NCBI GenBank assembly: GCA_963753165.1 | Contig: CAVWBP010000002.1 | Coordinates: 272,301-336,300, forward strand | From: Thermodesulfovibrionales bacterium | Lineage (GTDB): Bacteria > Nitrospirota > Thermodesulfovibrionia > Thermodesulfovibrionales > SM23-35 | Reading direction: 5' to 3' | Length of the DNA: 64,000 nucleotides | Part shown: positions 1-64,000 of the stretch, in pieces | Numbering within the stretch: the first letter of the stretch is position 1 | Layout of the letters: the number at the start of each line of letters is the position of its first letter | Notes under the pieces: model-generated | Databases searched by the model: none | Seen by the model: the letters and a program-made list of their open reading frames with translations, nothing else | What the model was told of the DNA's origin: nothing | Translations under genes and position numbers: made by a program

Positions 1-168
1 TTCCGTTTTTACCAGTGCGGCTGTGCCGTCCTCTGAAGCGTTGTCCGCAACGATAATTTCAGTCTTCAGTCCCTGTGCTGCTGCAAGAACTGAATTGATG
101 CAATTGACAATGACGTGGTGTGAATTGTAGGAGACAATGGATATCGTGACGTCAATCTGTTGTGGCAT
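1..168 (-). CDS. Glycosyltransferase family 2, N-terminal part (runs off window start)
   Basis: Manual translation from ATG at 168: MPQQIDVTISIVSYNSHHVIVNCINSVLAAAQGLKTEIIVADNASEDGT; typical GT2 N-terminus (IVSYN...IIVADNASEDGT). Confidence 0.85.
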   Translation of the reverse strand, partial: MPQQIDVTISIVSYNSHHVIVNCINSVLAAAQGLKTEIIVADNASEDGTAALVKTE

Positions 169-174
169 GAGAGC

Positions 175-1317
175 TTATTCCACCGTAAATGTGCTCCTGA
201 AAAAGCAGAGCGAATTGAGTATTTCATAATCTGTGGTCAGCGTGCAGTCTATAGATTCGACCGCGATGGGTTTGTATGCCTGCGAGTCAAATATGCCGAC
301 ATAGACAAAATAGTTGTCATTTACGAGATTAAGATCTTGTACCCGGATGGAAACATTTTTTGTCCCTTCCAGGAGGACAGGTTCTTTCTCTTGCATGTGA
401 GTTGTCATGAAAGAAACCTGAAACATGTCCCGCCTCAGGATGGCCCATCCGATATGCCCGATAAACGGCTCTGAGGATTTGACTTTGAATTCAATGGCAA
501 GTTCTCTTTTGCCCGACTGATGCGCGGAAATATCCGAAATAAACAGAAACGAACCCTCATGTGTTTTCTGGAGTTGTTCTCTGTAAACTTCTGCCCGGGT
601 TTGTTCATGCCCTGCGTAAGCATTGATGACCTGTGTGGAGTCGCCGAACATCTTTATCCTGCCGTGATCGAGCCACATGGTTTTCGCGCAGAATGTCTTG
701 ATTTGATAGAGATCATGAGAACAGAATATGATGATCTTTTCTCTTTTTTTGAAATCATCCATTTTTTCAAGACATTTCTTTTGGAAATACTGATCGCCGA
801 CCGACAACGCCTCATCGATTATCAAAATATCAGGATCTACCGTAGTTGCAACCGAAAAGGCCAGCCGAACGTGCATGCCCGAAGAGTATGTCTTGATAGG
901 ATAATTGATAAAATCCCCTAATTCGGCAAATTCTATGATCTGATTTATATGTTTTTTCATCAGATTCCCGTCAATGCCCAGCAGCGAACCGTAAAAGAAG
1001 ACATTCTCAATCCCGGTGAATTCCGGATGAAAGCCCGAACCGAGTTCGAGGAGCGAAGTGATAAGTCCATGCACTTCGACCCGGCCGTTGGTTGGGGAGA
1101 GAGTTTTTGTCAGTATCTTGAGAAGGGTACTTTTGCCTGCACCGTTGTCTCCGATCACTCCAAGGGTGTCTCCTTTTTTCAGCGAGAAGGTCACGTCGCT
1201 GAGAGCAACGAGTTCTTTATGGAGGGGCCTGTGGAATAAAAATTCTTTAAGTCTGTCGAGAGGTTTGTTATAGAGTTTATATACTTTTGTTATCTGTTCA
1301 GTGTCTACCGCTATCAT
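175..1317 (-). CDS. wzt: Polysaccharide ABC transporter ATP-binding subunit (Wzt) with C-terminal extension
   Basis: Walker A GDNGAGKST, signature YSSGMHVRLAFS, IIDEALSVGD; follows wzm. Confidence 0.92.
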   Translation of the reverse strand: MIAVDTEQITKVYKLYNKPLDRLKEFLFHRPLHKELVALSDVTFSLKKGDTLGVIGDNGAGKSTLLKILTKTLSPTNGRVEVHGLITSLLELGSGFHPEFTGIENVFFYGSLLGIDGNLMKKHINQIIEFAELGDFINYPIKTYSSGMHVRLAFSVATTVDPDILIIDEALSVGDQYFQKKCLEKMDDFKKREKIIIFCSHDLYQIKTFCAKTMWLDHGRIKMFGDSTQVINAYAGHEQTRAEVYREQLQKTHEGSFLFISDISAHQSGKRELAIEFKVKSSEPFIGHIGWAILRRDMFQVSFMTTHMQEKEPVLLEGTKNVSIRVQDLNLVNDNYFVYVGIFDSQAYKPIAVESIDCTLTTDYEILNSLCFFRSTFTVE

Positions 1318-1335
1318 TCTTAGCCCCGTCTCATT

Positions 1336-2103
1336 CTAAAGAACATCGGCAAAACCGTCTTTGAGTTTCTTGAATGTTCGATATCCGATGAAGAACATAA
1401 CAATCGAGATAATGCAGATGGTGCCAAGGTAAAGAATCGGAGGGGCTTTTTTCAAAAGGATGATGCTGTGATAGGAAGATGCGAAGTAAGTAAAGGGATT
1501 GAAATAAAAGAGCAGCCTGAATTTTTCAGGCACAGATTCTATGCTGTAAATGATCGGTGACATGAAAAATAATGCCTGGAGGAAGTATCCCAGGAGTTGT
1601 CCTATGTCCCTGATGTAAGGGGTGAGAGCGGCAAGGAACATGCCGAGACCGAGGGAAAAAAGAAACTGGAGGAAAAGAACTGGCACGAGAAGCACAATTA
1701 CCGGGCTCACTGATGCGGTGATGGAATAGATTGCGATGAAGAAGAGAAATCCGATGGTATTCAGCAAATAGCTTGATAGCGTTACTGTGACGGGAAGAAA
1801 AATCTTAGGGAAAAAGATTTTTTTCACAGTCTCTGCATTTTCGATAATCACGGAGGCTGACCTGCTGACACCCTCTGAGAACGCAAGCCAGAAGAATAAC
1901 GAGGACAGAAGGAAATAGATATAGGGAACATCTGTTTGTGCGTATGGCCGTGCTCTCATGATGAGGGAAAAGACAAACCAGAAGAGGGTAATATGCACAA
2001 GGGGAATGAGTATGGTCCAGAGTAATCCCAATCCTGAACCAGCATATTTTGTCTTGATATCTTTCTTAAGAAAGTATAAAAGAAGGTATACTTTGTTCTG
2101 CAT
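1336..2103 (-). CDS. wzm: Polysaccharide ABC transporter permease (Wzm)
   Basis: KTKYAGSGLGLLW motif, multiple hydrophobic segments, PIIYS and NPFTY motifs of ABC-2 permeases. Confidence 0.92.
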   Translation of the reverse strand: MQNKVYLLLYFLKKDIKTKYAGSGLGLLWTILIPLVHITLFWFVFSLIMRARPYAQTDVPYIYFLLSSLFFWLAFSEGVSRSASVIIENAETVKKIFFPKIFLPVTVTLSSYLLNTIGFLFFIAIYSITASVSPVIVLLVPVLFLQFLFSLGLGMFLAALTPYIRDIGQLLGYFLQALFFMSPIIYSIESVPEKFRLLFYFNPFTYFASSYHSIILLKKAPPILYLGTICIISIVMFFIGYRTFKKLKDGFADVL

Positions 2104-2144
2104 GGAGTATAATTTTCATTGTATTTGATATGACCTTTGTCTCT

Positions 2145-2864
2145 TCATTTGCTCAGAGCCTGAGGAGCGTAGGTTTTTTGGGAGCCCCTCCTCCGTCCGG
2201 GTCTCTCAGGTTTTTCCTGTTGAGTCTGACTGCCGGCACTCGCCGGCTGGAAAGTTCTTTGCGGGGGGCTTTGGGGCGCCTGACGCTGAGCCGCAGGTTT
2301 CGATGCTGAAGCAGGAGAAGAGACCGCGGTTGATTCCGATACGCCGAATTCTGTCCGTGCCTTTGGATGCGACGAGTCTTGTATCGAGACTACAAGTTTT
2401 TCATCACCCCTCATCAGCACAATGTTGTCGCTGTGAATCTCTTTGAGAGTGAAGCCGCTCATTCTGTCCCCCTTTTTGAGGGAGGTTTGCCTTTGCCCCC
2501 TCCCCGGAGAACTCCGTGGCGCTTTCAGGTCTTGCACATATGCGAGACTCAGCCCGTCGGTGATCATCGTTCCATAGAGGACAAATTCAGGTTTTGGCAG
2601 CGGCTGTTCCGCTTTTTTCTCAACGGGAATTATTCTTTCAGGATGGAACAGATTCTGTTCGGCGACAGACATAAATTCTGCAGGGGACGGTATCTGGATT
2701 TCCTGTGCTTCCCCAACTGTTTCCTGCTCCTGTTTTTTTGCGGATGGAAGGACAGAATTGGCTTGTACGGTGAAGAGGGGAGAAACGTCGGAGAATACAA
2801 AAAAAGCAACCAAGGCGGCGAGAATTATATTGCCTATATTGATATTACGAATAAGAGATTTCAT
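2145..2864 (-). CDS. Type II secretion GspC/GspN-like inner-membrane protein
   Basis: Single N-terminal TM, NLFHPER motif, LYGT...AYV...G..L.EI..D.IVL pattern of the GspC HR domain, low-complexity tail; lies downstream of the gsp genes. Confidence 0.6.
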   Translation of the reverse strand: MKSLIRNINIGNIILAALVAFFVFSDVSPLFTVQANSVLPSAKKQEQETVGEAQEIQIPSPAEFMSVAEQNLFHPERIIPVEKKAEQPLPKPEFVLYGTMITDGLSLAYVQDLKAPRSSPGRGQRQTSLKKGDRMSGFTLKEIHSDNIVLMRGDEKLVVSIQDSSHPKARTEFGVSESTAVSSPASASKPAAQRQAPQSPPQRTFQPASAGSQTQQEKPERPGRRRGSQKTYAPQALSK

Positions 2865-3103
2865 ATGTTCGGAGTATCTGTCCTGTATTCAATGAATTTT
2901 ACCATAAAGATAGTCATTATTACTTTGTCTTCAGCAGTTTTCCTGAAGTATTGTTGCGCTATCACCTGCCGCTTTCGCAAGGCGTGAGAAAATGTTCGGT
3001 ATATTCCCCTGAATTGTATTGGGGGAATGGGAAATACAGGAGGCCGGGTGTACACAAATAAAAGAAGTGTGATAAGATTTACGGATCAGAATATGCAGGA
3101 GAT

Positions 3104-4426
3104 GTGGAGATGAAGATACTGATTGTCGATGACGACAAGAATCTGAGAAAGGTGCTCGCAAACGAGCTCTCTGATGCAGGATATGAAGTCTCCCAGGCTG
3201 ATAACGGGATAAAGGCGATTCAATTGATCGAGAAGGAAGAGCAGGATGTCCTCCTCCTCGATCTCAACATGCCGGGAATGAATGGCATGGAGATACTGAA
3301 ACAACTCAGGGAGCTCGATATCCCTGCGGAAGTTGTTATCCTCACTGCGTATGCGACGGTATCCACGGCAGTCGAGGCGATGAAGAACGGAGCGTATGAT
3401 TATCTGACAAAACCTTTCCAGATTGAAGAGCTCATCACTGCAGTTGAGCGGGCGTACGAGAAGAAGAGTCTGCTCACCGAAAACCTGCTGCTGAAATCAC
3501 AGTTAAAGCGGCAGACTGAAAGAAAAAAGATTGTGACAAACCACCCGCTCATGCTGGAGGTTCTTGAAATAGCAAAGAAATTCGCGCTTTCGGCGTTCCC
3601 TGTGCTGATAAGCGGCGAAAGCGGTGTAGGAAAGGAATTGGTCGCGCAGGTACTCCATGATTCCTCCCCCCGCAGCGAAGGGCCCTTTATCCCCATAAAC
3701 TGTGGGGCGATCCCCGAGACAATGATCGAGAGTGAACTTTTCGGCCATGAGAAAGGGGCCTTTACCGGCGCCTATGCAAAAAAACCCGGATTGCTCGAGA
3801 TCGCAAACCATGGTACGGTTTTCCTCGATGAAATCGGCGAACTGAGTCCTGTCCTCCAGGGGAAGCTGCTCAGGGTCATAGAGAACGGGAACTTCTTTCG
3901 GGTCGGCGGCATAAAAGAAGTCGGGGTGGACGTCAGATTTGTGTCGGCTACCAATAAAGATATCAACAAGGAAGTCGAAGAAGGCCGCTTCCGGCAGGAC
4001 CTCTATTACCGGATCAGCTCACTTGCCTTGACCATCCCTCCGCTGCGGGAACGGAAAGAGGATATTCCGATACTCGTCGAACATATCATAAAGAGCACCG
4101 GGATATTCAAAAACAGGGGCATAAGCAAAAAGGCGCTCAAGGTGCTTGCAGGATATTCCTGGCCCGGCAACGTCCGGGAACTCCAGAATGTTGTCCACAG
4201 GTCGTTATTCCTTTCCAGGAATCAGATCATTGATGCGAATGACCTCCCTGCCGACATGCTGGAGGGGCAGAATACCTCCGGGAGGAAGCTGGAAGATATC
4301 GAACGGGAGCATATTCTGAAGGTGTATCGGGAAGTGAACGGTCAGAAGAGAAAAGCAGCGCAAATCCTCGGTGTCGACCCGAAAACCCTGTACCGGAAAC
4401 TCTCATCGTACGGGATACAAGAATAG
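3104..4426 (+). CDS. Sigma54-dependent response regulator (REC-AAA+-HTH)
   Basis: REC (DDD...LLDLNMP), GESGVGKE, ESELFGHEKGAFTGA, WPGNVREL, Fis-type HTH. Confidence 0.95.
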   Translation: MEMKILIVDDDKNLRKVLANELSDAGYEVSQADNGIKAIQLIEKEEQDVLLLDLNMPGMNGMEILKQLRELDIPAEVVILTAYATVSTAVEAMKNGAYDYLTKPFQIEELITAVERAYEKKSLLTENLLLKSQLKRQTERKKIVTNHPLMLEVLEIAKKFALSAFPVLISGESGVGKELVAQVLHDSSPRSEGPFIPINCGAIPETMIESELFGHEKGAFTGAYAKKPGLLEIANHGTVFLDEIGELSPVLQGKLLRVIENGNFFRVGGIKEVGVDVRFVSATNKDINKEVEEGRFRQDLYYRISSLALTIPPLRERKEDIPILVEHIIKSTGIFKNRGISKKALKVLAGYSWPGNVRELQNVVHRSLFLSRNQIIDANDLPADMLEGQNTSGRKLEDIEREHILKVYREVNGQKRKAAQILGVDPKTLYRKLSSYGIQE

Positions 4427-4557
4427 ATCAGGCATCTTCTTTTCTGCGTTTGTTGCACCGCCTTTAAAATATTTTGCAAGAAGTTTTTCTCCGGTTTCCG
4501 AATTACTCCTTGCAGACGGAAGACTCAGAAAGAATCAGGGGAATTCCATTGACACGG

Positions 4558-5109
4558 TTATCTGCTGCTTGTGAGGGCGTTCACTTCGATCTTGACGACC
4601 TGTTCCCGCGGATCCCGGTAATTTCTGATTCTTATGTCGAGGTCTTTAATCGTAAGATAGGGAGTTCTTGTCTCGATAGCGTAAAGAATATCACTCAGCG
4701 ATCTCGTGTCAGGGACAACCGTATCGATACTTACCCCAATAACTTTGAATGCATCGAGGTCTTCAGGTTTCTGGACACGTTCTGAAGTTATGGCAGCCCC
4801 GCTCCTCGTGATGGTATCTTTCACCATTTCCTGCAGCGATGCGGCAGCGAGGGAAAGGGTCTGGCCTTCAACGAGCTTCGTTTCCTCGGCCTTTCTTTCT
4901 TCTTTCAGGGCGTCAAGCTGTTTCTCAAGCTCGGGTTTTTCGGCGATAAGGGAGATGTATTTCTCCAGGGTCTTGGTCTTGATCTCCTCGCCCTCTTTGA
5001 TCGAGGCAACATCCTCCTGGATCCGCACATAGACGTATTCGTAGAGGAGAAAGGCCGATAAAATAATCATGAGCGGGACCGTAAGGATGAGCGTTCTACT
5101 CTTCTTCAT
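4558..5109 (-). CDS. gspM: Type II secretion GspM/PilO-like protein
   Basis: N-terminal TM, coiled coil, ferredoxin-like C-terminus; follows gspL. Confidence 0.7.
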   Translation of the reverse strand: MKKSRTLILTVPLMIILSAFLLYEYVYVRIQEDVASIKEGEEIKTKTLEKYISLIAEKPELEKQLDALKEERKAEETKLVEGQTLSLAAASLQEMVKDTITRSGAAITSERVQKPEDLDAFKVIGVSIDTVVPDTRSLSDILYAIETRTPYLTIKDLDIRIRNYRDPREQVVKIEVNALTSSR

Positions 5110-6652
5110 TTTCCTCCACTGCCTGGTTCACGGGTTTTGGGGGTTCCTCTTTTATTCCTTCTATCTCCATCTTGATGTTGAAGCGGTCTGCATTCAGCCG
5201 GGTATCACGGAAGGTAGGGGAGGCGAATTCAGCCTTGATGAAATAAGGCGATGTTTCAAGTTTTGCGAGAAGCCCTGAAGAAGAACTTGCATATCCCTCC
5301 ATTTCTACTTTCGTCTCGCCTATGCGCAACCTGGTGAGCCATACGGTTTTCGGCAGGATGGTAGTGATCTCTTTGAGGATATTGAGCGCCATAGGTTTCT
5401 TGGTCTTGAAAGCATGTATCGCAGCAATATCTTTGCGGATATTCTCCACCTCTTTCTTGAGCGCTTCTACCTTTCTGACCTCTTCTTTTCTCTGCATAAT
5501 CTGGCGGTCAACTTCCTGAATCTTCTTCTCCTCCACCCTGAGCGGAGCCATGATATAGAGAACCCAGAGTACGAGGAGAGCAACCAGAAGAATGATTGTG
5601 AGCGCAAACGGCACCTTCTGCACGGGATGTCTTCCCCTGCTCAGGAGATTCAGGCGCTCTCTCTTCGGCCACAACGATTCTATTACTCCTCCGACGGCTG
5701 CATAGGGGATTTCAGATGTCTGTCCGGGGGTTTTGAACTTCAGATTAGTCTCATTCACGATGGTAAGCGGATGGGTAATGCGGGATTTCAGGATCTCCCG
5801 CAGGCCTGCGGTGCGGTCTTTAAAGAGTATCTGTATCCGCTCCGGTTTTCCGGACAGTTTTAAAATATCCGTATGAGTCTGAATTTCTGACATGAGCACA
5901 TCGGCCTGTGCTCGCTCATCCTCTGTCTGGAAATTTCCTGAAAAGGTGTTCATCACCGCACCTTTGATGAAGAGGGCGCCCTCGAAGCCTTCCTTCCTTA
6001 TGTCCAGGAAAAGCGAAGCTGCCTTCCCGTTGCGGTAAGAACTCAGCGCTTCCATGCACGAGAGGTTTACGGTTATCCGTGATACGTTGATCCCCTTTTC
6101 CCTGAATGCCTCCCTGTACTGATCGATGACGTCAGACCTGGCAGCGACAATGAACAGGGTGATCTTTTCTGCAGTCTCTCCGAGTATCCTGAAATCGTAA
6201 TAGGCGTTTTCAGCACTGAACGGCGTTATCCTGTCCAGTTCGTAAGAGACGACATTCGAAAGGCTCTCCTTCACTGCAGCGGGGAATTCCGCTGTTTTGA
6301 AGACAGCCCATGCTTTTGGAATACAGAGGGTAATCTCAGCCTCCGAAGTGGTGAATTCACTGAGTGCAAGAGCGGCAGACGATGCAAGCACTTCCGGCTG
6401 CGGGTATTTTCCTTCTTCAAAAGAAAATTCCCTTGTCTGTTTCACAGTAATTCTTGAGAGAAACCGTGAACCGTATGCTACAGATGCTGTCCCTTTTTCG
6501 AGAGAGACGGAAATGTTCTTTGACGGATAGACCCTGTCGTCAGCGGGACTGAACGAGAGTATTTTCCAGAGAGGACCACCTATCTGTTTCAGAGATGTTG
6601 ACGAGCTTGAGGCAACATCGGTTATTCTTTTTATGACTGCGCTTCCGTTCAT
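5096..6652 (-). CDS. gspL: Type II secretion GspL (PilM/PilN-like fused)
   Basis: Actin-like N-terminal region (YELDRITPF...YYDF), LNLL-TM-coiled coil, PKTVWLTRL...MEGYA PilN-type domain. Confidence 0.8.
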   Translation of the reverse strand: MNGSAVIKRITDVASSSSTSLKQIGGPLWKILSFSPADDRVYPSKNISVSLEKGTASVAYGSRFLSRITVKQTREFSFEEGKYPQPEVLASSAALALSEFTTSEAEITLCIPKAWAVFKTAEFPAAVKESLSNVVSYELDRITPFSAENAYYDFRILGETAEKITLFIVAARSDVIDQYREAFREKGINVSRITVNLSCMEALSSYRNGKAASLFLDIRKEGFEGALFIKGAVMNTFSGNFQTEDERAQADVLMSEIQTHTDILKLSGKPERIQILFKDRTAGLREILKSRITHPLTIVNETNLKFKTPGQTSEIPYAAVGGVIESLWPKRERLNLLSRGRHPVQKVPFALTIILLVALLVLWVLYIMAPLRVEEKKIQEVDRQIMQRKEEVRKVEALKKEVENIRKDIAAIHAFKTKKPMALNILKEITTILPKTVWLTRLRIGETKVEMEGYASSSSGLLAKLETSPYFIKAEFASPTFRDTRLNADRFNIKMEIEGIKEEPPKPVNQAVEENEEE

Positions 6653-7614
6653 TCTCTTATTATAACAGGGCTCTTGTAATAGAGAAAGGTATACTGGTCC
6701 ATTTCCGTAAGTCTGACCGTGGCCCGTATTGCATATGCTCCCTTCTCCCCTGTTTTCTTCCCGGATGCATCGATACTGAAAACGCTGGAATCAGTCATGA
6801 TGAGGTATTTTAATGCTTCCTGAGCATTGGTGCCAAGGATTCCAGTAATGTCGTTCATGTCGATTTCTTTGCTCTCCCTCAACTCTATGAGCTGATCTGC
6901 GGCCTCCGGCGTCATGCCCGGGACCGCGAGCAAAACTTCTCTCGGCGCTGCTTTCACGTTGATCCGGCTATTTTTTGCATGGACGGTCAGGAACTCGACA
7001 ACCCCCTTTTTTTCTTTGCTCCCATAGAGGATGTCAGGGGTTACCCCTTTTACCAGGAGGAGTTCCTCCACAGTATCGAACTTGGCATCCTTCGCGTTAT
7101 AGGGTGTCGGCAGCGATTGATAATAGTCGCTTTCAGCGCCGTTCAGGCGGTGAAGATCATCGGGGTCCTTCCAGTCCATGAGAGAATCCACAATGATATC
7201 AGCGTCTTCTCCGCTTATCCCCGTATTCATGAACAAATTTTTCAGGACCAGCTCAGGTGCGGTATTGATGTCAACCTTCCCGGCTTCATCCGTTATTCTG
7301 ACAGTGTAATACCCTTCTCCTAATTGTGCGTCATGTGGCGTACCGTCTGTTTTCCATATTTCCCTGCCCTCGAGTTCGACGTTCTGGTTCCTGTAAACAT
7401 TCCGGTAGAAAATCTCCATAATCCCCCTCTGGATTCCGGCCTCCGCAAGAAATTTTTTTGCTATTCCGCTCTTGTATGACATTATTGAGAGCGTCTCGGT
7501 TCTTGCCATGAGAGAGAAGGAAAATACGATGACCATGAGAATGGTGAGCACCCAGAGTACGATAAGAAGGGCAATCCCTCCTTCTGTCCTCAGATGTTTC
7601 CCGTGTCCCGTCAT
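6649..7614 (-). CDS. gspK: Type II secretion minor pseudopilin GspK
   Basis: G|IALLIVLW prepilin site, DEAGKVDIN, DWKDPDD, GAESDYY, VEELLLVKGVT motifs. Confidence 0.9.
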   Translation of the reverse strand: MTGHGKHLRTEGGIALLIVLWVLTILMVIVFSFSLMARTETLSIMSYKSGIAKKFLAEAGIQRGIMEIFYRNVYRNQNVELEGREIWKTDGTPHDAQLGEGYYTVRITDEAGKVDINTAPELVLKNLFMNTGISGEDADIIVDSLMDWKDPDDLHRLNGAESDYYQSLPTPYNAKDAKFDTVEELLLVKGVTPDILYGSKEKKGVVEFLTVHAKNSRINVKAAPREVLLAVPGMTPEAADQLIELRESKEIDMNDITGILGTNAQEALKYLIMTDSSVFSIDASGKKTGEKGAYAIRATVRLTEMDQYTFLYYKSPVIIRE

Positions 7615-8427
7615 CTATTCTTCTTCTCCTATCACAAACTGTCCCGTATCCGTAAGAGTACCGCGGACCCTGACCGGAATGATGAGGGAGAGGTCACGGG
7701 GGCCATCAATGAAGTGCATCCTTATTTTTTCGGGGATTTGATTTTTTTCTGTCCACTGGTCAACCCACCGGCCTGCTTCCTCGAAAGGGTCTTTATAGAA
7801 ATATTCGAAATAGATGCTTTCAAAAGTGTCGAAAAGCGTTGCCTCCCGCTTTGCCTCCATATTGACGACGTTTTCTGAAACAACAAGGATTTGTCTCCCG
7901 TTTTCCGTGGACTGGACTGAATAGGTCGCGAGCACGAACCCCTTCTCCCCGCCCCATATCGAATAGTTTGTCGTGAACTGAATGAATTGCCGTTCGCCCC
8001 TGAAATAGAATTGCACCTCGGCTTCCCCTTCCTGCACATACGTCAGTGGAATCTGGGACTGAATTTGTGAATCAAGGATGTTCATGGACGCCCGGGTTCT
8101 CTCGAATGATTCTATTTTTCTTTCCCCTGATTCGACAGAACGTATGCCGATTCGCATTGCACCGAGAATGATTATGATGATGAGGGCGAGCAGGGTGATT
8201 GCAATGGTCAGCTCGAGGAGCGTGAAGCCCCGCGCATTGAGGCTGACCCTCTGTTTTTTCAGATTCCCCCGTACATCTTTTTCCTGCCCGTGCAATTCAT
8301 CATGCAGCTGAACGCCGGCAGAAACAGGATTTTCGGTCATTCTCGCCCCGGTCAACCCTATATCTCCTTTTTTACAGTCTTCAGCGTTCTGATCGTGAGC
8401 GACCGTTCCTTTATCCCTTTCACCCAA
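7615..8427 (-). CDS. gspJ: Type II secretion minor pseudopilin GspJ-like; true start probably downstream (ATG 8340 or later)
   Basis: RG|FTLLELTIA N-methylation motif; position between gspI and gspK. Confidence 0.75.
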   Translation of the reverse strand: MGERDKGTVAHDQNAEDCKKGDIGLTGARMTENPVSAGVQLHDELHGQEKDVRGNLKKQRVSLNARGFTLLELTIAITLLALIIIIILGAMRIGIRSVESGERKIESFERTRASMNILDSQIQSQIPLTYVQEGEAEVQFYFRGERQFIQFTTNYSIWGGEKGFVLATYSVQSTENGRQILVVSENVVNMEAKREATLFDTFESIYFEYFYKDPFEEAGRWVDQWTEKNQIPEKIRMHFIDGPRDLSLIIPVRVRGTLTDTGQFVIGEEE

Positions 8428-8798
8428 TGGACGGTGACAGCGATCTCCATTATCTTTACCTGGAGGTTCTCTGTCCTTTCCTGCAGGGTTTCAGCGATGG
8501 AAGTATCGATTCGATATCCGTCATCAGTCACTTCGCCCAGAGACTGTTCAACAGGTTTCTCTTCATCGAGGAGCTCCCTCATCTTTACCTGTGCCTTTGT
8601 TGCCGCAGTCGTATAATCGCCTGAGACCGAGATCGCTTTCAGGTTTGCCGAGAAAAGCTGCAGGACGACGGTTACTGCGATGCCGAGTATCGAAATCGCG
8701 ACGAGGATCTCGATGAGGGTGAAGCCTGTCGCGGTATTCAGGAAGGAGGAGCGGCGCCCCTGCCTCCCGGTTTCCGATGCTCTGTGTCCCTGTTTCAT
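8358..8798 (-). CDS. gspI: Type II secretion minor pseudopilin GspI-like
   Basis: TG|FTLIEILVA motif; ATGA overlap with gspH stop. Confidence 0.75.
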   Translation of the reverse strand: MKQGHRASETGRQGRRSSFLNTATGFTLIEILVAISILGIAVTVVLQLFSANLKAISVSGDYTTAATKAQVKMRELLDEEKPVEQSLGEVTDDGYRIDTSIAETLQERTENLQVKIMEIAVTVHWVKGIKERSLTIRTLKTVKKEI

Positions 8799-9229
8799 TT
8801 CACGACCACTGAACCACCGATTGGATCTGTCCGTATCTCTACCGCCTTTTTGGAATTCCAGAGAACTATCGTGCCGCCTTCTATTCCACCGGAAGGATGG
8901 AAGATAAGCTGATATTTCCCTTCGATGATTTCCCCTGCAAAGGGGTCTATGATTTTTATGGAAATATCTTCCGGGATATCTCTTGATCCCCGTCCCTCGA
9001 TCCCGTATTGCTTTGCATCGAGGTCGAGGATTACATACTGCCTTTCGCCGTGGATCTGCGCGAGAGACCGGGCCTCTCTGATGGTTGCCGACACTTCTCT
9101 CACCGTTGCATGAAACTTTTGAGAAGGGAGCAGATTTGTGAAGAGAAGAGTTGACATGCCGAGAATGATCGCCATAAGGAAAAGGACGATGATAAGTTCA
9201 AGAAGAATAAATCCTTTCTCTCTTTTCAT
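8795..9229 (-). CDS. gspH: Pseudopilin GspH/FimT-like
   Basis: KG|FILLELIIV motif, AR..A helix, FHPSGG..GGTI pattern. Confidence 0.75.
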   Translation of the reverse strand: MKREKGFILLELIIVLFLMAIILGMSTLLFTNLLPSQKFHATVREVSATIREARSLAQIHGERQYVILDLDAKQYGIEGRGSRDIPEDISIKIIDPFAGEIIEGKYQLIFHPSGGIEGGTIVLWNSKKAVEIRTDPIGGSVVVK

Positions 9230-9238
9230 CCGGGTATC

Positions 9239-10432
9239 CTAAAAAGGCAGATCCGTGATGCTGAATATCGCAAGGAGCATGGAGATGACGATGAACGCGA
9301 TGAGAAGCCCCATTGCAAGGATAATGACCGGCTCAAGAAGGCTTACGAATCTCTTGATCGCCACATTCAGGCTCTTCTCATAAGTCTGCGCGACCTTCAT
9401 CAGCATAGTGTCCAGCTGTCCGGTCTCTTCGCCGACCTTGATCATGGAAAGAGCGAGCTGCGGGAAAATATTCGTTTGAGAGAGAGGCTCCGCGATGCCT
9501 TTCCCCTCTTTTGCGCCTGAGGCTACACTGTCTATGCTGGCGGCCACGACATTGTTCCCGATTACATCTTTTGAGTTTTGGAGAGCCTGGAGCAGGGGGA
9601 CCCCGCTTTTCAAAAGGGTCCCGAGAGTACGGCAGAACCTTGCTGTTTCGAGTTTTCTGACAATGTCGCCCAACATTTTCAGTTTCAGCTTATCCCACTG
9701 GTATCGTCCCGCAGCTGATTTCGTATAGTTTCTGAAGATCAGCCAGCCTATGACCAGCGCAGATGCACATATCCACCAGTATGCCTTTATCGCATTGCTT
9801 ACCGTGAGGAGGATCTGTGTGGAGAGCGGCAGAGAACCTCCCAGTTCTGCAAATATCGAGGAAAATTTTGGAAGTACGAAGGTGAGGAGGACGATGATTG
9901 AGACCCCCGCGCTCACCATAAGAATAGTCGGATAGATCATGACGGAAACAACATGGTCTTTCAATGCCTTGGTCGACTCAAGGAACTCGTTCAACTTGTC
10001 CAATACCACGTCAAGCACCCCTCCGGCCTCGCCTGCGCGGATCATATTGACGTACAGCTTCGAAAAGATTCGCGGGTGCTTCTGCAGCGCGTCTGAAAAA
10101 GAACTGCCCTCCCGTATGGATTTCAGGACTGACTGGATGATGGTTTTCATTTCCCTGTCCTCTGATATTTCAGCAAGAATATTGAGGCTCCTGTCCAGGG
10201 GCAATCCTGCGCTCAAAAGCGCAGAGAGTTCGGTAGTGAACGTGAGGACGTCACTTTTTAATGAGCGGAGTCTGTATCTTTTCTGCAGACCTTCCTTGGG
10301 TGATGAAACCTGAAGAGGGATGACCCCGGAGTTCTTAAGCCTGTCGACAGCCGAACGTTCATCGGCAGCCTCTATGACCCCTTCGATGACCGATCCGTCG
10401 AGGGTAGTCGCTCTGTATGAGAAGACGGGCAC
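9239..10432 (-). CDS. gspF: Type II secretion inner-membrane platform GspF
   Basis: MPVFSYRA start, GEAGGVLD, IYP, GEETGQL, LLEPVIIL motifs. Confidence 0.93.
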   Translation of the reverse strand: MPVFSYRATTLDGSVIEGVIEAADERSAVDRLKNSGVIPLQVSSPKEGLQKRYRLRSLKSDVLTFTTELSALLSAGLPLDRSLNILAEISEDREMKTIIQSVLKSIREGSSFSDALQKHPRIFSKLYVNMIRAGEAGGVLDVVLDKLNEFLESTKALKDHVVSVMIYPTILMVSAGVSIIVLLTFVLPKFSSIFAELGGSLPLSTQILLTVSNAIKAYWWICASALVIGWLIFRNYTKSAAGRYQWDKLKLKMLGDIVRKLETARFCRTLGTLLKSGVPLLQALQNSKDVIGNNVVAASIDSVASGAKEGKGIAEPLSQTNIFPQLALSMIKVGEETGQLDTMLMKVAQTYEKSLNVAIKRFVSLLEPVIILAMGLLIAFIVISMLLAIFSITDLPF

Positions 10433-11956
10433 TTACGCCTCCTGTGTCACCCTGAGCACCTCGGTCAGGGTTGTTATGCCTTCCTTTATTTTTTGTGCGC
10501 CGTCTTCAAGCAAGGTGCGCATGCCGCGCTGACGGGCAAGTTGGCGTATCTCATTTGCATCGGAACTTTTCAGGATGAGTTTGCGGATATCGTCATCCAC
10601 CACAAGGAGTTCAAAAATGCCGAACCTGCTGTAGAAACCGGTGAATGCACACCGCTCACAGCCTCTCCCCCTATAAAGCGGAGTATCGGAGCCGATGCCG
10701 AGAATCCGTAATTCTTCAGCGCTCGCAGGAGAGGAATCCCGCTCTTTGCAGGAAGAACAGATTACCCGTACAAGCCTCTGCGCGAGGATGCCGCGTACTG
10801 TTGACGAGAGAAGAAAATTCTCAACCCCCATATCGAGGAGTCTCGTGATTGCGCTTGGCGCATCATTCGTGTGCAAAGTCGAAAAGACAAGATGTCCGGT
10901 CAGGGCGGATTGAATGGCAATCTCCGCAGTTTCCAGGTCTCTGATCTCGCCGATCATGATAATATCAGGGTCCTGTCGTACGATATGTCTCAGGGTATTC
11001 GCAAAGTTAAGACCGATCTGTGGTTTCATCTGGATCTGGTTTACGCCCTTTAACTGGTATTCCACCGGGTCTTCGACTGTGATGATTTTCTTGTCCGGCG
11101 AATTGATTTTGTCGAGCGCGCCGTACAGTGTTGTGGTCTTTCCGCTTCCGGTCGGGCCGGTGACAAGGAGGATGCCGTTCGGTTTAGTGATAAGCTGGTT
11201 AAAATCCTGCAATGTTTTGGGAGGAAATCCCAGGAGATTAAGGTCTATTACGATCCCTTCTTTGTGGAGTATGCGCATAACCACGCTCTCTCCATGCAGG
11301 GTAGGGATAGTTGAGACCCTCAGGTCAATCTCCCTTTCGTTGACTTTCAGCCGTATGCGGCCGTCCTGGGGCAGTCTCCTCTCAGCGATATTTAATTTCG
11401 CCATGATCTTGATCCTGGAGACAACCGCTGCCTGAAGTCGTTTGGGTGTTGATTCGATGTCGTTCAGGACACCATCGATGCGGTACCGGACTTTCAGCTC
11501 ATCCTCGAACGGTTCGATATGAATGTCACTCGCCCTGCCCTCGATTGCGCGGGTTATAAACATGTTTACCAGTCTGATGATAGGCGCTTCTGCCGCAAGG
11601 TCCTTGAGATGCCCGATATCCTCTTCCTCTTCTTTTAAAAACTCTATGCCTTTTTCACTCAGATCTTCAATAATCCTGTTGATGTTCTGCGTTTCCTGCT
11701 CATAGAAACGGGAGAGGTATTCCTCAAGCGCGTTGTTGTCGCAGGCAAATACTGCAACATCCGCCGAGGTGGCGACTTTCAGGGCGTCAACGGTGGCGGA
11801 ATCTTCCGGATCGGCCATGATGACCTTCAGGATATTGTTTTTCATCTCGATGGGGATGATCTTATTCTCACGGATGAACCGGGAGGATATGCCATTAATA
11901 ACAAAGGGGACCTTCGGAAGGTCTTCTGCATTCAAATAAGGAATATCTTTAATCAT
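10433..11956 (-). CDS. gspE: Type II secretion ATPase GspE
   Basis: ASDIHIEP, GPTGSGKTT, TVEDPVEY, RQDPDIIMIGEIRD, tetracysteine motif. Confidence 0.95.
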   Translation of the reverse strand: MIKDIPYLNAEDLPKVPFVINGISSRFIRENKIIPIEMKNNILKVIMADPEDSATVDALKVATSADVAVFACDNNALEEYLSRFYEQETQNINRIIEDLSEKGIEFLKEEEEDIGHLKDLAAEAPIIRLVNMFITRAIEGRASDIHIEPFEDELKVRYRIDGVLNDIESTPKRLQAAVVSRIKIMAKLNIAERRLPQDGRIRLKVNEREIDLRVSTIPTLHGESVVMRILHKEGIVIDLNLLGFPPKTLQDFNQLITKPNGILLVTGPTGSGKTTTLYGALDKINSPDKKIITVEDPVEYQLKGVNQIQMKPQIGLNFANTLRHIVRQDPDIIMIGEIRDLETAEIAIQSALTGHLVFSTLHTNDAPSAITRLLDMGVENFLLSSTVRGILAQRLVRVICSSCKERDSSPASAEELRILGIGSDTPLYRGRGCERCAFTGFYSRFGIFELLVVDDDIRKLILKSSDANEIRQLARQRGMRTLLEDGAQKIKEGITTLTEVLRVTQEA

Positions 11957-12002
11957 TTCTTATGCCCTCGCATATGATTTTTTAGTATATCACAAGCGTT
12001 TC

Positions 12003-13502
12003 TCAGTATGCGCCTTCAGCTTTGAGCACCACCTTCACCGTTTTAAAAAGAATGACGATATCGAGCCATAATGACCAGTTCATGACGTACCAGGCGTCAA
12101 GTTTCAACCGGTGCTTATAGCTGGTATTGCTCCTGCCGGAAACCTGCCAGAGACCGGTTATCCCGGGTTTTGCACTGCAGATTACCTGCATATTTTCCTG
12201 GAGGTCTTCCTTTTCCCGCGGAAGATACGGCCGTGGTCCCACAAGGCTCATTTCGCCTTTCAGGACATTGAATATCTGCGGGAGTTCATCAAGTGAAGTC
12301 GTTCGGAGAAAACGCCCGACCTTTGTGATACGCGGGTCATCCTTCAATTTCCATGTGTGTTCCCACTCAACCCTGATCTCCTCGTTCCGGTCCAGCAGTT
12401 CTTTCAGTTTTTCCTCTGCATCACGGTGCATAGTCCTGAATTTATAACAGCGGAAGATCCGTCCGTTCCGGCCGATCCTGTCATGGGAGTAGAGAGCCTG
12501 CCCCGGCGTCTCCAGACGTATTATCAACCCGATAATCGCCGTAACGGGAAGCAGGAGGGGTAGGGAAACGACACAGAGAGAAATATCAAAAAGCCTTTTA
12601 ATGAGGCGGTTTGCTGCAGACTTGAGGTTGTTCCTGATATTCATCAGGAAGAGCTGCTCGCTGAAAAGGTGTGTGAGGTCGGTATTCAGGATTGCGATGC
12701 CCTTCAGCGCGGGGATAAGCATCGTATTGACTGCACTATTCTGGACTTTCGCCGTGAGAGCCGAGAGTTGCTCCGGAGGCAGTGAAGGGATCGCGATGAT
12801 TACGGTCTTTACCTGCTGCTCTTCCATAACCGCACGGAAATCGGAAACCCTGCCGAATACTTTCCTCCCGAGAATTACAGTCCCTGTTTTCTGCTCATCA
12901 TCATCGAGAAACCCAACGACATCGTATCCTATGTGTTTCTCCTTCAGGAGCCCTTCGATGGCAAGCCTGCCTGCGTTCCCTGCGCCGAGAATGAGTACTT
13001 TCTCTCTTCTGATTCCGGTTTTATAAAGGAGTTTTTTCCCCCAGAGCCGGAAGAGCGGCAGGAAGAAGAGAGACGAGAACCAGAGTCCGAGCAGAACGAT
13101 ACGGGATACAAAGTCGCCCATTTTCCCGAGCGTCACGATGGCCATCAGGGTGATACTCGCGAGGGATACGGATTTTGCTATGTCCCTTGTCTCATCCCAG
13201 AACGGCAGGTTGTTGTCATAAAGGTCCTCATAGAAGATGAAGAGTATGAATGTTGCGGGTATCCACCATAAGGAAACGAAATCGGTATAGGAGAAATGGA
13301 AGGGGGGCAGGTGAGAAAAAAAAGCAGGGAGGACGTCAGCCCTTAGCTCCCATGCAAGAGAGAGAGACGTATAAAAGGCAAGGAGATCGATAAGCATGAG
13401 CGAGGATACACGCAACAGTTTCCGGAACATCCCGTTCACCGTCTCTGTCTCCTTTGCGGTTGTCTCAGCGCGCGTGAAGTTCCGGGAGAGGCAAGGCGGC
13501 AA
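12003..13502 (-). CDS. wbaP: Undecaprenyl-phosphate sugar phosphotransferase (WbaP family); start may be ATG 13430
   Basis: N-terminal TMs, GAGNAG Rossmann-like domain, KFRTM, DDPRITKVGRFLRTTSLDELPQ, KPGITGLWQVSGR, DAWYV.NWSLWLD. Confidence 0.93.
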   Translation of the reverse strand: MPPCLSRNFTRAETTAKETETVNGMFRKLLRVSSLMLIDLLAFYTSLSLAWELRADVLPAFFSHLPPFHFSYTDFVSLWWIPATFILFIFYEDLYDNNLPFWDETRDIAKSVSLASITLMAIVTLGKMGDFVSRIVLLGLWFSSLFFLPLFRLWGKKLLYKTGIRREKVLILGAGNAGRLAIEGLLKEKHIGYDVVGFLDDDEQKTGTVILGRKVFGRVSDFRAVMEEQQVKTVIIAIPSLPPEQLSALTAKVQNSAVNTMLIPALKGIAILNTDLTHLFSEQLFLMNIRNNLKSAANRLIKRLFDISLCVVSLPLLLPVTAIIGLIIRLETPGQALYSHDRIGRNGRIFRCYKFRTMHRDAEEKLKELLDRNEEIRVEWEHTWKLKDDPRITKVGRFLRTTSLDELPQIFNVLKGEMSLVGPRPYLPREKEDLQENMQVICSAKPGITGLWQVSGRSNTSYKHRLKLDAWYVMNWSLWLDIVILFKTVKVVLKAEGAY

Positions 13503-13651
13503 AAGGTTTTTTCATGTATCTTGGTGTTTATCCGCGGAATAATGACCGATATTCCCATCGGATTGTATTGTAGCATATGATTGACATGATTGACTGAAAG
13601 CAACTATCTTACTATAGTGTAGAGAGAGTAAATGAGAAGAATAAGCCTTCG

Positions 13652-14143
13652 ATGAAAAATGACAGCAAGCCTTTTGTGGAGATTTTTACCGATGGTGCAT
13701 GCAGCGGGAATCCCGGGGTGGGAGGATACGGGGTGATCCTCCGGTGCGGAGACAGGGAAAAGGAGTTGTCAGGCTGTGACCCTGCAACCACAAACAACCG
13801 GATGGAGCTCACCGCGGTTATCACTGCACTTGAAGCATTAAAAAAACCCTGCAGGGCGAAAGTCACGACGGATTCCAATTATGTGGTGCAGGGAATAACA
13901 GTCTGGATCCACGCCTGGATAAGGAATAACTGGAAGAACAGCCAGAAACAGAAGGTCCTTAACAGGGACCTCTGGGAACGTTTGTTCCAGCTGTCCCGTT
14001 TCCACGAGATTCAGTGGGAATGGATACGGGGACACAGTAATCATGCGGAAAATGAACGATGTGATACACTTGCCAGGGATTCGGTCGTGAAATGCAAGGA
14101 GAGGACTGCAACCGGTGATCTTGCGACAGGACGGAATGTATGA
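13652..14143 (+). CDS. rnhA: Ribonuclease HI
   Basis: [37 protein letters not shown]. Confidence 0.97.
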
Positions 14144-14700
14144 CAGAGGTTGATATCAAAAACCTGTCAGGGATGTTTCTGATCGCGGTGCCGGCGCTGA
14201 AGGACCCGAACTTCGAGCGTTCGGTAGTGCTTATCTGCGACCACACGCAGGACGGGGCCTTCGGTCTCGTGATAAACCGCATTCTGCTGAGCAGTTTTGT
14301 TCCTCTCCGGAAAGGACTTGATATTAAAGACTCTCTTATCGACCTGCCGGTGTATTACGGTGGTCCTGTAAAACCGGAACAGGGGTATATCCTCTATACT
14401 CCCCCGGAAACATATTACCCTTCAATCAAGATAAACGATACCCTCACCCTCACGACATCAAAGGAAATCCTTATTGATATCTCCATGGGCAAGGGACCGG
14501 AAAAGTACCTGTTTACCCTTGGTTTTGCAGGATGGTCGCCCGGACAGCTCGAATACGAACTCATGACAGACAGCTGGCTCATTGCTCCCCTGGACAACAC
14601 GATACTCTTTGATACGCCGGTGAATGAACGCTGGAAGGCTGCAGCCGGCTCCATAGGGGTTGACTTGTCCCGGATGTTCTTCAGGCAGGGGCAGGTTTGA
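14140..14700 (+). CDS. YqgE/AlgH family protein
   Basis: [44 protein letters not shown]. Confidence 0.93.
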
Positions 14701-14770
14701 TGGCTTGAGTTGACATTTACCTATAGTTTTTATTATCTTAATAGTCTTAATAATAATTCAGGAAGGTGGC

Positions 14771-15208
14771 GTGATGAGGACAGTTTTTACGAAAAAGGAC
14801 GAAGTCGAACGGAAGTGGTACCTTATAGATGCCAACAATGCTGTGCTGGGAAGGCTTGCGGTCAAGATTGCCAATTACCTCAGGGGGAAGAACAAGCCGA
14901 TATTCACCCCAAACGCTGATACCGGTGATTTTATTGTTGTTGTCAATGCAGAGAAAGTAAAACTCACAGGCAGGAAACTGGACGACAAGGTTTATTACCG
15001 GCATTCAGGATATCCGGGCGGCATTAAGTCAGAGACGGCACGGGAGCGCATGAATAAAGCTCCGGAAATGATTCTTGAGGACGCAGTATGGGGCATGCTT
15101 CCCAAGGGAAGGCTTGGAAGGGCAATGATAAAAAAACTGAAGGTTTACCGGGGACCGGAACATCCCCACGAAGCACAGAAACCGGAAATATTGACCGTAT
15201 CAGAATAA
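14771..15208 (+). CDS. rplM: 50S ribosomal protein L13
   Basis: [37 protein letters not shown]. Confidence 0.98.
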
Positions 15209-15218
15209 GGAGTTATAC

Positions 15219-15611
15219 ATGGCAGAAATTCAGTATAACGCAACAGGAAGACGAAAGACCGCAGTCGCAAGGGTTACCCTCACACCGGGAACCGGCCAGA
15301 TCATAGTCAACAAGAAACCGGCTGATAATTATTTCTCGCGTGAGACGCTCCGGATGGTCATCCGGCAGCCTATCGAGCTTGCCGGGATTACAGGGAAATA
15401 TGATATTACCGCTACAGTCGAAGGCGGGGGCCTCTCCGGTCAGGCCGGCGCGGTAAAGCATGGCATTTCCCGCGCCATTGTTGATATGAACAGCGACCTT
15501 CGCGTGAGACTCAAGAAGGAAGGCTTTCTCAGAAGAGACCCGAGGGAAAAAGAGAGAAAGAAGTACGGCCAGAAGGGCGCCAGGAAGAGATTCCAGTTCT
15601 CCAAGAGATAA
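15219..15611 (+). CDS. rpsI: 30S ribosomal protein S9
   Basis: [40 protein letters not shown]. Confidence 0.98.
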
Positions 15612-15714
15612 AAAAGCAGCCATTGGTCATCGGTTGATAGTCGCGAACACGTGTGAGCATGCGGAACGGCTGACATATATGTGCTGAGAGGCCAATGGCC
15701 GGTGACAGGGGACT

Positions 15715-16755
15715 ATGATAAAAGTATGCATTTGCGGAGGCAGTGGCTATACAGGGATTGAGCTCCTCCGTATCCTGTCGCATCATCCCGGAGTAGTCGT
15801 TACCGGGGCGACTTCTGAAAAATCCGCAGGAAAAAAGGTTTCGGATCTCTTCCCCCATCTTGCATGCTACAAAAACCTTGTCTATGAACCATTAGACAGG
15901 GGAACACTTCTCGAAAAAGCTGAGGTGTTTTTCCTCGCACTTCCCCATGGAACCTCCCAGGAAACGGTCCATTTCTTTTTCAGCAAAAACAGGAAGGTTA
16001 TAGACCTGTCTGCTGATTACAGGCTTTCAAGCCCGGCCCTCTATGAAAAGTGGTATGGCATCCCCCATGCCTTTGTGCAGACCCTGAAGAAGGCGGTTTA
16101 CGGGCTTCCTGAGCTCTACAGAAAGAGGATCAGGGGGGCCAGACTCATTGCGAACCCGGGATGTTATCCCACGGGCGCCATACTCGCGTTAATCCCTGCA
16201 CTGAAAGGGAAGATGATCGATGTCTCCTCGATAATCATCGATTCGAAATCCGGCACAAGCGGCGCAGGCAGGAAAGCTGATGTGGCTGTCTCCTACTGCG
16301 AGGTAAACGAAGGATTCAGGGCCTACTCAGTGGGTACTCACCGTCATACTCCCGAAATCGAGCAGGAGTTATCACTGGTTTACGGAAAAGATATCAGGGT
16401 GAATTTTACGCCTCATCTCCTGCCTCTGGACAGGGGCATTCTCTCCACGGTCTATGCTCCGCTTGTGAAGAAGGCGACTCCGGCGCAGATCGTGGACATC
16501 TATCAAAAGGCGTATCAGAAGGAGCCGTTCGTAAGGGTCCTTGAGTATGGGAAATACCCGAATATCAAGAATGTAAGAGGCACGAATCATTGTGAGATCG
16601 GATTAAAACTGAATGAGCGGACACACACCCTGATCGTCATAACCGCAATTGATAACCTCGTGAAGGGCGCTTCCGGGCAGGCTGTGCATAATATGAATCT
16701 CATGCTGGGGTTTGAGGAAACAACAGCCCTGGATACCCTGGCGCTCTATCCTTAA
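15715..16755 (+). CDS. argC: N-acetyl-gamma-glutamyl-phosphate reductase
   Basis: GGSGYTG, DLSADYRL, IANPGCYPT, SGTSGAGR, DNLVKGASGQA. Confidence 0.97.
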   Translation: MIKVCICGGSGYTGIELLRILSHHPGVVVTGATSEKSAGKKVSDLFPHLACYKNLVYEPLDRGTLLEKAEVFFLALPHGTSQETVHFFFSKNRKVIDLSADYRLSSPALYEKWYGIPHAFVQTLKKAVYGLPELYRKRIRGARLIANPGCYPTGAILALIPALKGKMIDVSSIIIDSKSGTSGAGRKADVAVSYCEVNEGFRAYSVGTHRHTPEIEQELSLVYGKDIRVNFTPHLLPLDRGILSTVYAPLVKKATPAQIVDIYQKAYQKEPFVRVLEYGKYPNIKNVRGTNHCEIGLKLNERTHTLIVITAIDNLVKGASGQAVHNMNLMLGFEETTALDTLALYP

Positions 16756-16757
16756 AA

Positions 16758-17933
16758 ATGACACCAAAGGGCTTTCTTTTTTCAACAGCCGAAGCTGCAA
16801 TAAAAAAACCGGGCCGAAAAGACCTTGCGCTCATTTATTCCCAGGTTGAAGCCGCAATTGCAGGGACATTTACCACCAACAGAGTGAAAGCGGCGCCGGT
16901 CAGGCTTGACATGAAGAGAATACGGTCGGCTGCAGGACAGGCGATCATTGTGAACAGCGGCAACGCAAATGCCTGTACAGGGAGGCAGGGGATGAAGGAT
17001 GCCGGAGAGATGACGGTTCTTGCCGCCCGCTCCCTTAAAATAAAACCCTCCTCTGTCTATGTATGTTCCACAGGGGTGATTGGAGCCCCGATGCCGATGG
17101 ACAGGATCAGGCTGAAGATCCCTGAACTGGCAGAAAATCTCGGCCGTCATTCCCTTGACGACGTTGCGCAGGCGATCATGACAACCGATACATTCCCCAA
17201 GATTGTTCAGAGGAGGGTCAGAATCGGGAAAAGGACGGGCGTCATTGCAGGGGTCTGCAAGGGTGCGGGCATGATCTGGCCGAATATGGCAACCATGCTC
17301 TGTTTCTTAATGACCGATATTGCGGTAAACCGGAAGACATTGCAGAAAGCGCTTCTGAACTCTGTGAGCAGGTCTTTCAACAGAATTACCATTGACGGTG
17401 ACAGGTCAACGAATGACACGGCCCTGCTGATGGCGAACGGTATGATCGGGAACCGCGAGATCACAGAAAAGTCGAAGGCGTATAAAGATTTCTCGAAAAT
17501 GCTCGATGAAGTTACCTATGAGCTCTCAAAATTGATCGCCGGCGACGGAGAGGGTGCGAGCAAACTTGTCGAAATAGAAGTGAGAGGGGCACGGAGCGAA
17601 GAAGCTGCGGAACGGGCGGCGTTTTCGGTTGCCAATTCCAGCCTTGTAAAAACAGCCCTGTACGGGAATGATGCAAACTGGGGACGAATCATGGCAGCCC
17701 TTGGATATTCCGGGGTGCCGATTCGGGAGGAGAAAATCGACATACGGATCGGGAAGGTCAAAGTTGCATCAAAAGGGGTGAGCAATGGCAGGGACAGGGA
17801 GGCAGGCGAAGCCTTAAAAAATAAGAAAATTCAAATAGTTATCGATCTGAACAGTGGGAAAAAGAGCGCAAAGGTTCTGACCTGTGATCTGACCGAAGAA
17901 TATATAAAAGTGAACGCAGATTATCGTACGTAA
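16758..17933 (+). CDS. argJ: Bifunctional ornithine acetyltransferase
   Basis: FTTN.VKAAPV, NSGNANACTG, KGAGMI.PNMATML, DGD.STND, GNDANWGR. Confidence 0.97.
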   Translation: MTPKGFLFSTAEAAIKKPGRKDLALIYSQVEAAIAGTFTTNRVKAAPVRLDMKRIRSAAGQAIIVNSGNANACTGRQGMKDAGEMTVLAARSLKIKPSSVYVCSTGVIGAPMPMDRIRLKIPELAENLGRHSLDDVAQAIMTTDTFPKIVQRRVRIGKRTGVIAGVCKGAGMIWPNMATMLCFLMTDIAVNRKTLQKALLNSVSRSFNRITIDGDRSTNDTALLMANGMIGNREITEKSKAYKDFSKMLDEVTYELSKLIAGDGEGASKLVEIEVRGARSEEAAERAAFSVANSSLVKTALYGNDANWGRIMAALGYSGVPIREEKIDIRIGKVKVASKGVSNGRDREAGEALKNKKIQIVIDLNSGKKSAKVLTCDLTEEYIKVNADYRT

Positions 17934-17951
17934 AAATACTTAGTTTTTTTC

Positions 17952-17981
17952 TTGACAAACGATGTCAGGGAATGGTAAATT
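17952..17981 (+). promoter_or_regulatory. Sigma70-type promoter (TTGACA, 18 nt, extended -10 TGnTAAATT) with TGACA-N5-TGTCA palindrome over the -35
   Basis: Read directly at 17952-17981; no ORF follows on +. Confidence 0.55.
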
Positions 17982-17987
17982 TTTTTA

Positions 17988-18049
17988 AATGCCTCGTTAT
18001 CTCCCCTAATACTGCTGTCCAACTCCCACGGGCAGCAGTATTTAATTTT
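17988..18049 (+). ncRNA. Candidate small RNA with two CUCCC motifs ending in an intrinsic terminator
   Basis: Promoter upstream; 13-bp stem 18008-18020/18030-18042 with loop AACTCCCAC; T-rich tail. Confidence 0.4.
18008..18049 (+). terminator. Intrinsic terminator hairpin between convergent argJ and DUF362 gene
   Basis: AATACTGCTGTCC / GGGCAGCAGTATT followed by TAATTTT. Confidence 0.7.
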
Positions 18050-18075
18050 ACAGTGAAAGCAAACGCTAATTATCT

Positions 18076-19218
18076 TTAAATTTCAATGAGTTCATAGCTT
18101 CTTGTACCCAGCCCAAGCTTTTCCGCTGCCTCAAACTGGAGATGGTAGTCCCGTTCGCTGAGCTTGAACAGGATATCGTCACCCGGTACTATCTTTTTTT
18201 CGTCCGCAAAAGACTGGGGGAGCGGTGGGGCCTTTAAAAGCATATCAACGCTTGCCTGTTCGATTGATACGATATCGTCAGATATGAGAATCCCCTGGTC
18301 CTGTATCACAGGAACATCAGCCACCGGCATACAATCGCACTCAGGTTGTATTTCCGTAAGGAAATTGAGGTAAATGACCTTCTGAGGTTTAAATGTGTCA
18401 AGAACCAGCTTTGCAGCCTCGGCAAGAGAACGCATAAACCGCTGTTCATCACCCGGGAGCGAGAGCCCCCTGGACTGACAGACCCGTTCACACCTGCCGC
18501 ACCTCCAGCATTCATTGGTGTCCCATTCGAGTTGATCATCGACAAATTTTATTGCGTCGAGCGGGCAGATCTCCATGCACTGGTAGCAGAGCTCGCATTT
18601 CTCTTTGTCCCATGAAAGCATCCCTTCGCCGAGAGTGTGCATGGCGCCCCTGCCGCATTTCCACCCACATTCCCTGTGCCGGGAACTCACCCCGCCCATG
18701 GCAATATTTTTTATTGCGCCTGCGTATCCTGACTGGATATGACCCTTTATATGTGAGCAGACGACCATGGCCGGCACATCGTAGATGACGCTTGCGATGG
18801 CAATTTCCTTCAGGATGTCGATCCCCTTCACCATAATATTATCGTTCCCGTAGAGTCCGTCAGCCAGAATAACCGGAGCCCCTACAGAAAGATGATTGAG
18901 GCCGTTCTGGTTCGCAACGTCGAGGTAATCAAGCCCTTTGATTCTTACTGTATCAGTCACAAAGGGTTTTGCCCCGCATGTCCTGAGTGCTTCTACCACC
19001 TTTCTCAAGAAAACCGGTCGTATGATCCTGTGCGCCCCTTCAGAACCCAGATGGGTCTTTATTGCGACCCATTCCTGCGGTCCGCAATACTTCGAAAGAT
19101 TGAATTCTTTGAGAAGCCGTTCGAGTTTGCCGGGCATACTGTCATCGTACTTCCATTTTTTTGCCCGTGCAGATGCAAAAAATACCTGTGACATTGGAAA
19201 ATCCTCCTCTGACGTCAT
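18076..19218 (-). CDS. DUF362 domain Fe-S protein (likely start 19194)
   Basis: AIKTHLGSEG, KPFVTDT, SHIKGH...GAIKN.AMG, two CxxCxxCxxxC ferredoxin motifs, PECDC. Confidence 0.88.
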   Translation of the reverse strand: MTSEEDFPMSQVFFASARAKKWKYDDSMPGKLERLLKEFNLSKYCGPQEWVAIKTHLGSEGAHRIIRPVFLRKVVEALRTCGAKPFVTDTVRIKGLDYLDVANQNGLNHLSVGAPVILADGLYGNDNIMVKGIDILKEIAIASVIYDVPAMVVCSHIKGHIQSGYAGAIKNIAMGGVSSRHRECGWKCGRGAMHTLGEGMLSWDKEKCELCYQCMEICPLDAIKFVDDQLEWDTNECWRCGRCERVCQSRGLSLPGDEQRFMRSLAEAAKLVLDTFKPQKVIYLNFLTEIQPECDCMPVADVPVIQDQGILISDDIVSIEQASVDMLLKAPPLPQSFADEKKIVPGDDILFKLSERDYHLQFEAAEKLGLGTRSYELIEI

Positions 19219-19315
19219 TCAGTTATGATTGACAGAACTGTTTGTTTCTCATTATAGCAATTGTAAGGAATTCTGTGATATTCCGGCGATACTCTTTTTC
19301 ATACTGTTCAGGAAG

Positions 19316-19482
19316 AATGGGCAGGGATCAATTTCCAAATCGAAATAAACTCCCTCTGTTTCTCTGCAAATCTTTCTTTGACTTCAATGTGAGTGAAGTA
19401 TTGAAAGCTGAGACCTCCGCTTCGTCGCCGGTCTCTTCGAAGTTGCCCGTGATTTCGTTTCGGAAATCGAACCCGGCACATT
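19316..19482. repeat. Dispersed ~166-nt element, copy A (terminal inverted repeats 25/31 matched; internal hairpin GAGACC/GGTCTC)
   Basis: Aligns by eye with copies at 26605-26769 and 50510-50677; shared TAAACT(A/C)CC, TCCGCTTCGTC and CCCGTGATTT blocks. Confidence 0.85.
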
Positions 19483-19625
19483 ACTATAAGGCATGAGGAT
19501 ATAAACATTCTCCTTCTCCTTTTTTGAAAAAATGTATCTGAATAAATTTCCGATATATGTCGGGATTGTGAAAATTCGTTATTTTTGGGGGATGCGAATT
19601 ATAAATTGTGGTAAGATGAAACACC

Positions 19626-21233
19626 ATGCAGAAAGAGTTCACTGATTTTCTCATTATCGGAAGCGGTGTTGCCGGGCTCAGGGCTGCAATAGAGCTTGCA
19701 CCCTACGGCAACGTGCTTGTCGTGACAAAAGACAGACCTGCGGAAAGCAGCACAGAATATGCGCAGGGAGGAATCGCGGTCGCCCTGAGCGATGAAGATG
19801 AAGTGGGGATCCATTCTGAAGATACCCTCCGGGCGGGAGACGGCTTGTGCAGGGAAGCGGCGGTCAAGATTCTTGTGGAAGAAGGTCCCGAAAGGATACT
19901 CGAACTCATTTCGTGGGGAGCAGCGTTCGATAAAGAAGGGACAAAGCTCGACTTTACCATGGAGGCGGCGCATTCCCGGAAAAGGATTCTGCATGCCCAT
20001 GGCGATTCGACCGGCAAAGAACTGGAAAGGGTGCTGCTTACAAAAGCCAGGTCATTTGCTTCGGTCAAAAAATATCCCTTTGCGTTTACCGAGGACCTCA
20101 TTATCAGGGATGGAGTCTGCAATGGCGCCTATGTCGTAATGGGATCAGAGACAAGGGCGCTTTTTGCAAAGTCGACTGTGCTTGCGACGGGAGGCACAGG
20201 ACAGGTCTTCCTGCGGACGACAAACCCCGCTGTTGCAACAGGAGACGGGATCGCGATTGCATTCCGTGCCGGCGCAGTTATCGAAGACATGGAATTCATC
20301 CAGTTCCATCCCACTGTTCTCTTTGCGCCCTCAGCGCCCCAGTTCCTGCTCAGTGAGGCGATGAGAGGAGAAGGAGCGACCCTCAGAAATATTCACAAAG
20401 AACCATTCATGAAAAGCTATCATCCTGATGCTGAACTTGCACCCAGAGATGTCGTATCCCGGGCGATTATTTCACAAATGGTGAGAACAAAGAGTACTCA
20501 TGTCTATCTGGACCTCACCCACATGGACCCGGATTTTGTCAAAAAAAGATTCCCGAGGATCTATGCCACCTGTTTGCAATACGCCGTTGATATCACGAAG
20601 GAACTTGTTCCCGTCTCTCCTGCGGCGCATTACGTTATGGGCGGCATCAAGACCGATATGACCGGTGCAACCAGTATCGGAGGGCTTTTTGCCGCAGGAG
20701 AAGTAACCTGCACCGGGGTGCACGGAGCGAACAGGCTCGCATCCAACAGTCTGCTTGAAGGTCTGGTGTTCGGAGCCCGGACAGGACGGGCAGCAGCCCT
20801 GTATGGTATCCGGAGAACAGAGAGAGAATTATATGCCGGGAGTGAGAGGGGCCGGAAAGATGCGGGGACGGAGAAGGGGCGGGACGCTCACCCTAAGGGG
20901 AGTGGTTTTAACAGTGAGGAAATCCGGCATTTATTGCGCAAGACGATGTGGGAGAAGGTGGGCATCATACGATGCGGAAAATCCCTCTCGGAGGCGCAGG
21001 CTCAGCTGAATCAGTGGTCTTTCATTCTCAGCAGGAACTACCGAACGAGACGTGAACTGGAACTGAAAAATTTACTGACTGTAGCGCAACTTATTGCAGA
21101 AGCTGCATTCCTGAGGAAAGGGAGTGTCGGAGCCCACTACCGGTCGGACCACCCTGAAAAAGGGGAAGGATGGCTGAACCATATGAGGTTCACGAAGGAG
21201 GGAGACGGATTGAAGCATATCTTTGCTCCCTGA
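19626..21233 (+). CDS. nadB: L-aspartate oxidase
   Basis: IIGSGVAGL, YAQGGIA, EAAHSRKRILHAHGD, DMEFIQFHPT, PAAHY.MGGI, HGANRLASNSLLEG. Confidence 0.97.
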   Translation: MQKEFTDFLIIGSGVAGLRAAIELAPYGNVLVVTKDRPAESSTEYAQGGIAVALSDEDEVGIHSEDTLRAGDGLCREAAVKILVEEGPERILELISWGAAFDKEGTKLDFTMEAAHSRKRILHAHGDSTGKELERVLLTKARSFASVKKYPFAFTEDLIIRDGVCNGAYVVMGSETRALFAKSTVLATGGTGQVFLRTTNPAVATGDGIAIAFRAGAVIEDMEFIQFHPTVLFAPSAPQFLLSEAMRGEGATLRNIHKEPFMKSYHPDAELAPRDVVSRAIISQMVRTKSTHVYLDLTHMDPDFVKKRFPRIYATCLQYAVDITKELVPVSPAAHYVMGGIKTDMTGATSIGGLFAAGEVTCTGVHGANRLASNSLLEGLVFGARTGRAAALYGIRRTERELYAGSERGRKDAGTEKGRDAHPKGSGFNSEEIRHLLRKTMWEKVGIIRCGKSLSEAQAQLNQWSFILSRNYRTRRELELKNLLTVAQLIAEAAFLRKGSVGAHYRSDHPEKGEGWLNHMRFTKEGDGLKHIFAP

Positions 21234-21280
21234 CCGCCAAAATGTATTTCTCCATGACGTCATAAATAAGAACGCGTATC

Positions 21281-21317
21281 ATTCCCGCAATCCCGAAAGC
21301 TTTCGGGAGTCGGGAAT
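21281..21317. repeat. Palindromic hairpin (REP-like or bidirectional terminator) between convergent nadB and ntrX
   Basis: ATTCCCG-caa-TCCCGAAA-gc-TTTCGGGA-gt-CGGGAAT. Confidence 0.55.
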
Positions 21318-21388
21318 CCTTTCTGGAGGAAAGATGCTGGACAAGCCAGCATGACAGCATTGGTACATCCAGTTATTTTACTTTTGAA

Positions 21389-22732
21389 TTACGGCGTTTT
21401 AATATCGTAAGCCTTGATTTTCCTGTGGAGGTTGCTTCGTTCGATATCGAGGGTCTCTGCGGTTCTCGATATATTCCAGTTATTCTCCTCGAGTTTCCTT
21501 GTAATGAATTCTTTTTCAAAGGCCTCTCTCGACTCTTTCAGCGTGGTGAGGGAAAAGTAGTCTGAGCGGGTAGATTCCCCGAGTATAATATTTTTTGGGG
21601 TTATCACCTGTGCCGGGGTCATGATCACGAGGCGTTCTATCATATTCCTCAACTCCCGGATGTTGCCGGGCCAGTCATATCCCTCCAGCTTTTTCAGAGC
21701 CTCGGGAGTCATTTTTTTGGGTTTCTGCCTGTATTCGAGGGCAAAATATTCGAGGAAATATTCGACGAGCGCCGGGATATCTTCTCTTTTCTCCCTGAGT
21801 GACGGGATTACGATCGGGATGACATTCAGCCTGAAAAGGAGGTCTTCCCTGAAATTTCCTTTCTTTACCTCTTCGAAGAGATCTTTATTGGTTGCGGTGA
21901 TAATTCTCACGTCAACCTTGATGTTCCTGTTTCCTCCGACCCTCTGGAATTCCTGAGTCTCGAGAACACGAAGTACTTTTGCCTGTGTAGAAAGGGACAT
22001 ATCGCCGACTTCGTCGAGAAAGAGCGTGCCTTCATCCGCAAGCTCAAATTTCCCATTTTTCCTCTCGAACGCACCGGTGAATGAACCTTTCTCATGACCG
22101 AGCAGTTCACTTTCGATAAGTTCCTGCGGGATTGCCGCGCAGTTCATTTCGATGAACGGCTTCTTCGCTCTCGTACTCTTTTCATGCAGGATGTGAGCGA
22201 TAAGTTCTTTTCCGGAACCGCTTTCCCCGAGGATCAGGACCCTGCTGTTGCTTTTTGCAGCCATCTCGACCTGTTCAAGGAGATGGACCATTTTAGGAGA
22301 ACTTCCGATAATCCGCCACTTCCGGGTCAGATCTTCTCTCAGTGACTTATTCTCCACTTCGAGCGAATAGCGTTCAATCGCACGTTGTGCGGTGAGCACA
22401 ACCCGTTCAAGAGAGAGCGGCTTTTCCAGAAAGTCATATGCCCCCATTCTGGTGGCCTTGACGGCAAGTTCAATGTTCCCGTGGCCGGAGATCATGATCA
22501 CGGGGATATCAGGCTTCACTTCCTTCATCAGTTTGAGAGTTTCGATGCCGTCCATTCCGGTGAGCCACACATCGAGCAGGATTAAATCCGGGCTCTGTTC
22601 TTTGATGACCTTCAGGGCTTCTTCACCCGAACTCGATGCAAGGACGGCGTATCCTTCATCCTCGAAGATGCCGGCAAGACTCTCGCGGATACCCTCTTCA
22701 TCATCTACGACAAGGATCAGTGGTGACGGCAT
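21389..22732 (-). CDS. ntrX: NtrX-like sigma54 response regulator
   Basis: REC-AAA+-HTH; GESGSGKE, ESELLGHEKGSFTGA, ERSNLHRKIK; follows ntrY-like kinase. Confidence 0.85.
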   Translation of the reverse strand: MPSPLILVVDDEEGIRESLAGIFEDEGYAVLASSSGEEALKVIKEQSPDLILLDVWLTGMDGIETLKLMKEVKPDIPVIMISGHGNIELAVKATRMGAYDFLEKPLSLERVVLTAQRAIERYSLEVENKSLREDLTRKWRIIGSSPKMVHLLEQVEMAAKSNSRVLILGESGSGKELIAHILHEKSTRAKKPFIEMNCAAIPQELIESELLGHEKGSFTGAFERKNGKFELADEGTLFLDEVGDMSLSTQAKVLRVLETQEFQRVGGNRNIKVDVRIITATNKDLFEEVKKGNFREDLLFRLNVIPIVIPSLREKREDIPALVEYFLEYFALEYRQKPKKMTPEALKKLEGYDWPGNIRELRNMIERLVIMTPAQVITPKNIILGESTRSDYFSLTTLKESREAFEKEFITRKLEENNWNISRTAETLDIERSNLHRKIKAYDIKTP

Positions 22733-24748
22733 TTATCGCTCCTTTAAGGGAATCTCAAGAGAGAAGACGGTTCCCTGTGGTTCGTTCTCATGTACCCGAA
22801 TGTGCCCTTTGTGTTCAGAAACTATCCTGTGGGCTATCGCAAGCCCCAGTCCGGTACCGTTCTTCCTCGTAGAGAAATAGGGCTGAAAGAGTTTTTCCTT
22901 GTCCTCTTCCATAATCCCCGGCCCGTTGTCTGCAATATGAATATAGACGAGATTGTAAGGGATGTCAAAATCAATCGTCACCTCGATTTTCCCATGACTC
23001 TTCATCGCCTGTATCGCATTGTCAAACAGATTAATGAGTACCCTTTTGAATTGTTCCCTGTCCAGTTCGACAACCGGTGAGGAGTCGGGCGCCGAAACAT
23101 GAATTTCTATGGCCTTATAATCCTTATAGAGGCTTGAGACCTCTTCGATTACGGGAAGGAGCGGCACCGGACTTTTTGAGATTTCCGGCATTTTACCGAA
23201 CCGCGAAAATTCGTCCACAAGACGTTTCAGACTGTCTACTTCCCTGACAATTGTCTTTGCAGACCTGCTGAAGACTTCATCGAAATCTTTATCCCGGTTT
23301 TCCCACTTCTTGATCATCCGTTCCGTAGAAAGTTTGATCGGGGTGAGCGGGTTTTTGATCTCATGAGCGATCCTCCGGGCGATATCCTGCCAGGTGAGCG
23401 CCTTCTGCGCCTCTATGATCTCTGTGAGATCGTCAAAGACTACCAGCAGGCCGATATATTTCTGAGAGTCCTTGAGGCTTGTGATAAAAACGAGGAGGAT
23501 AACCCGCCTGTTCCCGATCACCGCCTTCACCTCTTTTTTCATAGGTTTGAATTCTTTCCCTTCAATGCTGCTCACAAGTTTCTGGAGTTCGGGTGAGTTT
23601 AACGTCGTGATGAGTTCCCGATAGTGCTTGTGAATGATGTTGTCCTGTTCCATCCTGAGGATCGAGCATGCGCGGTCATTGATCATCGAAATTTCGCCGG
23701 AAGTATCAAGCATAATCACCCCTGAATTGATGTTGTCGAGGATGTTTTTCATATACAGATACGCTGATTGTAATGATTCCTGCCCTGTCTTCAGCTTTTT
23801 CACCATGTCATTAAAAGAATGAGTAAGAAGCGCTATCTCGTCCTCACGTTCGAGGACAACCTGAACATCAAGGTTGCCTCCCGCAACCTGTTCTGTGGCG
23901 AGCGCGAGATTCCGGATCGGATCAGTGATGCCCCGCGCAATTCTCAGGGCGATCCACAGGGCCATGAAAGTGACTATCAGGGTAAAGAACCCGAGAAAGA
24001 GAAGATAGTTTGCCTTGATCGGTATCCGCCATGATTCAAGGGTCAGATACGTTTCATACGCTTCTTTCATATCCTCAACGTTATGGGTAATGTTCTCCGG
24101 CAGCAACGACTCGACAATGATCACCCCGTCCTTCCCCCCCTGCTGAGCATGCGGTACCACTGCGCGAATGATATCCCCCCTGCTTCCGGATATTACTTCC
24201 GTACCCTCCTTTCCTTCGAACCCGGACCGTATCGTTTCAGACGCATCTTTCGGCAGTTCGTTCAGGTATCGCACCTGATATCCCTCAGAGAGAGAAGAAC
24301 CGGAGGCAAGTGATTGTGCGTGGTCCAGCGTCTTCTGCTTTTCGATGTCATACATCGCCTTGGCTATCTCAAGGGATTTTTCCAGGGGCTGACGGATCTG
24401 CGGAGCAAACCATCTGTCGATATAGGTGGTGATGAGACCGCTTGCCATGATGAACAAGACGGTAGCAGGAATGAGGGTAAGCGTAACGAAAATCACTACG
24501 AGCTTCGTCTTGAATTTATATCCCGGGATCTTGTGTTTTCTTTCGAAATAAAGCTTGACGAGGCTCTTGATGACAAAAAACATCAAAGTCAGCAGGGCTA
24601 TGATGGTCAGATTGAGAAGCAGGAGAATGACAAGCTTTGTGGAGAAGGAAACAGAGGCGCTCTGCATATAATGCAATTCGATTCCGAACGAGGCGAAGAG
24701 CAGAAGAGACAGGACTATAAGAAAGATGGAGAACCGGATACTTTTCAT
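22733..24748 (-). CDS. ntrY: NtrY-like HAMP-PAS sensor histidine kinase
   Basis: TMs, HAMP (ITDPI..LA..T..VA.GNL), PAS, WQDIARRIAHEIKNPLTPI H-box, DNGPG, GTGLGL. Confidence 0.88.
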   Translation of the reverse strand: MKSIRFSIFLIVLSLLLFASFGIELHYMQSASVSFSTKLVILLLLNLTIIALLTLMFFVIKSLVKLYFERKHKIPGYKFKTKLVVIFVTLTLIPATVLFIMASGLITTYIDRWFAPQIRQPLEKSLEIAKAMYDIEKQKTLDHAQSLASGSSLSEGYQVRYLNELPKDASETIRSGFEGKEGTEVISGSRGDIIRAVVPHAQQGGKDGVIIVESLLPENITHNVEDMKEAYETYLTLESWRIPIKANYLLFLGFFTLIVTFMALWIALRIARGITDPIRNLALATEQVAGGNLDVQVVLEREDEIALLTHSFNDMVKKLKTGQESLQSAYLYMKNILDNINSGVIMLDTSGEISMINDRACSILRMEQDNIIHKHYRELITTLNSPELQKLVSSIEGKEFKPMKKEVKAVIGNRRVILLVFITSLKDSQKYIGLLVVFDDLTEIIEAQKALTWQDIARRIAHEIKNPLTPIKLSTERMIKKWENRDKDFDEVFSRSAKTIVREVDSLKRLVDEFSRFGKMPEISKSPVPLLPVIEEVSSLYKDYKAIEIHVSAPDSSPVVELDREQFKRVLINLFDNAIQAMKSHGKIEVTIDFDIPYNLVYIHIADNGPGIMEEDKEKLFQPYFSTRKNGTGLGLAIAHRIVSEHKGHIRVHENEPQGTVFSLEIPLKER

Positions 24749-25410
24749 TTCGTGGAACCTGCGGTGAATTGCGGGGAGTTTTTCCTGATCGAGAATTCAT
24801 TTTCCTTTACAAAAATCATGAAATAACCGATAACAGGGGGCAGTTGCCGTATTTTCGATTCGACCGTAACCCGCACATAATACGTCCCCGGCTCAAGATT
24901 GCTGATATTCGTGAGACGCTCATTTTCCAGGCTCAGTGCCCACCTGAGCATGGATTCAAACGATTTGAACCTTTTCTGGGTTACGATGCTGCCGTTGCTC
25001 GACGTAGCAACGAATTCTGTTTTTACCGGGTCCGATTTCAGCTTCCTGATGAGCTGTTTGCCCGATATGAATTCATCAGACCACATCCCCCATACCCGGT
25101 AAAGGTCGATATAGAAATGGAACTCCTTTTTCATGCCGTTCCGGAGTTCCTGGAGATATTTGTCGTCAAGGGAAAGCGTAGCGTCGACAAACAGCTCGCT
25201 GTTGCTGGTGGTGAGCGCCGGGCCTGATATTTCTGCGCCGGAGACGGGCGAAAAGGTGATGAGAAGAGCGACGAGAGGAAACAACAGGCAAAAAGGCAGT
25301 TTCAAAGCACGGAGCATCGAGAGCTTTGAAAACCTGTTCCTATGCTTGTACTTATATTGCGTATCGGAATACACTATGTGCCCTTTGATCCGGCATTTAT
25401 GGCTTGACAT
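24745..25410 (-). CDS. DUF4390-like exported protein (likely start ATG 25317)
   Basis: Signal-like segment, L..G....F...LYR..W.D pattern; position upstream of ntrY as commonly seen for DUF4390. Confidence 0.65.
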   Translation of the reverse strand: MSSHKCRIKGHIVYSDTQYKYKHRNRFSKLSMLRALKLPFCLLFPLVALLITFSPVSGAEISGPALTTSNSELFVDATLSLDDKYLQELRNGMKKEFHFYIDLYRVWGMWSDEFISGKQLIRKLKSDPVKTEFVATSSNGSIVTQKRFKSFESMLRWALSLENERLTNISNLEPGTYYVRVTVESKIRQLPPVIGYFMIFVKENEFSIRKNSPQFTAGSTK

Positions 25411-25559
25411 CTTCGGGAAAATTTATTTTCATTATAGCATAGCAAACGCAGTCATAAATCATTGGTCACGCCCGCAGGTGAAAATCTTATGGCCTTCACC
25501 AGGCCTGAATGACCGAAGATCACTGGCAAGAGATTGACAATATCTTAAGGGGGTGTCGC

Positions 25560-26042
25560 ATGGACGTAAAAGCAGTAAGCATAGAGATACCGGACGGGTG
25601 TAATATTATCCTCGGACAGACACACTTTATAAAGACCGCAGAGGACCTTTATGAGATTCTCGTAACTACCACCCCTCAGGCGAAGTTCGGGGTTGCCTTC
25701 ACCGAAGCATCGGGTCCATGCCTTATAAGGACAGAGGGGAACGATACTGAGTTGCTCTCTGTCTGTGTGAAGAACCTTAAGAGAATCGGCGCAGGGCATG
25801 TGTTCTGCATTCTCCTGAAGAATGCGTTCCCCATCAACGTCCTCAATCAGATAAAGAACTGCCCCGAGGTGTGCCGGATCTTCTGCGCGACCGCAAACCC
25901 CGTCGAAGTGGTAGTGGCTACAACGGAACAGGGGGGAGGTGTCCTCGGAGTAATAGACGGGTCTGCGCCGAAAGGGGTCGAGACCATCGAAGACAAAGGG
26001 CACCGGAAGGAATTTTTGAGGAAGATCGGCTATAAATTGTAG
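25560..26042 (+). CDS. Adenosine-specific kinase / DUF355 family
   Basis: NIILGQTHFIKTAED, FGVAFTEASGPCLIR, FPINVLNQIK..PEVCRIFCATANP, GVIDG..PKGVE. Confidence 0.9.
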   Translation: MDVKAVSIEIPDGCNIILGQTHFIKTAEDLYEILVTTTPQAKFGVAFTEASGPCLIRTEGNDTELLSVCVKNLKRIGAGHVFCILLKNAFPINVLNQIKNCPEVCRIFCATANPVEVVVATTEQGGGVLGVIDGSAPKGVETIEDKGHRKEFLRKIGYKL

Positions 26043-26072
26043 AGAAAAAGGAAAAGGAGTGAAAACGAACTC

Positions 26073-26393
26073 ATGATACCTGAACTGAAATACGACGAAA
26101 AAGGATTGATACCCGCCATCGTGCAGGATGTGGAGAATGGTGATGTTCTGATGCTGGCGTATATGAACAGCAAGTCCCTTGAGATGACCCTTGAAACAGG
26201 GTATACGCATTTCTGGTCGCGTTCGAGGCAGAAATACTGGAAAAAGGGTGAGACGTCAGGACATGTCCAGGAGGTCAAGGCAGTCCTTTACGATTGCGAT
26301 GCCGATACACTCCTGATCAAGGTGGTCCAGCATGGCCCCGGCGCCTGTCACACGGGCAACAGGACGTGTTTTTACCGGGATATTTCGAAGTAA
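26073..26393 (+). CDS. hisI: Phosphoribosyl-AMP cyclohydrolase
   Basis: [45 protein letters not shown]. Confidence 0.97.
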
Positions 26394-26406
26394 TAAGGAG
26401 GCAGAG

Positions 26407-26568
26407 ATGAGCAAATACCGCTGCAAAATATGCGGATACATCTATGACCCGGCAGAGGGAGACCCCGACGGGAATGTTCCGCCCGGCACACCGTTCGAGA
26501 ACCTGCCGGAAGACTGGAAGTGCCCGGTATGCGGTGCGGCGAAGGAGGAATTCGAGGAGATCGGGTAG
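26407..26568 (+). CDS. Rubredoxin
   Basis: [13 protein letters not shown]...PGTPFE.LP.DW.CPVCGA; RBS AAGGAG upstream. Confidence 0.96.
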
Positions 26569-26604
26569 GATTTCACTTGCCTGACCTATGAATTAATAGG
26601 CATA

Positions 26605-26769
26605 AGGGATATCGCTCAATTTACGAACCGAACTAAACTACCTTTATTTCTATGCAAACCTTTCTCTGACTGCAATGATATTGAAATATTGAAAGCTGAG
26701 ACCTCCGCTTCGTCTTCGGTCTCGTCAAAGTTACCCGTGATTTCGGTTCGCAAATTGAGCGGTATCCCT
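26605..26769. repeat. Dispersed ~166-nt element, copy B (terminal inverted repeats 27/30 matched)
   Basis: AGGGATATCGCTCAATTTACGAACCGAACT ... ATTTCGGTTCGCAAATTGAGCGGTATCCCT; hairpin 26698-26723. Confidence 0.88.
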
Positions 26770-26803
26770 ATATATTTGAACAAAAACAAACGAGCAATAA
26801 AAG

Positions 26804-27256
26804 TTACAGATATTTGATGATTGCGTGCTCGTCGCATTCAGGGAAGCGCGGGCAGCGCAGGCAGTCTCCCCATATCTTCTGAGGAAGGGTCGCCTTATCC
26901 ACGTCGGTAAAACCGAGCTTTTTGAAGAAATCAGGATGATACGTGAGCGCGAACACACGCTTGAGCCCGAGGGTTTTCGCCTCTCTGAGGCACTGCTTCA
27001 CAAGGGCTTTCCCGACGCCCCTATCCTGGAATTTCCCGTCGACAGCGAGTGAACGGATTTCGGCAAGGTCCTCCCACATGATATGGAGGGCGCAGACACC
27101 GCAGACGGTCCCGTCGATTTCGCACACGAAAAAATCCCTTACAGTCTCATACAGTTCACTGAGCGAACGAGGGATCATCTGCTCTTTTCTGGCAAAATCG
27201 TTCACCAGCTTGTGAACCTGTTTCAGGTCGGATATTTTAGTTTTTCGTATCTTCAA
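26804..27256 (-). CDS. argA: GNAT N-acetyltransferase, short ArgA type
   Basis: IPRSLSELYE..RDF, CALH..WEDLAEIRSLAV, FALTY...FF.KLGF, LPQKIW.DC..CP.FP.CDE. Confidence 0.8.
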   Translation of the reverse strand: MKIRKTKISDLKQVHKLVNDFARKEQMIPRSLSELYETVRDFFVCEIDGTVCGVCALHIMWEDLAEIRSLAVDGKFQDRGVGKALVKQCLREAKTLGLKRVFALTYHPDFFKKLGFTDVDKATLPQKIWGDCLRCPRFPECDEHAIIKYL

Positions 27257-27785
27257 TGTATTCTATCCCCTCATGAATGGCTTTTTTGTTCTGCTCGATA
27301 CTTTTCTTTCTGTCCACCGGCACCGAACTCTCCAACGCCTTAAGGAGAGAAGTTTCTTTCAGCAGCTGTGTCTTTGCAATAAATGCTCCGAGCAGCACCA
27401 TATTGGCCGATTTCGTATTCCCGATTTTATTTGCTCGTCCGGTGGCGGGTACCGCAACAGCCTTGATATCGGTCCTGAGCGATGAGTCTTTTATGAGTGA
27501 TGAGTCGAAAAGGAGCAGGCCATCCGGTTTCAGACGCGGCTGGAATTTTTCTAACGATGCGTCGTTCATTACAACGAGAGTGTCGGGGTTCATCACCACG
27601 GGAGATCCTATGAGTTCATCCGAAATTATTACGGTACAGCTTGCGGTTCCTCCCCTCACCTCTGCTCCGTAAGAGGGGAACCAGGTGACTTCTTTGCCTT
27701 CAAGCATGCCGGCATGCGCGAGTATCCTCCCGAAAAACAGTATGCCCTGGCCGCCAAAACCTCCGATGATTATCCGGTGTTTCAG
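27237..27785 (-). CDS. 2-oxoacid:acceptor oxidoreductase gamma subunit; apparent CTG start right after the beta-subunit stop
   Basis: In-frame extension of the track ORF gives LKHRIIIGGFGGQGILFFG; SYGAEVRGG, NMVLLGA motifs. Confidence 0.88.
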   Translation of the reverse strand: MKHRIIIGGFGGQGILFFGRILAHAGMLEGKEVTWFPSYGAEVRGGTASCTVIISDELIGSPVVMNPDTLVVMNDASLEKFQPRLKPDGLLLFDSSLIKDSSLRTDIKAVAVPATGRANKIGNTKSANMVLLGAFIAKTQLLKETSLLKALESSVPVDRKKSIEQNKKAIHEGIEYIEDTKN

Positions 27786-28535
27786 TTATGCACTCTCCTG
27801 GTAAGCATCCTTGAATGTCCCGAGAGGATATACCGGAATTATCTCGTTCTGTATGCGTATCTGCGAATCCTTCGGTGAAAGTTTCCAGTCGACGGGACAT
27901 GGGGAAAGTATCTCCACGAGACTGAAGCCTTTCTGCTCCATCTGGTACCTGAATGCCTTGAGAACCGCCTTCTTTGCATCGATCAGATTTTTATAGGAAT
28001 CTACAGAAGTTCTTGCGATATATGAAGCACCTTCGATTGTTGCAAGGAGTTCGGCCATGCGAAGAGGGAATCCGGCAGTTTTCGGGTCTCTTCCTGAAGG
28101 CGATGTGGCTGTCTTCTGCCCGATTAGCGTTGTAGGAGCCATCTGACCCCCGGTCATCCCGTATGTGGTATTGTTTATGAAAAATACCGTGATATCCTCC
28201 CCCCTGTTTGCCGCATGGACGATCTCAGCGGTGCCGATTGCGGCAAGGTCTCCATCGCCCTGATAGGAGAAGATAACCCTGTCGGGAAGTGTACGCTTCA
28301 GTCCTGTAGCGGCGGCCGGCGGCCTCCCGTGCGCAACTTCAAGAATGTCGAAGTTGTAATAATCGTAGGCAAACACCGCGCATCCTACGGGTGCGATCCC
28401 TATTACCCGTTCTCTGATTCCTAATTCGTCTATGCACTCGGCAATGAGCCGGTGAATCAGGCTGTGGCCGCAGCCCGGGCAGTAACGGAAGGGTTCCTGC
28501 TTAAGGCTTTCCGGTCTCTGAAATATTTTTTTCAT
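27786..28535 (-). CDS. 2-oxoacid:acceptor oxidoreductase beta (TPP-binding) subunit, VorB/KorB-like
   Basis: YCPGCGH, PVGCAVFAYDY, HGR.PAAATG, YQGDGDLAAIG, YGMTGGQMAPTT, EILSPCP. Confidence 0.92.
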   Translation of the reverse strand: MKKIFQRPESLKQEPFRYCPGCGHSLIHRLIAECIDELGIRERVIGIAPVGCAVFAYDYYNFDILEVAHGRPPAAATGLKRTLPDRVIFSYQGDGDLAAIGTAEIVHAANRGEDITVFFINNTTYGMTGGQMAPTTLIGQKTATSPSGRDPKTAGFPLRMAELLATIEGASYIARTSVDSYKNLIDAKKAVLKAFRYQMEQKGFSLVEILSPCPVDWKLSPKDSQIRIQNEIIPVYPLGTFKDAYQESA

Positions 28536-29464
28536 GAACCTCCCTGAGAACACCTTCGAGAATTCCATGTTCGCTCACTGTGCAAGAGGGAAAATGGAAT
28601 AAACGCATGGTATTAATTGTAAAGTGTAGCCCCGGTATAATCAAGTCTGCCCTCTCAGGCTCAAGCCCCGTGACTTTTTTTCTCTCTTCCAGCGGCAGGG
28701 AGATGAGGCTTCTGCTCATATCCTGCAGCCGTTCCAGGGGGATAGTGTGGAGATGGGTTCTCTCCCTTGCATAGGAACCGAGGCCGAGGTCTATGGAGGC
28801 GAGGGTAGAGAATGTCCCTGCAGTCCCTATGAATTTTGTGTGCTGAGTTACTGAATCACCCATTTTCATCTGGAGCCCCTTGAGAAGCGAGAGAATCTCA
28901 CTGTCCATGTCACTGATATCCTTCTGTACCGGAGGGTCGCTCCGGAGAAAACGTGCGGTGAGTTTTATCACGCCGACGGGCAGGCTTTGCATGAAGACAA
29001 CCCTATGATCACGGTATACAATACATTCTGTGCTTCCCCCGCCAATGTCAACAATAAATGCGGCATTCGGGGATTCAAAGTGCTGAGCCGGGAAAGGACG
29101 CAAGGACTCCTTTCAGGGTGAGTTCGGCCTCCTGTCTGCCGGTGATGACGTCTATCCTGATCCCGGTCTCTGCGAATGCCTTCCGGAGAAAAATACCGGC
29201 ATTCGATGCTTCACGGAGGGCGCTCGTTGCGACAGCCCTGACCTGTTCAACATGATGTTCTGCAAGAATCGAAGAAAATTCACCCAGGGCGGCCAGAGAA
29301 TCTTCCATGTTTTTTTCCTGCAGCCTTCCCGTCTCATTGACTCCGTCGCCCAGCCGGGTTATTCTTCTTCCGGCGTACACGTCGATGATCCTGTCCTCTC
29401 TGATTTCTGCGATCAGCAGCCTGAACGTGTTTGATCCGACATCAAGAGAAGCAATGAGCGCCAT
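28501..29464 (-). CDS. ppx: Ppx/GppA exopolyphosphatase, split by a +1 frameshift near 29080 (two track ORFs)
   Basis: ASLDVGSNTFRL, ATSALREA, EAELTLKG in one frame; DIGGGSTE, GTAGT, ERADLI, SEHGILEG in the other; extra T in a TTT run restores the frame. Confidence 0.85.
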
Positions 29465-29531
29465 TGTGTTATTATAGACCAGGCTGCCGGCAAACACTAT
29501 ACGCATGTAAGCCTTCAGTGAAGAGTTTAAT

Positions 29532-29561
29532 CCCCTCCTTTATAAGGAGGGGTTGGGGAGG
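29532..29561. repeat. Short GC-rich palindrome CCCCTCCTT-TAT-AAGGAGGGG plus TTGGGGAGG tail (REP-like)
   Basis: Perfect 9-bp inverted repeat in the ppx/rpsF divergent intergenic region. Confidence 0.45.
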
Positions 29562-29705
29562 TTTGAATATTTTTTCTGCCCATAACTGAATGGTTTCATA
29601 CCCATAGATATCGTAATTGATTTTATGTCCTGTTTTATGGTATATATATAAGATTTCCCGCCCTCTGATGAAGGGCTTATATTACTTGGCAAGGAGAATT
29701 TTCTG

Positions 29706-30062
29706 ATGAATATATATGAAAACATGGTTATTCTGAATGCGGCACTCTCAGATGAAGAAGCCGATACTGCGGTGACAAAGATCAAAGATCTTGTGGCCGG
29801 TCAGGGCGGGGAAGTGCTGAAAGTTGATGTATGGGGGAGGAAAAGGCTATCCTATGAAATTAAAAAGCAGAAAAAAGGTCTGTATATCCTGTTCTTTTAC
29901 AAGGCGCCCGCTCAGACCATCAGAAAACTGGATGAGCTTTTTAAGGTGACCGATTCGGTTCTGAAATACATGGTCCTGAAACTTGGGGCCAAACAGATCA
30001 AGGATCTCGAAAAGACCGAACCTTCTCCGGAACACGGTACAGAACAAAAGAGCGAAGGGTAG
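29706..30062 (+). CDS. rpsF: 30S ribosomal protein S6
   Basis: YENMVIL, WGRKRLSYEIKK, V.KYM.LK. Confidence 0.97.
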   Translation: MNIYENMVILNAALSDEEADTAVTKIKDLVAGQGGEVLKVDVWGRKRLSYEIKKQKKGLYILFFYKAPAQTIRKLDELFKVTDSVLKYMVLKLGAKQIKDLEKTEPSPEHGTEQKSEG

Positions 30063-30461
30063 ATGTATAATAAGATCATACTGATAGGCAATCTTACAAA
30101 AGATCCGGAACTGCGGTATACCCCGCAAGGCACACCGGTAGCAGTTTTGAGACTCGCGGTAAACCACAGATATAAACAAGCGGACGATATGAAACAGGAA
30201 ACAATGTTTATTGACAACGTTGTTTTCGGGAAGCAGGCGGAGACATGCAGCAAATACCTGAACAAGGGGAGTTCGGTGCTTGTTGAAGGAAGGCTGCAGG
30301 AGAGAAGATGGGAATCGAACGGACAACAGAAGAGCAAGTTTGAGGTTGTTGCACAGTCTGTCCGGTTCCTTTCAAAAAAGGGTGGTTCGCAGGAGTCCGG
30401 GTTCAGCAGCGATGACGACATCGGGCCGCCTGAGGAGACAACCGACCTCGAGCCATTTTAA
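30063..30461 (+). CDS. ssb: Single-stranded DNA-binding protein
   Basis: NKIILIGNLTKDPELRYTPQG, acidic tail ending in EPF. Confidence 0.97.
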   Translation: MYNKIILIGNLTKDPELRYTPQGTPVAVLRLAVNHRYKQADDMKQETMFIDNVVFGKQAETCSKYLNKGSSVLVEGRLQERRWESNGQQKSKFEVVAQSVRFLSKKGGSQESGFSSDDDIGPPEETTDLEPF

Positions 30462-30505
30462 TGAGAAGTTTTACTAGAGAATCCCGATAGGAGAAAGGAG
30501 TTGCC

Positions 30506-30730
30506 TTGCAACAGAGAAGATTCCAGAGAAGGAAGTTCTGCAGGTTCTGTTCTGAAAAAGTAGAGTACATAGATTATAAGAATATCAAGATGCTCAGAAG
30601 CTATATCACCGAGAGAGGCAAGGTTTTCCCGAGAAGGATGACCGGCACCTGTGCAAAGCATCAGAGAGAACTCTCCGAGGCGATAAAAAGGGCGCGGAGC
30701 ATAGCTCTTATTGCCTTTTCGGAAAAATAG
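30506..30730 (+). CDS. rpsR: 30S ribosomal protein S18
   Basis: CRFC...IDYK, ITERGK..PRR.TG.CAKHQR...AIKRAR. Confidence 0.97.
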
Positions 30731-30733
30731 GAC

Positions 30734-31015
30734 ATGAGGATCCCGAAGACATGGGTTCCTCTCCTCGCAAAGAAAATCATAGAGAATCTCATTGCAAAGA
30801 ACCTCATCAGCACTGCGGTTCCTTCTGAAAAAGTTCTTTCTGAAGCTGAGGAATTAATCCTGCATGAGCTTGCCCTGGAAGACAGGCTGAATGACGAGGT
30901 GCGGGAGTTGTTAAAAAGTCATACCTCAGAAATAGAAAGAGGCCGGATCGACTACAGGAGGCTCTTTGATCTCACGAAACAAAAACTCGTAAAGGAAAGA
31001 AATCTCGTCTTATGA
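30734..31015 (+). CDS. DUF507 family protein
   Basis: MRI...W...LA..I...L, ED.LNDEVRELL, LF...K.KL.KER pattern. Confidence 0.75.
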   Translation: MRIPKTWVPLLAKKIIENLIAKNLISTAVPSEKVLSEAEELILHELALEDRLNDEVRELLKSHTSEIERGRIDYRRLFDLTKQKLVKERNLVL

Positions 31016-31296
31016 TGCTCTCCGACGACAAGATTTCACACCTGTCCCATGTGCTTTTAAAGGGCCTCGTGGAGAGAAAGCTCGTCCAGGTTGAAGAAGA
31101 TGAGGGAAAAGTAAGAACCGAGATCAAAAGGACGATCGTCTCCGAACTGAAAGTGGGAGAAGTGATAGACGCGGTCGTCAGAAAGAAACTCCAGTCATTT
31201 TCGAAAAAGATGGTCGAGGGAAGCCCCGAGTGGGAAATCCTGTACAAAAAATTCTACAGGGAAGAGGAGATAAAAAAAGGCAGGGCTTCCGGATAA
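31012..31296 (+). CDS. DUF507 family protein (second paralog)
   Basis: M.LSDDKISHLSH, VR.K..S....EGSPEWEILY.K.Y.EE pattern. Confidence 0.75.
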   Translation: MMLSDDKISHLSHVLLKGLVERKLVQVEEDEGKVRTEIKRTIVSELKVGEVIDAVVRKKLQSFSKKMVEGSPEWEILYKKFYREEEIKKGRASG

Positions 31297-33251
31297 AGGA
31301 CGCACTCCCCTTTGTTTTTCTCTTTCTCACCTATCTCGGCCTGCTCCTTGAATTTCCGACTGAAAGAACGGTCCTCTGGTTTTCCGTATGGACAGCGAAT
31401 ACCCTCCTCTGCAGTTTCTTTCACTTTTTCAGGAAGACACGGCAGTATGCTCTTGAATTTGTTTTTTCTCTTGCCCTCCTGATCGCAGGGGCTGCGCAGG
31501 CATCCGGACTGCCGTGGCTGAAAATACTCTATTTCCCTTTTTTCCTGCTCCTCACCATTTGGTATGACCGGCGGGTTCTGTTTTCTTTGGTGGTCCTTGT
31601 CCCTTTCCTTGATCTGAACCTCTTCCTCAAAAAGGGTATTGAGGTCCAGGAAGCGGCTTTCTTCTCATCCCTTGCCCTCACGACGGTTATAACGCAAATT
31701 CTTGTGAAGAAAATAAAGAGGAAAGCAGGATATGAGAGGAACAGCAGCAGAGGCGCGGCAGGCAGTCTTCCTGAGACTGGCACAGAAATGTTCCCGGAAG
31801 AGACGGTTATTTCCCAGTATCTGGAATCGATGTTCAGACCGGATGAAGAAATACAGGAAGTCATCGGGATAACGAAAAACACTCTGGTCGCAGATTCGGT
31901 CCACCTCTTTCTGAATATCGACGGGAGTTTCCGGCTGAGGGGTTCCACCGAAGAAGCCGGCGGAATCATCCCGTCCAACAAAGGTATCGTGCCGGTATCT
32001 TTCGAAGAGAAAAAACCGGCGCTTTTCCTGGACATTGTTGAAAAGAAACGGGAAGTCGGATATCTGAAAAAGGAAAAGATTGCTTCTCTCCTCGCAGTGC
32101 CTGTGCTGGACGGGAATTTCGCATTCGGAGTCCTGGTTGCCGACAGCGGCCGGTTCCAGGCCTTCAACAGCGCTGACCTGGAAATCCTTCAGACCTATGC
32201 AAACCAGATCGTGAGAATACTCCAGCGAGAGCGGGTGTATCGCCAGATACAGCGTTCGTTCTCCAATCTTAAGGTGTTGAATGAGGAGAGTGCGAAACTG
32301 CTCTCCTCACTGAAAATTGAAGTCATTGCCCGCAATCTGATCGAAGGTATTTACAAAATCGCACCCTGTGCAATAGTATTCTGCCTTTCAAGGGGAAGGG
32401 AGTTCGAGATCATCAGCCAGCAGGGACTCCCGGCCCAGGAGAAACAGTCGTTTGGTCTGAAAGGCACCCTCCTTGATATGGCGGTAAAAAATTCCGACCC
32501 TCTCTATATCTCCGATGTAAGATCGTATCGGTCACCAATACTTCCTTTTAAGACGGATGCCGCCGGTTCTCTCGTTATTTTGCCGATGTTTTATGAGAAG
32601 GAGGTGCTTGGCATCCTCACGCTGATTTCGAAAGAAACGACTGCGTTCAGCACCTCGCAAATAGAATTCATCAAGCTCCTTGCCAATCAGGCATCAACCT
32701 CCATTACGAATGCCAAATTTCATGAAGAGCTTGAAAAACTGGCGATTACCGACGGCCTGACGGGTCTTTTCAACCACCGGCATTTTCAGGAGAAACTTTC
32801 CCAGGAATTCAACCGTCTGGGGAGATTCTCTGACCCGCTTTCACTGCTCCTCATTGATATCGACCATTTTAAAAAGGTCAACGATACCTATGGACATCCG
32901 GCAGGAGATGCAGTGCTGAAAAAAGTTGCCGGGATTATCGGAAAAACGATACGGAATATCGACCTTCCTGCACGGTATGGCGGTGAGGAGTTTGCCTTAA
33001 TCCTCCCCGGCACAGATTCTTCAGGAGCGATGAATATGGCTGAAAGACTGCGCAAGGCGATTATGGCTGCGAGCTTCTCCTCAGAGCAGGAGAGATTCAC
33101 GATAACGGTCAGTACTGGAATTTCGACGAATGCTCAGGGTGTTACAGAGGTAGAGAACAAGGAGCAGCTGATTGAGCGCGCGGATAAAGCGCTCTATGAA
33201 GCGAAAAGAACGGGAAGGAACAGAAGTGTGCCCTGGAATGAGGGGACATAG
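31230..33251 (+). CDS. Membrane-anchored GAF-GAF-GGDEF diguanylate cyclase (true start probably nearer 31300)
   Basis: About 5 N-terminal TMs, two GAF-like regions, DGLTGLFNHR, DIDHFKKVNDTYGHPAGD, RxxD I-site and GGEEF. Confidence 0.9.
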   Translation: MGNPVQKILQGRGDKKRQGFRIKDALPFVFLFLTYLGLLLEFPTERTVLWFSVWTANTLLCSFFHFFRKTRQYALEFVFSLALLIAGAAQASGLPWLKILYFPFFLLLTIWYDRRVLFSLVVLVPFLDLNLFLKKGIEVQEAAFFSSLALTTVITQILVKKIKRKAGYERNSSRGAAGSLPETGTEMFPEETVISQYLESMFRPDEEIQEVIGITKNTLVADSVHLFLNIDGSFRLRGSTEEAGGIIPSNKGIVPVSFEEKKPALFLDIVEKKREVGYLKKEKIASLLAVPVLDGNFAFGVLVADSGRFQAFNSADLEILQTYANQIVRILQRERVYRQIQRSFSNLKVLNEESAKLLSSLKIEVIARNLIEGIYKIAPCAIVFCLSRGREFEIISQQGLPAQEKQSFGLKGTLLDMAVKNSDPLYISDVRSYRSPILPFKTDAAGSLVILPMFYEKEVLGILTLISKETTAFSTSQIEFIKLLANQASTSITNAKFHEELEKLAITDGLTGLFNHRHFQEKLSQEFNRLGRFSDPLSLLLIDIDHFKKVNDTYGHPAGDAVLKKVAGIIGKTIRNIDLPARYGGEEFALILPGTDSSGAMNMAERLRKAIMAASFSSEQERFTITVSTGISTNAQGVTEVENKEQLIERADKALYEAKRTGRNRSVPWNEGT

Positions 33252-33409
33252 GAAAGCTCGACTGAGCATTCCAGCCACTCTTCTATGGTCAACACCAGAG
33301 AATCTCGTGCAAGCGGTGATGGTTTCGAGAGAAAATAATTGCCGGATAAACCGCTATGAACAAGGCACCCAGCGCGTGGAAAACTGCAGAGTAACGTTGA
33401 GGTTCAGTC

Positions 33410-33973
33410 TTAGAAATCCAGTGGGCTTTTTGCCTCTTTAGGGAAATAAACAGGGAGATGATAATTGAGGAACTCTGAGCCATTGTCAGAGTCGAATCCG
33501 AGCAAGGGGAAAGGGAGAGATACCTCAATGTCTTCGATCTGCTTTAAGACATCTGTTTCCCCTTTGCCCCATACCGCCCTTTGCTCAGTCCATCCCGTAG
33601 CGATGTCTACGCCGTCTATGGTGAAAGCAAACATACCTGCCATAGAGGTCCCACAATGAGCTACCGTATCAGCTTCCAGAAATCCGGGACGGGATTCATC
33701 CCACTGGTTTGTCTTTATCGGAATCTGTTTTCTTAAGAGAGTTCCCGGCTTTGTTGTAGATCTGCCCCGTCCTTTATATTGCACCCTGACCGGTTTCAGG
33801 AGCCTGTCCATGGTAGCAGGCGACATATCAATGAGTGCTTCGGTGACTTCTGCGGAAAGATCTCCATATTCCTGCACATACCCCGGTAACCATAACGGTA
33901 ATACTACTTTCAATCTCTTTGAGCAAGGAAGATTTGCAGTCAACCAGATCTTCTTCGCATTGAATTTCTGCAT
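33410..33973 (-). mobile_element. IS transposase fragment (integrase-core/rve type), truncated at both ends
   Basis: MSPATMDRLL, TTKPGTLL, PGFLEADTVAHCG, D.ATGWTE, FDSDNGSEFLN motifs; abrupt end. Confidence 0.8.
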
Positions 33974-34024
33974 TAAATGAAAAAGGCCTTGTAAATATCG
34001 TCAATTCAGAGCCATAAAACCCAC

Positions 34025-34044
34025 AGGGACACATCCCACATTAA
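34025..34044 (+). repeat. REP-like left end AGGGACACATCCCACATTAA
   Basis: GGGA-CACA-TCCC mini-hairpin; inverted copy at 34753-34765; identical direct copy at 35814-35833. Confidence 0.8.
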
Positions 34045-34079
34045 TTGACTTTTCAACAATGGTTCGCTAAAATTGCTGC

Positions 34080-34749
34080 ATGCCGAGAATTGCACGAGCA
34101 GTTGCCGCCTCTTTCCCCCATCATGTTATTCAGAGAGGGAATAATAAGGAAGTTGTCTTTATTGAGAAAGAAGACCGGGAGAAATACCTCAAATTACTGA
34201 AGAAATACTCGGATAAATGGAAAAGCCCTGTTTTAGCTTATTGCCTCATGACAAACCATGTGCACCTTTTGTAAAACCGAAGGAGAACGATTCGCTCTAT
34301 AAAATGATGCAGGGCGTTACCCTGTGCTATACCCAATTTGTGAACAGACGCTATGAGCGCACGGGAAGACTGTGGGAAAGCAGATATCACTCCTGCGTTG
34401 TGGATAAGGGCAGCTTTGGGCAGTAGCCGGGTACATAGAGACTAACCCTGTGCGTGCCGGTATGGTGAAAAAGGCAGAAGACTATGATTACTCAAATGCC
34501 CGATCTCATATAATTGGGGGCAACAATGATGTCATTAATGAGGAATTATTTGAAAAAGCGCAAAGAAAAGATTACCGAGCGTTCATCAACGCTATTGTAT
34601 CTGAAACAGAAATCAAAGCAATACAATATCACACAAAGACCGGAAGGCCATTAGGGAGTGAGCAGTTTGTAAAGAAAATGGAAAGAAAAATTGGAAGGGA
34701 CTTTTCCCTCAAAAAACCCGGCAGACCAAGGCAACAGAAGATAGAATAA
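34080..34749 (+). pseudogene. RAYT / IS200-like Y1 (HUH) transposase with two frameshifts
   Basis: MPRIAR...PHHVIQRGNN, AYCLMTNHVHLL (HUH), GRLWESRYHS, YIETNPVRAGMV, T.TGRPLGSEQF, PGRP across three frames. Confidence 0.88.
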
Positions 34750-34752
34750 TTG

Positions 34753-34765
34753 GGGATGTGTCCCT
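34753..34765 (-). repeat. REP-like right end (GGGATGTGTCCCT)
   Basis: Reverse complement of the left-end core, 3 nt after the transposase stop. Confidence 0.8.
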
Positions 34766-34779
34766 ATATATTTCAAGTT

Positions 34780-34896
34780 TTTGAAGCGCCCCGTCGGGCA
34801 TATTTTCGGATCACAGATCGCGGACTTGATCTTCTTAAAAAGGGCTATGAACGTATGGACGTAAAAATCCTAAATCAATATTCAGAACAATCTTGA
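34780..34896 (+). pseudogene. Fragment resembling the Mrr restriction protein N-terminal domain
   Basis: Manual translation FEAPRRAYFRITDRGLDLLKKGYERMDVKILNQYSEQS*; no start codon. Confidence 0.6.
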
Positions 34897-34970
34897 ACAA
34901 TACTGCGGAACGAACATAGCAGATAAATATTCCTTGTATTATTAGATTTGATAAGTTATCAGATTTAATA

Positions 34971-35243
34971 ATGAGGCACATAAAAGAACACCGTGATAAA
35001 GCCAAACAGTGTCTTAAGTTGCCGCCAACTATCGTCAGAAAAATATGAACTTTGGAAAAACATTGTTTTTCGGCATGGCCCTGAAAAGATGAAAGAATTC
35101 CCTGATTTCACGATGAACAGATAAAAGGAGAGCGCAAGGGGCAGCGTTCGTCACGTTTGAGCGATCAGTACAGGGTTATATACAAAGTGGAGAGAGAGAT
35201 CGATACAGTTTCAGTTATGGAAATAACGCCCCATAAATATTAG
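34971..35243 (+). pseudogene. RelE/YoeB-type toxin gene with a 1-nt deletion near 35104
   Basis: MRHIKEH...YELWKNIVFRHGP then, after shifting frame, FHDEQIKGERKGQRSSRLSDQYRVIY...ITPHKY*. Confidence 0.7.
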
Positions 35244-35264
35244 GAGGATCAAAGGAAATCTCGG

Positions 35265-35495
35265 CCATATCGATTTTTCTTTTATAGTTTTGATTGTAAT
35301 GAGCAAATGCATGTGCATGTTCAAAGAGAGAATATGCTTTGCAAATTCTGGATGAACCCTGTTACATTGACGAAAAACAAAGGTTTTGCGCCAAAAGAAC
35401 TCAATACGATAAGGGAAAAGATTATAAACAACAGAGACAAAATAATGGAGGCATGGCATGAGCACTGCGGCGAAACTGCAAGAAGTAAGAATTAA
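35265..35495 (+). CDS. DUF4160 family protein, 5'-truncated (putative TA partner of DUF2442)
   Basis: PYRFFFYSFDCNEQMHVHV...CKFW...EAW.EH; no upstream start in frame. Confidence 0.7.
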   Translation, partial: PYRFFFYSFDCNEQMHVHVQRENMLCKFWMNPVTLTKNKGFAPKELNTIREKIINNRDKIMEAWHEHCGETARSKN

Positions 35496-35781
35496 AGAAA
35501 TAAAAGTTACTGAGGACACAATTACAGCCCAGCTTATTGACGGTCGCATAATCAGTGTTCCACTTGTATGGTCATGGCGGTTGTCCGAGGCCACTCCTAA
35601 ACAGCGTGCAAATTACAGAATAATAGGAGACGGCGACGGTGTGCATTGGCCGGACCTTGACGAAGATATTAGTGCAGAGGGGATGCTTTATGGAATGCCT
35701 GCTCCACGACCTCACAGACATACTCAAAATCAAAGTAGTACGAAAAGGCCAACAAAGGCATCGAGAGGGACGCGGGGATAG
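35458..35781 (+). CDS. DUF2442 family protein
   Basis: DGRIISVPL.WSWRL..AT..QR.N...GDGDGVHWPDLDEDIS..GML. Confidence 0.88.
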   Translation: MSTAAKLQEVRIKEIKVTEDTITAQLIDGRIISVPLVWSWRLSEATPKQRANYRIIGDGDGVHWPDLDEDISAEGMLYGMPAPRPHRHTQNQSSTKRPTKASRGTRG

Positions 35782-35806
35782 CCGTCTTTCTTTTTCGCTT
35801 TCGGAT
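35747..35806 (+). other. Left half of an attC-like site, interrupted by the REP copy
   Basis: GGCCAAC-AAAGGCATCGAGAGGGACGCGGGG resembles attC R''/L''; right arm absent; TTAGCG resumes at 35836. Confidence 0.4.
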
Positions 35807-35813
35807 TAAAACA

Positions 35814-35833
35814 AGGGACACATCCCACATTAA
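35814..35833 (+). repeat. Solo REP-like copy AGGGACACATCCCACATTAA
   Basis: 20/20 identical to 34025-34044. Confidence 0.85.
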
Positions 35834-35843
35834 ATTTAGCGTC

Positions 35844-35872
35844 TTGACGCTTTGCCGTCATAATGGTATATT
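35844..35872 (+). promoter_or_regulatory. Sigma70 promoter TTGACG-17-TATATT with TGACG-N6-CGTCA operator; probably leaderless transcript
   Basis: ATG at 35879 lies 6 nt after the -10; no SD. Confidence 0.65.
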
Positions 35873-35878
35873 AGAGCC

Positions 35879-36112
35879 ATGAAAACAGTAGCCAAGAAAT
35901 CAACAATTTATTTTGATCCCCAGATCCATAAAGCCCTTCGTCTAAAAGCCGCTGAAACCGATAGTTCCATCTCTGATATTGTCAATGAAGCGATCCGGAT
36001 CGTCTTCGCGGAAGATGCGGAAGAAATCGCTGCATTTTCAGAAAGAGCACATGAGCCCAACCTGTCTTTTGAGGAAGTGCTCAAAGATCTGAAGAGGCGT
36101 GGCAAAATATAA
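35879..36112 (+). CDS. CopG/RHH-type antitoxin
   Basis: KSTIYFDPQIHKALRLKAAET..SISDIVNEA, EDAEE..AF.ER..EP..SFEEVLKDL. Confidence 0.85.
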   Translation: MKTVAKKSTIYFDPQIHKALRLKAAETDSSISDIVNEAIRIVFAEDAEEIAAFSERAHEPNLSFEEVLKDLKRRGKI

Positions 36113-36356
36113 CATCCTTATTAAACCGTCCGCAGTTAAAGAAATTGAGAACATTCCACGAAAATATCGCCTACGGATAATTCAAAGGATTAAGGGATTA
36201 GCAACCAACCCACGGCCCCAGGGATGTGAAAAGCTTACCGGAGAAAACAGATATAGAATTCGTCACGGAGTTTACAGGATAGTCTATTCAGTTTCCGACA
36301 GGGAATTGCATATTATAGTTGTTAAAGTTGGACATAGACGAGATGTATACAAATGA
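36099..36356 (+). CDS. RelE/ParE family toxin
   Basis: PRPQGCEKLTG..RYRIRHG.YRIVY, VKVGHRRDVY. Confidence 0.92.
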   Translation: MAKYNILIKPSAVKEIENIPRKYRLRIIQRIKGLATNPRPQGCEKLTGENRYRIRHGVYRIVYSVSDRELHIIVVKVGHRRDVYK

Positions 36357-36359
36357 AAC

Positions 36360-36447
36360 CCATAACGAATTACTCAAGCCGACCCGGGATAACGCTGATT
36401 TGGGCTGGCAAAGCTTTGTGGCCGGGCGGCTTGCCTTTGCGTTGAAG
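36360..36447 (+). other. attC-like integron recombination site (88 bp)
   Basis: CCATAAC ... CAAGCCG(A)CCCGG ... CCGGGCGGCTTG ... GTTGAAG, with one extrahelical base; begins 3 nt after the relE stop. Confidence 0.6.
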
Positions 36448-36620
36448 CTGAGGAAAAATATGCCCTGGCAACGACTATTATGTGCATAAAATAGACGGGG
36501 TTTTTAAAGTAAGGACACCGCCATTATTCAGGCCTTAATCAGGTTTCTGCTAAACGGTCTCCTTTGATGTCTCGTGGCAAGGATTCTGATTGGTATATGG
36601 AAAAAACCTGTTGGGGTGAC

Positions 36621-37166
36621 TTACAAGGCCATGAGGACCATTATCATCTGGCGGCCTTCCATCTTCGGCGGTATTTCGACTTTTGCAATATCCTTCAGAT
36701 CCAGTGACAGCTTGTTCAGCAGGTCCGCCCCCAGTTCCTGACGGTTCAGTTCCCGCCCTCTGAAGCGGATTGTCACTTTGACCTTATCACCATGTTCGAT
36801 AAAACTCCTTACATTCCTCTTTTTGAACTCATAATCGTGGGTGCCTATCAAAGGGCGCATCCTGATGTTTTTGAGGGTGAGCGTTGCCTGTTTTTTCTTT
36901 GATTTCTGGAGTTTTTTGTTCTTATCGAACTTGAACTTCTGGTAGTCCATGATCTTGCAGACCGGCGGGTCGGCATCCGGGCTGATTTCTACAAGATCCA
37001 GTTCTTGTTCCTCGGCCATCTTCAGCGCCGCCTCAATGTCCATGACGCCTATTTGTCCCTCATCGCCAACTACCCGAATCTGCTTGGCTTTAATCAGCCG
37101 AATCTGTTTGTTTACGCGTGTTTTATCAACAACCCTTACTGGAAATGCTTTTCGTCGATTAACTAT
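36621..37166 (-). CDS. infC: Translation initiation factor IF-3 with non-canonical ATA start
   Basis: DLVEISP.ADPPVCKIMDY.KFKF, HDYEFK, GDKVKVTIRFRGRE, PKMEGRQM; 41 in-frame codons upstream of the track ATG back to ATA at 37166, preceded by AAGGAG. Confidence 0.9.
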   Translation of the reverse strand: MVNRRKAFPVRVVDKTRVNKQIRLIKAKQIRVVGDEGQIGVMDIEAALKMAEEQELDLVEISPDADPPVCKIMDYQKFKFDKNKKLQKSKKKQATLTLKNIRMRPLIGTHDYEFKKRNVRSFIEHGDKVKVTIRFRGRELNRQELGADLLNKLSLDLKDIAKVEIPPKMEGRQMIMVLMAL

Positions 37167-37581
37167 TGTCTTTTTCTCCTTTTTCCTTCGAAATTCCTTG
37201 AGGATTCGTATTATATTTTATGGTGATCTTATAATCAATACGTGCATGCTGGGAGGGACGGTCGCTGATTTTTCCCTTGCAGGAAAGTTCTCCCTTTCCC
37301 GATTTTTCATGTTTTTTAACCATATGGGTAATCACTGCGGTGAGATCAAACCCGCCCTCCATACAGTCTTTGATCATGCAATCCATGTTGAAATATGCAT
37401 GGCGCGAGGGCCAGAAATTGACAGTACGGATCATGGAAGCCTGATTGAAACCCTTCATATAATATATCATCTCGATTTTTATGTCTGTTACATCAGGAAA
37501 GCATTCAGAAACCAAACCGGATTCAAGTCTGTGCTGCTTGTTCAGTTCCATTTTTTCCAGATAGTTCTGCTTGTGTGCCAT
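37159..37581 (-). CDS. Hypothetical protein (140 aa, Cys/His-containing)
   Basis: Intact ORF with GAGG RBS between csp and infC; overlaps the infC start by 8 nt. Confidence 0.7.
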   Translation of the reverse strand: MAHKQNYLEKMELNKQHRLESGLVSECFPDVTDIKIEMIYYMKGFNQASMIRTVNFWPSRHAYFNMDCMIKDCMEGGFDLTAVITHMVKKHEKSGKGELSCKGKISDRPSQHARIDYKITIKYNTNPQGISKEKGEKDNS

Positions 37582-37597
37582 TGTACCTCAAAAGAGA

Positions 37598-37624
37598 GAA
37601 GTCCCCTGATGGGCAGGGGACTTC
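37598..37624 (-). terminator. Intrinsic terminator after csp
   Basis: GAAGTCCCCTG-N5-CAGGGGACTTC, then TCTCTTTT on the minus strand. Confidence 0.7.
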
Positions 37625-37633
37625 TTCAGTCAG

Positions 37634-37834
37634 TTAATTTTTGATTACATTGATTGCTTTGAGACCTTTTGGGCCATTTTCGGTATCAAAGGTTACAGAA
37701 TCACCTTCGGCGAGGGATTTAAATCCGCTGCCTTGGATGGAAGAATGGTGGACAAATACATCGCTGCCATCTTCACTTGTGATAAAACCAAAGCCTTTGG
37801 AATCATTAAACCACTTCACTGTTCCTTTCGCCAT
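37634..37834 (-). CDS. csp: Cold-shock protein (CspA family)
   Basis: [30 protein letters not shown]. Confidence 0.97.
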
Positions 37835-38308
37835 TTCGGACCTCCTTGTTCGAAAATTCAAATCTCAGAATACCCATAAAAAAAAGCCACAAAGCTAAAA
37901 GTCTTTGAGGCTTTAGTCAACAAAAACTTCTGAAACTCTGAAGATTATCTTGACATATGTTGCCGCAGAAGTCAATACATATGCGTATTTATATCTATTT
38001 GTCAGCAGGTTATAAATTAACGGGAATTATTCTTTGAAAGAATGTAATTCGCATTTTATGAAAAGTATCTGAAGTGTTGACTCCGGCCAACAATTTTCTC
38101 GACTTCCTGAAATAGTGATAGGTTCATTTCTTTTCCGGATGCAATAATTATAATGGTAATCAACAAGGAAAATTGCTACCCCCTACTCAGGTAGGATTGA
38201 CTGCCTATCATTTTAGTTAAATAATGAAATCATAAGCATAATGCTTAATTTTTATGAGATATCGAGTAAAAAAGGACTAAGACATAAGTACTTGAATCAA
38301 AGAGAAAT

Positions 38309-38806
38309 ATGAAAAATAAAATAATCATCATGTCGGGTTTCATTGTAAGCATAATTTTTGTACTTTCAGTTCCGCTTCATGCAACTGATTGGAATTTTGT
38401 AACGACTACAACAAAAAATTATTACTTTATTGACTCAGACAGCATTATTACAAACGAAACACAAATAACTTTTTGGGGAATAAAAATGGACATAGAAACT
38501 GCAAAAGTAACCGCTAAAAAAAGGTGTACTATAGATTGCCATTTTGAAAATGCGCTTGTTCAAGACGATATAAGATATGATGCAGAAGGGCGTATTACAC
38601 AAATACTGTCTTATAATGATATGAATTGGTATGATGTTCGGAAAGGGTCAGCAACAAAAACGATTGCCAATTTTTTGTGTGAATATGGCAGACCAAGAAT
38701 AGATATAAAAAAACATTTAAAACAGCCTTTTCAGACCAAAGACAATTACATGGCATCTTTCATAAACAATCTAAACAGTGCCAACCTTTCTTTCAATTCT
38801 CAATAA
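38309..38806 (+). CDS. Exported hypothetical protein (surface-adhesin E-like pattern), AT-rich
   Basis: Signal peptide ending LHA; W......YFID.DSI pattern; Cys pair; low GC. Confidence 0.55.
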   Translation: MKNKIIIMSGFIVSIIFVLSVPLHATDWNFVTTTTKNYYFIDSDSIITNETQITFWGIKMDIETAKVTAKKRCTIDCHFENALVQDDIRYDAEGRITQILSYNDMNWYDVRKGSATKTIANFLCEYGRPRIDIKKHLKQPFQTKDNYMASFINNLNSANLSFNSQ

Positions 38807-38998
38807 TTGTTTCTGTTGCTGCATGAAGCATCCTGTATATTAGACATGCTTCAACTGTTGATGTTGTATACCATGAGAGTTATTTGTGAAAGAAATTAAC
38901 AAAAATCATTGAATTGAAAACAATACTATTATCCTGACCTTGACAGGGGCACTTGAGCACTCTTGTCTTGACACTTCGGGTGGTTAATTGTTAAATTA

Positions 38999-39025
38999 TT
39001 AGCACTTGACCATTGAGAGTGCTAA
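38999..39025. promoter_or_regulatory. CIRCE operator
   Basis: TTAGCACTT-N9-GAGTGCTAA directly before hrcA; TTGACA at 38968. Confidence 0.93.
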
Positions 39026-39027
39026 AT

Positions 39028-40062
39028 ATGCAGAATTTAAGCGAACGCAATAAAAAAATCCTCTATGCAATCGTCCAGAGCTACATAAATAATCCCGACC
39101 CCGTAGGGTCGAGGGTTGTAACCAAGCGCTATTCACTGGGCTTCTCTCCGGCCACCATACGGAACATCATGGCTGATCTCGAAGAAATGGGCTTTCTCAT
39201 ACAGCCCCACACTTCGGCGGGAAGGGTCCCCACCGACCTCGGATACCGGTTCTACGTCGATTCTCTTGACGACGAAAGCGACCATCAGTCAAATATGGAG
39301 GTCCTGCATGACCTGTACAGAAAACTCGAAGCCCTGAGGAATAATATCGATATGTTTCTTGGCGAGGCGACAAAAAGCATGTCGATATTGTCCCATTACC
39401 TTGGCGTAGCCATGTCTCCGGCGTCTGATCTCAGCACGCTGAAAAAAATTGATCTCCTGAAATATACTGCGGGGAAAATAGCCGCCGTGCTCTTTACCGA
39501 TGAAGGCCTGATCAAGAACAGGGTCATCACGATAGACGCGGACCTCTCCCAGAAAGACCTTGCCAGGATTGCCGGATATCTGAATTCCGAATTTGCCGGA
39601 TATTCCCTGGATGAGATACGCATGAAGGTGCTGAGGCAGATGTCAAGAGAGAAGGTGAGATGCGACCATCTCCTCTCCAGGGCGATGCAGATATGCCGGG
39701 ACGCCCTCTCATTTCCCTGTGGCGATCTCTTTGTCTCGGGGCTTTCCGGAGTGCTCGATCTTCCCGATTTTCATGACTTGAAAAAAATCAGGGAATTATC
39801 ACGGGCCATCGAGGACAAACACATGATTATAAAACTGCTCGATGAGTTGTCCGAATCCGAAGGGGTGCAGGTCATCATAGGGTCTGAGAATGCCTCGGAT
39901 GAAATGAAGCGGTTCAGTGTTGTTGCGTCTGCATGCCGGCAGGGCGACCGGCCGATCGGTGTGGTCGGCATTATCGGTCCGACCCGGATGAACTATGCGA
40001 GGGCAATATATATTGTGGAAAATACTGCAAAATTCATCACGCAAATGCTTGAAGGAAGGTGA
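39028..40062 (+). CDS. hrcA: Heat-inducible transcription repressor HrcA
   Basis: PVGSR, SPATIRN.MADLEEMG.L.QPHTSAGRVPTD.GYRFYVD, IIGPTRMNY. Confidence 0.97.
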   Translation: MQNLSERNKKILYAIVQSYINNPDPVGSRVVTKRYSLGFSPATIRNIMADLEEMGFLIQPHTSAGRVPTDLGYRFYVDSLDDESDHQSNMEVLHDLYRKLEALRNNIDMFLGEATKSMSILSHYLGVAMSPASDLSTLKKIDLLKYTAGKIAAVLFTDEGLIKNRVITIDADLSQKDLARIAGYLNSEFAGYSLDEIRMKVLRQMSREKVRCDHLLSRAMQICRDALSFPCGDLFVSGLSGVLDLPDFHDLKKIRELSRAIEDKHMIIKLLDELSESEGVQVIIGSENASDEMKRFSVVASACRQGDRPIGVVGIIGPTRMNYARAIYIVENTAKFITQMLEGR

Positions 40063-40670
40063 TCCCTTTGCAGGAGCACGAAACAGACGAAACCCAGGAA
40101 AGAGAGATACAGGAGGCGGTGGAACCTGCTCACGGGGAGATGTCCCCTGAAGACGGGGGAGATGAGCAGGACCGCAGTGCTGCCGAACTGCAAGACATGA
40201 ACAATAAATACCTGCGGCTCTATGCCGAATTCGAAAATTATAAAAAGCGGGTTATGAAGGATAAAGAAGAACTTATCAAATACGGAAATGAGAGTCTTCT
40301 CTATGACCTCCTGCCCGTGGTCGACAGTCTGGAGATGGCATTGCAGCATGCAGCGGACGATGTATCATCAGGTCTGGTGCAGGGAGTAGAGTTAACGCTC
40401 AAGGAGATGAGGAAATCACTCGAGAAATATGGCCTCATCCAGATTGAGGCGGAGGGGAAACCCTTTGATCCCGCGGTGCATCATGCGATGGCGCATCTTG
40501 AGCGGGATGATGTTGAGGAAAATATTGTGGTAGAGGAGTACAGGAAAGGATATATGTTCAAGGATAAGGTGCTGCGCGCATCTCTCGTTGCAGTTTCGAA
40601 GAAGCACGAAGGATCGGGACAGGCAAACGAGGCGAATGAGAGAAACAATATGACAGAGGAGGAATCATAA
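40059..40670 (+). CDS. grpE: Nucleotide exchange factor GrpE
   Basis: [34 protein letters not shown]. Confidence 0.96.
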
Positions 40671-40671
40671 C

Positions 40672-42603
40672 ATGGGGAAAGCAGTTGGTATAGATCTTGG
40701 AACTACGAATTCAGTAGTTGCCGTAGTTCAGGGCGGGGATCCCGTGGTTATCCCGAATCAGGAAGGATCCAGGACAACGCCATCTGTTGTTGCAATCACT
40801 GAAAAAGGGGAAAGACTGGTCGGACAGATAGCAAAGAGACAGGCGATCACAAACCCCGAAAATACGATTTTTTCCATAAAAAGGCTGATGGGAAGGAAGT
40901 TCAATGCGCCGGAAGTTGAGCATGCGATGAAGAGACTTCCCTACAAGATTCTCGATGCTCCGAATGCCGATGCGCATGTGGAAATACGGGGCAAACGCTA
41001 CTCACCCCCTGAGATATCCGCAATGATCCTGCAGAAACTGAAACAGGCGGCAGAGGATTACCTTGGCGAACCGGTAACAGAAGCCGTCATCACGGTCCCC
41101 GCATATTTTGACGATAGTCAGAGGCAGGCCACGAAAGACGCAGGCAGAATCGCCGGGCTTAATGTCCTGAGGATTATCAACGAGCCGACCGCGGCAGCGC
41201 TTGCCTATGGTATGGACAAGAAAAAGGAAGAAAAAATCGGAGTATATGATCTCGGCGGGGGCACGTTTGATATCTCGATCCTCGAGATTGGAGAAGGCGT
41301 CATCGAGGTCAGGTCGACAAACGGCAATACCTATCTGGGCGGCGATGACTTTGACCTGAGGATTATGGACTGGATGGTGGAGGAATTCAAGAAAGACCAG
41401 GGCATAGACCTCAAGAATGACAAAATGGCATTGCAAAGGCTGAAGGAAGCTGCGGAAAAGGCAAAAGTGGAGCTTTCGACCGCGACGGAGACCGAGATAA
41501 ACCTCCCCTTTGTAACGGCCGATGCGACAGGCCCCAAACATCTTCTCATGAAACTCGCGAGATCAAAAATGGAACAACTCGTCGGAGACCTGATTGAGGG
41601 TACCATCGGACCGTGCAAGAACGCATTGACCGATGCAGGACTTTCAGCCTCGAACATAGATGAAATCCTCCTCGTTGGCGGGCAGATACGCATGCCAAAG
41701 GTCCAGCAGGTGGTGCAGAACTTCTTCGGGAAGGAGCCGAATAAAACGGTGAACCCCGACGAGGTAGTTGCTGTGGGCGCTGCTATCCAGGCGGCGGTTC
41801 TCAAAGGTGATGTAAAAGAGGTCCTCCTGCTGGACGTTACTCCGCTTTCACTGGGTATCGAGACACTCGGAGGAATATTTACCAAGATCATCGAGAGAAA
41901 TACTACCATCCCGACCAAGAAGAGTCAGATATTCTCGACGGCCACGGACAACCAGCCTGCCGTATCCATCAAAGTGTTCCAGGGTGAACGGGAGATGGCG
42001 GCAGATAACAAGATTCTCGGCAATTTTGAACTCATCGGCATTCCACCGGCGCCGAGAGGAGTGCCCCAGGTCGAAGTGACTTTCGATATCGATGCGAATG
42101 GTATTCTCCATGTTTCTGCAAAAGACCTGGGTACGGGGAAAGAACAGTCTATCCGGATAACCGCATCAAGCGGTCTGTCGGAAGATGAGATCAAGAATAT
42201 GGTGCGGGACGCAGAAGCCCATGGCGAAGACGACAAGACAAAGAAACAACTTGCCGAGGTGCGGAACGAAGCGGATAACCTCGTCTATACCGTCGAAAAA
42301 TCCCTTAAGGAATACGGCGACAAAGTGAGCGAAGGCGAGAAGAAAGAGATCGAAGAAGCGCTTGAGCGATGCCGGAAGGCAAAAGACACGGCCACTGACG
42401 CATCGGAGATCAAATCCGCTACAGAAGCTCTTATGACAAAGTCCCACAAGCTTGCAGAACATCTCTACAAAGGCGCCGGGGCACAGGCAGGCGAAGGTCA
42501 GGCAGGTCCATCAGCCGAAGGACAGGAGCAGGAAGGCGCGAAGGGACCTGAAGAAGAGGTTGTCGAGGCAGAATTTGAGGATGTTGACAAGGACAAGAAA
42601 TAA
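40672..42603 (+). CDS. dnaK: Chaperone DnaK
   Basis: [44 protein letters not shown]. Confidence 0.99.
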
Positions 42604-42654
42604 AAAGCGCTTTCACGGTATGATATAGCATCAGTGCTTGAAAGATCGCACCTG

Positions 42655-42686
42655 AAAAGTCCTCCTCGAAATGAGGGGGACTTTTT
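42655..42686 (+). terminator. Terminator-like hairpin between dnaK and dnaJ
   Basis: AAAAGTCCTCCTC-gaaat-GAGGGGGACTTTTT. Confidence 0.65.
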
Positions 42687-42764
42687 ACGAGAAGCAGATG
42701 ATTCTGGTGAAAAGACTTTTCCGCCGGGAGACAAATTTCTCAACTTCTATATAATAGGGAGAGC

Positions 42765-43862
42765 ATGAAAGACTATTACGAAACAATCGGGGTGGCCCGC
42801 GACGCGTCAGAAGTTGATATCAAGAAAGCGTTCAGACAGCTCGCCATGAAATACCATCCTGACAGAAATCCGGATAATAAGGAGTCTGAGGAAAAGTTCA
42901 AGGAAATAAATGAAGCATATTCCTGCCTGATCGATCCGGAAAAAAGAGCGAACTACGACAGGTTCGGTACGGCGGAAGGCATGGGCGCCGGTCATAGCCC
43001 GTTTGGAGCAGGATTCGGGGATGTGTTCGAAGACATCTTCGGCGACTTTTTCGGGACCTTTACCGGGAACCGGAGGCCAAGGCCGGCCAAGGGAAATGAC
43101 CTGCGGTATGACCTCGATATCACGCTGATGGAGGCTGCCCTTGGCACTGAGAAGACCCTGGATATACCACGGTGGGAAGACTGTTTTGAGTGCAGGGGTT
43201 CCGGTTCAGCGCCGGGCAAGTCGCCGGTTGCCTGTCAGAATTGCAAGGGCGCCGGACAGGTGCGGATGCAGCAGGGTTTCTTTACCATATCGAGGACGTG
43301 CGAAAAATGCGGCGGGGCAGGGAAGGTTATCACTGACCCCTGCAAAGAGTGCAACGGCCAGGGCAGAGTGAGGAAGTACAAGAGCATCAGCATAAAACTC
43401 CCGGCAGGGGTTGATACCGGTTCACGGCTGAGAATGTCCAATGAAGGGGAGATGGGGCTCTATGGAGGTCCGCGGGGAGATCTCTACATTATCCTCAATG
43501 TTGAAGAGCATTCATTCTTTAAGCGGGACGGCAATGATCTGTTCTGTGAGGTGCCGATATCGTTCCCTCAGGCTGTGCTTGGAGCAGAGATCGAGGTGCC
43601 TACTCTGGACGGGACAGCGAAGATTAAAATATCGCCGAGCACACCTTCAGGAAGGATGTTCCATCTGAAAGGGAAGGGAATACAGAGACTCGGCGCTCAT
43701 GGCAAGGGCGACCAAATTGTGAGAATCTATATAGATGTGCCCAAAAAACTTACGCCGAGACAGAAGGAACTCCTTGAAGAGTTTGCTCAAATAAGCGGGG
43801 ACGAGGTAAGCAAGTCTTTTAAAGAGAAGATCAAAGACCTCTTCACCGGCGCAGAGAAATAG
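42765..43862 (+). CDS. dnaJ: Chaperone DnaJ
   Basis: J domain HPD, four CxxCxGxG repeats, C-terminal domain. Confidence 0.98.
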
Positions 43863-44127
43863 CCGGCCCTTATTACTCATAAATTCCCAGGTGAATACAG
43901 CGGGAGGCAGTATTTTTACTCATTCTCGCCCCGATAAGAACCGGGATAAATCCGCAAAAATATCGCATCCGCCGTATTATATGATCAGTGCATGAATAAT
44001 CCGGGATTTACATACGAAACTTTATAAAAAAAGTGGGTTATAATGTGCACAGAGTCTGTGGAATGAGGATGAACCCAAAGCGCGCAGGGGATGAAACAGG
44101 AAAAATGAGAGGGAAGGGGTAACGGAT

Positions 44128-44859
44128 ATGCCCAGGATCTATCTCCCGTTGAAGAACAGGGAAGATCATACCATCACGATCACCGGCGAGAAAGCGCATT
44201 ATCTTATTTCCGTCCTGAGATGCCGGAAGGGAGATGAACTGATTATTTTTGACGGGTCGGGGCATTGTTATAAGACTCGGATAGCGGGGATTGAGAGAAA
44301 AGTAGTTCTCGCAGAAGTGAGTGAACAGTTCCCGTGCGGGAACGAATCGACTGTCCGTATTACTCTTGTTTTAGGTCTCCTGAAAGGCGAGAAGATGGAT
44401 ATGGTGATACAGAAAGCCACGGAACTCGGCGTGCATGAGATCATCCCCGTTGTGAATGAGAGAAGCCAGATCAGGGAGACGAGGAAAATTTCCCGGTGGA
44501 GGAAAATAGCGGAAGAAGCGTCGCGACAATCAGGGAGGAGCATCGTTCCTGAGGTGCGCGAAGCAGTGCAGTTTGCCGACCTTTTCAAGGGTCGTGGGGC
44601 AAGGGTTCAGGGGCAGGGGTTTCTGTTTTATGAAGGAGAAGGGGCTAAATTGTCAGAAGCAGTCGCTTCCCTTCCCCGCCGTCCTTCTTCTCTCTTCATC
44701 ATGGTCGGTCCTGAAGGCGGTTTCACCCGGGAAGAAATCAGTCTTGCACAAGCACAGGGCGCAGTTCTTGTCAGTCTCGGGAAAAGGATCCTCAGGGCTG
44801 AGACCGCAGCGCTTGCTGCTCTCTCAATAGTACAATTTCAGTTCGGAGGTATGGACTAA
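44128..44859 (+). CDS. rsmE: 16S rRNA m3U1498 methyltransferase
   Basis: H...VLR, KGEKMD..IQKATELGV, EASRQS.R, GPEGGF, LGKRILRAETA. Confidence 0.96.
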   Translation: MPRIYLPLKNREDHTITITGEKAHYLISVLRCRKGDELIIFDGSGHCYKTRIAGIERKVVLAEVSEQFPCGNESTVRITLVLGLLKGEKMDMVIQKATELGVHEIIPVVNERSQIRETRKISRWRKIAEEASRQSGRSIVPEVREAVQFADLFKGRGARVQGQGFLFYEGEGAKLSEAVASLPRRPSSLFIMVGPEGGFTREEISLAQAQGAVLVSLGKRILRAETAALAALSIVQFQFGGMD

Positions 44860-44892
44860 GCCGGTCTGCCAAATGATGCTGCATGCTCAGGC

Positions 44893-45064
44893 TTAAGCGT
44901 CTGCCTTCCTGATATCGGCAATCCTTTCGACCGGTATCATTATCCAGCCCAGTTTCTCCCTCGAGGTATACCTCTTCTTCCCCGACTTCGATGAGTTTGC
45001 CGGTGTAAGTGATGCCGTCCTCTGCCTCCACGATCACAATTTTCCCTGTAAGGTCAAAATCCAC
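44893..45064 (-). pseudogene. Small Sm/LSm-like protein gene with a +1 frameshift in a G run (~44949); may be a sequencing error
   Basis: GTG start with GGAGG RBS; corrected product MDFDLTGKIVIVEAEDGITYTGKLIEVGEEEVYLEGETGWIMIPVERIADIRKADA. Confidence 0.55.
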
Positions 45065-45221
45065 AAAGCCTCCCGGATGGATAACATTATACCGGGGGTG
45101 CAGCGGCTTGGGCAACAGGAAAAAATATATTCCCCTACTCCGGTAGGGTTGACTATTTCCCCGGAAGGTGTATAGTTGAGAATATTAGAAAAAAGAGAGT
45201 GATGAAAAGGGGGGAAGCCGT

Positions 45222-46169
45222 ATGATGGAACTACTCAACCGTGGGGAAGGCGAGGCAGGCAACACGTGCATGTCACGCGGACGCCTCCTGATCGTTGATG
45301 ACGAAATCGATACCCTGAGACCTCTCTGTGAGATTGTTGCAGAATGGGGGTATGAAGTCCTGCATGCCACATCGGGGCAAGATGCGCTGGAGATTTTGGA
45401 GAGAGAGGAAGTTGATTTGTTAGTGAGTGACCTGTCAATGCCTGAAATGAACGGCATCGAACTTCTCAGGACAGCCTGTGAGCGGGACAGAGATCTTATG
45501 TGTATCATAGTCACTGCCTACGGGACTGTCCAGAAGGCTGTTGACGCGATGAGTGCAGGGGCCTATGATTTTGTCCTGAAACCGTTCGACTTCAAAATGT
45601 TGAGATCGAAAATTTCCCGCGCAGTAGAAATGCGGAAACTGCGCGATTCAGAAGCAATTTACCGGTCAATAGTCGAGAATTTTCAGAGTGAGATGATCTG
45701 TCGTTTTCTGCCTGATGGGACCTTGAATTTTGTGAATCAGGCATTCTCCCGTTACTTCGCGAAGAGGAAGCAGGATATCGTCGGGGGCACCTATCTGTCC
45801 TTCCCGTGTGAAGAAGACAGGGATAAAATCATAGGGGCAATAGCTTCTCTTGATCCGGAAAATCCTGTCGTCAGGCTTGAGTACCGCGTCAAAGTCCCGT
45901 ACGGTGAAATGCGCTGGCAGAAATGGACATTCACCGCCATACTCGATGGAAACAATCAGGTGGCGGTAATCCAGGCGATCGGGTCTGATATCCATGACCT
46001 GAAAATAGCCGAAGAGCAGCTTGCAAAAAAAGAGAATGAACTGGAAAAGAAGATGAAGGACCTTGAGAGTTTTTATCAAATGGCAGTCAGCAGGGAGTTA
46101 AGAATGAAGGAACTCAAGGAGGAGATCAAAGAACTCCAGAGAGAATTAGAGAAACACAAAACTCAATGA
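45222..46169 (+). CDS. Response regulator with REC-PAS domains and coiled-coil tail, no recognisable output domain
   Basis: LIVDDE...SDLSMP...TAYG...KP; PAS (CRF.PDGTL.FVN.AF); SRELRMKELK tail. Confidence 0.82.
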   Translation: MMELLNRGEGEAGNTCMSRGRLLIVDDEIDTLRPLCEIVAEWGYEVLHATSGQDALEILEREEVDLLVSDLSMPEMNGIELLRTACERDRDLMCIIVTAYGTVQKAVDAMSAGAYDFVLKPFDFKMLRSKISRAVEMRKLRDSEAIYRSIVENFQSEMICRFLPDGTLNFVNQAFSRYFAKRKQDIVGGTYLSFPCEEDRDKIIGAIASLDPENPVVRLEYRVKVPYGEMRWQKWTFTAILDGNNQVAVIQAIGSDIHDLKIAEEQLAKKENELEKKMKDLESFYQMAVSRELRMKELKEEIKELQRELEKHKTQ

Positions 46170-46348
46170 GCGCCGCCTGAGAGCCCGCCCAAAATTTTCC
46201 ATGGTTTCTCCTTTTTCAGTCCATTCAATGACTGATCCGCGGTTCTTCCCAAGGCTTGTTTCCGGGAGGGATGCTGTGGTATCCTTAGTATGAAGAAAAA
46301 GGGAGAACAGTCTTGAAACAGCAGCATCCTTAAGGAGGAGAACAAGCA

Positions 46349-46681
46349 ATGTCGTCGAGAAAGATCTATGTGGGGAACCTGCCTTATTCTGCAAAAGAGG
46401 AAGACATAAGAGAGGTATTTGAGAAGATCGGGGAGGTTCAGTCGGTAAGGATTCTTACCGATTCAGCCACGGGACGTTCACGGGGGTTCGGGTTTGTAGA
46501 GATGGCTTCGGACGGGGACACAGACAGGGCAATTCAGGAACTCACCGGGGCGGTACTTATGGAGAGGACTCTTACTATAAGCGAGGCGCGGCCACAGGAA
46601 ACGAGAGGAAAGACTGACATGCGGCGGAAACAAGGGGGATCCTTCGACAGAGGAGGAAAGGGCTCAGGTAGTTGGAGGTAA
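46349..46681 (+). CDS. RRM RNA-binding protein
   Basis: IYVGNLPY (RNP2), RGFGFVEM (RNP1), Gly-rich tail. Confidence 0.95.
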   Translation: MSSRKIYVGNLPYSAKEEDIREVFEKIGEVQSVRILTDSATGRSRGFGFVEMASDGDTDRAIQELTGAVLMERTLTISEARPQETRGKTDMRRKQGGSFDRGGKGSGSWR

Positions 46682-46875
46682 AGGTAAGCGAAAACGGCCT
46701 TGAAAAGGCATTACGGATCCTCAAGAAGAATCTGCAGAAGGATGGTCTCATGGGAGAATTAAAGAGGCGCCGTTATTATGATAAACCCTCGACCCGTCTT
46801 AAGAACAAACAAAGGGAGGCGCAGAAGAGGAACGCCAAGAGTGCCCGGCGCAGCATCCAGGACCGGAGGCCCTGA
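46672..46875 (+). CDS. rpsU: 30S ribosomal protein S21
   Basis: LEKALRILKK.LQKDGL..ELKRRRYYDKPS. Confidence 0.88.
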   Translation: MEVKVSENGLEKALRILKKNLQKDGLMGELKRRRYYDKPSTRLKNKQREAQKRNAKSARRSIQDRRP

Positions 46876-46907
46876 GAAATCACTTCTTATCGTAAAAGGG
46901 GAAGACA

Positions 46908-47099
46908 ATGAAACGAGCAGGTGCATATAAAAGTGAAAAGCGGAAAAAAGAAGTACAGCGGAAGAAGCAGCAGGACGAGAAAAGGCTGAAACGAATAAAG
47001 AAGGGCCATGAAAAAGACGAAGAGGAAACTCAGCCCGAAACAGCAGAAACCCCGCCAGGGGAAGAAAATAGTATAACAACGAGTGAAGGACAGAACTGA
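46908..47099 (+). CDS. Small highly charged hypothetical protein
   Basis: Basic N-terminus (KSEKRKKE...KK) and acidic tail; GGGG RBS upstream. Confidence 0.65.
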   Translation: MKRAGAYKSEKRKKEVQRKKQQDEKRLKRIKKGHEKDEEETQPETAETPPGEENSITTSEGQN

Positions 47100-47247
47100 G
47101 AACATTTCCCAGGCCCGGCTCTTGTGAATTGTTCCTTGCCCGGCGTTCCGGTTCGTGACGCTTCGATAAATTATCTGCCTTATTAAAAACATTGTAGAGA
47201 GTGTTCAGCCTGCCAGCAATCTGATGAATAAGAAAAGAGGGTAAAAT

Positions 47248-47279
47248 AAAAAAGCCCCCGTAGTGCGGGGGCTTTTTTA
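47248..47279. terminator. Bidirectional intrinsic terminator downstream of glnA
   Basis: AAAAAAGCCCCCG-tagtg-CGGGGGCTTTTTT. Confidence 0.88.
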
Positions 47280-47308
47280 TTGCACTTATTCTTCAGCGCG
47301 TTTCGCTT

Positions 47309-48721
47309 TTAGATATCGTAATAGAGGAAGAACTCATACGGATGCGGTCTGAGCCTCAGGGCGTCGACTTCTCTTGTCCTCTTGTAGCGCAGCCACATTT
47401 CGATAACATCCTCGGTAAATACGTCGCCTTTCTTGAGGAAACTGTGGTCTTTCTCAAGGCAGTCAAGCGCATCTTCGAGCGAGCCGGGAAGGCTCGGCAC
47501 CTTTGCGAGTTCCTCGGGGGCGAGGTCATAGATGTCCTTGTCGAGCGGTTCTCCCGGATGGATTTTGTTCTCGATGCCGTCAAGGCCCGCCATGAGCATC
47601 GCGGAGAACGCGAGGTACGGGTTGCATGACGGATCGGGGAACCTTACCTCTACCCTCTTCGCCTTCGGACTTGGAGAGTACATGGGGATTCTGATCGCCG
47701 CAGATCTGTTCCTGCTTGAGTATGCGAGATTGATCGGAGCCTCATATCCGGGCACGAGCCTCTTGTAGGAATTTGTTGTCGGTGCGACGAATGCAGCGAG
47801 GGCAGCGGCATGCTTCAGAATTCCGCCGATATAGTAGAGCGCAAGGTCTGAGATGCCTGCGTAGCCGTTCCCCGCAAACAGGGGCTTTCCGTTTTTCCAG
47901 AGGCTCTGGTGTGTATGCATGCCTGAGCCGTTGTCGCCGTAGAGGGGCTTAGGCATCATTGTTACGGTTTTCCCGTGCCTCGATGCAACATTCTTGATGA
48001 TATATTTGTACATCATCAGCTTGTCGGCCATATCCACAATCGGAGAGAATCTCATGTCTATCTCCGCCTGTCCGCCCGTAGCGACTTCGTGGTGCTGCGC
48101 TTCCACTTCTATTCCAGCTTTTTCCAGTTCAAGAACCATCTCGGTGCGGATATCCTGCTGCTTGTCCATCGGCGGGACAGGGAAATACCCTTCTTTGTGC
48201 CTCGGCTTGTACCCGAGGTTCGGACTCTCTTCTCTCCCCGAATTCCATATGCCTTCGACAGAATCTACGAAGTGATACCCGCTGTTTGCGGTATAATCAA
48301 ACCGCACATCATCGAAGATGAAAAACTCCGCCTCCGGGCCGAAGAACGCGGTATCCGCAACCTTGGTTGATTTCATGTATGCTTCAGCCTTCTGTGTTAT
48401 GTAGCGCGGATCTCTCGAATACGGTTCTTTTGTGATCGGATCGACAATATTGCAGATCAGACTGAGGGTAGGGTGCTGGGTGAAGGGGTCCATCACGGCG
48501 GTAGACGGATCGGGTATTACAAGCATATCGCTCATATGAATAGCCTGCCATCCCCGGATAGAAGACCCGTCGAAGCCCAGTCCGTCTTCGAACAGGCCCT
48601 CAGAGAGTACCTTAGCCGGAACGGAGAAGTGCTGCCAGAGTCCCGGAAAATCCATAAACTTCAGATCGACCATCACGGCTTTGTTCTTCTTGGCAAATTC
48701 CAAAACTTCCTTTGGTTTCAT
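47309..48721 (-). CDS. glnA: Glutamine synthetase type I
   Basis: [55 protein letters not shown], adenylylation site DIYDL. Confidence 0.98.
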
Positions 48722-48856
48722 TGTGCTGCCTCCTTTTATTCTGTGTGATAGAAAAAATACGCTTGTCAGTCTCAGACAATCACGTTATCTGTCTCCGTCT
48801 CCTTTTTCCCGGGGGGAGCAAGAGCATTGCATACCGTTACTCCTTCACCTCCGGTA

Positions 48857-50191
48857 TTATAATGAATATCCGCTTTCCCCGTGCTGCGATATATCAAGTC
48901 CGTTCACCTCCGACTCCTCGTCAACGCGCAGGCCGATCACTTTATCAATGAGTTTCAGCAGGACAACGCTAACCGCAAACGAATAGACTGCGGTCACGAG
49001 TATGGCAATCAACTGCGTATTAAGCAGCGCAAAACTGCCGAAAAATAATCCGTTGCCTCCTGCCGGGTTGATAACACTCTGTGCGAAGAGGCCGGTCGCG
49101 AAACTGCCGAGCACCCCGCCTACTCCGTGCACGCCGAACGCATCGAGTGAATCGTCATAACCAAGCCTGCCTTTTATATTCAGGGACGCGTAACATACCG
49201 CTCCCGCTGCCAGTCCGATGACCAATGATGACATGGGGCTCACAAAACCCGCGGCAGGAGTGATCGTTGCAAGTCCGGCAATCGAGCCGGTGGCTGCGCC
49301 GAAGGTGGTTGGTTTCCCCCTGTGCAGCCATTCGATGCATACCCATGCCAGTGTAGCGGCAACCGCGGACGTATGGGTTGCGACAAAGGCCATTGTGCTT
49401 AATGTCCCTGCAGACAGCGCGCTCCCGGCGTTGAATCCGAACCATCCGAACCAGAGGAGCCCTGTCCCCAGCACCGTCATGGGGAGGTTATGGGGATACA
49501 TCGCTTCCTGCAAATACCCTTTCCTTTTCCCGATAATCAGCGCTGCGGCAAGCGCCGAGATGCCGGATATCAGATGCACTACGATACCGCCTGCGAAATC
49601 CAGCGCCCCCATTTCCTTCAGCCATCCTCCTGTGCCCCAGACCCAATGTGCAACCGGGTCATATACGAGTGTCGACCACAGCAGGGTGAACACAAAGAAT
49701 GCGGAAAATTTCATCCGTTCCGCAAAGGCGCCGGTGATGAGCGCCGGTGTGATGACCGCAAACATTGCCTGGTACATCATAAACGCGATATGCGGCACGG
49801 TCGGGGCGTAGTCAGGGTTGGGTTCAACCCCGACGCCGTTCAGTCCTATCCAGTCCAGGCCTCCGATGACTCCGTGTATATCAGGGCCAAAGGCAAGGCT
49901 ATAGCCGACAAGGATCCACTGCACACTGATAATCGCAATCGCGACAAAACTCTGCATGATCGTGCCAAGCACATTTTTCCCCCTGACCATGCCTCCGTAG
50001 AACAGTGCAAGCCCGGGGGTCATCAGCATGACGAGGGCGGTGGATACCAGTATCCAGGCGGTGTCTCCTGAATCAATCTTCGGCGCAGCGGTTGTTTCCA
50101 GACCGGGCTGGAAAAGCTGATCTCCACCGAAAACGCTTCCGGCTGCGCCCAGCATGATGAGCATCAAAAGAATACCAACAAGTCCTTTCAT
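48857..50191 (-). CDS. amt: Ammonium transporter (Amt)
   Basis: [53 protein letters not shown]; RBS GGAGG before ATG 50191. Confidence 0.97.
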   Translation of the reverse strand: MKGLVGILLMLIMLGAAGSVFGGDQLFQPGLETTAAPKIDSGDTAWILVSTALVMLMTPGLALFYGGMVRGKNVLGTIMQSFVAIAIISVQWILVGYSLAFGPDIHGVIGGLDWIGLNGVGVEPNPDYAPTVPHIAFMMYQAMFAVITPALITGAFAERMKFSAFFVFTLLWSTLVYDPVAHWVWGTGGWLKEMGALDFAGGIVVHLISGISALAAALIIGKRKGYLQEAMYPHNLPMTVLGTGLLWFGWFGFNAGSALSAGTLSTMAFVATHTSAVAATLAWVCIEWLHRGKPTTFGAATGSIAGLATITPAAGFVSPMSSLVIGLAAGAVCYASLNIKGRLGYDDSLDAFGVHGVGGVLGSFATGLFAQSVINPAGGNGLFFGSFALLNTQLIAILVTAVYSFAVSVVLLKLIDKVIGLRVDEESEVNGLDISQHGESGYSL

Positions 50192-50240
50192 ACTTCCTCC
50201 CTGACATACAGGCGGTATTTTCCTCATGGTGCTTCTCTAT

Positions 50241-50255
50241 CCATGAATCATGCCA
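50241..50255 (-). promoter_or_regulatory. Sigma54-like promoter TGGCATG-ATTC-ATGG (non-canonical -12) for amt-glnA
   Basis: GG-N10-G spacing intact; about 50 nt upstream of the amt start. Confidence 0.55.
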
Positions 50256-50317
50256 GGCTGGGAACTTGTTGATTAATAAACAAAAAAAACAAAATGCTGG
50301 TTTTTACCCCTGAATAT

Positions 50318-50453
50318 CCTACAATATTGTAGGTACGGTATCGGGAGTCTGCAGGGGAGCATAGATATTTTCCCTTATTTTTCAACATCCGGCGCGGATT
50401 AAGGCATGTCAAAGAGCATTCCTACAAATTTGTATGAACAACAAATTTGTAGG
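50318..50453. promoter_or_regulatory. Three palindromic sites, consensus CTACAAWWTTGTAG (50318-50333, 50421-50436, 50438-50453)
   Basis: CCTACAATATTGTAGG is a perfect palindrome; the same motif recurs at 53631-53664. Confidence 0.75.
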
Positions 50454-50509
50454 ATTGAGAAGAGATCAGTTACCTCTGTCCAAAATATTGATTCAGATTG
50501 CGGGAAAGC

Positions 50510-50677
50510 AAGGGATATGGCTCAATTTCCAAAGCAAAATAAACTACCTTTGAGAAATATCCTGGCTTCATCTGTATTGTAGTGTTCGTATACAATCCAG
50601 AGTTGAGGCTTCCGCTTCGTCTCCAGCCTCATCGAGATTGCCCGTGATTTTGCTTTGGAAATTGAGCCATATCCCTT
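50510..50677. repeat. Dispersed ~166-nt element, copy C (perfect 31-bp terminal inverted repeats)
   Basis: AAGGGATATGGCTCAATTTCCAAAGCAAAAT and its exact reverse complement at 50647-50677; hairpin GAGGCT/AGCCTC at 50605-50630. Confidence 0.9.
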
Positions 50678-50734
50678 CTTTAAAATATCCTGGACAGCAA
50701 TGATAACCAATAGAAACGAATCGGGAAGTCCGCG

Positions 50735-51082
<348 letters not shown>

Positions 51083-51094
51083 TTATTCCATTAA

Positions 51095-51150
51095 AGTCAT
51101 TCGTCAATAGTCACCGATCATAATAAATCAATGACTATTGACTCTTGACT
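51095..51150. other. Long intergenic stem-loop between amt and glnK
   Basis: GTCAATAGTCA / TGACTATTGAC inverted repeat with outer AGTCA/TGACT arms. Confidence 0.6.
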
Positions 51151-51153
51151 GTT

Positions 51154-52530
51154 TTACAGACTGTACGCTTTCTCACCATGCTGGCTTTCGTCAAGCCCGG
51201 TGATCTCATGTTCAGATTCAACTCTCACTCCGAGCACCGCCCGGGCGATCACGAAGATAATCAGCGTCATCACCCCGCTGTATGCGATTGTTACACCCAC
51301 TGCGATCAGCTGAGTGATCAACTGACCCGGGTTCCCGTAGAGGAGACCGGTACCGGCTGAGTTGACTGCAGGATCTGCAAACACACCGGTCAGTATGGCG
51401 CCGAGGATACCGCCGACACCATGGATGCCAAAGGCGTCGAGCGCGTCGTCATATCCGAGCTTCGGCTTGATGCTCGCAACTGCGAAATAGGGCACGATAC
51501 CCGCGAGGATGCCGATGATTATCGCGCCTTGAATATTCACAAACCCTGCCGCAGGGGTTATTGCAACAAGACCTGCGATCGCACCGGAAGCAAGACCAAG
51601 CACCGTGGGCTTCTTCGTATGCATCCATTCCGTGAACATCCAGGACATTGCTGCGAGCGCGGTTGCGGTGTTGGTATTGATGAAAGCCACCCCGGCAAGT
51701 CCGTTCGCTGCAACCGCAGAGCCGGCATTAAACCCGAACCACCCGAACCAGAGAAGCCCGGCGCCGGTAACCACAAGGGTCAGGTTGCTCGGTTTGAGAG
51801 ATGCTTCATGTCTCTTGCCGAGGACCAGGGCGCCGACGAGCGCTGCAATACCTGCGTTTACATGTACCACTGTGCCGCCTGCAAAATCGAGGGCCCCGAG
51901 CTGCGCAAGAAACCCGCCGCCCCATACCCAATGGGCTACGGGAACATATACCAGCGTCATCCAGAGTATCGAGAAGAGTATCCAGGCGGAGAATTTCATC
52001 CTCTCAATGAATGCGCCGCTTGCAAGCGCTACCGTGATCGCTGCGAATGTCATCTGAAATACTATAAAAATGTATTCAGGGATGGTCATCGACAGACTTT
52101 CAACAGTCACCCCGGAAAGGAAGAGCTTTTCAGCGCTCCCGATGAATCCACCGATGTCCGAACCGAAAGTGAACGTATACCCGTAGGCAATCCACAGGAA
52201 ACTTACGATGCAGTAAGTTACAAAAGACATCGCCATGGTATTAAGAGTATCTTTTCTTTTCGCGAGACCGCCGTAAAACAGCGCAAGCCCCGGAAGTGTC
52301 ATCAGCATTACGAGCGCGGTAGCGACAATCATCCAGGCGGTATCGCCCGTGTCGAGTGTGGGAGCAGGGGCCTCCGAAACTGCCGGAACCGCTTCGTCCA
52401 TAGGGGCTGGCTGAGCAGGCAAAGCCTGCTCAGCTGCTGGAAGGGAAGGAGGGTTAGCCTGCTCTTCAGCAAAAGCCCATCCGCTTAAAAGCGCCAGCGT
52501 TAGTATCGTGAATACAACAAGATTCTTCAT
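51154..52530 (-). CDS. amt: Ammonium transporter (Amt), second paralog
   Basis: [40 protein letters not shown]. Confidence 0.97.
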
Positions 52531-52542
52531 TCTTTACCTCCG

Positions 52543-53310
52543 TTAAAAGCTCAGTGCCAGGTTTACGCCGCCGTAGAAAATGTCCTTGTCACCATCATCA
52601 CTGATGTTTTTTATCGCCTCTTTCGCGTCGCTGCTCAAGGGGAACGAGTAAGCGATCTTCGGTGTTACGGATACAGCCTTCCAAACAGGGATAGTCATTG
52701 AGGAAGAGATTTCACCATTGTAGAAGTTGTTGAAGTCCTCGCCATTTTTGTCATATCCCATTACCTTGTTTTTGATGTTATAGCTCACCGATGCTCCCAG
52801 GTCCAGTGACGTTTCTTTCATGACCTCGAAAGAATGTCCGACTGAAGCAACCACGAAGGCGCCCTGTCCCTCATCATAATCATAGTAGATTGTGAGTGTC
52901 GGGCTGAGCAGAGTATCATAGCCAGCAGAGACGAAGAGTTCCTGTGTGTCATTCGCGCCGTCCAGGGCATAATAAATATATCCGGCGGTAAGGGTGATCT
53001 TGTCGATCGAGCGGGTATAGGTCAGGGTTACGTCCGTCTCTGTCATTTCGCCATGTCCGGTATCGCTGCTGGTTGCTTCCGGTCTGTCAGAGTCATAGTT
53101 TGCCCATATATTTGCGCCAAACACTCCATAGGTGATGCCTACGGACGGCTGGACTACCCAGCTATTGCTTAACTTCTGTCCTCTCCATACATAATTGCTC
53201 ATGACATCCGCCGAAACACTTCCCTCTGTCTTGATGTCTTCTGCATAGAGACTTCCTGCTGCCATTACTGCGATGATCATTGCCAGAACCAAAACTTTAA
53301 AACTTTTCAT
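52543..53310 (-). CDS. Outer-membrane beta-barrel, TorF/Gcw_chp-like putative porin
   Basis: Signal peptide, SNYVWRGQ motif, alternating beta strands, C-terminal Phe; upstream of amt-glnK. Confidence 0.75.
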   Translation of the reverse strand: MKSFKVLVLAMIIAVMAAGSLYAEDIKTEGSVSADVMSNYVWRGQKLSNSWVVQPSVGITYGVFGANIWANYDSDRPEATSSDTGHGEMTETDVTLTYTRSIDKITLTAGYIYYALDGANDTQELFVSAGYDTLLSPTLTIYYDYDEGQGAFVVASVGHSFEVMKETSLDLGASVSYNIKNKVMGYDKNGEDFNNFYNGEISSSMTIPVWKAVSVTPKIAYSFPLSSDAKEAIKNISDDGDKDIFYGGVNLALSF

Positions 53311-53372
53311 TTTTCCCTCCGGTATCTTGGTTATTTATATTTTTGCTGCGTACTGCGTAGTGTACTTAGCGC

Positions 53373-53549
53373 TTAATGTTCTCCATCCTCCTCCTTTCTG
53401 ATTTTGTATTTCCTGATTTTGTATCCAATCATCCTTTCCGTTATATCCAGCTTTTTTGCAGCCCTTGCCATTATCCAGTTGGATGTTCTCATTGCATTGA
53501 GTATCTCTTCTCTCTCTATCTCTTTCACTTTTTCCCTTAGCGATCCCAT
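53373..53549 (-). CDS. Stand-alone Fis-type HTH protein resembling the NifA/bEBP C-terminal DNA-binding domain (58 aa)
   Basis: EIEREEILNAMRTSNWIMARAAKKLDITERMIGYKI; RBS AGGTGA before ATG 53549; no AAA+ remnant recognised upstream. Confidence 0.78.
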   Translation of the reverse strand: MGSLREKVKEIEREEILNAMRTSNWIMARAAKKLDITERMIGYKIRKYKIRKEEDGEH

Positions 53550-53570
53550 CGTCTCACCTGTTCTCTTTAT

Positions 53571-53586
53571 ATCGAAAACCGTGCCA
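53571..53586 (-). promoter_or_regulatory. Sigma54-like promoter TGGCACG-GTTT-TCGA
   Basis: Perfect -24 box and G at -13; predicted TSS about 12 nt before the HTH start codon. Confidence 0.65.
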
Positions 53587-53630
53587 GTTTGCAACTTGTT
53601 GATTTAAAAAGGGAAAGAGTATTTGTTGAA

Positions 53631-53674
53631 ACTACAATTTTGTATGACGCTACAATTTTGTAGTACAAATTGTG
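53631..53674. promoter_or_regulatory. Tandem CTACAATTTTGTA sites (53631-53646, 53649-53664) plus a degenerate third
   Basis: Same motif and tandem arrangement as 50421-50453; 45-90 bp upstream of the -24 box. Confidence 0.75.
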
Positions 53675-54098
53675 GTGCGCACAGCAGTTTTCCGGGCGAG
53701 AGGAGGGAATGCCGGAAATTTATGGGCAGAGCAAGTTGTCTCTTAAAGCCGCATACATGATCGTCTTGGGATTGTTGCGACTTTACTTGCTTATCAACGC
53801 CGAGCAAAAATCAAAATCGTTGGAGAGTACACCGGGACTAAACACAGCGGGCTTTGTGTATAGTGAGTCTTTCAAATCGAAATAAATAGCTGTCTTATGA
53901 GGAGATGTGTTTGACCTTTTTGGGAGTGAATGATCTTTGGAGAAAAGTCTACGGTTGAGGGTAGTTGCCTGGCTGTCAGCATCACTGCGGATTTCGGAAA
54001 AGAAGCTTGAAAAACTGGTGGAGCTGATCAAAAAGCGGAATCCATATAAATCCTGCGGTTTAGAAATTCATAGCAAGGTATTGCCGCACCTCTGACAA

Positions 54099-56131
54099 TT
54101 GGCGTGCTGCATGTCAAACATCTGCTACTCGCATCCGTTGCTTAATATGTTAGATGAAGATTACAGATATGAGCAAGACGATGTTATTACCAACAATTTT
54201 TACAGCGACTACATTCAGAAGGCCCCCATTTTTCTCAAGAACGATGCACAAAAACTACGAGAGTTTATTAAAGCCAACGTCAAATACGGAGACAAAAATC
54301 AAATTATGTACCGTATTGATCATGGCAAGATAAAACCATCAAAGAACCTTGCAGATAACCTTGTATCGATGCTTAAGGGTAACGAAGAGTTCATGATGAT
54401 TGACGACCAGAAAGTTGTCTACGAAACGGCTATCAAGCTTGCTGAGAAGTCTTCAGCAAAGAAGAAAAATGTGTTGATCGTTGAAGGCGGCCCAGGAACC
54501 GGTAAATCCGTAGTGGCAATTAATCTGCTTGTTGAACTAACAAAACGCGAACTTGTTGCTCAATATGTGACGCGCAACTCCGCACCCCGCTTGGTGTACG
54601 AAGCCATGCTCACCGGCACGTTCACGAGAACTCATATATCAAATATGTTCAGTGGTTCCGGCTCGTACCATTCAACTGAAGCAAACAGTTTTCGATTGTT
54701 TGATTGTCGATGAAGCGCACAGGCTAAACGCGAAATCAGGGATGTTTAACCATCTTGGTGAAAACCAGATTAAGGAGATAATCAGCGCCAGTAAGTGTAG
54801 TTTATTCTTTATAGACGAAGACCAAAAGGTGACCCTCAAAGACATTGGTGATAAGGAAGAAATCCGCCGTTGGGCAGTAAAGCAAAGAGCAAATGTTACT
54901 GAACTCAAACTAGAATCACAATTTCGTTGCAATGGCTCAGACGGGTACCTTGCCTGGCTTGACAATACGCTACAGATTCGAGAAACTGCAAATGACACAC
55001 TCAACGTTAGTGAATATGATTTTCGCATATTGGACAGCCCAACTGAACTGCATAATATTGATACGTGAGAAAAACAGTGAAAAGAACAAAGCGCGTATGG
55101 TGGCAGGCTACTGCTGGAAATGGATCAGCAAAAAGAAACCAGAACTCAAAGATATTGTTATAGATGGTTACAAAGCGACTTGGAATCTCGACACCGATGG
55201 GCAAGCCTGGATTATTAAACCAAATTCAGTCAACGAAGTCGGATGCATACACACCTGTCAGGGATTAGAATTAGATTATGTTGGAGTGATAGTCGGCCCC
55301 GACCTGGTAGTTCGCGGTAGTAAAGTAAAAACACAACCTGAAAAACGGGCAAGTACGGACAGGTCTATTCACGGGTGGAAACAAATGATAGAAGACGAGC
55401 CAAGAGACACGAGGACGCGCCTTGATGCGATTATCAAAAACACTTACCGGACACTCATGACCCGCGGGCAAAAAGGCTGCTATGTTTACTTTATCGATAA
55501 AGAAACTGAAAGATTTTTTAGAACTCGTATCGAAGCAACAGCCTTAGAAAATGATGTTGTAAGGAACGTTGTGCCTTTGTCTATCCGTAGGCAAGTATCT
55601 CCCAGTTTGCCATTTCGCCGGTTACCTATTAATGAAGTGGTTCCTTTCAAGAACTGCGTGCCTATCTATGATCTAAAAGTGGCCGCAGGTCGATTTAGCG
55701 ATGAGCAGCGGGTTGCTGAAGTGGTTCAAGGGGCGGAGTTGCAGCATCCAGAAGATTATGAGTGGGCTGAACTGCCAAGCGTCTTTCGGCCACAACAGGG
55801 TTTATTTATAGCTCAGGTAATAGGCGAATCTATGAACCGGCGCATCCCTAATGGCGCGTGGTGCTTATTCAGATTGTCACCGGTTGGCACGCGCCAAGGG
55901 AAAGTCGTACTTGTACAACATAGAGAAATTCATGATGCTGATACCGGCGGACATTTTACAGTAAAGACTTATGAAAGCAAAAAAGAGATTTTCCCAGATG
56001 GAACGTGGAAACATAGTCAAATTATCCTAAGACCAGAAACTACGGCGCTTGGATATGAGCCAATTGTATTGAACCCAGAATCTGCGGAAGATTTGCGTGC
56101 CATTGCAGAATTGATTGCTGTGCTTGGATAA
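54099..56131 (+). pseudogene. DUF2075 (Schlafen group 3-like) helicase fused to an S24/LexA-like peptidase domain; N-terminus apparently missing, two frameshifts (~54690, ~55060)
   Basis: GGPGTGKS Walker A, IVDEAHRL, SQFRC.GS.GY, HTCQGLELDYVGVI, YRTLMTRG; C-terminal IYDL.VAAG.F, GESM (Ser) and TVK (Lys). Confidence 0.8.
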
Positions 56132-56180
56132 AGACAATCATGCAAAATTACGCTACGGAAGCATCGAATGGGGAGAGCCC

Positions 56181-56246
56181 TTGAAGCTTGCCCAACCAAA
56201 CCCCGGTTTCTTAATGTCTATGATCAAGGGCAGACCCCATGGAGTT
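56181..56246 (+). repeat. 65-66-bp direct repeat, left copy
   Basis: TTGAAGCTTGCC...CCCCGGTT.CTTAATGTCTATGATCAAGGGCAGACCCCATGGAGTT; near-identical to 57794-57858. Confidence 0.9.
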
Positions 56247-56340
56247 ACCAAAGCATCGAGATGTCCCTGAGGATAATCGATATGTAGTATGATAAGAGCC
56301 AATATAGTCTAACAATGTCAATATTTAGTGGCTTGAATGT

Positions 56341-56360
56341 ATATATCAGATGTGATATAT
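56341..56360. promoter_or_regulatory. Palindromic operator ATATATCA-N4-TGATATAT just before the toxin gene
   Basis: Perfect 8-bp inverted repeat; typical position for TA autoregulation. Confidence 0.6.
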
Positions 56361-56361
56361 T

Positions 56362-56736
56362 ATGAATAAAGAGAAACTGCCGGCTAATATAAAAGTACAT
56401 CCGAGTGTCTTGAGGAGCATCAGGGAAATTGCAGTCCTTGATGAGGAGAAGGCAGGAAAGATTATGCAGAGGATCGTTGGACTGGGGTTGGACCCGTTAC
56501 CTGTGAGCGGCGAATGTAAGTCTGAGACGATCATTAACCTTAGAAAGAAAAGAGTTCTCGTCAAACGGCTCAAATGTCTGGATATCATGCAGTACAGAAT
56601 ATTTTACGCTTATAAAAAATCCGGTTTGATTTGCGTGTATTGCGTTGTTCCGAGGGATAAGGATACCTATAATGAAAATTCATGGCATTATCAAATGGTA
56701 AAGCTTCTTTATGCAAAGTGGAAGGAGTGTCAATGA
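56362..56736 (+). CDS. RelE/HigB-superfamily toxin
   Basis: I...I..LGLDPLP, KRLK...YRIFY, VYCVVPR..TY pattern; first gene of a three-gene operon. Confidence 0.7.
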   Translation: MNKEKLPANIKVHPSVLRSIREIAVLDEEKAGKIMQRIVGLGLDPLPVSGECKSETIINLRKKRVLVKRLKCLDIMQYRIFYAYKKSGLICVYCVVPRDKDTYNENSWHYQMVKLLYAKWKECQ

Positions 56737-57269
56737 CCTCAATTGAAAATCTGCGTTATGAACCTGTTTCTCCATATCAATGGCAATACCCTTTTCAGGT
56801 TATTCCCGTTGCTGATCTTGAGAAGATCTGCGAGACCTGTGACTCGATAAAGGACAAGCACCTTGAGAAGCTCAAGGTTGAAAACAGAAAGCTTAAAAAA
56901 CATATTGCGTTTCTGCAAAATGAAGTGCAGGCATTGGAGTTAAAAACCGCCCTGACAGCGAAGGCTGTTCCCCTTGAGGATATGGTTGCAGAGGTAACCT
57001 CAACGCCTGAAGGTAAGAAAGCATGGGATGAAGCCTGGAAAGAGCAGATCGAGAAATGGCGGAGTCAAATGGAGGCAAGTGCCATCAGCCGGGTGAAATA
57101 TTACCGTCTTCTCAACGGGATGGATCAAAAGACTCTGGCTGAGAAACTCGGCACGGCTCAACCGAACATCAGCAGAATTGAACGTCCGGGCTATAATGTG
57201 CCTGTTGTGACATTAAGAAAGCTTGCGAAGATTTATAACGTAACGATGGAGGATCTCCTTGGCGGTTGA
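56733..57269 (+). CDS. HigA-like XRE-HTH antitoxin with ~80-aa N-terminal extension
   Basis: ATGA overlap with the toxin stop; C-terminal HTH (YRLLNGMDQKTLAEKLGTAQPNISRIER...TLRKLAKIYNVTMEDLL). Confidence 0.8.
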   Translation: MTSIENLRYEPVSPYQWQYPFQVIPVADLEKICETCDSIKDKHLEKLKVENRKLKKHIAFLQNEVQALELKTALTAKAVPLEDMVAEVTSTPEGKKAWDEAWKEQIEKWRSQMEASAISRVKYYRLLNGMDQKTLAEKLGTAQPNISRIERPGYNVPVVTLRKLAKIYNVTMEDLLGG

Positions 57270-57666
57270 TACCGGTATTCAATTCAAGAGTGTCGCATTG
57301 ACTGAACTGTATTTTAAGCGAAACAAATCCTTTGTTCATCCGAAAGACGGTATCCCCATCGAAATCGCTTTTAAAACCAAGAATTCGTTTAGTCCTGATA
57401 AGAAGAATCTTACGGTGGTGCTTTCAGTCAGACTGTTCGAGAAGAGCAAGAACCGACCATTTGAAATAGAAGCCTCTGTGGAAGGAACATTTTCAGGTAA
57501 AGACCATAAAGAGCTTCTGAAATTCTCAAAAATCCTTGCACCAGCACATCTGTTCCCCTTTGTTCGAGAAATAATCGCAAATGCTACGATGAAGGCGAAT
57601 ATCCCTCCTCTTCTCCTCCCTCCGATCAATTTATTAGCAGCACCCGGCAAAAAGAAAAAGAAATAA
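57259..57666 (+). CDS. SecB-like chaperone
   Basis: FEIEASVEGTF, APAHLFPFVREIIA..T...IPPLLLPPIN SecB signature; TTG start with GGAGG RBS. Confidence 0.88.
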   Translation: MAVDTGIQFKSVALTELYFKRNKSFVHPKDGIPIEIAFKTKNSFSPDKKNLTVVLSVRLFEKSKNRPFEIEASVEGTFSGKDHKELLKFSKILAPAHLFPFVREIIANATMKANIPPLLLPPINLLAAPGKKKKK

Positions 57667-57793
57667 AAGCGGCTCAATGCGTTCTTTCATGTCTCTGTCT
57701 ATGTGACAATGACTGTTTGTACTCTGCAGGACCAGCAAACTACTCAGCTGTGCATACTCCTGTGAGAAGTAGGCAGTTGTTGGGGGTAGCCTG

Positions 57794-57858
57794 TTGAAGC
57801 TTGCCAAACCAACCCCGGTTCCTTAATGTCTATGATCAAGGGCAGACCCCATGGAGTT
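57794..57858 (+). repeat. 65-66-bp direct repeat, right copy
   Basis: Matches 56181-56246; ends 14 nt from the uup stop codon. Confidence 0.9.
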
Positions 57859-57872
57859 CATCCGGATATTTC

Positions 57873-59777
57873 TCACTCCCGCCCTTTCGGAATAGATTCC
57901 AGCAGCTCCCAGCGCTCATATGCCGCGGGGATCTCTTTGTCGAGTTCCGCCATCCTGGCCGTAACTGCGGGGATACTGCTTCCGTCCTTCCGGTAGAAAT
58001 CGGGGTCCGCAAGGGTCTCATAAAGGCCCGCCCGCTCCGCTTCCATGGACTCGATGATCGCAGGCAGCGCTTCGATTTCCTTTTTTTCCCTGAATGTCAG
58101 GGTGCGCAGACGCTCCTGCTGAGGCCGGGATTTTCCGGGCTTCTCCTTCTTTTTTGTCTTCTCTGTCTCTCCCGGGGAGGAGAGCCTGCGCTGTCGCAGC
58201 CAATCGTCATAGCCTCCCACATATTCTGCGAGCCTTCCCTCGCCTTCAAACACTATTGTGCTGGTGACGATGTTATTCAGAAACTCCCTGTCGTGGCTCA
58301 CCAGGAGAACGGTGCCCTGGTATTCCATCAGCATCTCTTCCAGGAGCTCCAGGGTATCGGCATCTAAATCGTTCGTCGGTTCGTCCAGTACCAGCACATT
58401 CGAAGGTTTTGTAAAGAGCTTTGCCAAAAGTGCGCGGTTTCTCTCTCCGCCGGAAAGGACCTTTACCGGCGACCGCGATCTTTCAGGAGAAAACAGAAAG
58501 TCCTCAAGGTAGCCGATTATATGTCTCGTCTTTCCGTTGACCGTCACGTTGTCGTATCCGTCTCCAACGTTGTCCCTGAGCGATTCTTCGTCGTCCAGCT
58601 GCGCGCGGTGCTGGTCGAAATAGGCGACTTCGAAGCGGGTACCCATGCGCACAGAACCGCGAAGGGGCTTGATCGAGCCGAGCAAGATATTGAGCAGGGT
58701 CGTTTTCCCCGAGCCGTTAGGGCCTATGATGCCAATCTTGTCGCCTCTCCTGATGACCGTGGAGAAATCGCGGATCACAGGACTGCCCTCATAGCTATGC
58801 CCTATTCCTTTGACCTCAAGAACCAGCCTGCCCGATTTTTTTGCCTCGTTCAGTTGCATCTCGGCAGACCCTGTTTGTTCACGCCTTGATAGCCGTTCCT
58901 TTCTCAACTCTTTTAACGCCCTCACCCTTCCTTCGTTGCGGGTGCGGCGGGCCCTGATCCCCTGCCGTATCCAGGCCTCCTCCTGCGCGAGTTTCTTGTC
59001 GAAGAGTGAGTTATGAACGGCCTCTGCATCGAGTTCGGCCTGCCTTCTCGCCAGGTAGGTTTTGTAATCTCCGGGCCAGTCGGTGACCTTCCCCCGGTCG
59101 AGTTCTATTATGCGCGTTGCGAGGGTCTGGAGAAACCTCCGGTCGTGGGTTATGAAGAGTATGGCGCCCCGGAATTCGAGGAGAAATTCTTCAAGCCAGC
59201 CGATCGATTCGATGTCGAGATGGTTCGTGGGCTCATCGAGAAGCAGGAGGTCCGGCTGGTTCACGAGCGCCCTCGCAAGAAGGACCCTTCTTTTGTAGCC
59301 GCCGGAGAGCCCGTCCGCAGCTGCATCCGGGTCCAGCCCGAGGCGGGAAAGGACCGTCTCGACCCGCTGTTGTATCTGCCAGCCGCCTGAGGACTCGATA
59401 AGATGCTGTACCCGTTCGAGGTCCGTGATAATGCCGGGATTATCGCCCAGGGCGAGGCTGTGGACCAGGGAGCGATATTCGGAGAGCAGTTCGACGATGT
59501 CGCCGAGTCCTTCAGAGACGACGTCGAAGACCGTTCCGGTCAGGTCCCGGGGCACTTCCTGTTCGAGGGATGCGACCCGCGAGCCTCCCTCTCTTATGAT
59601 CTCGCCTGAGTCAGGGGTGAGTTCGCCGGCCATGATCTTTATAATGGTGGATTTGCCCACCCCGTTTCTGCCGACAAGGCAGACCCGTTCCCCCCGCTCG
59701 ATCTGGAGGGTAACCCCGTCGAGAAGCTCGGGGCCGCCGAAGGCGATCCTCACCTCTTGCAGACTCACTAATGCCAC
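57873..59777 (-). CDS. uup: ABC-F family ATPase Uup
   Basis: Two ABC domains (GRNGVGKST; GPNGSGKTT; LSGG; DEPTN), linker RRTRNEGRVRAL, C-terminal coiled coil ending YERWELLE. Confidence 0.93.
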   Translation of the reverse strand: MALVSLQEVRIAFGGPELLDGVTLQIERGERVCLVGRNGVGKSTIIKIMAGELTPDSGEIIREGGSRVASLEQEVPRDLTGTVFDVVSEGLGDIVELLSEYRSLVHSLALGDNPGIITDLERVQHLIESSGGWQIQQRVETVLSRLGLDPDAAADGLSGGYKRRVLLARALVNQPDLLLLDEPTNHLDIESIGWLEEFLLEFRGAILFITHDRRFLQTLATRIIELDRGKVTDWPGDYKTYLARRQAELDAEAVHNSLFDKKLAQEEAWIRQGIRARRTRNEGRVRALKELRKERLSRREQTGSAEMQLNEAKKSGRLVLEVKGIGHSYEGSPVIRDFSTVIRRGDKIGIIGPNGSGKTTLLNILLGSIKPLRGSVRMGTRFEVAYFDQHRAQLDDEESLRDNVGDGYDNVTVNGKTRHIIGYLEDFLFSPERSRSPVKVLSGGERNRALLAKLFTKPSNVLVLDEPTNDLDADTLELLEEMLMEYQGTVLLVSHDREFLNNIVTSTIVFEGEGRLAEYVGGYDDWLRQRRLSSPGETEKTKKKEKPGKSRPQQERLRTLTFREKKEIEALPAIIESMEAERAGLYETLADPDFYRKDGSSIPAVTARMAELDKEIPAAYERWELLESIPKGRE

Positions 59778-59844
59778 GTTTTTAGCTTAACATTCAGTGG
59801 AATTAAATTCTCACTGCCTGTTGTTGAGGTGGGCAGTTGTTATT

Positions 59845-60561
59845 TTACCGATTACGCCGCTCTTCTTTTAACTCATTTATCCAAATTTTCAAAGCTTTCC
59901 TTGCTTCCTTATCCACAAATGAGAAAATGCGTTGAGCGGTGTTGTGGAAACGGGATTTGGAATGTCCGGCCACCTTCACCACATGAAAGCCGAATTCGTC
60001 GTGCAATTCGTAAAATGCGCGATAGAGAGAAGTGTTTCCTAACTGCCGGTTTGTCTTTTTCGAAAGGAATCCTCCTGCCAGCAAGCGGGATTTCCTCTTA
60101 AGAAGGCCTGAAACGCACTGAGAATCGGAATATATTGTCAGGCTTCCATATGGTTCCTGCCGATTCTCTGTGAGCGCCCATAAAACGGTCTGAAGTTCGA
60201 GCCTTGTCGATGAAGTGCCTTCGAATCTCTGCACCTTTAACCGTTCGGTTATCTTGTCTCTTCCAATAACTCCGGAAGAGGCCTCCAGAAATGAAGAAGG
60301 GACCATGACATAAGCGCCCACACCGAGCTTGTGCACAGGACTGACACTCCCATCGATGAAAAGGGCAAAATCCTTTGTGAGTGCTTTCACGACATCAAAC
60401 TCCTGAGCAATACTACGGTATGCATTCTCTATCTTACCTCGGGCCGGCATCGACTTTACAGCAGAGTTGCAGAATGTAGTCGATATACAACAGAAGAATT
60501 TGTTGCCGAATAGAGGGAAACAAATCAACAAAATAGAGGTTGAATGATAAAATATATTCAA
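59845..60561 (-). CDS. RNase H-like protein (second; true start probably downstream of 60561)
   Basis: LFIDGS, STRLELQ, YSDSQ, KVAGHS, VDK.AR reproduce the DEDD set. Confidence 0.75.
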   Translation of the reverse strand: MNIFYHSTSILLICFPLFGNKFFCCISTTFCNSAVKSMPARGKIENAYRSIAQEFDVVKALTKDFALFIDGSVSPVHKLGVGAYVMVPSSFLEASSGVIGRDKITERLKVQRFEGTSSTRLELQTVLWALTENRQEPYGSLTIYSDSQCVSGLLKRKSRLLAGGFLSKKTNRQLGNTSLYRAFYELHDEFGFHVVKVAGHSKSRFHNTAQRIFSFVDKEARKALKIWINELKEERRNR

Positions 60562-60655
60562 TGAAGGAGATTTGTTTTAAAACAGATAAAAACAACAGCC
60601 GGCAACAGTTCCGGCTTTTTGAGCAGTACTTTTTAAGGGAGATGAGGCCTAACGG

Positions 60656-61078
60656 GTGAGCAGGGACAAGAACAGCAAAAGTGTGCCGGGCGGCAACCAT
60701 GTTGCGCACGAGCATGATGAAGAGAGAGAAAGAATTCTTTCTGTCGCGCTCAGGAATATGGTAATGATCAACGGGAAGGTGTACGGATTGGAGGACGACT
60801 CTGAGCCGGATGCCTTTGTGGACTGCGCGTCGAAACTCTCATCGTGCAGGGCCGGTTGCTGCTCCCTGGTGTTTGCCCTGACGCAGGAAGAAGTTAAAAA
60901 GGGTTTTTACCGATACAATCCCGACCGGCCTTATTATATGGCAAGGGATGCGGACGGGTTTTGCCCGTATCTTGACCGCGCCACCTTTTTCTGCAGTATC
61001 CACGACAGACGCCCCCTGCGCTGCAGGAAATATACCTGCGAGCATGGCGTCCACAGGCTTCCAGAAAGAAAGGATTGA
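60656..61078 (+). CDS. YkgJ/UPF0153 cysteine-cluster protein
   Basis: C..C.AGCC, DGFCPYLD...CSIH..RP..CR.Y.C. Confidence 0.82.
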   Translation: MSRDKNSKSVPGGNHVAHEHDEERERILSVALRNMVMINGKVYGLEDDSEPDAFVDCASKLSSCRAGCCSLVFALTQEEVKKGFYRYNPDRPYYMARDADGFCPYLDRATFFCSIHDRRPLRCRKYTCEHGVHRLPERKD

Positions 61079-61147
61079 GTCCGCTGCGAACAGAAGGAAG
61101 AACGAATTTGCGAAACAAGGTCAGAAGTTGAGGTTTTCAAGGGAGAG

Positions 61148-61882
61148 TTAAAGGACGTTTCTTTCGAGCTCAAAGAATATCTGGAATCTGTTCGGGCGTT
61201 TCTTTGAGACTAAATAGGCAACGATCGTATCCCCCGAATAGAACTCCTGAGTGAGGAGCAGCACAGGAAACCCATTTGCCCCGATGATTCCGCTTTGTTC
61301 CTGGGTAAGATGGGTGATGTCGATATAATTCCTGACCTTGGTGACTCTTATCCCGTATTTCTTCTCGAAGAGATCAAAGAGAGACCGGTGCTCGATGTCG
61401 TCCTCTAACAGGAGGGGGCAGACATGATAGGGGACATAGATTTCCTGAAGAATTACGGCTTCCTCGCGGACTTTCCAGAGTTTCTTGATGTAAATAAGAT
61501 GTTTGTCGGGGGTAATGTCGAGCTTCACGTCAAGGCCGTCGACAGGCATCATGACTGTCCTGACAAGGACCTCGGATGTGGGTTCCTCATCATAGTCAAG
61601 GAGCAGTTCTTTCATGCTCGCATGCATGGGGAACCCTTCAGCGAAAGTGTTCCTTTTAATGAAAGTCCCTTTTCCCTGCTGCCGTTTTAAGTATCCCTGC
61701 CTGGTGAGTTCAAGAACAGCCGTTCTGACAGTTGCCCTGCTGACATTGAAAATCTTGCAGAGCTCTCCTTCGGTCGGAATCTGGGAACCTACCTGCCATT
61801 CATTGGTCTCGATCTTTTTCTTGATTATTTCGTAGACCTGGAGATAAAGTTTCTGATGATCTTCTCTGTCAATTAATTCCAT
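61148..61882 (-). CDS. GntR family regulator (HutC subfamily, UTRA domain)
   Basis: LYLQVYE, IPTE.EL...FNVSRATVR.A..EL...G.L.RQQGKGTF, SLF..FE..YG. Confidence 0.93.
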   Translation of the reverse strand: MELIDREDHQKLYLQVYEIIKKKIETNEWQVGSQIPTEGELCKIFNVSRATVRTAVLELTRQGYLKRQQGKGTFIKRNTFAEGFPMHASMKELLLDYDEEPTSEVLVRTVMMPVDGLDVKLDITPDKHLIYIKKLWKVREEAVILQEIYVPYHVCPLLLEDDIEHRSLFDLFEKKYGIRVTKVRNYIDITHLTQEQSGIIGANGFPVLLLTQEFYSGDTIVAYLVSKKRPNRFQIFFELERNVL

Positions 61883-62268
61883 GGTATTTCAATAAAAAAC
61901 TTAAGTCCTCGTTTTTCTCTGATTATGACTGATCAGGACATAATGCCCTGCCGGATCCCCCGGTATTAACCCTGCTTCATTCCGGTTGATGCTTCCCCTC
62001 TGAGGGTGAAAGTCAGGAGTTTCCAAAAAAATAATAAAGTTATTACAAACCATTAAATATAATAATGATATGCTTTTATCTTGTCAATTGAATTCTTGTT
62101 ATAAAGTTTTATAGGACATTATTAGGAATAAATATCTTTCAACTAATTGATATTAAATGGTTTATTGAATTATCAGGTGTTATTTGGAATAAGCGCAGGG
62201 TATTTCTGTTCATCTTTAATATTCAGAAATATTCAAAAAGAAAAACATTGCATAAAAAGCAGATGATG

Positions 62269-62302
62269 ATGTTATAATAATTCGGTTTTATTCTTATAAC
62301 AT
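62269..62302. promoter_or_regulatory. Inverted repeat ATGTTATAA-N16-TTATAACAT; candidate operator upstream of sulP
   Basis: Perfect 9-bp arms in the AT-rich gntR/sulP divergent region. Confidence 0.45.
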
Positions 62303-62378
62303 TATTTCATTTAAATTTATTTCGCCATTTTTTTGAATTTGCACTAGTATATATTGAACTTATAAAGGAGAGAAGATC

Positions 62379-64000
62379 ATGTTGCAACGCGTGTTCCCTT
62401 TTCTGGAATGGCTGAAAGGCTACAGATTCGACAAATTAAAGGCTGACGGAATAGCTGGGTTGACTGTTGCGTTGGTCCTTATCCCTCAATCCATGGCGTA
62501 TGCCCAATTGGCGGGATTGCCATCCTATTATGGATTGTATGCAGCATTCCTCCCTCCCATGGTGGCTGCGTTATTCGGTTCCAGCCGGCAGCTTGCAACA
62601 GGTCCGGTGGCAGTCGTTTCGCTCATGACCTCGGCGTCTCTGAGCCCGCTTGCCACGCAGGGAAGCGAGAGCTATATCGGATACGCGATTCTGCTCGCCT
62701 TGATTGTGGGACTTTTTCAGTTTCTTTTAGGTGTCCTGAGGCTTGGCCTGGTCGTCAATTTCCTCTCCCACCCGGTTGTGAATGGCTTTACGAACGCTGC
62801 CGCCCTGATTATTGCCACCTCTCAATTGTCGAAGATGTTCGGAGTGACTGTTGATAATGCAGAACATCATTATGAGACGATCACGCGGGTTGTTCAGGCG
62901 GCAATACATTATACACACTGGCCTACGCTGATTATGGGCATCGGTGCGTTCGCGATAATGTTCATATTAAAAAAGATTTCTCCCAAAATCCCCAATGTCC
63001 TTGTCGCGGTTGCGATCACCACGGTTATTGCATGGGCGATAGGATTCGAACACAATGCCACGGTTGATATCGCAAGAATCGGGTCTCCAAAAGCAAAAGA
63101 ACTTATCGCAGACTTTAATAGATCTCAGGAAGAAATTTCAGCGCTCTCCAAACAACGGACGGAGATTACCAATCAGCTCGAAACACTCAAGGAGAGCAAG
63201 GACAAGATACCGTTCCTCAATATGAAATTGAATGAAGAAGTGATCAATACCCAAATGGAAGAGCTGAAAGAAAAAAATGGATCTCAGAGGAGCGAGATAC
63301 GGGACCTGCTTTTCTCGGGGGTAAAACAGCCCGACGGCTCCCTGACTTTTTATCTGAAGCCTGAAGTGCCCCAGGGTGCGGTTACGGACGACAGAGTATG
63401 GCGCATCAGGGCCGGGAACAAACCGATAGAGGAGAGTTCCGTACAGATGAAAGGCGGCGGCGCGGTGGTCGGGAAAATCCCTGAAGGACTTCCCTCCTTT
63501 ACGATCCCGGCCATAACGGTAAAAAGTATTTTCCAACTCCTGCCGTATGCGATAATTATTTCCCTGCTGGGGTTTATGGAAGCGATCTCGATTGCAAAAG
63601 CCCTTGCCGGAAAAACAGGGCAGCGGCTGGACCCTAACCAGGAATTGATAGGCCAGGGGCTCTCAAATATTCTGGGTTCTGTCGGAAAAAGCTACCCGGT
63701 TTCCGGTTCTTTTTCCCGTTCGGCAGTCAATTTTCAGGCAGGGGGACTCACCGGGCTTTCGAGTGTGTTTACAAGCCTTACGGTAGTGATTGTGCTGTTG
63801 TTTTTTACCCCGCTGCTCTATCATCTCCCGCAGTCAGTGTTGGCGGCAGTCATCATGATGGCGGTTATCGGCCTCCTGAACGTCTCGGGCTTCATCCATG
63901 CCTGGAAGGCGCAGAAGTACGACGGGATAATCTCCGTTATATCGTTTGTCGCCACCTTAGCCTTTGCTCCTCACCTTGACAAGGGCATTATGATTGGCGT
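62379..64000 (+). CDS. sulP: SulP/SLC26 anion permease, partial (runs off window end; absent from ORF track)
   Basis: Manual translation: D..AGLTVALVLIPQSMAYA.LAGLP..YGLY, GSSRQL.TGP, NQELIGQG.SN, SGSFSRSAVN; RBS AAGGAG. Confidence 0.93.
   Translation, partial: MLQRVFPFLEWLKGYRFDKLKADGIAGLTVALVLIPQSMAYAQLAGLPSYYGLYAAFLPPMVAALFGSSRQLATGPVAVVSLMTSASLSPLATQGSESYIGYAILLALIVGLFQFLLGVLRLGLVVNFLSHPVVNGFTNAAALIIATSQLSKMFGVTVDNAEHHYETITRVVQAAIHYTHWPTLIMGIGAFAIMFILKKISPKIPNVLVAVAITTVIAWAIGFEHNATVDIARIGSPKAKELIADFNRSQEEISALSKQRTEITNQLETLKESKDKIPFLNMKLNEEVINTQMEELKEKNGSQRSEIRDLLFSGVKQPDGSLTFYLKPEVPQGAVTDDRVWRIRAGNKPIEESSVQMKGGGAVVGKIPEGLPSFTIPAITVKSIFQLLPYAIIISLLGFMEAISIAKALAGKTGQRLDPNQELIGQGLSNILGSVGKSYPVSGSFSRSAVNFQAGGLTGLSSVFTSLTVVIVLLFFTPLLYHLPQSVLAAVIMMAVIGLLNVSGFIHAWKAQKYDGIISVISFVATLAFAPHLDKGIMIG

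Follow-up and report, generated by a model that had tools for sequence, protein, structure and literature searches.

The three dispersed repeats in the window, i.e., the 64-kb stretch of DNA analyzed here, are very probably copies of a MITE, a non-autonomous transposon, with a length of about 230 bp; the 166 nt originally delimited represent its inner part. The assignment follows from the combination of a small non-coding unit with terminal inverted repeats, target duplications of fixed length, many copies and insertion polymorphism. The family is uncatalogued, has no match in Rfam and is abundant in Nitrospirota of the Thermodesulfovibrionales type, which are known largely through MAGs; as selfish DNA, it is of an ordinary kind. 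This reading removes a false lead, in that the repeats would constitute neither a new ribozyme nor a guide RNA nor an HUH element. Repeats of this kind break assemblies, occupy promoter regions and can mimic structured RNAs in covariation screens; in the present family, exchange and inversion between inverted arms can yield apparent compensatory changes without selection on an RNA.

Three copies in the window

The initial annotation described a structured element of about 166 nt with three equally oriented copies, and three homologous copies in one orientation are present at 19316-19482, 26605-26769 and 50510-50677 (nhmmer E-values of 3e-51, 4e-51 and 9e-48 with a profile built from the three). 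Their alignment (A1) has a mean column identity of 79%. The inverted arms ascribed to the element were recovered as well, with 31 nt and 100% complementarity in copy 3 and 28 nt and 93% complementarity in copy 2. The loop motif regarded as invariant, TCCGCTTCGTC, occurs exactly at 19416, 26704 and 50611, each time inside the loop of a 6-bp hairpin, and the right junction block TT(G/A)CCCGTGATTT exactly at 19443, 26731 and 50638. Within the 64-kb window, both motifs are restricted to the three copies, and motif and nhmmer searches yielded no further copy. The reported contexts next to unrelated genes are likewise correct. Copy 1, in a divergent context, has a DUF362/4Fe-4S gene on one side and a divergent FAD flavoprotein gene on the other; copy 2, in a convergent one, is located where a rubredoxin-like ORF and a GNAT acetyltransferase gene end; and copy 3, in a tandem one, separates P-II (glnB-like) from an ammonium transporter gene of the minus strand.

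The unit of about 166 nt holds as the core of the element but not as the whole of it, as homology in copy 3 runs from 50471 to 50702 (232 bp) and includes outer terminal repeats. In copy 1, no right outer end is recognizable. The features of the window are:

19300..19315, unstranded: putative left outer remnant of copy 1 (CATACTGT..TCAGG, internal deletion), assigned by comparison with the consensus
19316..19482, unstranded: core of copy 1, with the loop motif at 19416-19426, the hairpin at 19410-19435 and TTGCCCGTGATTT at 19443-19455
26036..26072, unstranded: intergenic site without the element, upstream of a gene that starts at 26073; occupied in the related metagenome contig L149
26574..26604 (approximate), unstranded: putative decayed left outer remnant of copy 2 (CACTTGCCTGACC...), by comparison with the consensus
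26605..26769, unstranded: core of copy 2, with arms at 26605-26632 and 26742-26769 and the loop motif at 26704-26714
26770..26799 (approximate), unstranded: putative decayed right outer remnant of copy 2 (...ACGAGCAAT)
50471..50702, unstranded: copy 3, a complete MITE of 232 bp with both outer termini, according to the family consensus
50471..50509, unstranded: long outer arm of copy 3 (TACCTCTGTCCAAAATATTGATTCAGATTGCGGGAAAGC)
50474-50489: outer terminus of copy 3, CTCTGTCCAAAATATT, with its inverted partner at 50684-50699
50510..50540, unstranded: inner left arm of copy 3 (31 nt), pairing with 50647-50677 (100% complementary; family covariation)
50605..50630, unstranded: conserved hairpin of copy 3, GAGGCT-[TCCGCTTCGTCTCC]-AGCCTC
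50647..50677, unstranded: inner right arm of copy 3, complementary to 50510-50540
50678..50702, unstranded: short outer arm of copy 3 (CTTTAAAATATCCTGGACAGCAATG)

Outer termini, target duplications and empty sites

In eight copies from one MAG, homology reaches 25-40 nt past the original limits at either end. It breaks off at two sequences that form an inverted repeat, 5'-CATTGCTGTCCAAAATATT... and ...TTTGGACAGGTATG-3'. The same outer ends are found in other genomes and in copy 3. The unit of about 230 bp is thus delimited by the outer terminal inverted repeats 5'-CATTGCTGTCCAAAATATT ... AATATTTTGGACAGNNATG-3', with a right end consensus of AATATTTTGGACAG(C/G)(A/T)ATG-3'; in a shorter form, the pair of termini reads CATTGCTGTCC.../...GGACAGNNATG. 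The distance between the termini amounts to 228-233 bp. Nested within the outer ends lies a second pair of inverted arms of 28-31 bp, which enclose an interior of about 105 nt, and either strand is consequently able to form a long hairpin. Of the two outer arms, one is short and the other long, which makes the outer frame asymmetric. The coding capacity of the unit is restricted to short, non-conserved ORFs.

Target-site duplications were assessed in 19 copies whose termini both lie within three mismatches of the consensus, by comparison of the flanking 9-mers. Six of these copies match in 9/9 positions, three in 8/9 and two in 7/9, while random pairing of the flanking 9-mers gives at least 8/9 in about 2.6% of cases. 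One more copy, in locus L024, is flanked by a 9/9 match once its end is shifted by 2 nt. The perfect duplications are TCTTGTAAT, ATTTTATTC, TTTCTTCAT, ATTGAAGTT and, twice, ATATTCATC, the latter two representing one orthologous pair. For the three copies of the window, no target duplication is detectable, the flanks of copy 3 agreeing in 4/9 positions.

Empty sites, the search for which had been recommended, were found in two cases. Locus L114 contains the target sequence of about 9 nt only once where its relative L225 carries the element between AATTAAGAT and AGTTAATAT, and the window itself is unoccupied at 26036-26072, a site that is occupied in L149. Comparison across copies indicates that the outer ends decay after insertion: in about half of all copies, including copies 1 and 2 of the window, they are decayed or partly deleted while the core is intact. 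Outer inverted repeats, target duplications, numerous copies and empty sites together bear out the earlier view that the repeat is a dispersed mobile element and not a cis riboswitch.

Copy number and hosts

A first pattern scan of 185,579 species genomes was too loose and returned at least 119 loci, mostly by chance, 14 of which were kept by nhmmer. The copies of this genome scan comprise at least 14 loci in at least six MAGs, all of them Nitrospirota among the matches listed. At least eight loci belong to the single “Nitrospiraceae” MAG MFD05942.bin.3.50, and the other carriers are two Thermodesulfovibrionales, two unclassified Nitrospirota and one Dissulfurispiraceae MAG, again among the matches listed. 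A stricter pattern retrieved 111 metagenome contigs, including some of wetland-sediment origin, so that MAG loci and metagenome contigs together contain at least about 125 copies according to nhmmer. As both scans required the core motif, the limits of the family and the apparent invariance of the motif are biased. As far as sampled, and among the matches listed, the family is confined to Nitrospirota. The core pattern has no match in the viral contigs, and blastn produced no match in plasmids. The window is absent from the fetched contigs; two of these, L165 and L233, are orthologs of parts of it with 93-96% identity. Judging from the distribution of the family, the window would come from a Nitrospirota genome. 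Full-text literature searches yielded no relevant publication on MITEs in connection with Nitrospirae or Thermodesulfovibrio.

Several loci contain rearranged copies. The partial nhmmer matches in L128, L130, L139, L151, L154 and L225 were considered as IS ends and rejected, as they are rearranged or truncated copies of the MITE. L106 (4248-4520) and L130 (1108-1176) represent the same locus, with flanks that are 100% identical, and thus a structural polymorphism of a single copy: L106 harbors a full copy with a 105-bp insertion in the interior, and in L130 half of the interior is missing together with the left arm and the left end. For copy 3, the ortholog in L233 is 96% identical and carries the element in the same orientation. 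In the ortholog L231:3340-3733 (ENA ERZ25039603 contig_82191), only the amt-proximal arm and outer end are kept and the remainder of the element is replaced by unrelated sequence. In a third ortholog, L234:1551-2049, the sequence past the second arm folds back, continuing as the upstream flank in reverse complement; the hairpin has probably given rise to this as an artefact of assembly. Among the P-II orthologs, none was found to offer a clean empty site for copy 3. For the DUF362 protein next to copy 1, an exact-match look-up returned no entry.

The same genomes contain a second family of small, G/C-rich palindromic repeats of the CCCCTC...GAGGGG type, for example at L128:1700-1960 and at about 3900-4100 in L114. 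These repeats also occur in the flanks of MITE copies in L172, L156 and L217, and in L128 most of a MITE interior has given way to such a repeat. The window contains none of them.

Covariation of the arms and inversion of the core

The initial annotation pointed out that both arms change together, and this co-change persists with more copies. Among 85 distinct copies, 26 of the 28 pairs of the long stem have changed on both sides, and 96.7% of the cells are paired as compared to 85.6% in shuffles, none of 500 shuffles reaching the observed value. Pairing of the stem is thereby supported, yet its value as proof of selection on structure is weakened by inversion of the core and by mosaicism.

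Inversion is evident from orthologous loci. L165 is orthologous to positions 24830-27271 of the window, with flanks that are 94-96% identical and copy 2 at the same site; its interior of about 105 nt is reverse-complemented relative to that of the window, while the outer remnants are collinear. The pairs L124/L131 and L134/L160 exhibit the same inversion, with junctions conserved right up to the arms, and in L142/L159 the interior is inverted between the inner arms, too. In total, an inverted interior was identified in five of eight diverged orthologous pairs, the fifth being less certain. No flip was seen in any of 12 near-identical pairs of different sample origin, which indicates slow evolutionary inversion and not an assembly artefact. 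Typing of the outer frame in the intact asymmetric copies assigned the canonical core orientation to 24 of them and the reverse orientation to two, including copy 3, whose core is accordingly flipped relative to its outer frame in comparison with most intact copies.

Exchange between copies is equally apparent. L142 and L159 share a common insertion frame and distinctive arms (…GAAGAGAGAT) and contain interiors of two different hairpin haplotypes. Several “orthologous” cores resemble paralogs elsewhere more than they resemble one another, and arms and interiors from different sub-lineages have been recombined. Recombination between the arms of a copy and between copies is thus directly visible and is able to alter or exchange both arms at once, and we infer that such recombination is the main reason for the co-changing arms. 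The covariation is thus largely explained at the DNA level; given inversion and mosaicism, covariation of the stem alone does not show selection on an RNA.

Interior and conserved motifs

In agreement with the statement that the element belongs to no recognized family, Rfam gave no match in the window at the gathering threshold, and around the three copies (E≤10) only hairpin-like noise with E-values of at least 0.57. Between the arms, a single 6-bp hairpin is consistently paired. It occurs in two haplotypes, GAGACC/GGTCTC and GAGGCT/AGCCTC, and as its two covarying pairs correspond to these two linked haplotypes, they reflect only one or two events. Folding of the interior was no better than that of shuffled sequences (mean z-scores of -0.36 and -0.34 for the two strands). 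Mutual information and a helix scan detected no additional helices in the interior, and strong correlations outside of the stem reflect two sub-lineages. Scans for a sigma-70 promoter or a terminator shared by the three copies were negative. The notion of a structured interior that serves as a guide or ribozyme is at odds with an interior that folds no better than shuffles and has kept one 6-bp hairpin.

Conservation of the motif blocks, which comprise the loop motif and two junction blocks, was evaluated in a pattern-independent set, i.e., four full copies that were found only through their proximity to a pattern match. In these copies, 79 of 84 cells (94%) of the 21 motif columns agree with the consensus, as compared to 78% in the arms and 72% in the rest of the interior. 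The interior is thus conserved as claimed insofar as its motif blocks exceed the remaining sequence, and these blocks are really constrained, though not invariant. One orthologous pair that was also found independently of the pattern has decayed motifs, and individual copies therefore look neutral after insertion.

A small peptide was considered as an explanation for the conserved loop region, which reads MRPKTKRRSQL and ITGNLDETEDEAEV in two frames. It was rejected as the start codon is not conserved, being absent from copy 1, and as the conserved block is contiguous and devoid of a third-position pattern.

With respect to the genomic context, divergent intergenic regions are enriched over convergent ones (29 vs. 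11). In tandem contexts, 25 copies are in the same sense and 16 antisense to the flanking ORFs, based on crude ORF calling. This lack of an orientation bias toward neighboring genes argues against a sense-specific cis role in host mRNAs.

Strand asymmetry of the stem

Stem mismatches are distributed unequally between the two strands. Consensus folding with alifold yielded -56.8 kcal/mol for the minus strand vs. -32.8 kcal/mol for the plus strand, plus being the orientation of the original description. Over all 39 predicted pairs, 271 mismatch cells are G·U on the minus strand and 24 are of the opposite type; for the long stem, counted by locus group, the numbers are 121 and 20. Among mismatch states that have spread to at least four loci, 10/10 are G·U on the minus strand (p = 0.002). 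States found at two or three loci are split seven to four in the same direction, and states private to one locus are symmetric (10 vs. 11). Intermediates between A-U and G-C in the stem are always G·U. At unpaired columns, transitions are nearly symmetric (285 vs. 233), and mutation bias does not explain the asymmetry of the stem. This uniform minus-strand G·U state of the widely shared mismatches suggests that a single strand, either RNA or ssDNA, is under constraint. The asymmetry rests on about 10 mutational events, and any mechanism behind it is putative.

The simplest scenario, albeit a tentative one, is that lineages which spread or persist would need a stable hairpin in the minus-sense single strand, with individual copies decaying neutrally after insertion. 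The likeliest setting of such a hairpin would be RNA produced upon co-transcription, as with Correia elements and RNase III. The core of the MITE could, in this case, be a functional, strand-specific module, whose minus-sense transcript or ssDNA hairpin acts through its conserved motifs, for example as a site for RNase III or other processing that alters the stability of neighboring mRNAs, or as a structure needed for amplification of the element. This is a possibility that we would rather doubt than endorse. It is consistent with the exclusive G·U state of the 10 widely shared stem mismatches and of the A-U/G-C intermediates, with the absence of a comparable mutation bias at unpaired columns, and with motif blocks that are 94% conserved in the pattern-independent copies vs. 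72-78% elsewhere, and RNase III processing of Correia elements provides a precedent (PMC10969869, PMC2649163). However, private mismatches are symmetric (10 vs. 11), the pattern-independent orthologous pair has lost its motifs, orientation is unbiased with respect to host genes, no promoter is conserved in the element and the interior is not unusually stable. Moreover, the core flips, so that a fixed promoter outside of it would make either sense.

A more specific version, according to which only those lineages spread or persist that keep a stable minus-strand hairpin of about 30 bp with the GACGAAGCGGA loop and the AUCACGGG / AGGUAGUUUA junctions, appears rather unlikely. If true, it would imply either a MITE-borne regulatory or processing RNA across Nitrospirota or a DDE-type MITE that amplifies via a single-strand hairpin. 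To our knowledge, the latter kind of MITE has not been described.

Alternative readings of the core

The recurrent inversion of the interior, seen in five of eight diverged orthologous pairs, raises the question of an inverton, i.e., a programmed switch operated by a site-specific recombinase on the conserved arm center CTCAATTTC/GAAATTGAG; the center of each arm is indeed near-invariant and its flanks are variable. Such a switch is very unlikely given that none of the 12 near-identical pairs is flipped, which is the signature of slow inversion and not of phase variation, that the interior lacks a promoter and that a single orientation is common to 24 of 26 intact asymmetric copies. Correia elements, in addition, are known to invert passively between their repeats, according to a reference quoted in PMC10969869.

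Similarly little weight can be given to the idea that the copies constitute a family of genes for a trans-acting structured RNA (a guide, ribozyme or regulator) with incidental transposon-like features. In its favor are a long covarying stem, a conserved hairpin loop, the minus-strand wobble signature and the absence of a known-family match. The unit is, however, defined by 9-bp target duplications and outer inverted repeats, has no conserved promoter or terminator and shows no conserved helices apart from the stem and one hairpin. Furthermore, interiors are inverted and mosaic, copies number in the dozens with decaying ends, and no associated protein gene accompanies the three window contexts.

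Transposition of the MITE and its putative transposase

For the MITE, a transposase encoded elsewhere would bind the outer ends and insert the unit across a 9-bp staggered cut. This enzyme would probably be a DDE transposase of an IS4-like family, as suggested by the 5'-CAT ends and the 9-bp duplication, features that presumably fit IS4-like families. IS4-family elements have 5'-CA(T) termini and target duplications of 9-12 bp.

An autonomous partner with a transposase between the same ends, as envisaged in the initial annotation, was searched for by fuzzy matches to the 19-nt terminus and by inverted pairs of such matches 0.5-4 kb apart in all loci. The fetched loci (1.3 Mb), the window, the viral contigs and plasmids yielded no such element, and the choice of a transposase family is consequently a guess. 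Three terminus matches in viral contigs were dismissed as chance, all lying inside one phage gene, and Pfam detected no transposase among the ORFs of the low-GC parts of the window. The sole yield from the loci is an orphan terminus upstream of a gene in L132 and L163. This terminus-like sequence, CATTGCTATTCAAAATACT, is located at L132:5059-5077 and L163:5853-5871 just upstream of the gene, and the core is absent nearby.

The proposal of a non-autonomous ssDNA element moved by an HUH/RAYT or IS200/IS605-type transposase has next to no probability, for although the stem is hairpin-forming and strand-asymmetric, the terminal inverted repeats are bordered by clean 9-bp duplications, whose nine distinct 9-mers speak against a conserved target motif in place of duplications, an IS605-related Rfam match is absent, and a 9-bp duplication denotes a staggered double-strand cut (DDE-type insertion), which rules out single-strand transposition. 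HUH-mediated single-strand transposition proceeds without target duplication and relies on subterminal hairpins, not on terminal inverted repeats.

Comparison with known elements

Like the Nitrospirota MITE, the Correia elements (CREE) of Neisseria are small and non-coding, with inverted-repeat arms around a conserved core and many intergenic copies. Their core can also invert between the repeats, they often adjoin promoters, and they form a long hairpin in transcripts (PMC2649163; PMC10969869). Processing of Correia elements by RNase III is documented (PMC2649163; PMC10969869), and inversion between their repeats has been published (Elbeyioglu 2017, cited in PMC10969869). CREE measure 100-155 bp, have repeats of about 26 bp and a TA duplication and reside in Neisseria, whereas the Nitrospirota MITE measures about 230 bp and has nested outer and inner repeats (about 60 bp per side) and varied 9-bp duplications. 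Membership in Correia/CREE was thus rejected, as duplication length, size and host set the two apart by description.

QMITE2 of Coxiella burnetii is described in PMC10969869 as combining 7-9-bp direct repeats, 23-29-bp repeats and a 113-145-bp core that folds into a very stable hairpin. Compared by description, QMITE2 and similar MITEs (ERIC/IRU, RUP, Nezha) resemble the Nitrospirota MITE in overall architecture and differ from it in their hosts. Going by their descriptions, the MITE is closest in architecture and behavior to Correia/CREE and QMITE2 and a member of neither, target duplication, size and host being different.

IS4-family elements and their MITE derivatives (e.g., MIC231 from IS231) are alike in their 5'-CA(T) ends and duplication length; with neither a transposase gene nor a full-length IS with the MITE's ends found, the assignment to this family is a lead. 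We know of no report of a strand-specific wobble pattern or of mosaic and inverted cores for QMITE2, ERIC/IRU, RUP or Nezha. In chloroplast non-coding DNA, small hairpin loops recurrently flip between short inverted repeats while the stem is maintained. This flipping is like that of the MITE interior, but the chloroplast hairpins are not mobile elements.

Additional observations in the window

At the copy 3 locus, two amt genes flank P-II. Between the second ammonium transporter gene (51154-52530) and glnB, positions 51095-51150 contain a 24-nt imperfect inverted repeat with an 8-nt spacer. The glnB-amt intergenic region also includes palindromes outside of the MITE, at 50420-50454 and about 50312-50335 (TCCTACAAATTTGT...ACAAATTTGTAGGA and CCTACAATATTGTAGG). 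Both are conserved in the orthologs L231 and L233 and may be putative regulator binding sites upstream of the ammonium transporter gene.

Elsewhere in the window, two ORFs each contain part of a split Schlafen-group-3-like helicase; the second ORF also includes an S24 peptidase-like part, and an HTH_3 protein is encoded after it (54099-54713, 54932-56131 and 56682-57269). With a GC content of about 0.44 vs. about 0.49 elsewhere, this region may represent a disrupted defence gene or a prophage remnant.

Follow-up and report, generated by a model that had tools for sequence, protein, structure and literature searches.

A miniature transposable element family of Nitrospirota carries an internal hairpin with a covarying stem and a conserved loop

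Results

A repeat with an internal hairpin lies beside glnK and at two further loci

The window, by which we mean the whole 64,000-nucleotide stretch of Thermodesulfovibrionales DNA analysed here, contains three copies (A, B and C) of an element with an internal hairpin (Table 1). Copy A lies between two divergent genes (18076–19218 on the minus strand and 19626–21233 on the plus strand), and copy B lies directly 3′ of a rubredoxin gene (26407–26568, plus strand) and is followed by a convergent gene. Copy C occupies the spacer that separates glnK from a second amt gene. Both genes are on the minus strand, and the core of copy C is antisense to them, which is the minority orientation within the family. 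A transcript running from glnK to amt would carry the complementary hairpin, with the loop GGAGACGAAGCGGA, which would pair equally well. The target duplication is no longer present around copy C, and no empty site for this copy was found; in four metagenomes, every related strain has the element, with the hairpin unchanged.

The loop is 14 nt long in all three copies, which also share the core sequence at its start (TCCGCTTCGTC). Relative to copies A and B, the stem of copy C is altered on both sides at two pairs, A–T to G–C and C–G to T–A, and copy C has the most divergent interior of the three. Folded as single strands, the copies keep the hairpin on the plus strand (A and B) or on the minus strand (C), in each case within a long closing stem. 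The paired changes and the fixed loop had been described in an initial annotation of the window, and our reading of the DNA agrees with it on the two stems and their coordinates, on the paired changes around a loop of unchanged core and length, on the perfect terminal repeats of copy C (a perfect 31-nt inverted repeat) with its divergent interior, and on the location of this copy beside glnK.

Two other features of these loci were seen. Between copy C and amt, at 50420–50454, there is a 14-pair palindrome (TCCTACAAATTTGT...ACAAATTTGTAGGA) with a terminator-like score on the minus strand. In addition, an independent insertion of the element (L136:1130-1390), with a perfect duplication GTCTTTTAT and a core orientation opposite to that of copy A, lies upstream of an orthologue of the gene beside copy A, so that the same spacer has been struck twice.

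Table 1. Positions of the repeat copies, their internal hairpins and the genes flanking copy C. Arms and loops are as read from the window.
Feature	Position	Strand	Remarks
MITE copy A	19300–19495	+	approximate extent, degenerate ends
Internal hairpin, copy A	19410–19435	+	type 1 stem; 5′ arm GAGACC 19410–19415, loop TCCGCTTCGTCGCC, 3′ arm GGTCTC 19430–19435
MITE copy B	26574–26799	+	approximate extent
Internal hairpin, copy B	26698–26723	+	type 1 stem; 5′ arm GAGACC 26698–26703, loop TCCGCTTCGTCTTC, 3′ arm GGTCTC 26718–26723
amt, second ammonium transporter gene	48857–50227	−	downstream of copy C by direction of transcription
Whole MITE copy C	50471–50702	+	about 232 bp; outer left end TACCTCTGTCC (decayed) to outer right end GGACAGCAATG
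Inner inverted repeat, copy C, left arm	50510–50540	.	31 nt, 100% complementary to 50647–50677
Internal hairpin, copy C	50604–50631	+	type 2 stem allele, including an additional outer T–A pair (50604/50631); 5′ arm GAGGCT 50605–50610, loop TCCGCTTCGTCTCC 50611–50624, 3′ arm AGCCTC 50625–50630
Conserved box CCCGTGATTT	50641–50650	+	
Inner inverted repeat, copy C, right arm	50647–50677	.	
glnK	50735–51073	−	stop codon and right end of copy C 33 nt apart

The repeat is a miniature inverted-repeat transposable element

Further copies were collected with two search patterns. In one, the core of the loop was specified together with the box CCCGTGATTT downstream, and the stem was left free; in a public genome collection it returned 56 loci, 52 of them in Nitrospirota/Thermodesulfovibrionales metagenome-assembled genomes (MAGs; about 40 in a single MAG) and four in phoU of Comamonadaceae. 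The other was anchored wholly outside the hairpin and returned 107 loci from a public metagenome collection, nearly all of them true copies, in wetland, sediment and groundwater samples. MAG CAVRZG01 alone contains about 40 copies, others come from seven more genomes, and metagenome contigs contribute about 105; the family is spread through Thermodesulfovibrionales/Nitrospirota. The box is found a constant 9 nt past the hairpin, on the inner margin of the right inverted repeat, and since it was fixed in both patterns any estimate of its conservation is biased.

Conservation runs past the 166-nt unit originally seen, out to CATTGCTGTCCAAAATATT... on one side and ...TTTGGGACAGGTATG on the other. 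The element has the ends CAT...ATG, with the outer sequences CATTGCTGTCC... on the left and ...GGACAGGTATG on the right, and contains a second, inner inverted repeat of about 30 bp. This encloses a non-palindromic core of about 105 nt, comprising a 6–7-bp stem, a 14-nt pyrimidine-rich loop (UCCGCUUCGUCUUC) and the box CCCGUGAUUU 9 nt beyond. In end searches the outer sequences never occurred without the inner unit. A target duplication of exactly 9 bp was found in 16 of 49 scorable copies, perfect in seven and with one mismatch in nine (for example TCTTGTAAT, ATCAGGTTT and AACAAAAAT), and the outer ends, with these exact duplications abutting them, thus identify a MITE with nested inverted repeats. 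The other hallmarks of a MITE are likewise present, namely a short, non-coding unit (median length 230 bp, within the limit of roughly 600 bp), terminal inverted repeats, a target duplication of fixed length and many dispersed copies. The element is an uncatalogued, ~230-bp non-coding MITE of Nitrospirota. Near-consensus copies may have no target duplication, so that the duplication is unusable as a marker of age.

Neither the window nor the 163 fetched loci yielded an autonomous insertion sequence sharing these ends, and fuzzy end searches gave no parent element. Two candidates for a parent were rejected: right-half-only copies at three loci (L103, L105 and L121) adjoin ordinary genes, and in L123 the 1.5 kb by which the copy-A locus differs is an HD-domain gene. 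BLAST searches for plasmid or phage relatives gave chance matches only, and our literature search retrieved no paper linking MITEs with Thermodesulfovibrio or Nitrospirae and none on such an element.

Some copies have additional parts. In a subfamily represented by L058, L078, L081, L092 (the + copy), L111 and L160, an extra hairpin (CCCGAAAGGCTAAAGCCTATTCGGG) directly follows the 3′ arm of the internal hairpin, standing in place of TCATCGAG, with five of the six stem pairs kept. A second small repeat of about 110 bp (GAAACGGATAGCGAGTGCATTCCCCGTCGGCTTGCCGCGGGG...CCCTGCGGTCTTTGCCGCAGGGTTCTTCAT) occurs in both orientations in or beside several MITE copies of MAG CAVRZG01 (L008:4330-4432, L030:1480-1612, L037:6873-6983 and the right flanks of L027 and L033); it has no Rfam match.

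The same holds for the window as a whole, in which no Rfam (15) family, riboswitches and self-cleaving ribozymes among them, matched at the gathering score. When region 50440–50740 was searched at E values up to 10, the only matches were two plant/animal miRNA models (E = 0.59), which are chance matches to the long hairpin. A self-cleaving ribozyme was considered by eye on the minus strand, where UUGAUGAG and a stem precede CUCAGC, and was rejected: the hammerhead GAAA is missing, the AUG/UGA part is not conserved and Rfam gives no match. Copy C contains no sigma-70 promoter or terminator pattern, and by eye neither of its strands fits the sigma-54 spacing.

The hairpin stem covaries across the family

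Among 132 distinct hairpins, the six-pair core of the stem occurs in four fully paired versions. GAGACC/GGTCTC is the majority form. About 16 copies, from the window and from four or more MAGs, have GAGGCT/AGCCTC; two have GAGATC/GATCTC; and a single copy has GAGCCC/GGGCTC, which involves a transversion pair. Both main alleles occur within the window and within three or more MAGs, making four genomes or more. One of the GAGATC/GATCTC copies, L142, has a perfect target duplication, from which it follows that this allele transposed recently. Across 116 aligned copies, three of the six core pairs have changes on both sides, in 41 cells compared with 7.1 ± 2.2 in shuffled alignments, and none of 500 shuffles reached 41. 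In the same 116 aligned inner elements, pairing stands at 93% in the true register compared with 17–47% in slid registers, and RNAalifold recovers the hairpin from the family alignment. Paired changes on both sides, in excess of the controls, are what is expected of a generic structured cis-acting RNA.

On a tree built without the hairpin columns, a single origin of the GAGGCT/AGCCTC copies is not rejected and they may form a single clade; the compensated pair changes then amount to at least four independent events, of which one branch accounts for two. On that branch, from type 1 to type 2, all four changes are transitions, and the chance of obtaining two doubly changed pairs with none broken is about 0.002–0.01, given a transition divergence of 15–33%. 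The initial annotation had taken the difference between copies A and B and copy C as direct evidence of selection on a stem that presents a conserved loop. Three copies represent one lineage event, a single lineage difference, and so are not direct evidence by themselves, but the claim gains support from about 130 further copies, which add two more independent compensated alleles. Stem substitutions lacking compensation, which had been named beforehand as counting against the claim, do occur: about one fifth of copies have uncompensated or wobble changes in the stem, a proportion of broken stems to be expected in decaying transposon copies. One of the unpaired combinations, GAGCCC/GGTCTC, looks like a half-step towards GAGCCC/GGGCTC.

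Covariation was not confined to the hairpin. The long terminal inverted repeats covary as strongly, and an all-against-all scan, which was swamped by transitions and serves as a warning only, returned many unrelated column pairs with lineage-linked pseudo-covariation. Covariation alone therefore does not demonstrate RNA structure, and templated copying from arm to arm in DNA can also yield paired changes.

The hairpin evolves slowly and its consensus loop is the same in both subfamilies

A separate line of evidence comes from rates of change. Between the consensus sequences of the two main subfamilies, none of the 14 loop positions differs. The corresponding figures are 4/12 for the stem, where two pairs are affected, 3/10 for the spacer, 7/22 for the upstream part and 10/40 for the left interior; the sequence neighbouring the hairpin is about 30% different. 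When each copy was compared with its nearest neighbour, in the set anchored outside the hairpin, 7.6% of hairpin sites differed compared with 15.6% of sites elsewhere (p = 4e-17), and the left inverted repeat, at 12%, also exceeded the hairpin. The hairpin thus evolves about two-fold slower than the remainder of the element. Taken together with the stem alleles, these comparisons support a stem maintained by complementarity rather than by sequence, and a loop maintained by sequence.

The insertion that gave rise to copy B is present at the orthologous site in three further loci (L013, L095 and L048), giving four sequences including the window. Between the window and L048, 26 of 28 hairpin positions are identical (93%) and the spacer and box are 90% identical, compared with 67–73% at third codon positions of the two flanking genes and 50–57% in the spacer outside the element; the test covers one locus and 28 sites. 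Because the ends of copy B have decayed, the conservation of its hairpin is not a matter of mobility. The hairpin has no deficit of rare private variants, by a measure that is weak in variable columns, and the constraint could accordingly act on lineages that are still transposing and not on resident copies. Overall these sequence comparisons show the constraint on the hairpin to be real, and selection on a folded single strand is supported. As the element is a MITE, 'selection' may here mean fitness of the element or benefit to the host.

The core is mostly sense-oriented behind genes

In about 100 copies with tandem or other gene contexts drawn from the fetched loci (L001-L163), the upstream stop codon lies a median of about 25 nt from the copy in tandem contexts, and this clustering of insertions just past stop codons suggests that the 3′ ends of genes are preferred targets. 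Of the copies between tandem genes, 41 have the core in the sense orientation and 10 have it antisense (p = 1.5e-5), a bias found in genomes (18:6) and metagenomes (23:3) and with both stem types. In contrast, the orientation of the outer shell is unbiased (11:10). The two can be scored separately because the shell is asymmetric, with a short and a long outer spacer, and in 15 of 52 scorable copies, copy C included, the core is inverted relative to it, a finding that implies either an inversion or a template switch between the two inner repeats. No orientation bias is expected from a transposase that works on symmetric ends, whereas selection on transcript content would give one; orientation is the best pointer to RNA. 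In the antisense cases of the same set of copies, the median distance to the adjacent gene is about 0 nt.

Family copies are contained in metatranscriptome contigs, which carry no strand information and may include DNA carry-over. Wobble pairs in the hairpin comprise about 6–7 G·T and 3 A·C events, too few independent events to name a strand. In the long inverted repeats there are 59 C·A cells on the plus strand compared with 18 G·U cells; a few lineages dominate these counts, which if meaningful would point in the opposite direction.

Discussion

The element described here is of an ordinary kind, an uncatalogued MITE, with an unusually well-behaved hairpin and an orientation-biased core that can be flipped. 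The reading that we favour as the most likely for its core is a role at the level of RNA, to which we would give about an even chance. The core would act as a folded single strand in RNA near the 3′ ends of genes, and we infer RNA to be the acting molecule from the position of copies about 25 nt past stop codons and from the roughly four fifths of cores between same-direction genes that are in the sense orientation despite symmetric ends. On this view the hairpin would serve in 3′-UTR or intercistronic RNA to bind a protein, to direct processing or to set stability, and would make sense-oriented copies tolerated or useful.

Alternatively, the hairpin might be a cis element for transposition that is needed as DNA by a transposase or host factor, be it as a site for protein binding or as an extruded hairpin of single-stranded DNA, such that only copies that keep it propagate and its conservation reflects the fitness of the element. 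We consider this possible but on balance unlikely. Selection among propagating lineages predicts the pattern of variation that is seen, in which the hairpin has far less shared, lineage-level variation than other parts while rare private variants are not depleted; the recently transposed L142 copy, with its perfect 9-bp duplication, bears a compensated stem allele, and the terminal inverted repeats covary in like manner. Yet a function confined to transposition does not predict a 41:10 bias of the core within an unbiased shell, nor the 93% identity of the hairpin across species in copy B, whose ends have decayed and which has no target duplication. The different stem sequences within one genome argue against sequence-specific recognition of half-sites, and we know of no DDE transposon with inverted ends for which an internal hairpin is a requirement, which also counts against a role in DNA. 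A reading that dispenses with function altogether, and which we think improbable, is that template switching during replication between the arms of a quasi-palindrome, together with shared descent, mimics compensation. Exchange between arms is suggested by the inner repeat of copy C, perfect over 31 nt despite decayed outer ends and duplication, and the cores flipped against their shells in about 30% of copies show recombination or template switching of this sort; lineage-linked 'covariation' at many unrelated column pairs and the restriction of the type 1 to type 2 branch to four transitions are in keeping with it too. What such a process leaves unexplained is the identical 14-nt loop between subfamilies with flanks about 30% different, the half-speed change of stem and loop, and the conservation of the orthologous copy. 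Templated correction should moreover lengthen the palindrome into the loop, which is not seen, and the GAGCCC/GGGCTC allele is a transversion pair.

We give very little credence to the idea that the loop is under codon constraint, as part of a short peptide or as the end of a parent transposase gene, whether active or a remnant. Its attraction lies in the loop, whose three most frequent variants (alignment columns 124, 127 and 130) are spaced by three and synonymous in one plus frame, in four spacer variants (139, 142, 145 and 148) that are synonymous in a different frame, in a near-invariant ATG/GTG about 45 nt upstream and in a 40-nt pattern match to phoU of Comamonadaceae. However, the two period-3 blocks require different frames and variable columns overall are not periodic to a significant degree; over six frames the synonymous fraction is 0.17–0.32 compared with an expected 0.20–0.25, and no frame stands out. 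Premature stops are present in 10–47% of copies in each frame, the stem changes are non-synonymous in the best plus frame, and the translated peptides have no Pfam match. The similarity to phoU was itself rejected as a chance match, as it concerns one orthologous gene in four related genomes, with about 0.3 matches expected by our estimate, and has no Pfam support. These matches (L009:5438-5477, L035, L039 and L046, in four Comamonadaceae genomes) lie on the antisense strand of phoU and have the motif ITGNLERAGDEADRI. A small share of the probability we give to none of the four readings.

Returning to the role in RNA, a much bolder form of it can be stated, which we regard as improbable. The core, consisting of the hairpin, the pyrimidine loop and the CCCGUGA box, would be a mobile cis-regulatory RNA module delivered by the MITE to gene 3′ ends across Nitrospirota and selected in the sense orientation as the place where a conserved RNA-binding protein or RNase docks or processes the transcript. 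Since it is flanked by 30-bp inverted repeats, and about 30% of copies are inverted relative to the shell, the core would be invertible in place; the family might then be a genome-wide set of invertible post-transcriptional switches, in which copy C, antisense between glnK and amt, would be in the 'off' state.

MITEs are usually seen as junk constrained only at their ends. In this family the internal stem-loop is the best-conserved part: it covaries, holds its loop across subfamilies and persists in a copy that is no longer mobile, and the core around it is sense-biased behind genes. If the core does act in RNA, a single transposon-seeded signal would follow tens of genes per genome in a phylum that has been little studied, with a nitrogen-uptake operon among the sites, and would offer a tractable case of regulatory wiring by mobile DNA. 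If it acts in DNA, the hairpin would be an unusual internal requirement of a cut-and-paste transposon. On either reading the family counsels caution: when inverted repeats of mobile DNA change in pairs, this does not in itself prove that a functional RNA is present.

Comparison with known repeat systems

Several known families resemble the element in part. Correia elements (CREE/NEMIS) of Neisseria are likewise derived from transposons, short and non-coding, and have long inverted repeats at their termini and many gene-adjacent intergenic copies; they too form a long hairpin when transcribed and have a conserved interior feature, which in Correia elements is an IHF site. They are 100–155 bp long with a TA duplication, whereas the present element is about 230 bp with nested repeats and a 9-bp duplication, is unrelated in sequence and belongs to another phylum, and neither a covarying stem-loop nor a core flipped in about one third of copies is a Correia feature. 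The ERIC/IRU repeats of enterobacteria, which are imperfect palindromes, are intergenic and co-transcribed with flanking genes; the effects of ERIC on mRNA are reported to be orientation-dependent, and the core of the present family is strongly biased with respect to the direction of transcription. ERIC has no demonstrated target duplication or transposon ends, however, its sequence is unrelated, and the effect on RNA in the present family is one that we infer.

A 9-bp duplication and ends starting CA(T) are shared with the IS4 family and its miniatures (IS231, MIC231), a likeness to entries of the ISfinder tables that serves as a lead only. IS231 and IS10 have regulatory stem-loops near one end; unlike these, the hairpin described here is not beside a usable start codon on either strand, and no autonomous partner accompanies it in the 163 loci. 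REPINs, which depend on RAYT transposases, are also dispersed, hairpin-forming intergenic repeats, but they are doublets of short REP palindromes that lack a target duplication, whereas in the Nitrospirota element the inverted ends are defined and abut duplications of exactly 9 bp.

Follow-up and report, generated by a model that had tools for sequence, protein, structure and literature searches.

The window analysed here (the whole stretch of 64,000 nt, positions 272,301-336,300 of contig CAVWBP010000002.1, assembly GCA_963753165.1, from a Thermodesulfovibrionales bacterium) carries on its minus strand, at 53373..53549 including the stop codon, a gene for a stand-alone 58-aa NifA-type HTH_8 protein of three helices, assigned from its open reading frame, its domain and its conserved start (MGSLREKVKEIEREEILNAMRTSNWIMARAAKKLDITERMIGYKIRKYKIRKEEDGEH; ATG at 53549, stop at 53375-53373). 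The protein matched the Pfam HTH_8 profile with 41.9 bits (cutoff 22, E 8e-11), and this score, together with the three-helix fold, places it in that family; the Pfam profile search retrieved no other domain. Its AF2 model (pLDDT 90; helices at residues 4-22, 27-33 and 38-47) was closest in Foldseek to the DNA-binding domains (DBDs) of sigma54 activators and to Fis, with TM values of 0.7-0.83. The model begins at helix B, with no residues ahead of it, and comprises helices B-D only, followed by a short, unconserved tail. Sigma54 activators are modular proteins with sensor, motor and DNA-binding parts, and both the GAF sensor and the AAA+ motor are absent from the small protein; with HTH_8 alone in 58 aa, it lacks the AAA+ domain with GAFTGA loop by which a bacterial enhancer-binding protein (bEBP) is recognized.

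Downstream of the small gene and on the same strand lie, in this order, genes for a 255-aa barrel-like protein, Amt, P-II, Amt and GlnA. The second gene (52543..53310) encodes a secreted, beta-barrel-like protein with a signal peptide and the C-terminus ...ALSF, a probable porin that had no Pfam or NCBIfam match; the gene is syntenic in most loci, and its equivalent in one of them (L045) is a BBP2 porin. Next come the ammonium transporter Amt (51154..52530; Pfam Ammonium_transp, E 7e-131), the P-II protein GlnK (50735..51073; Pfam P-II, E 2.6e-34) and, identified by open reading frame and Pfam, a second Amt (48857-50227, with the true start probably at Met13, 50191) and glutamine synthetase GlnA (47309-48721). 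The small gene and the porin gene are 62 nt apart, and the two terminator-like sites found in a scan of 50100-54000 are both outside this gap; one RNA contig reaches 28 nt past the small-gene stop, and none spans to the next gene. Across related loci, the gene stands first in predicted operons for nitrogen scavenging, (porin)-amt-glnK or others, with Amt downstream in 55 of 81 copies, which agrees with the first-pass annotation of this DNA, where it had been read as the first gene of a nitrogen-uptake operon. Moreover, many genomes carry several copies, each leading a different nitrogen operon.

Immediately 5' of the small gene, here and in 80 related loci, an in-frame stop and a promoter are found. 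The predicted sigma54-type -24/-12 promoter, TGGCACGGTTTTCGA (53572..53586, minus strand; start at about 53560), was recognized by its conserved position and sequence, and reads TGGCACG-N4-TCGA in the window, where the -12 element is GA, being GC in most orthologues; of 80 anchored promoters, 79 have G at -13 and 55 have C at -12. Of 84 orthologous upstream regions, 80 keep the consensus yTGGCAyGrTTyT[GCA]GC in sequence and position; these share one layout and have a median distance of 38 nt from the GG to the ATG. GG and, in most orthologues, GC stand upstream at -24/-12 spacing, as in promoters of this type, and sigma54 dependence is predicted from sequence. A loose sigma54 pattern gave no enrichment over the whole window (36 matches vs 48 expected), and the promoter prediction is convincing solely through comparative alignment. 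Between promoter and start codon, at the extreme 5' end of the predicted transcript, lies the Shine-Dalgarno-like GGTGAG (53553..53558, minus strand), and 66 of the 80 orthologues have such a motif no more than 18 nt ahead of their start codon; both the separate ribosome-binding site and the sigma54-like promoter directly upstream had been noted at first pass, and both stand. A 73-aa version of the protein, given by a mechanical list of open reading frames from a TTG at 53594, was rejected because the extension overlaps the promoter, including its -24 element, and shows no protein-level conservation: the aligned ATG is kept in 80 related loci, while the in-frame stretch upstream of it is short, stop-ended and unconserved as protein.

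Further upstream, an IHF-like box, AAATCAACAAGTTG (WATCAANNNNTTR; 53592..53605, minus strand), at which IHF may bind, keeps a fixed distance from the -24 GG across loci, and two unstranded putative enhancer palindromes follow, the promoter-proximal CTACAATTTTGTAT (53632..53645; PWM score 18.7) and, 18 bp from it, the distal CTACAATTTTGTAG (53650..53663; PWM score 20.4). The same order of two tACAAwwTTGTa palindromes, an AAATCAAnnnnTTR IHF-like box and a -24/-12 promoter recurs in 80 of the 84 upstream regions, where the palindrome centres precede the GG by about 52 and 70 bp and the WATCAANNNNTTR box precedes it by about 20 bp; this is the layout of enhancer-dependent promoters, in which activator sites some 70-100 bp upstream are separated from the promoter by an IHF site, with binding predicted from sequence. 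Allowing up to two mismatches, the palindrome CTACAAWWTTGTAG had six matches in the window vs 0.57 expected, five of which fall in two nitrogen promoters (at 50319, 50422, 50439, 53632 and 53650), and PWM scores above 17 occur in the window only in these two promoters. The second of them is the glnK-amt2 intergenic region, where the PWM located three unstranded palindromes (50319-50332, 50422-50435 and 50439-50452) in a 2+1 arrangement that recurs in orthologous loci; a second IHF-like box, TAATCAACAAGTT, and a sigma54-like element, TGGCATGATTCATGG, can be read from the sequence before amt2-glnA (50241..50275, minus strand). In related loci, the motif also precedes amt2-glnA and ABC-transporter/cyanase operons. 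Spacing between palindromes is 17 bp before amt2, 18-19 bp at the small-gene promoter (70 of the 91 adjacent pairs upstream of the small gene) and 20 bp at nifH; since every palindrome keeps a constant N4 while this spacing varies, the palindrome is taken as the site unit, and tACAAwwTTGTa is here defined as the putative enhancer motif of the regulon. The canonical TGT-N10-ACA was rejected as unit, as it arises only from palindromes spaced by 20 bp, which is the case at nifH. No further conserved inverted repeat was visible in the aligned promoter regions.

The small protein has at least 330 homologues in Thermodesulfovibrionia and other Nitrospirota, of which the best 120 are all 57-91 aa long. 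At 50% identity, 351 clusters were obtained; among the top 100 or so nearly all members have 50-120 aa, the three longer ones being partial matches or proteins with repeated HTH_8 domains, and full-length activators of the single-domain type enter only from an E value of about 1e-6. Median dN/dS was 0.11 over 679 pairs, with synonymous sites saturated. Metatranscriptome contigs cover 53345-53557, and two of them, from two runs, stop at 53557, 3 nt from the predicted start at about 53560, this evidence consisting of assembled, strandless contigs from one sample that possibly contain DNA; groundwater RNA runs from the window's own habitat gave nothing usable. The small open reading frame is a genuine, expressed and class-wide conserved gene. 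A full-length activator does occupy the equivalent place in one distant locus (L090), as might be expected if the gene were the non-functional remnant of a truncated activator, but that account is extremely improbable: the short frame with its own start is kept in 80 species-level genomes, dN/dS is low at saturated synonymous sites, the promoter lies directly 5', and the gene is transcribed, as the RNA contigs indicate. A truncated pseudogene was therefore rejected on conservation, dN/dS and promoter position. The first-pass annotation had taken the gene for a stand-alone DBD with its own ribosome-binding site and no simple truncation, to be checked by conservation and dN/dS; the short homologues, the dN/dS of about 0.11 and the adjacent promoter in 80 of 84 loci agree with that view, and a full-length activator, whose presence at the small-gene position would have spoken against it, was found there in none of the 80 orthologous genome loci.

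Among NCBIfam models, the best match was TIGR01817 (nifA), aligned at positions 488-530 of 534 with 35.2 bits; the small protein is thereby not a NifA equivalog, for which at least 528.85 bits over the whole protein are required. In a sequence search of the PDB, the first hit was 2m8g (3.4e-11), the DBD of a sigma54 activator whose molecule is named only 'Transcriptional regulator', and NifA (9qq6) appeared at 4.5e-8. The protein is NifA-type, as a resemblance and not as full membership, in that it has helices B-D, lacks helix A and shows a recognition helix of the form T-x-R-x-[IV]-x-Y-[KR]. The recognition helix is ITERMIGYKIRKY here, and the consensus of the small proteins is ITERMIGYKIKKY vs ITPRQIGYKIKKY in 117 NifAs of the lineage; over turn and recognition helix, LGITERMIGYKIKKY (116 small proteins) and LGITPRQIGYKIKKY (117 NifAs) are equal at 13 of 15 positions, the two clade-fixed differences being E38 and M40 in the small protein for P and Q in NifA. 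These two positions presumably face DNA, by alignment with Fis and NtrC, and specificity may therefore differ. With 50% identity to the NifA DBD, the small gene is, as judged by these comparisons, separate and anciently diverged from it.

Two activators are encoded in the window, NtrX-like at 21389-22732 and NtrC/AtoC-like at 3104-4426, and both were rejected as partners on account of unrelated recognition helices. A search of the 64 kb for GAFTGA/ESELFGH returned these two only, and no NifA gene lies within the window. Their ends, ...LGVDPKTLYRKLSSYGIQE and ...LDIERSNLHRKIKAYDIKTP, differ from TERMIGYKI, as had been remarked at first pass, where the helix was also called NifA-like and a search for the activator with the most similar HTH was suggested; the nifA C-terminus, the PDB hits and the 13 shared helix positions uphold the resemblance. 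In L017 and L060, full-length NifA genes (606 and 586 bits, cutoff 529) directly precede the small gene, GAF-AAA+-HTH_8 activators with the same NifA-type helix adjoin it in L038, L039, L062 and L075, and one 2.45-Mb contig holds both a NifA (P0367) and a small protein (P0071); Dissulfurispira thermophila likewise has a NifA orthologue (P0365). The core palindrome is also present in nifH promoters of the lineage, which have no small gene adjoining, TGT-N10-ACA sites were recovered before distant nifH genes, and in L094 some 60 bp separate the end of NifA from the nifH enhancer that follows. Furthermore, nifA genes have one palindrome 22-37 nt before the ATG, without a sigma54 promoter (L017, L060, L062, L172 and L173). 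The outer T..A bases are present in 71% of sites at small-gene promoters (n=148) vs 27% of nifH sites (n=11), a difference that could mean two different binders. Taken together, the sites suggest that NifA in this lineage controls general nitrogen assimilation beyond the nif genes.

On the distant contig L090, binned as Planctomycetes, a full-length activator whose helix (LTERILGYKIKKY) is of the small-protein type closely precedes porin-amt-glnK, and CTACATTTTTGTGT lies in the interval, an arrangement that hints at how the small gene may have arisen. A sister group with the helix TQRILGYK has the same TTGTAG half-sites, and covariation of helix and site was unusable as evidence, given an invariant helix and these shared half-sites. 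Two entries were discarded: P0286, a '71-aa VnfA' of a Planctomycetes bin that had looked like a distant stand-alone member, is the final part of a full-length activator whose gene is truncated where the contig stops, and P0283 (L091) was set aside since its contig looks scrambled.

In this context, the best-supported mechanism, to which we assign a probability of roughly 0.45, is that the small protein acts as a motor-less competitor at NifA enhancers and so provides negative feedback. Under nitrogen limitation, the full-length NifA orthologue, the likely activator of this promoter, would bind the palindromes and fire it, and the small protein would build up together with the transporter. It would then occupy NifA half-sites, since its recognition helix is almost identical to that of NifA, and be unable to remodel sigma54-RNA polymerase; such occupancy would cap or tune activation, and the effect on expression would be negative. 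Binding to the same palindromes is predicted from the near-identical helices and the common motif at nifH, amt, glnA and nifA, and the single palindrome just upstream of nifA start codons would probably be bound as well. The profile search found the activating module missing, as expected of decoys and anti-activators. Isolated NifA-type DBDs without helix A are monomeric, with a Kd of about 35 uM, and dimerize on DNA (bioRxiv 10.1101/2023.05.30.542961); to compete effectively, the small protein would therefore have to be abundant or to have evolved tighter binding. It is also not obvious how simple feedback would account for the genomes that have at least two copies, at the head of different nitrogen operons. 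The small protein is tiny, the sites have been located at single-base resolution, and E. coli would allow production of both partners.

Among other explanations, it is unlikely that the protein is a positive or architectural cofactor which, on the palindromes or half-sites, aids NifA loading, IHF bending or enhancer bookmarking, its first place in the operon then meaning positive feed-forward. Fis, an architectural protein, belongs to the same fold family, extended high-scoring palindromes are specific to assimilation-operon promoters, a helper is conceivable for NifA-type DBDs that bind weakly alone, and several copies per genome would increase the dose; nevertheless, there is no domain for contacting NifA, IHF or polymerase, the tail past helix D being short and unconserved, a motor-less domain on a palindrome takes a site from the activator, and nifH promoters use the same core sites with no small gene beside them. 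We also doubt, to a similar degree, that E38 and M40 confer a specificity of their own, for the extended CTACA..TGTAG form only or for unrelated sites. Thirteen of the 15 helix positions are common with NifA, the TQRILGYK sister group has the same TTGTAG half-sites, and the aligned promoter regions show no second conserved inverted repeat, although both differing positions are invariant within each clade, the outer bases distinguish small-gene from nifH sites (71% vs 27%), and the lone palindrome 22-37 nt before nifA starts is located where a sigma70-type promoter is expected. With unrelated sites, the protein would act as a conventional small repressor that nitrogen starvation induces, with nifA or ammonium-replete genes as possible targets.

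A related and rather improbable reading makes the small protein, instead of a passive competitor, a specificity factor for extended CTACA..TGTAG enhancers, pairing with or excluding the flexibly tethered DBD of NifA and dividing NifA between nif, whose sites are without the outer bases, and the assimilation operons (amt, glnK, glnA and permeases); if true, the enhancer code would have two components, and a free DBD paralogue, encoded by the leading cistron of each target operon, would set the promoter hierarchy of a sigma54 activator. A decoy at the protein level, pairing with the NifA DBD to give mixed dimers that bind poorly or form no active ring ('poison subunit'), is quite improbable: helix B, through which this fold makes its dimer contact, keeps the pattern IE[KR]..I..AL in both clades, and DBDs of NifA type dimerize on DNA, but those without helix A stay undimerized in solution, and helix B is alike in all HTH_8 domains, which leaves pairing specificity unclear. 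Very improbable, finally, is a split activator, with the small protein as DNA-binding subunit of an AAA+ part encoded elsewhere without HTH. DBD-less activators such as FlgR, CtcC and FleT do exist (PMC3162934), and no protein of full length with exactly the TERM helix was seen in these genomes; yet the three helices leave no further surface for holding a partner, the same genomes encode an intact NifA that has a DBD of its own, and the gene would rely on the promoter that needs its own product.

The literature searched held no account of a stand-alone bEBP DBD or of nitrogen regulation in this lineage, and a natural, anciently fixed DBD-only form, encoded as the first gene of its presumed activator's own target operons, is undescribed there. 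Thermodesulfovibrionia and related Nitrospirota are abundant anaerobes of groundwater, sediment and hot springs, and the proposed competition at NifA enhancers, if true, would add a simple DNA-level feedback layer to their nitrogen control.

Compared with the NifA DBD, the small protein shares the three-helix HTH_8 fold without helix A and 13 of the 15 helix positions of same-lineage NifA; however, it has E and M for P and Q, and is free-standing with its own promoter and ribosome-binding site, whereas the NifA version is a domain of a 510-aa protein. The half-site triplets TGT and ACA of the canonical NifA site, TGT-N10-ACA, match the palindromes described here, in which the unit is instead ACA-N4-TGT, repeated every 17-20 bp. 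Fis is likewise small and free-standing, of the same Pfam family and fold, but this nucleoid protein of about 98 aa forms an obligate dimer through N-terminal beta-hairpin arms and helix A, which the small protein lacks, and acts globally, while the small protein is confined to a single regulon and a single type of promoter; no Fis model was among its NCBIfam matches at E <= 0.001, and it is not assigned to Fis. NifL, PspA, FleN and HrpV, protein anti-activators that bind the AAA+ or sensor domain of sigma54 activators, resemble it in the proposed outcome, a reduced activator output, and to our knowledge none of them copies the DNA-binding domain of its activator. Closer in proposed logic are MerD with MerR and ArsD with ArsR, second regulators within the target operon that use the operator of the main regulator: in each case a co-induced small DNA-binding protein is thought to limit the operon via the same site. 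Their folds are unrelated, their promoters are of the sigma70 type and they are the last cistron, whereas the small gene is the first, and its main regulator would act on sigma54 from a distant enhancer. ICER of CREM and LIP of C/EBPbeta are pathway-induced DBD-only isoforms that compete at activator sites in negative feedback, and are similarly DNA-binding-only versions of an activator; they arise from the same gene through internal promoters or start codons, unlike the small protein, which has a separate gene. In FlgR, CtcC and FleT, as here, modules of sigma54 activators exist apart (PMC3162934); there the motor remains and the DBD is gone, and the small protein, a DBD alone, is their mirror image.

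The small gene, a minus-strand frame of 58 codons (53549, ATG, to 53373), encodes a motor-less NifA-type DNA-binding domain (DBD) under strong purifying selection, with a median dN/dS of 0.11 over 679 pairs, nonsynonymous divergence of 0.05-0.17 and synonymous sites near saturation. A Shine-Dalgarno (SD)-like GGTGAG precedes it (53558-53553, minus strand), and its product belongs to Pfam HTH_8, the only domain returned by the Pfam search (41.9 bits, gathering score 22). The first-pass annotation had described the ORF, its domain, the SD-like site, the downstream genes and the unrelated activators of the window accurately. A longer frame from a TTG at 53594, present in the mechanical ORF list, was rejected, its extension overlapping the promoter and lacking protein conservation in relatives.

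A search of 5.8 billion proteins returned at least 330 homologues, those with names belonging to Nitrospirota, Thermodesulfovibrionales and Dissulfurispiraceae, and all of the best 120 were 57-91 aa long. Likewise, an exhaustive search of cluster representatives matched 351 clusters; the top ~100 were almost all 50-120 aa long, the three longer entries being multi-HTH_8 repeat proteins or partial matches, and single-domain full-length activators entered only from E ~1e-6 (identity 42-55%). Across 80 species-level genomes the frame is short in every case, with an in-frame stop shortly upstream, and its start codon, ATG except in two copies, aligns with that of the window in nearly every copy. 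Moreover, metatranscriptome contigs from two estuary runs of one sample are 99% identical to 53345-53557 and 53403-53557, and their single internal difference from the window gene is synonymous. That the small gene is a dead remnant is, for practical purposes, excluded. Separately, four proteins of the cluster library (P0145, P0186, P0204 and P0226; 320-833 aa) have HTH_8 domains in tandem, four to six each, P0145 with four repeats of ...AL...GW....AA..LGI..., an architecture unfamiliar to us.

The promoter call draws on comparative evidence and not on the window alone, in which a loose sigma54 pattern showed no enrichment. When 84 non-identical upstream regions were aligned on the -24 GG, 80 had one fixed layout: two palindromes 18-19 bp apart, with centres ~70 and ~52 bp before the GG, a putative IHF site ~20 bp before it (AAATCAAnnnnTTR, which fits the IHF consensus), and a promoter of consensus yTGGCAyGrTTyT[GCA]GC. 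The -12 element of the window has GA instead of GC, a variant common to 16 of 80 promoters. GG and start codon are separated by a tightly conserved interval (median 38 nt; 53550-53586 in the window and 80 orthologous promoters), and therefore the predicted leader is only ~13 nt long (~11-15 nt), with the SD at the transcript's 5' end. The GG predicts a transcription start at 53560, and both RNA contigs end 3 nt from it, at 53557. A conserved leader this short is unusual for a gene that opens a long operon.

On this comparative basis, the small gene is the first gene behind a predicted enhancer-dependent sigma54 promoter of nitrogen-scavenging operons. In the window it is followed on the minus strand by genes for a 255-aa secreted beta-barrel-like protein (no family match), an ammonium transporter, P-II, a second transporter and glutamine synthetase. 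A second putative enhancer-type promoter lies in the glnK-amt2 spacer (50228-50734), with two palindromes 17 bp apart at 50422-50452, a third at 50319-50332, an IHF-like TAATCAACAAGTT, a sigma54-like TGGCATGATTCATGG, and a -24 GG at ~50254. With the listed ATG (50227) this GG would allow hardly any leader, and amt2 therefore probably starts at Met13 (50191), which is preceded by GGGGGGAAGC. A terminator scan found a 14-pair hairpin at 50420-50454, formed by the two adjacent palindromes pairing together; lying upstream of the promoter, it is probably not a terminator.

Among 81 copies of the small gene in the 80 loci, Amt lies within 4.5 kb downstream of 55; a porin homologue alone follows 11, GlnA follows two and P-II one. 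Contig ends truncate eight copies, and four precede other genes. The examined porin-only copies head porin, amino-acid permease and PP2C/kinase operons adjoining nif genes, and another subfamily heads BBP2-porin, Amt, P-II and DUF1646. Some genomes have two or more copies (locus pairs L026/L029, L043/L058, L033/L065 and L032/L046), in L032 in tandem (5382-5537 and 6001-6177), and copies within a genome head different nitrogen-related operons (amt-glnK; amino-acid permease with a PP2C/kinase fusion; BBP2 porin-Amt-DUF1646). C-terminal tails vary among subfamilies (e.g., ...RIKEVRWIED). A more distant small group, 44% identical and with the helix TQRILGYK, likewise stands first before barrel, amt, P-II, nadE and glnA; upstream of it lie a sigma54 promoter, TTGTAG half-sites and an IHF-like box.

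The weight matrix built from 158 palindromes reads tACAAwwTTGTa, with ACA and TGT at 93-95%, and scores above 17 at only five places in the 64-kb window, two 5' of the small gene and three in the glnK-amt2 spacer. In related loci the 2+1 arrangement recurs before amt2-glnA, and palindrome pairs also precede an ABC-transporter/cyanase operon and other genes. Furthermore, nifH promoters of the lineage carry two ACA-N4-TGT units, an IHF-like box and TGGCAT-N5-TTGC (L060, 9260-9290; L094, 727-762; also L092, L093, L106 and L107); their core palindromes lie 20 bp apart, so that an incidental canonical TGT-N10-ACA arises between them, and more distant nifH genes from the same search, taken as a control, have the canonical TGT-N10-ACA ~110 bp upstream of their promoters. 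Spacing between units is 17 bp at amt2, 18-19 bp at the small gene and 20 bp at nifH, and the N4 within a unit is constant; therefore, the palindrome is the putative binding unit. The enhancer motif of the small-gene promoter is common to nifH, glnA and nifA, and the palindrome defines a predicted nitrogen regulon.

Genomes that carry the small gene also encode a full NifA whose reading head is almost identical to that of the small protein. In six of the 80 loci a GAF-AAA+-HTH_8 activator of 510-540 aa adjoins it, and the two tested scored 606 and 586 bits against the NCBI equivalog cutoff of 529 for NifA. The same lineages have abundant NifA orthologues (74-100% identity), among them one in the cultured Dissulfurispira thermophila and another that shares a 2.45-Mb contig with a small-protein gene; in L094, ~60 bp separate the end of NifA from the nifH enhancer. 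Mean identity over the 48-residue DBD core is 79% within the small proteins, 78% within the lineage NifAs and 50% between the groups, which therefore represent two old clades. Turn and recognition helix read LGITERMIGYKIKKY in small proteins and LGITPRQIGYKIKKY in NifA, differing at two positions only, each fixed within its own clade. A single tACAnnnnTGTa palindrome lies 22-37 nt 5' of the nifA start codon in five loci that represent at least three lineages (L017, 3264-3279; L060 and L062, ~34 nt before nifA; L172 and L173, 6964-6979, where it is the sole matrix match in 15.5 kb). These five nifA genes have no sigma54 promoter, and a sigma70-type promoter is expected where the palindrome sits, an arrangement suggesting that nifA is repressed by whichever protein reads it.

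The origin of the free domain may be reflected in L090, a contig binned as Planctomycetes. Its '71-aa VnfA' (1-470) was discarded as a stand-alone protein, because the contig edge cuts through a full-length activator of which only the C-terminus is present. This activator has a helix of the small-protein type (LTERILGYKIKKY) and lies directly 5' of barrel-amt-P-II, an operon with its own TGGCACGacaaTTGC promoter; the gap before the barrel gene holds CTACATTTTTGTGT and a perfect TGGCACG-N4-TTGC. The small-protein helix type therefore occurs in activators too, next to the same operon and with a similar site nearby, which suggests that the free DBD descends from such a neighbouring activator.

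The competitor acting in negative feedback that the first-pass annotation proposed is, in our judgement, the most economical reading, with a probability of roughly 0.45. NifA would activate the small-gene promoter, and the small protein, its level rising along with the transporter and GlnK, would bind the same palindromes; by taking enhancer half-sites while unable to remodel polymerase, it would cap activation, so that its net effect would be negative, and the palindrome near the nifA start would add feedback on activator synthesis. The proposal is partly supported: it gains from a free NifA-type DBD encoded first behind a sigma54 enhancer promoter, with a NifA of near-identical helix in the same genomes. 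It is weakened by the fixed helix differences, by the outer bases of the palindrome, which are T..A in 71% of small-gene sites (n=148) versus 27% of nifH sites (n=11), and by the weak binding of isolated NifA-type DBDs (Kd ~35 uM; bioRxiv 10.1101/2023.05.30.542961).

Together these three points leave room for rivals. A small protein with a DNA specificity distinct from that of NifA is unlikely. A helper role, in which the small protein would assist and not oppose activation, is equally unlikely. Rather improbable is a protein-level decoy, and membership of a split activator, the small protein supplying one part, is very improbable, a full NifA being encoded in the same genomes.

Other genes of the window include two full activators, one NtrX-like response regulator beside an NtrY-like kinase and one NtrC/AtoC-like; as partners of the small protein both were rejected, their recognition helices being unrelated to that of the small protein. 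The NtrY-like histidine kinase (NtrY_N, HAMP, PAS, HisKA) and the NtrX-like sigma54 activator (501 bits versus a cutoff of 600) lie at 21389-24748 on the minus strand and form a second candidate nitrogen-related two-component system, with a helix that differs from those of the palindrome-linked proteins. On the plus strand, a Schlafen-group-3/DUF2075-type helicase with a C-terminal S24 (LexA-like) peptidase domain (54099-56131) is split over three overlapping ORFs (54099-54713, 54652-55068 and 54932-56131), indicating two frameshifts and hence a pseudogene or an assembly error. Beyond it, three small overlapping genes (56362-57666, plus strand) resemble a toxin-antitoxin-chaperone module; they encode a 124-aa protein without a family match, an HTH_3 (XRE-type) protein and a SecB-like chaperone.

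By sequence, the solved chains closest to the small protein are 2m8g, a sigma54-activator DBD (3.4e-11), and then NifA (4.5e-8), and its best curated family match is the C-terminus of TIGR01817 (nifA). Its AlphaFold model (pLDDT 90, confident) has three helices (4-22, 27-33 and 38-47), and the closest solved folds are sigma54-activator DBDs (2m8g, NtrC4 and NtrC1) and Fis; the model begins at helix B, so that helix A is absent. NifA-type DBDs without helix A are reported to be monomers in solution and to dimerize only on DNA (bioRxiv 10.1101/2023.05.30.542961). The small protein is not a bacterial enhancer-binding protein (bEBP), because it has no AAA+ domain, nor NifA, because it reaches 35 bits against the cutoff of 529, nor Fis, because it lacks the hairpin, helix A and a Fis family match.

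Full-text literature searches turned up no earlier account of a free bEBP DBD, and none of how nitrogen is regulated in this lineage. To our knowledge, known anti-activators of sigma54 activators target the motor or sensor domain, not DNA. MerD and ArsD are secondary regulators encoded in the operon and using the site of the main regulator, and ICER and LIP are inducible isoforms consisting of a DBD only; by analogy, the small protein would work in like manner to both pairs. Its mirror image is found in FlgR, CtcC and FleT, activators without a DBD (PMC3162934), whereas the small protein is a DBD alone.

Follow-up and report, generated by a model that had tools for sequence, protein, structure and literature searches.

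The closest described systems are the toxin–antitoxin–chaperone (TAC) modules HigBA1-SecB(TA) of Mycobacterium tuberculosis (Rv1955–1957) and HigBAC of Escherichia coli NT1F31. They share with the locus considered here the gene order, namely, a toxin, an antitoxin with an XRE-type helix-turn-helix (HTH) domain, and a SecB-like chaperone; their toxin also belongs to the RelE/ParE superfamily, to which our toxin candidate is assigned by its predicted fold. Their antitoxin likewise consists of a canonical core and an extra disordered, aromatic-rich segment, the chaperone-addiction (ChAD) element, formed by the C-terminal 45–96 amino acids following the HTH (PMC5105189; PMC6377645; bioRxiv 10.1101/2024.02.24.581848). 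A SecB-like third gene is also found in two E. coli systems, CmdTAC (PD-T4-9) and MqsRAC. The toxin CmdT is an ADP-ribosyltransferase; in the antitoxin CmdA, two helices at the N-terminus precede a long C-terminal stretch that is unstructured and terminates in LAA (PMC11618068). In all these characterised TACs (M. tuberculosis HigBA1-SecB, E. coli HigBAC, MqsRAC, and CmdTAC), the addiction element is situated at the antitoxin C-terminus, and this layout underlies the models of how such modules assemble during translation and of how they sense phages when the chaperone is titrated.

In antitoxins of the HigA2 and MqsA types, a neutralising part at the N-terminus and an HTH at the C-terminus are already normal; the N-terminal zinc domain of MqsA contains two CxxC pairs. 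The two-gene HigBA-type modules, e.g., HigBA2 of Vibrio cholerae, are toxin-first, as is our locus. The antitoxin of HigBA2 (PDB 5jaa) and NGO0477 (PDB 3kxa) carry a C-terminal XRE HTH after one or more helices; these modules have no third gene and no counterpart of the 78-amino-acid N-terminal add-on described below.

The locus studied here lies in the window, that is, the whole analysed stretch of 64,000 nucleotides. With slightly better than even confidence, we interpret it as a chromosomal TAC module of a Nitrospirota-type bacterium, whose chaperone-addiction element is N-terminal on the antitoxin, unlike in all characterised TACs. The original prediction had stressed an apparently inverted antitoxin architecture; the novelty lies in where the presumed addiction tag is placed rather than in an inverted architecture as such. 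No natural N-terminal ChAD was found in the searchable literature, which is not proof of absence.

Operon structure and promoter region

Three intact overlapping genes, T, A, and C, occupy positions 56362–57666 of the plus strand, the outer coordinates being exactly those originally given. Gene T (56362–56736) encodes a 124-amino-acid toxin candidate with a predicted RelE/ParE-superfamily fold; A (56733–57269), an antitoxin candidate of 178 amino acids; and C (57259–57666), a SecB-like chaperone of 135 amino acids. As full-length homologous protein clusters exist for each of them (118 for A, 39 for T, and 86 for C), all three genes are real. The ATG of A at 56733 and the stop codon of T have the tetranucleotide ATGA in common, and the Shine–Dalgarno site of A, GGAAGGAG, is at 56720–56727. 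The TTG start codon of C (57259) is situated 11 nt inside A, with its Shine–Dalgarno site, GGAGGA, upstream (57248–57253). Hence, both the translational coupling and the order of toxin, antitoxin, and SecB anticipated by the original prediction are borne out, the former by the shared ATGA and the start of C within A, and the latter by the overlapping ORFs and a Pfam SecB score above the cut-off.

A promoter-like element (TTGAAT, 17 nt, TG-n-TATATT) is located at 56333–56361 of the plus strand and contains a perfect palindrome, ATATATCA-N4-TGATATAT (56341–56360), which is a candidate operator for the HTH antitoxin A. An element of the form TTGACx / TATATCA-N2-4-TGATATA is present directly 5′ of T in 13 out of 13 homologous loci, and the same promoter/operator element is found in the sister clade considered below.

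The toxin candidate

The homologues of T are nearly all 124 amino acids long. Attempts to place T in a family at the sequence level were fruitless: no Pfam, NCBIfam, or PADLOC family matched at E ≤ 0.1, the T profile had no match among PDB sequences, and in relatives of T the Pfam families ParE_toxin (six out of 26 members), Gp49 (two members), and, in some, YhaV appeared below the threshold. The predicted fold alone is informative. The AF2 model of T (pLDDT 79) has a beta-alpha-alpha-beta3-alpha arrangement, E-H-H-(H)-E-E-E-H, and the Foldseek matches in PDB ranked 1–26 are all RelE/ParE-type toxins, including PfiT, M. tuberculosis RelE1/RelE2, ParE1/ParE2, HigB, HigB2 of the above-mentioned V. 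cholerae module, and YoeB (E from 1e-3, probability up to 1.0, TM-score up to 0.78 on the target). Among basic and aromatic residues, of the kind conserved as catalytic in RelE/HigB-type mRNA endonucleases, Arg79 and Tyr103 are invariant, and Arg98, His109, and Lys114 are conserved in at least 90% of sequences. The model thus supports T as a divergent protein of the RelE/ParE-superfamily fold. Of the initial designation "RelE/HigB-like," the superfamily part stands by the predicted fold, but HigB is too specific given the lack of a family match; unlike the toxin of HigBA1-SecB(TA) and HigBAC, T is not recognised as HigB/Gp49 by the Pfam models.

It is highly improbable, in our estimate, that T is a non-toxic protein of this fold and that the operon is a regulatory or other module and not a toxin–antitoxin (TA) system. 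While T has no curated toxin family match and no Shine–Dalgarno site, its ATG being directly abutted by the promoter-like element, all 26 top-ranked structural matches are TA toxins, and modules of the HigBA type typically have the toxin gene first, then an XRE antitoxin, together with a palindrome suggestive of autoregulation. Moreover, in two loci (L002/L048 and L006) T is decayed and A and C are intact, as expected of a harmful gene. The neighbours also argue for a TA system: restriction–modification genes are directly upstream in three out of six loci inspected, and other TA genes occur near T-A-C loci as well. In this defence-island type neighbourhood, seen at several loci, the family resembles CmdTAC and MqsRAC. 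The restriction–modification neighbours also provide the context for the putative anti-phage role that the original prediction had called plausible. The viral contigs searched contain no relative of T, and their matches to A do not go beyond the HTH, so that a phage origin has no evidence in its favour.

The SecB-like chaperone

The product of C scores 42.3 bits with Pfam SecB (cut-off 26), and the alignment of its family profile with E. coli SecB spans positions 10–130. Being a bona fide SecB homologue, C might be a general export chaperone that merely adjoins an ordinary two-gene HigBA-like pair; we deem this extremely improbable, as C overlaps A by 11 nt and the T-A-C synteny is retained in about 25 loci, whose flanks are unrelated. 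The assignment of C to housekeeping SecB was also rejected on its own features: it scores 41.5 bits with the best NCBIfam housekeeping SecB equivalog, the cut-off being 143; its best PADLOC match is the CmdC chaperone model, PD-T4-9_C (5e-16); its clade is as narrow as that of A; and its 135 amino acids, when aligned, reach only residue 138 out of 155 of E. coli SecB. [quoted passage not shown]

The most conserved stretch of C is PPLLLPP, following helix α1. In the M. tuberculosis chaperone, residues L154-P155-P156-L157 form the pocket for Tyr114 of ChAD (PMC6377645). By its position after helix α1, PPLLLPP may correspond to this pocket.

The antitoxin core

The homologues of A, about 178–183 amino acids long, come from Nitrospirota-type metagenome-assembled genomes; conservation figures and the check for C-terminal tails refer to 99 full-length members of the family. 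Protein A has the features of the HigA/XRE antitoxins, namely, a Cro/C1-type HTH and a gene downstream of the toxin gene. The HTH is identified by Pfam HTH_3 (7e-11) at amino acids 121–175 (57093–57257, plus strand), and in the AF2 model of A (pLDDT 82) it has Foldseek matches to C.AhdI, 434 repressor, SinR, and HipB. Since HTH_3 extends to position 175 out of 178, three residues before the stop codon, A has no C-terminal tail; the same holds for the family, as all 99 members end in EDLIGD or similar, and none has a tail after the HTH, in agreement with the original prediction.

The HTH is preceded by two helices (amino acids 79–115; 56967–57077, plus strand) with the motif AVPLxxxVxExTSTPEGKxAWxxAWKEQ, common to the sister clade. 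This segment can be aligned with the helix preceding the HTH in NGO0477 and is the sole pre-HTH part of A alignable with antitoxins of the sister clade, whose toxins are homologous; we consider it a candidate toxin-neutralising segment. The core of A (amino acids ~79–178) is thereby similar in layout to the antitoxin of HigBA2 and to NGO0477.

The N-terminal module and its association with SecB

Amino acids 1–78 are added to this core. Positions 1–25 (56733–56807, plus strand) are predicted to be disordered, with no secondary structure and pLDDT of 51–62 in the AF2 model, and contain conserved aromatic residues among otherwise variable, often basic ones: Tyr9 is present in 99% of the family members, an aromatic residue at position 15 in 95%, Trp17 in 97%, and Pro20 in 82%, with Lys or Arg common at positions 6, 8, 12, and 16. 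A long helix follows at amino acids 26–75 (56808–56957, plus strand), along which the block-mean pLDDT increases from about 62 to 93. It carries a CxxC motif and a leucine zipper (amino acids 40–72; heptad residues Ile44, Leu47, Asn51, Leu54, Val58, Leu61, Ile65, and Leu68); Cys33 is conserved in 96%, Cys36 in 93%, Asn51 in 95%, and Leu47, Leu54, and Leu68 in 96% of members. Thus, the aromatic patch, the CxxC, and the coiled coil reported earlier are found as YEPVSPYQWQYPF (amino acids 9–21), CETC (amino acids 33–36; 56829–56840), and the long predicted helix, respectively. The zipper would allow A to dimerise, and the CxxC may bind a metal. An MqsA-like reading of this motif was rejected: the match to TIGR03830 (16.1 bits, cut-off 61.8) covers the HTH part only, and A has a single CxxC, within a helix, in contrast to the two CxxC pairs of MqsA.

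We propose amino acids 1–25 as a ChAD-like element that would bind the SecB-like chaperone. Similar composition has been reported for SecB-binding and ChAD motifs (PMC5105189; PMC6377645; bioRxiv 10.1101/2024.02.24.581848). The add-on shows no sequence similarity to the ChAD of HigBA1-SecB(TA) and HigBAC, and differs from it in being N-terminal, with the HTH last, and in containing the structured zipper and the CxxC. The module is specific to the family: a phmmer search with amino acids 1–95 against 1.84 billion representative proteins produced ten matches, nine from the A family itself and the tenth a repetitive protein of 432 amino acids.

In all loci with the N-terminal module that could be assessed (about 25, including those of the two most divergent A members), a SecB gene lies directly 3′ of A. 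An equal occurrence of the extension in operons devoid of secB, which would have spoken against the original prediction, is contradicted by these data: the module is limited to the family and always followed by SecB, and the nearest relatives without secB have another N-terminus and another third gene. These relatives form a sister clade (four distinct loci, L021, L023, L033, and L035) with three coupled genes, T, A′, and, in place of SecB, DUF6941. Its toxin is homologous to T (30–34% identity), and its antitoxin is 45% identical to A over amino acids 81–176, the N-terminal ~70 amino acids being unrelated to those of A and containing a hydrophobic stretch such as CVLVFFVPSD. With a homologous core and a different N-terminus and third gene in the sister clade, the N-terminal module changes together with the third gene. 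For DUF6941 itself, there is no literature and no PDB sequence match, and the best PADLOC match (E 0.024) is not significant. The lineage pairs one set of toxin, core, and operator either with SecB, the Tyr/Phe/Trp tag, and the zipper, or with DUF6941 and another N-terminal module.

As the swap takes in the whole of amino acids 1–78, the partner-specific element of A could be the zipper or CxxC instead of the disordered tag. The module of T, A, and SecB might therefore be real and the add-on not a chaperone tag, serving in dimerisation, metal or redox sensing via CxxC, or toxin neutralisation, with SecB binding to the linker at amino acids 76–92, to the unfolded core, or to the toxin. Conservation of the zipper and CxxC is no lower than that of the tag, and neutralisation by N-terminal parts is generally known for antitoxins of the HigA2 and MqsA types. 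The mirror-tree comparison of four A segments with C and T (13 triplets) gave correlations from -0.01 to 0.38, i.e., no signal, and -0.03 for T against C, so that covariation did not single out amino acids 1–27 as tracking C. Further, T is strongly diverged between the clades, and a toxin-binding N-terminus could diverge alongside; the difference between the N-termini could then stem from toxin divergence (30% identity) and not from the change of the third gene. Nevertheless, we consider a non-tag role of the add-on rather unlikely: the only pre-HTH part kept across the clades is amino acids 79–115, which fits toxin binding; the N-terminal module and SecB strictly occur together; and a disordered motif with aromatic and basic residues fits ligands of SecB-type chaperones (PMC5105189; PMC6377645).

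Proposed mechanism and implications

For the preferred reading, with the addiction tag at the N-terminus of A, we infer the binding steps, toxicity, chaperone dependence, and trigger as follows. T would be a toxin, probably a translation-dependent mRNA endonuclease. In the HigA-like core of A, the two helices probably hold T, and the XRE HTH probably binds the palindromic operator, the zipper of the add-on probably dimerising A. The disordered tag, with Tyr9, Phe/Tyr15, and Trp17, would be the docking site for C; by holding it, C would keep A soluble and undegraded and T neutralised, as in known TACs. Titration of C, e.g., by a nascent phage structural protein, would then free T.

A natural N-terminal tag leaves the ribosome first, and the chaperone could hence engage the antitoxin before the remainder is made; so far, only artificial grafts, with ChAD placed on the N-terminus of luciferase or GFP, show that such tags work (PMC5105189). 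Tentatively, and with somewhat less than even confidence, we suggest that chaperone addiction may be a swappable cassette of an N-terminal tag and its cognate holder, possible at either end of the antitoxin and not restricted to SecB, with DUF6941 as a second, hitherto unrecognised class of TA-dedicated chaperones, possibly a sensor. DUF6941 would thereby gain its first candidate role. The A family constitutes a natural experiment, in which one core with either SecB or DUF6941 allows the dependence on the accessory protein to be mapped. Searches for TACs limited to C-terminal tails would miss systems with N-terminal tags.

Flanking repeats

The cassette is bracketed by a direct repeat that was seen in this genome only, being absent at the other loci. 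It is not recognised as an RNA or a terminator, with no match in Rfam and folding no better than that of shuffled sequences (z = 0.62). The two copies, at 56169–56246 and 57781–57858 of the plus strand, are 78 nt long and 82% identical, with a 46-nt core having one base difference, where none would be expected by chance; the right copy ends 15 nt from the stop codon of an ABC-F gene on the minus strand.

Operon structure and the toxin candidate

Positions 56362–57666, outer limits that the original prediction had placed correctly, are filled by three plus-strand ORFs, which very probably constitute a tripartite toxin–antitoxin–SecB module. The toxin candidate T (56362–56736, 124 aa) lacks a Shine–Dalgarno site. 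The antitoxin candidate A (56733–57269, 178 aa), preceded by GGAAGGAG at 56720–56727, starts with an ATG overlapping the T stop codon as ATGA, and the chaperone candidate C (57259–57666, 135 aa) starts with TTG 11 nt within A, downstream of GGAGGA at 57248–57253; the predicted translational coupling is borne out. A mechanical ORF list offers an alternative upstream ATG for A at 56682; we retain 56733, as it fits the homologues and the Shine–Dalgarno site. Compared with their own families (39, 118, and 86 protein clusters, respectively), T, A, and C are intact and full-length.

T matched no curated family in Pfam, NCBIfam, PADLOC, or a profile comparison with PDB sequences. Its AF2 model (pLDDT 79) has the RelE/ParE topology, and ranks 1–26 of the Foldseek comparison with PDB are RelE/ParE-type toxins (E from 1e-3, probability up to 1.0), including PfiT, Mtb RelE1/RelE2, ParE1/ParE2, HigB, HigB2, and YoeB. 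Thus, assignment of T to the RelE/ParE superfamily is supported by the predicted fold, RNase and gyrase-poison activities being indistinguishable on this basis. Of the earlier label “RelE/HigB-like,” the superfamily holds, and the HigB part is not established; some relatives yield sub-threshold ParE_toxin, Gp49, or YhaV matches. In the family comparison, Arg79 and Tyr103 are invariant, and Arg98, His109, and Lys114 are at least 90% conserved, a set compatible with an RNase site.

The SecB-like chaperone

Judging by sequence, C is a SecB homologue: it scores 42.3 bits against Pfam SecB (cut-off 26), E. coli SecB can be aligned with the profile of its family over positions 10–130, and among defence-library models it matches PD-T4-9_C, which represents the CmdC chaperone, best (5e-16). 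A housekeeping SecB assignment was rejected (NCBIfam, 41.5 bits, cut-off 143). The most conserved stretch, IPPLLLPPxNL, follows helix α1 and sits where, in the Mtb chaperone, residues L154-P155-P156-L157 form the pocket for Tyr114 (PMC6377645), which is only a positional analogy.

Anatomy of the antitoxin candidate

The AF2 model (pLDDT 82) and 99 full-length homologues outline A as follows. Residues 1–25, the tag, have no secondary structure (pLDDT 51–62), yet retain Tyr9 (99%), an aromatic residue at position 15 (95%), Trp17 (97%), and Pro20 (82%); the other positions are variable, with frequent Lys or Arg. Residues 26–75 are modeled as a single long helix beginning with C33-x-x-C36 (96% and 93% conserved) and carrying a heptad repeat (I44, L47, N51, L54, V58, L61, I65, L68). 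Asn at an “a” position, here possibly represented by Asn51 (95%), is a hallmark of parallel dimeric leucine zippers. The core comprises two helices at residues 79–115 (AVPLxxxVxExTSTPEGKxAWxxAWKEQ) and an XRE HTH domain (residues 121–175 of 178 by Pfam, 120–176 in the model and homologues). As predicted, the HTH domain reaches the end of the protein, and all 99 homologues lack a C-terminal tail, ending in EDLIGD or similar. The nearest solved structure, NGO0477 (PDB:3kxa), covers only the last pre-HTH helix and the HTH domain; structure comparison found nothing similar to residues 1–78 (the N-terminal module).

The single CxxC (56829–56840) lies at the N-terminal end of the predicted parallel zipper; we speculate that dimerization could let both copies bind a single metal ion or form a redox switch.

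Linkage of the N-terminal module to SecB

A phmmer search with residues 1–95 against 1.84 billion representative proteins retrieved ten proteins, nine being members or fragments of the A family and the tenth a 432-aa repetitive protein. The SecB-like gene is directly downstream in 20 out of 20 genome loci encoding the module, as well as in metagenome contigs L039, L049, and L050, and the most divergent A proteins, P0250 (L041/L042) and P0248 (L040, with 34 codons of a SecB-like ORF before the contig end), are also SecB-linked. Hence co-occurrence with secB, proposed earlier as a check, holds, the module without SecB being found in none of the loci examined. T is upstream of A in 15 of the 20 loci; L002 and L006 retain only a T fragment, and no T was detected upstream in L016, L019, L020, and L022, the contig stopping in or just before A in three of these four.

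T is decayed or truncated beside intact A and SecB genes in L002/L048 (T region of L002, ~3804–3992) and L006 (3924–3992). Toxin-less antitoxin–chaperone pairs, which these loci resemble, were reportedly noted by Sala et al. in 2013.

A sister clade (L021 3510–4869, identical in sequence to L038 5528–6971; L023 3394–4674; L033 211–1422; L035 59–1370; L034 stops too early to judge) has a homologous T (30–34% identity), the same promoter/operator, and an A core 45% identical over residues 81–176. Upstream of residue 81 nothing is alignable, the N-terminal ~70 aa being unrelated to the SecB-clade module, and the translationally coupled third gene encodes not SecB but DUF6941 (PF22091, E 5e-10 to 9e-14; ~132–137 aa), for which the literature searched offers no description, PDB no matching sequence, and PADLOC nothing significant (best E 0.024). 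Thus, on a retained background of T, A core, and operator, the N-terminal module changes along with the third gene.

We are slightly inclined to regard the N-terminal tag as the addiction element. The disordered aromatic and basic tag would dock into the SecB-like tetramer in the fashion of a chaperone-addiction (ChAD) peptide, the zipper would dimerize A, and the HigA-like core (residues ~79–178) would hold T by its pre-HTH helices; C would keep A soluble and stable, and a competing client drawing C away would release T. The main alternative, rather unlikely in our estimate, is that residues 1–78 serve dimerization, CxxC-based metal or redox sensing, or toxin binding, with SecB binding elsewhere. 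It draws on the fact that the swap spans all 78 residues and so does not separate tag from zipper; a covariation test gave no informative signal. That C is a hitch-hiking general SecB seems highly improbable given its overlap with A, the kept synteny, and sub-threshold equivalog scores.

An N-terminal neutralizing part followed by a C-terminal HTH is already known from HigA2 and MqsA, so the “inverted architecture” proposed earlier is novel only as to the addiction element. Every characterised toxin–antitoxin–chaperone (TAC) system has a C-terminal ChAD (PMC5105189; PMC6377645; PMC11618068; bioRxiv 10.1101/2024.02.24.581848); T-A-C is alike in gene content but lacks this element, and the literature searched describes no natural N-terminal ChAD. 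Known ChADs are marked by Trp108, Arg110, and Tyr114 in Mtb, and E. coli HigA has four aromatic residues spaced along its ChAD (PMC6377645; bioRxiv 10.1101/2024.02.24.581848). A ChAD grafted on the N-terminus of reporter proteins was functional, if anything slightly better (Bordes et al., PMC5105189), which makes a natural N-terminal ChAD mechanistically plausible.

Promoter-like element and candidate operator

The plus-strand element at 56333–56361, upstream of T, combines TTGACx, a TATATCA-N2-4-TGATATA palindrome, and a -10-like box; the conserved palindrome, ATATATCA-N4-TGATATAT, overlaps this box and would be bound by the A HTH domain. The same element occurs in L001, L004–L005, L008–L015, L017, L021, L023, L035, L040, and L041. 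In the SecB clade (-35, 17 nt, TGnTATATT) it stops 0–1 nt before the ATG of T, with no Shine–Dalgarno site; DUF6941-clade loci have it 12–17 nt upstream of the start codon. A standard transcription start in SecB-type loci would thus fall inside T, which would imply a leaderless or otherwise unusual start. Yet the first 13 residues of T are conserved at the protein level.

Genomic context

Restriction–modification genes (HsdR/M/S or methyltransferase plus helicase) lie directly upstream of the operon in three of six inspected contexts (L037 13–5530, L048 1–3847, L049 1520–6507), and PIN, Fic, or DUF433 toxin–antitoxin genes adjoin it in L039 and L050; the module was not found in the viral contigs searched. 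By analogy and context, an anti-phage role is plausible. A non-toxic T appears quite improbable, as these neighbourhoods, the predicted RelE/ParE fold, and the decay of T with A and C kept in L002/L048 and L006 speak against it.

GC content around the operon (~53250–57750) is low, at 0.39–0.46 compared with 0.52–0.63 in the flanks. An ABC-F gene borders this stretch at one end, and genes for an ammonium transporter and glutamine synthetase border it at the other. The stretch, carrying a broken helicase gene and the TAC operon, has the look of a small acquired island. No tRNA gene was found. The helicase gene (54099–56131, plus strand; DUF2075/Schlafen-group-3 type with an S24, LexA-like peptidase C-terminus; weak PADLOC match to PDC-S41) is split over three reading frames, its pieces matching profile positions 1–74, 75–204, and 206–354, which indicates two frameshifts; the gene is a pseudogene unless these are errors of assembly.

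A direct repeat of 66–78 nt (56169–56246 and 57781–57858; 46-nt core with one base differing) brackets the cassette, the right copy ending 15 nt from the ABC-F stop codon. It has no Rfam match or stable fold, no integrase was seen, and among 16 loci checked it is confined to this genome; it may be the footprint of a cassette insertion or duplication.
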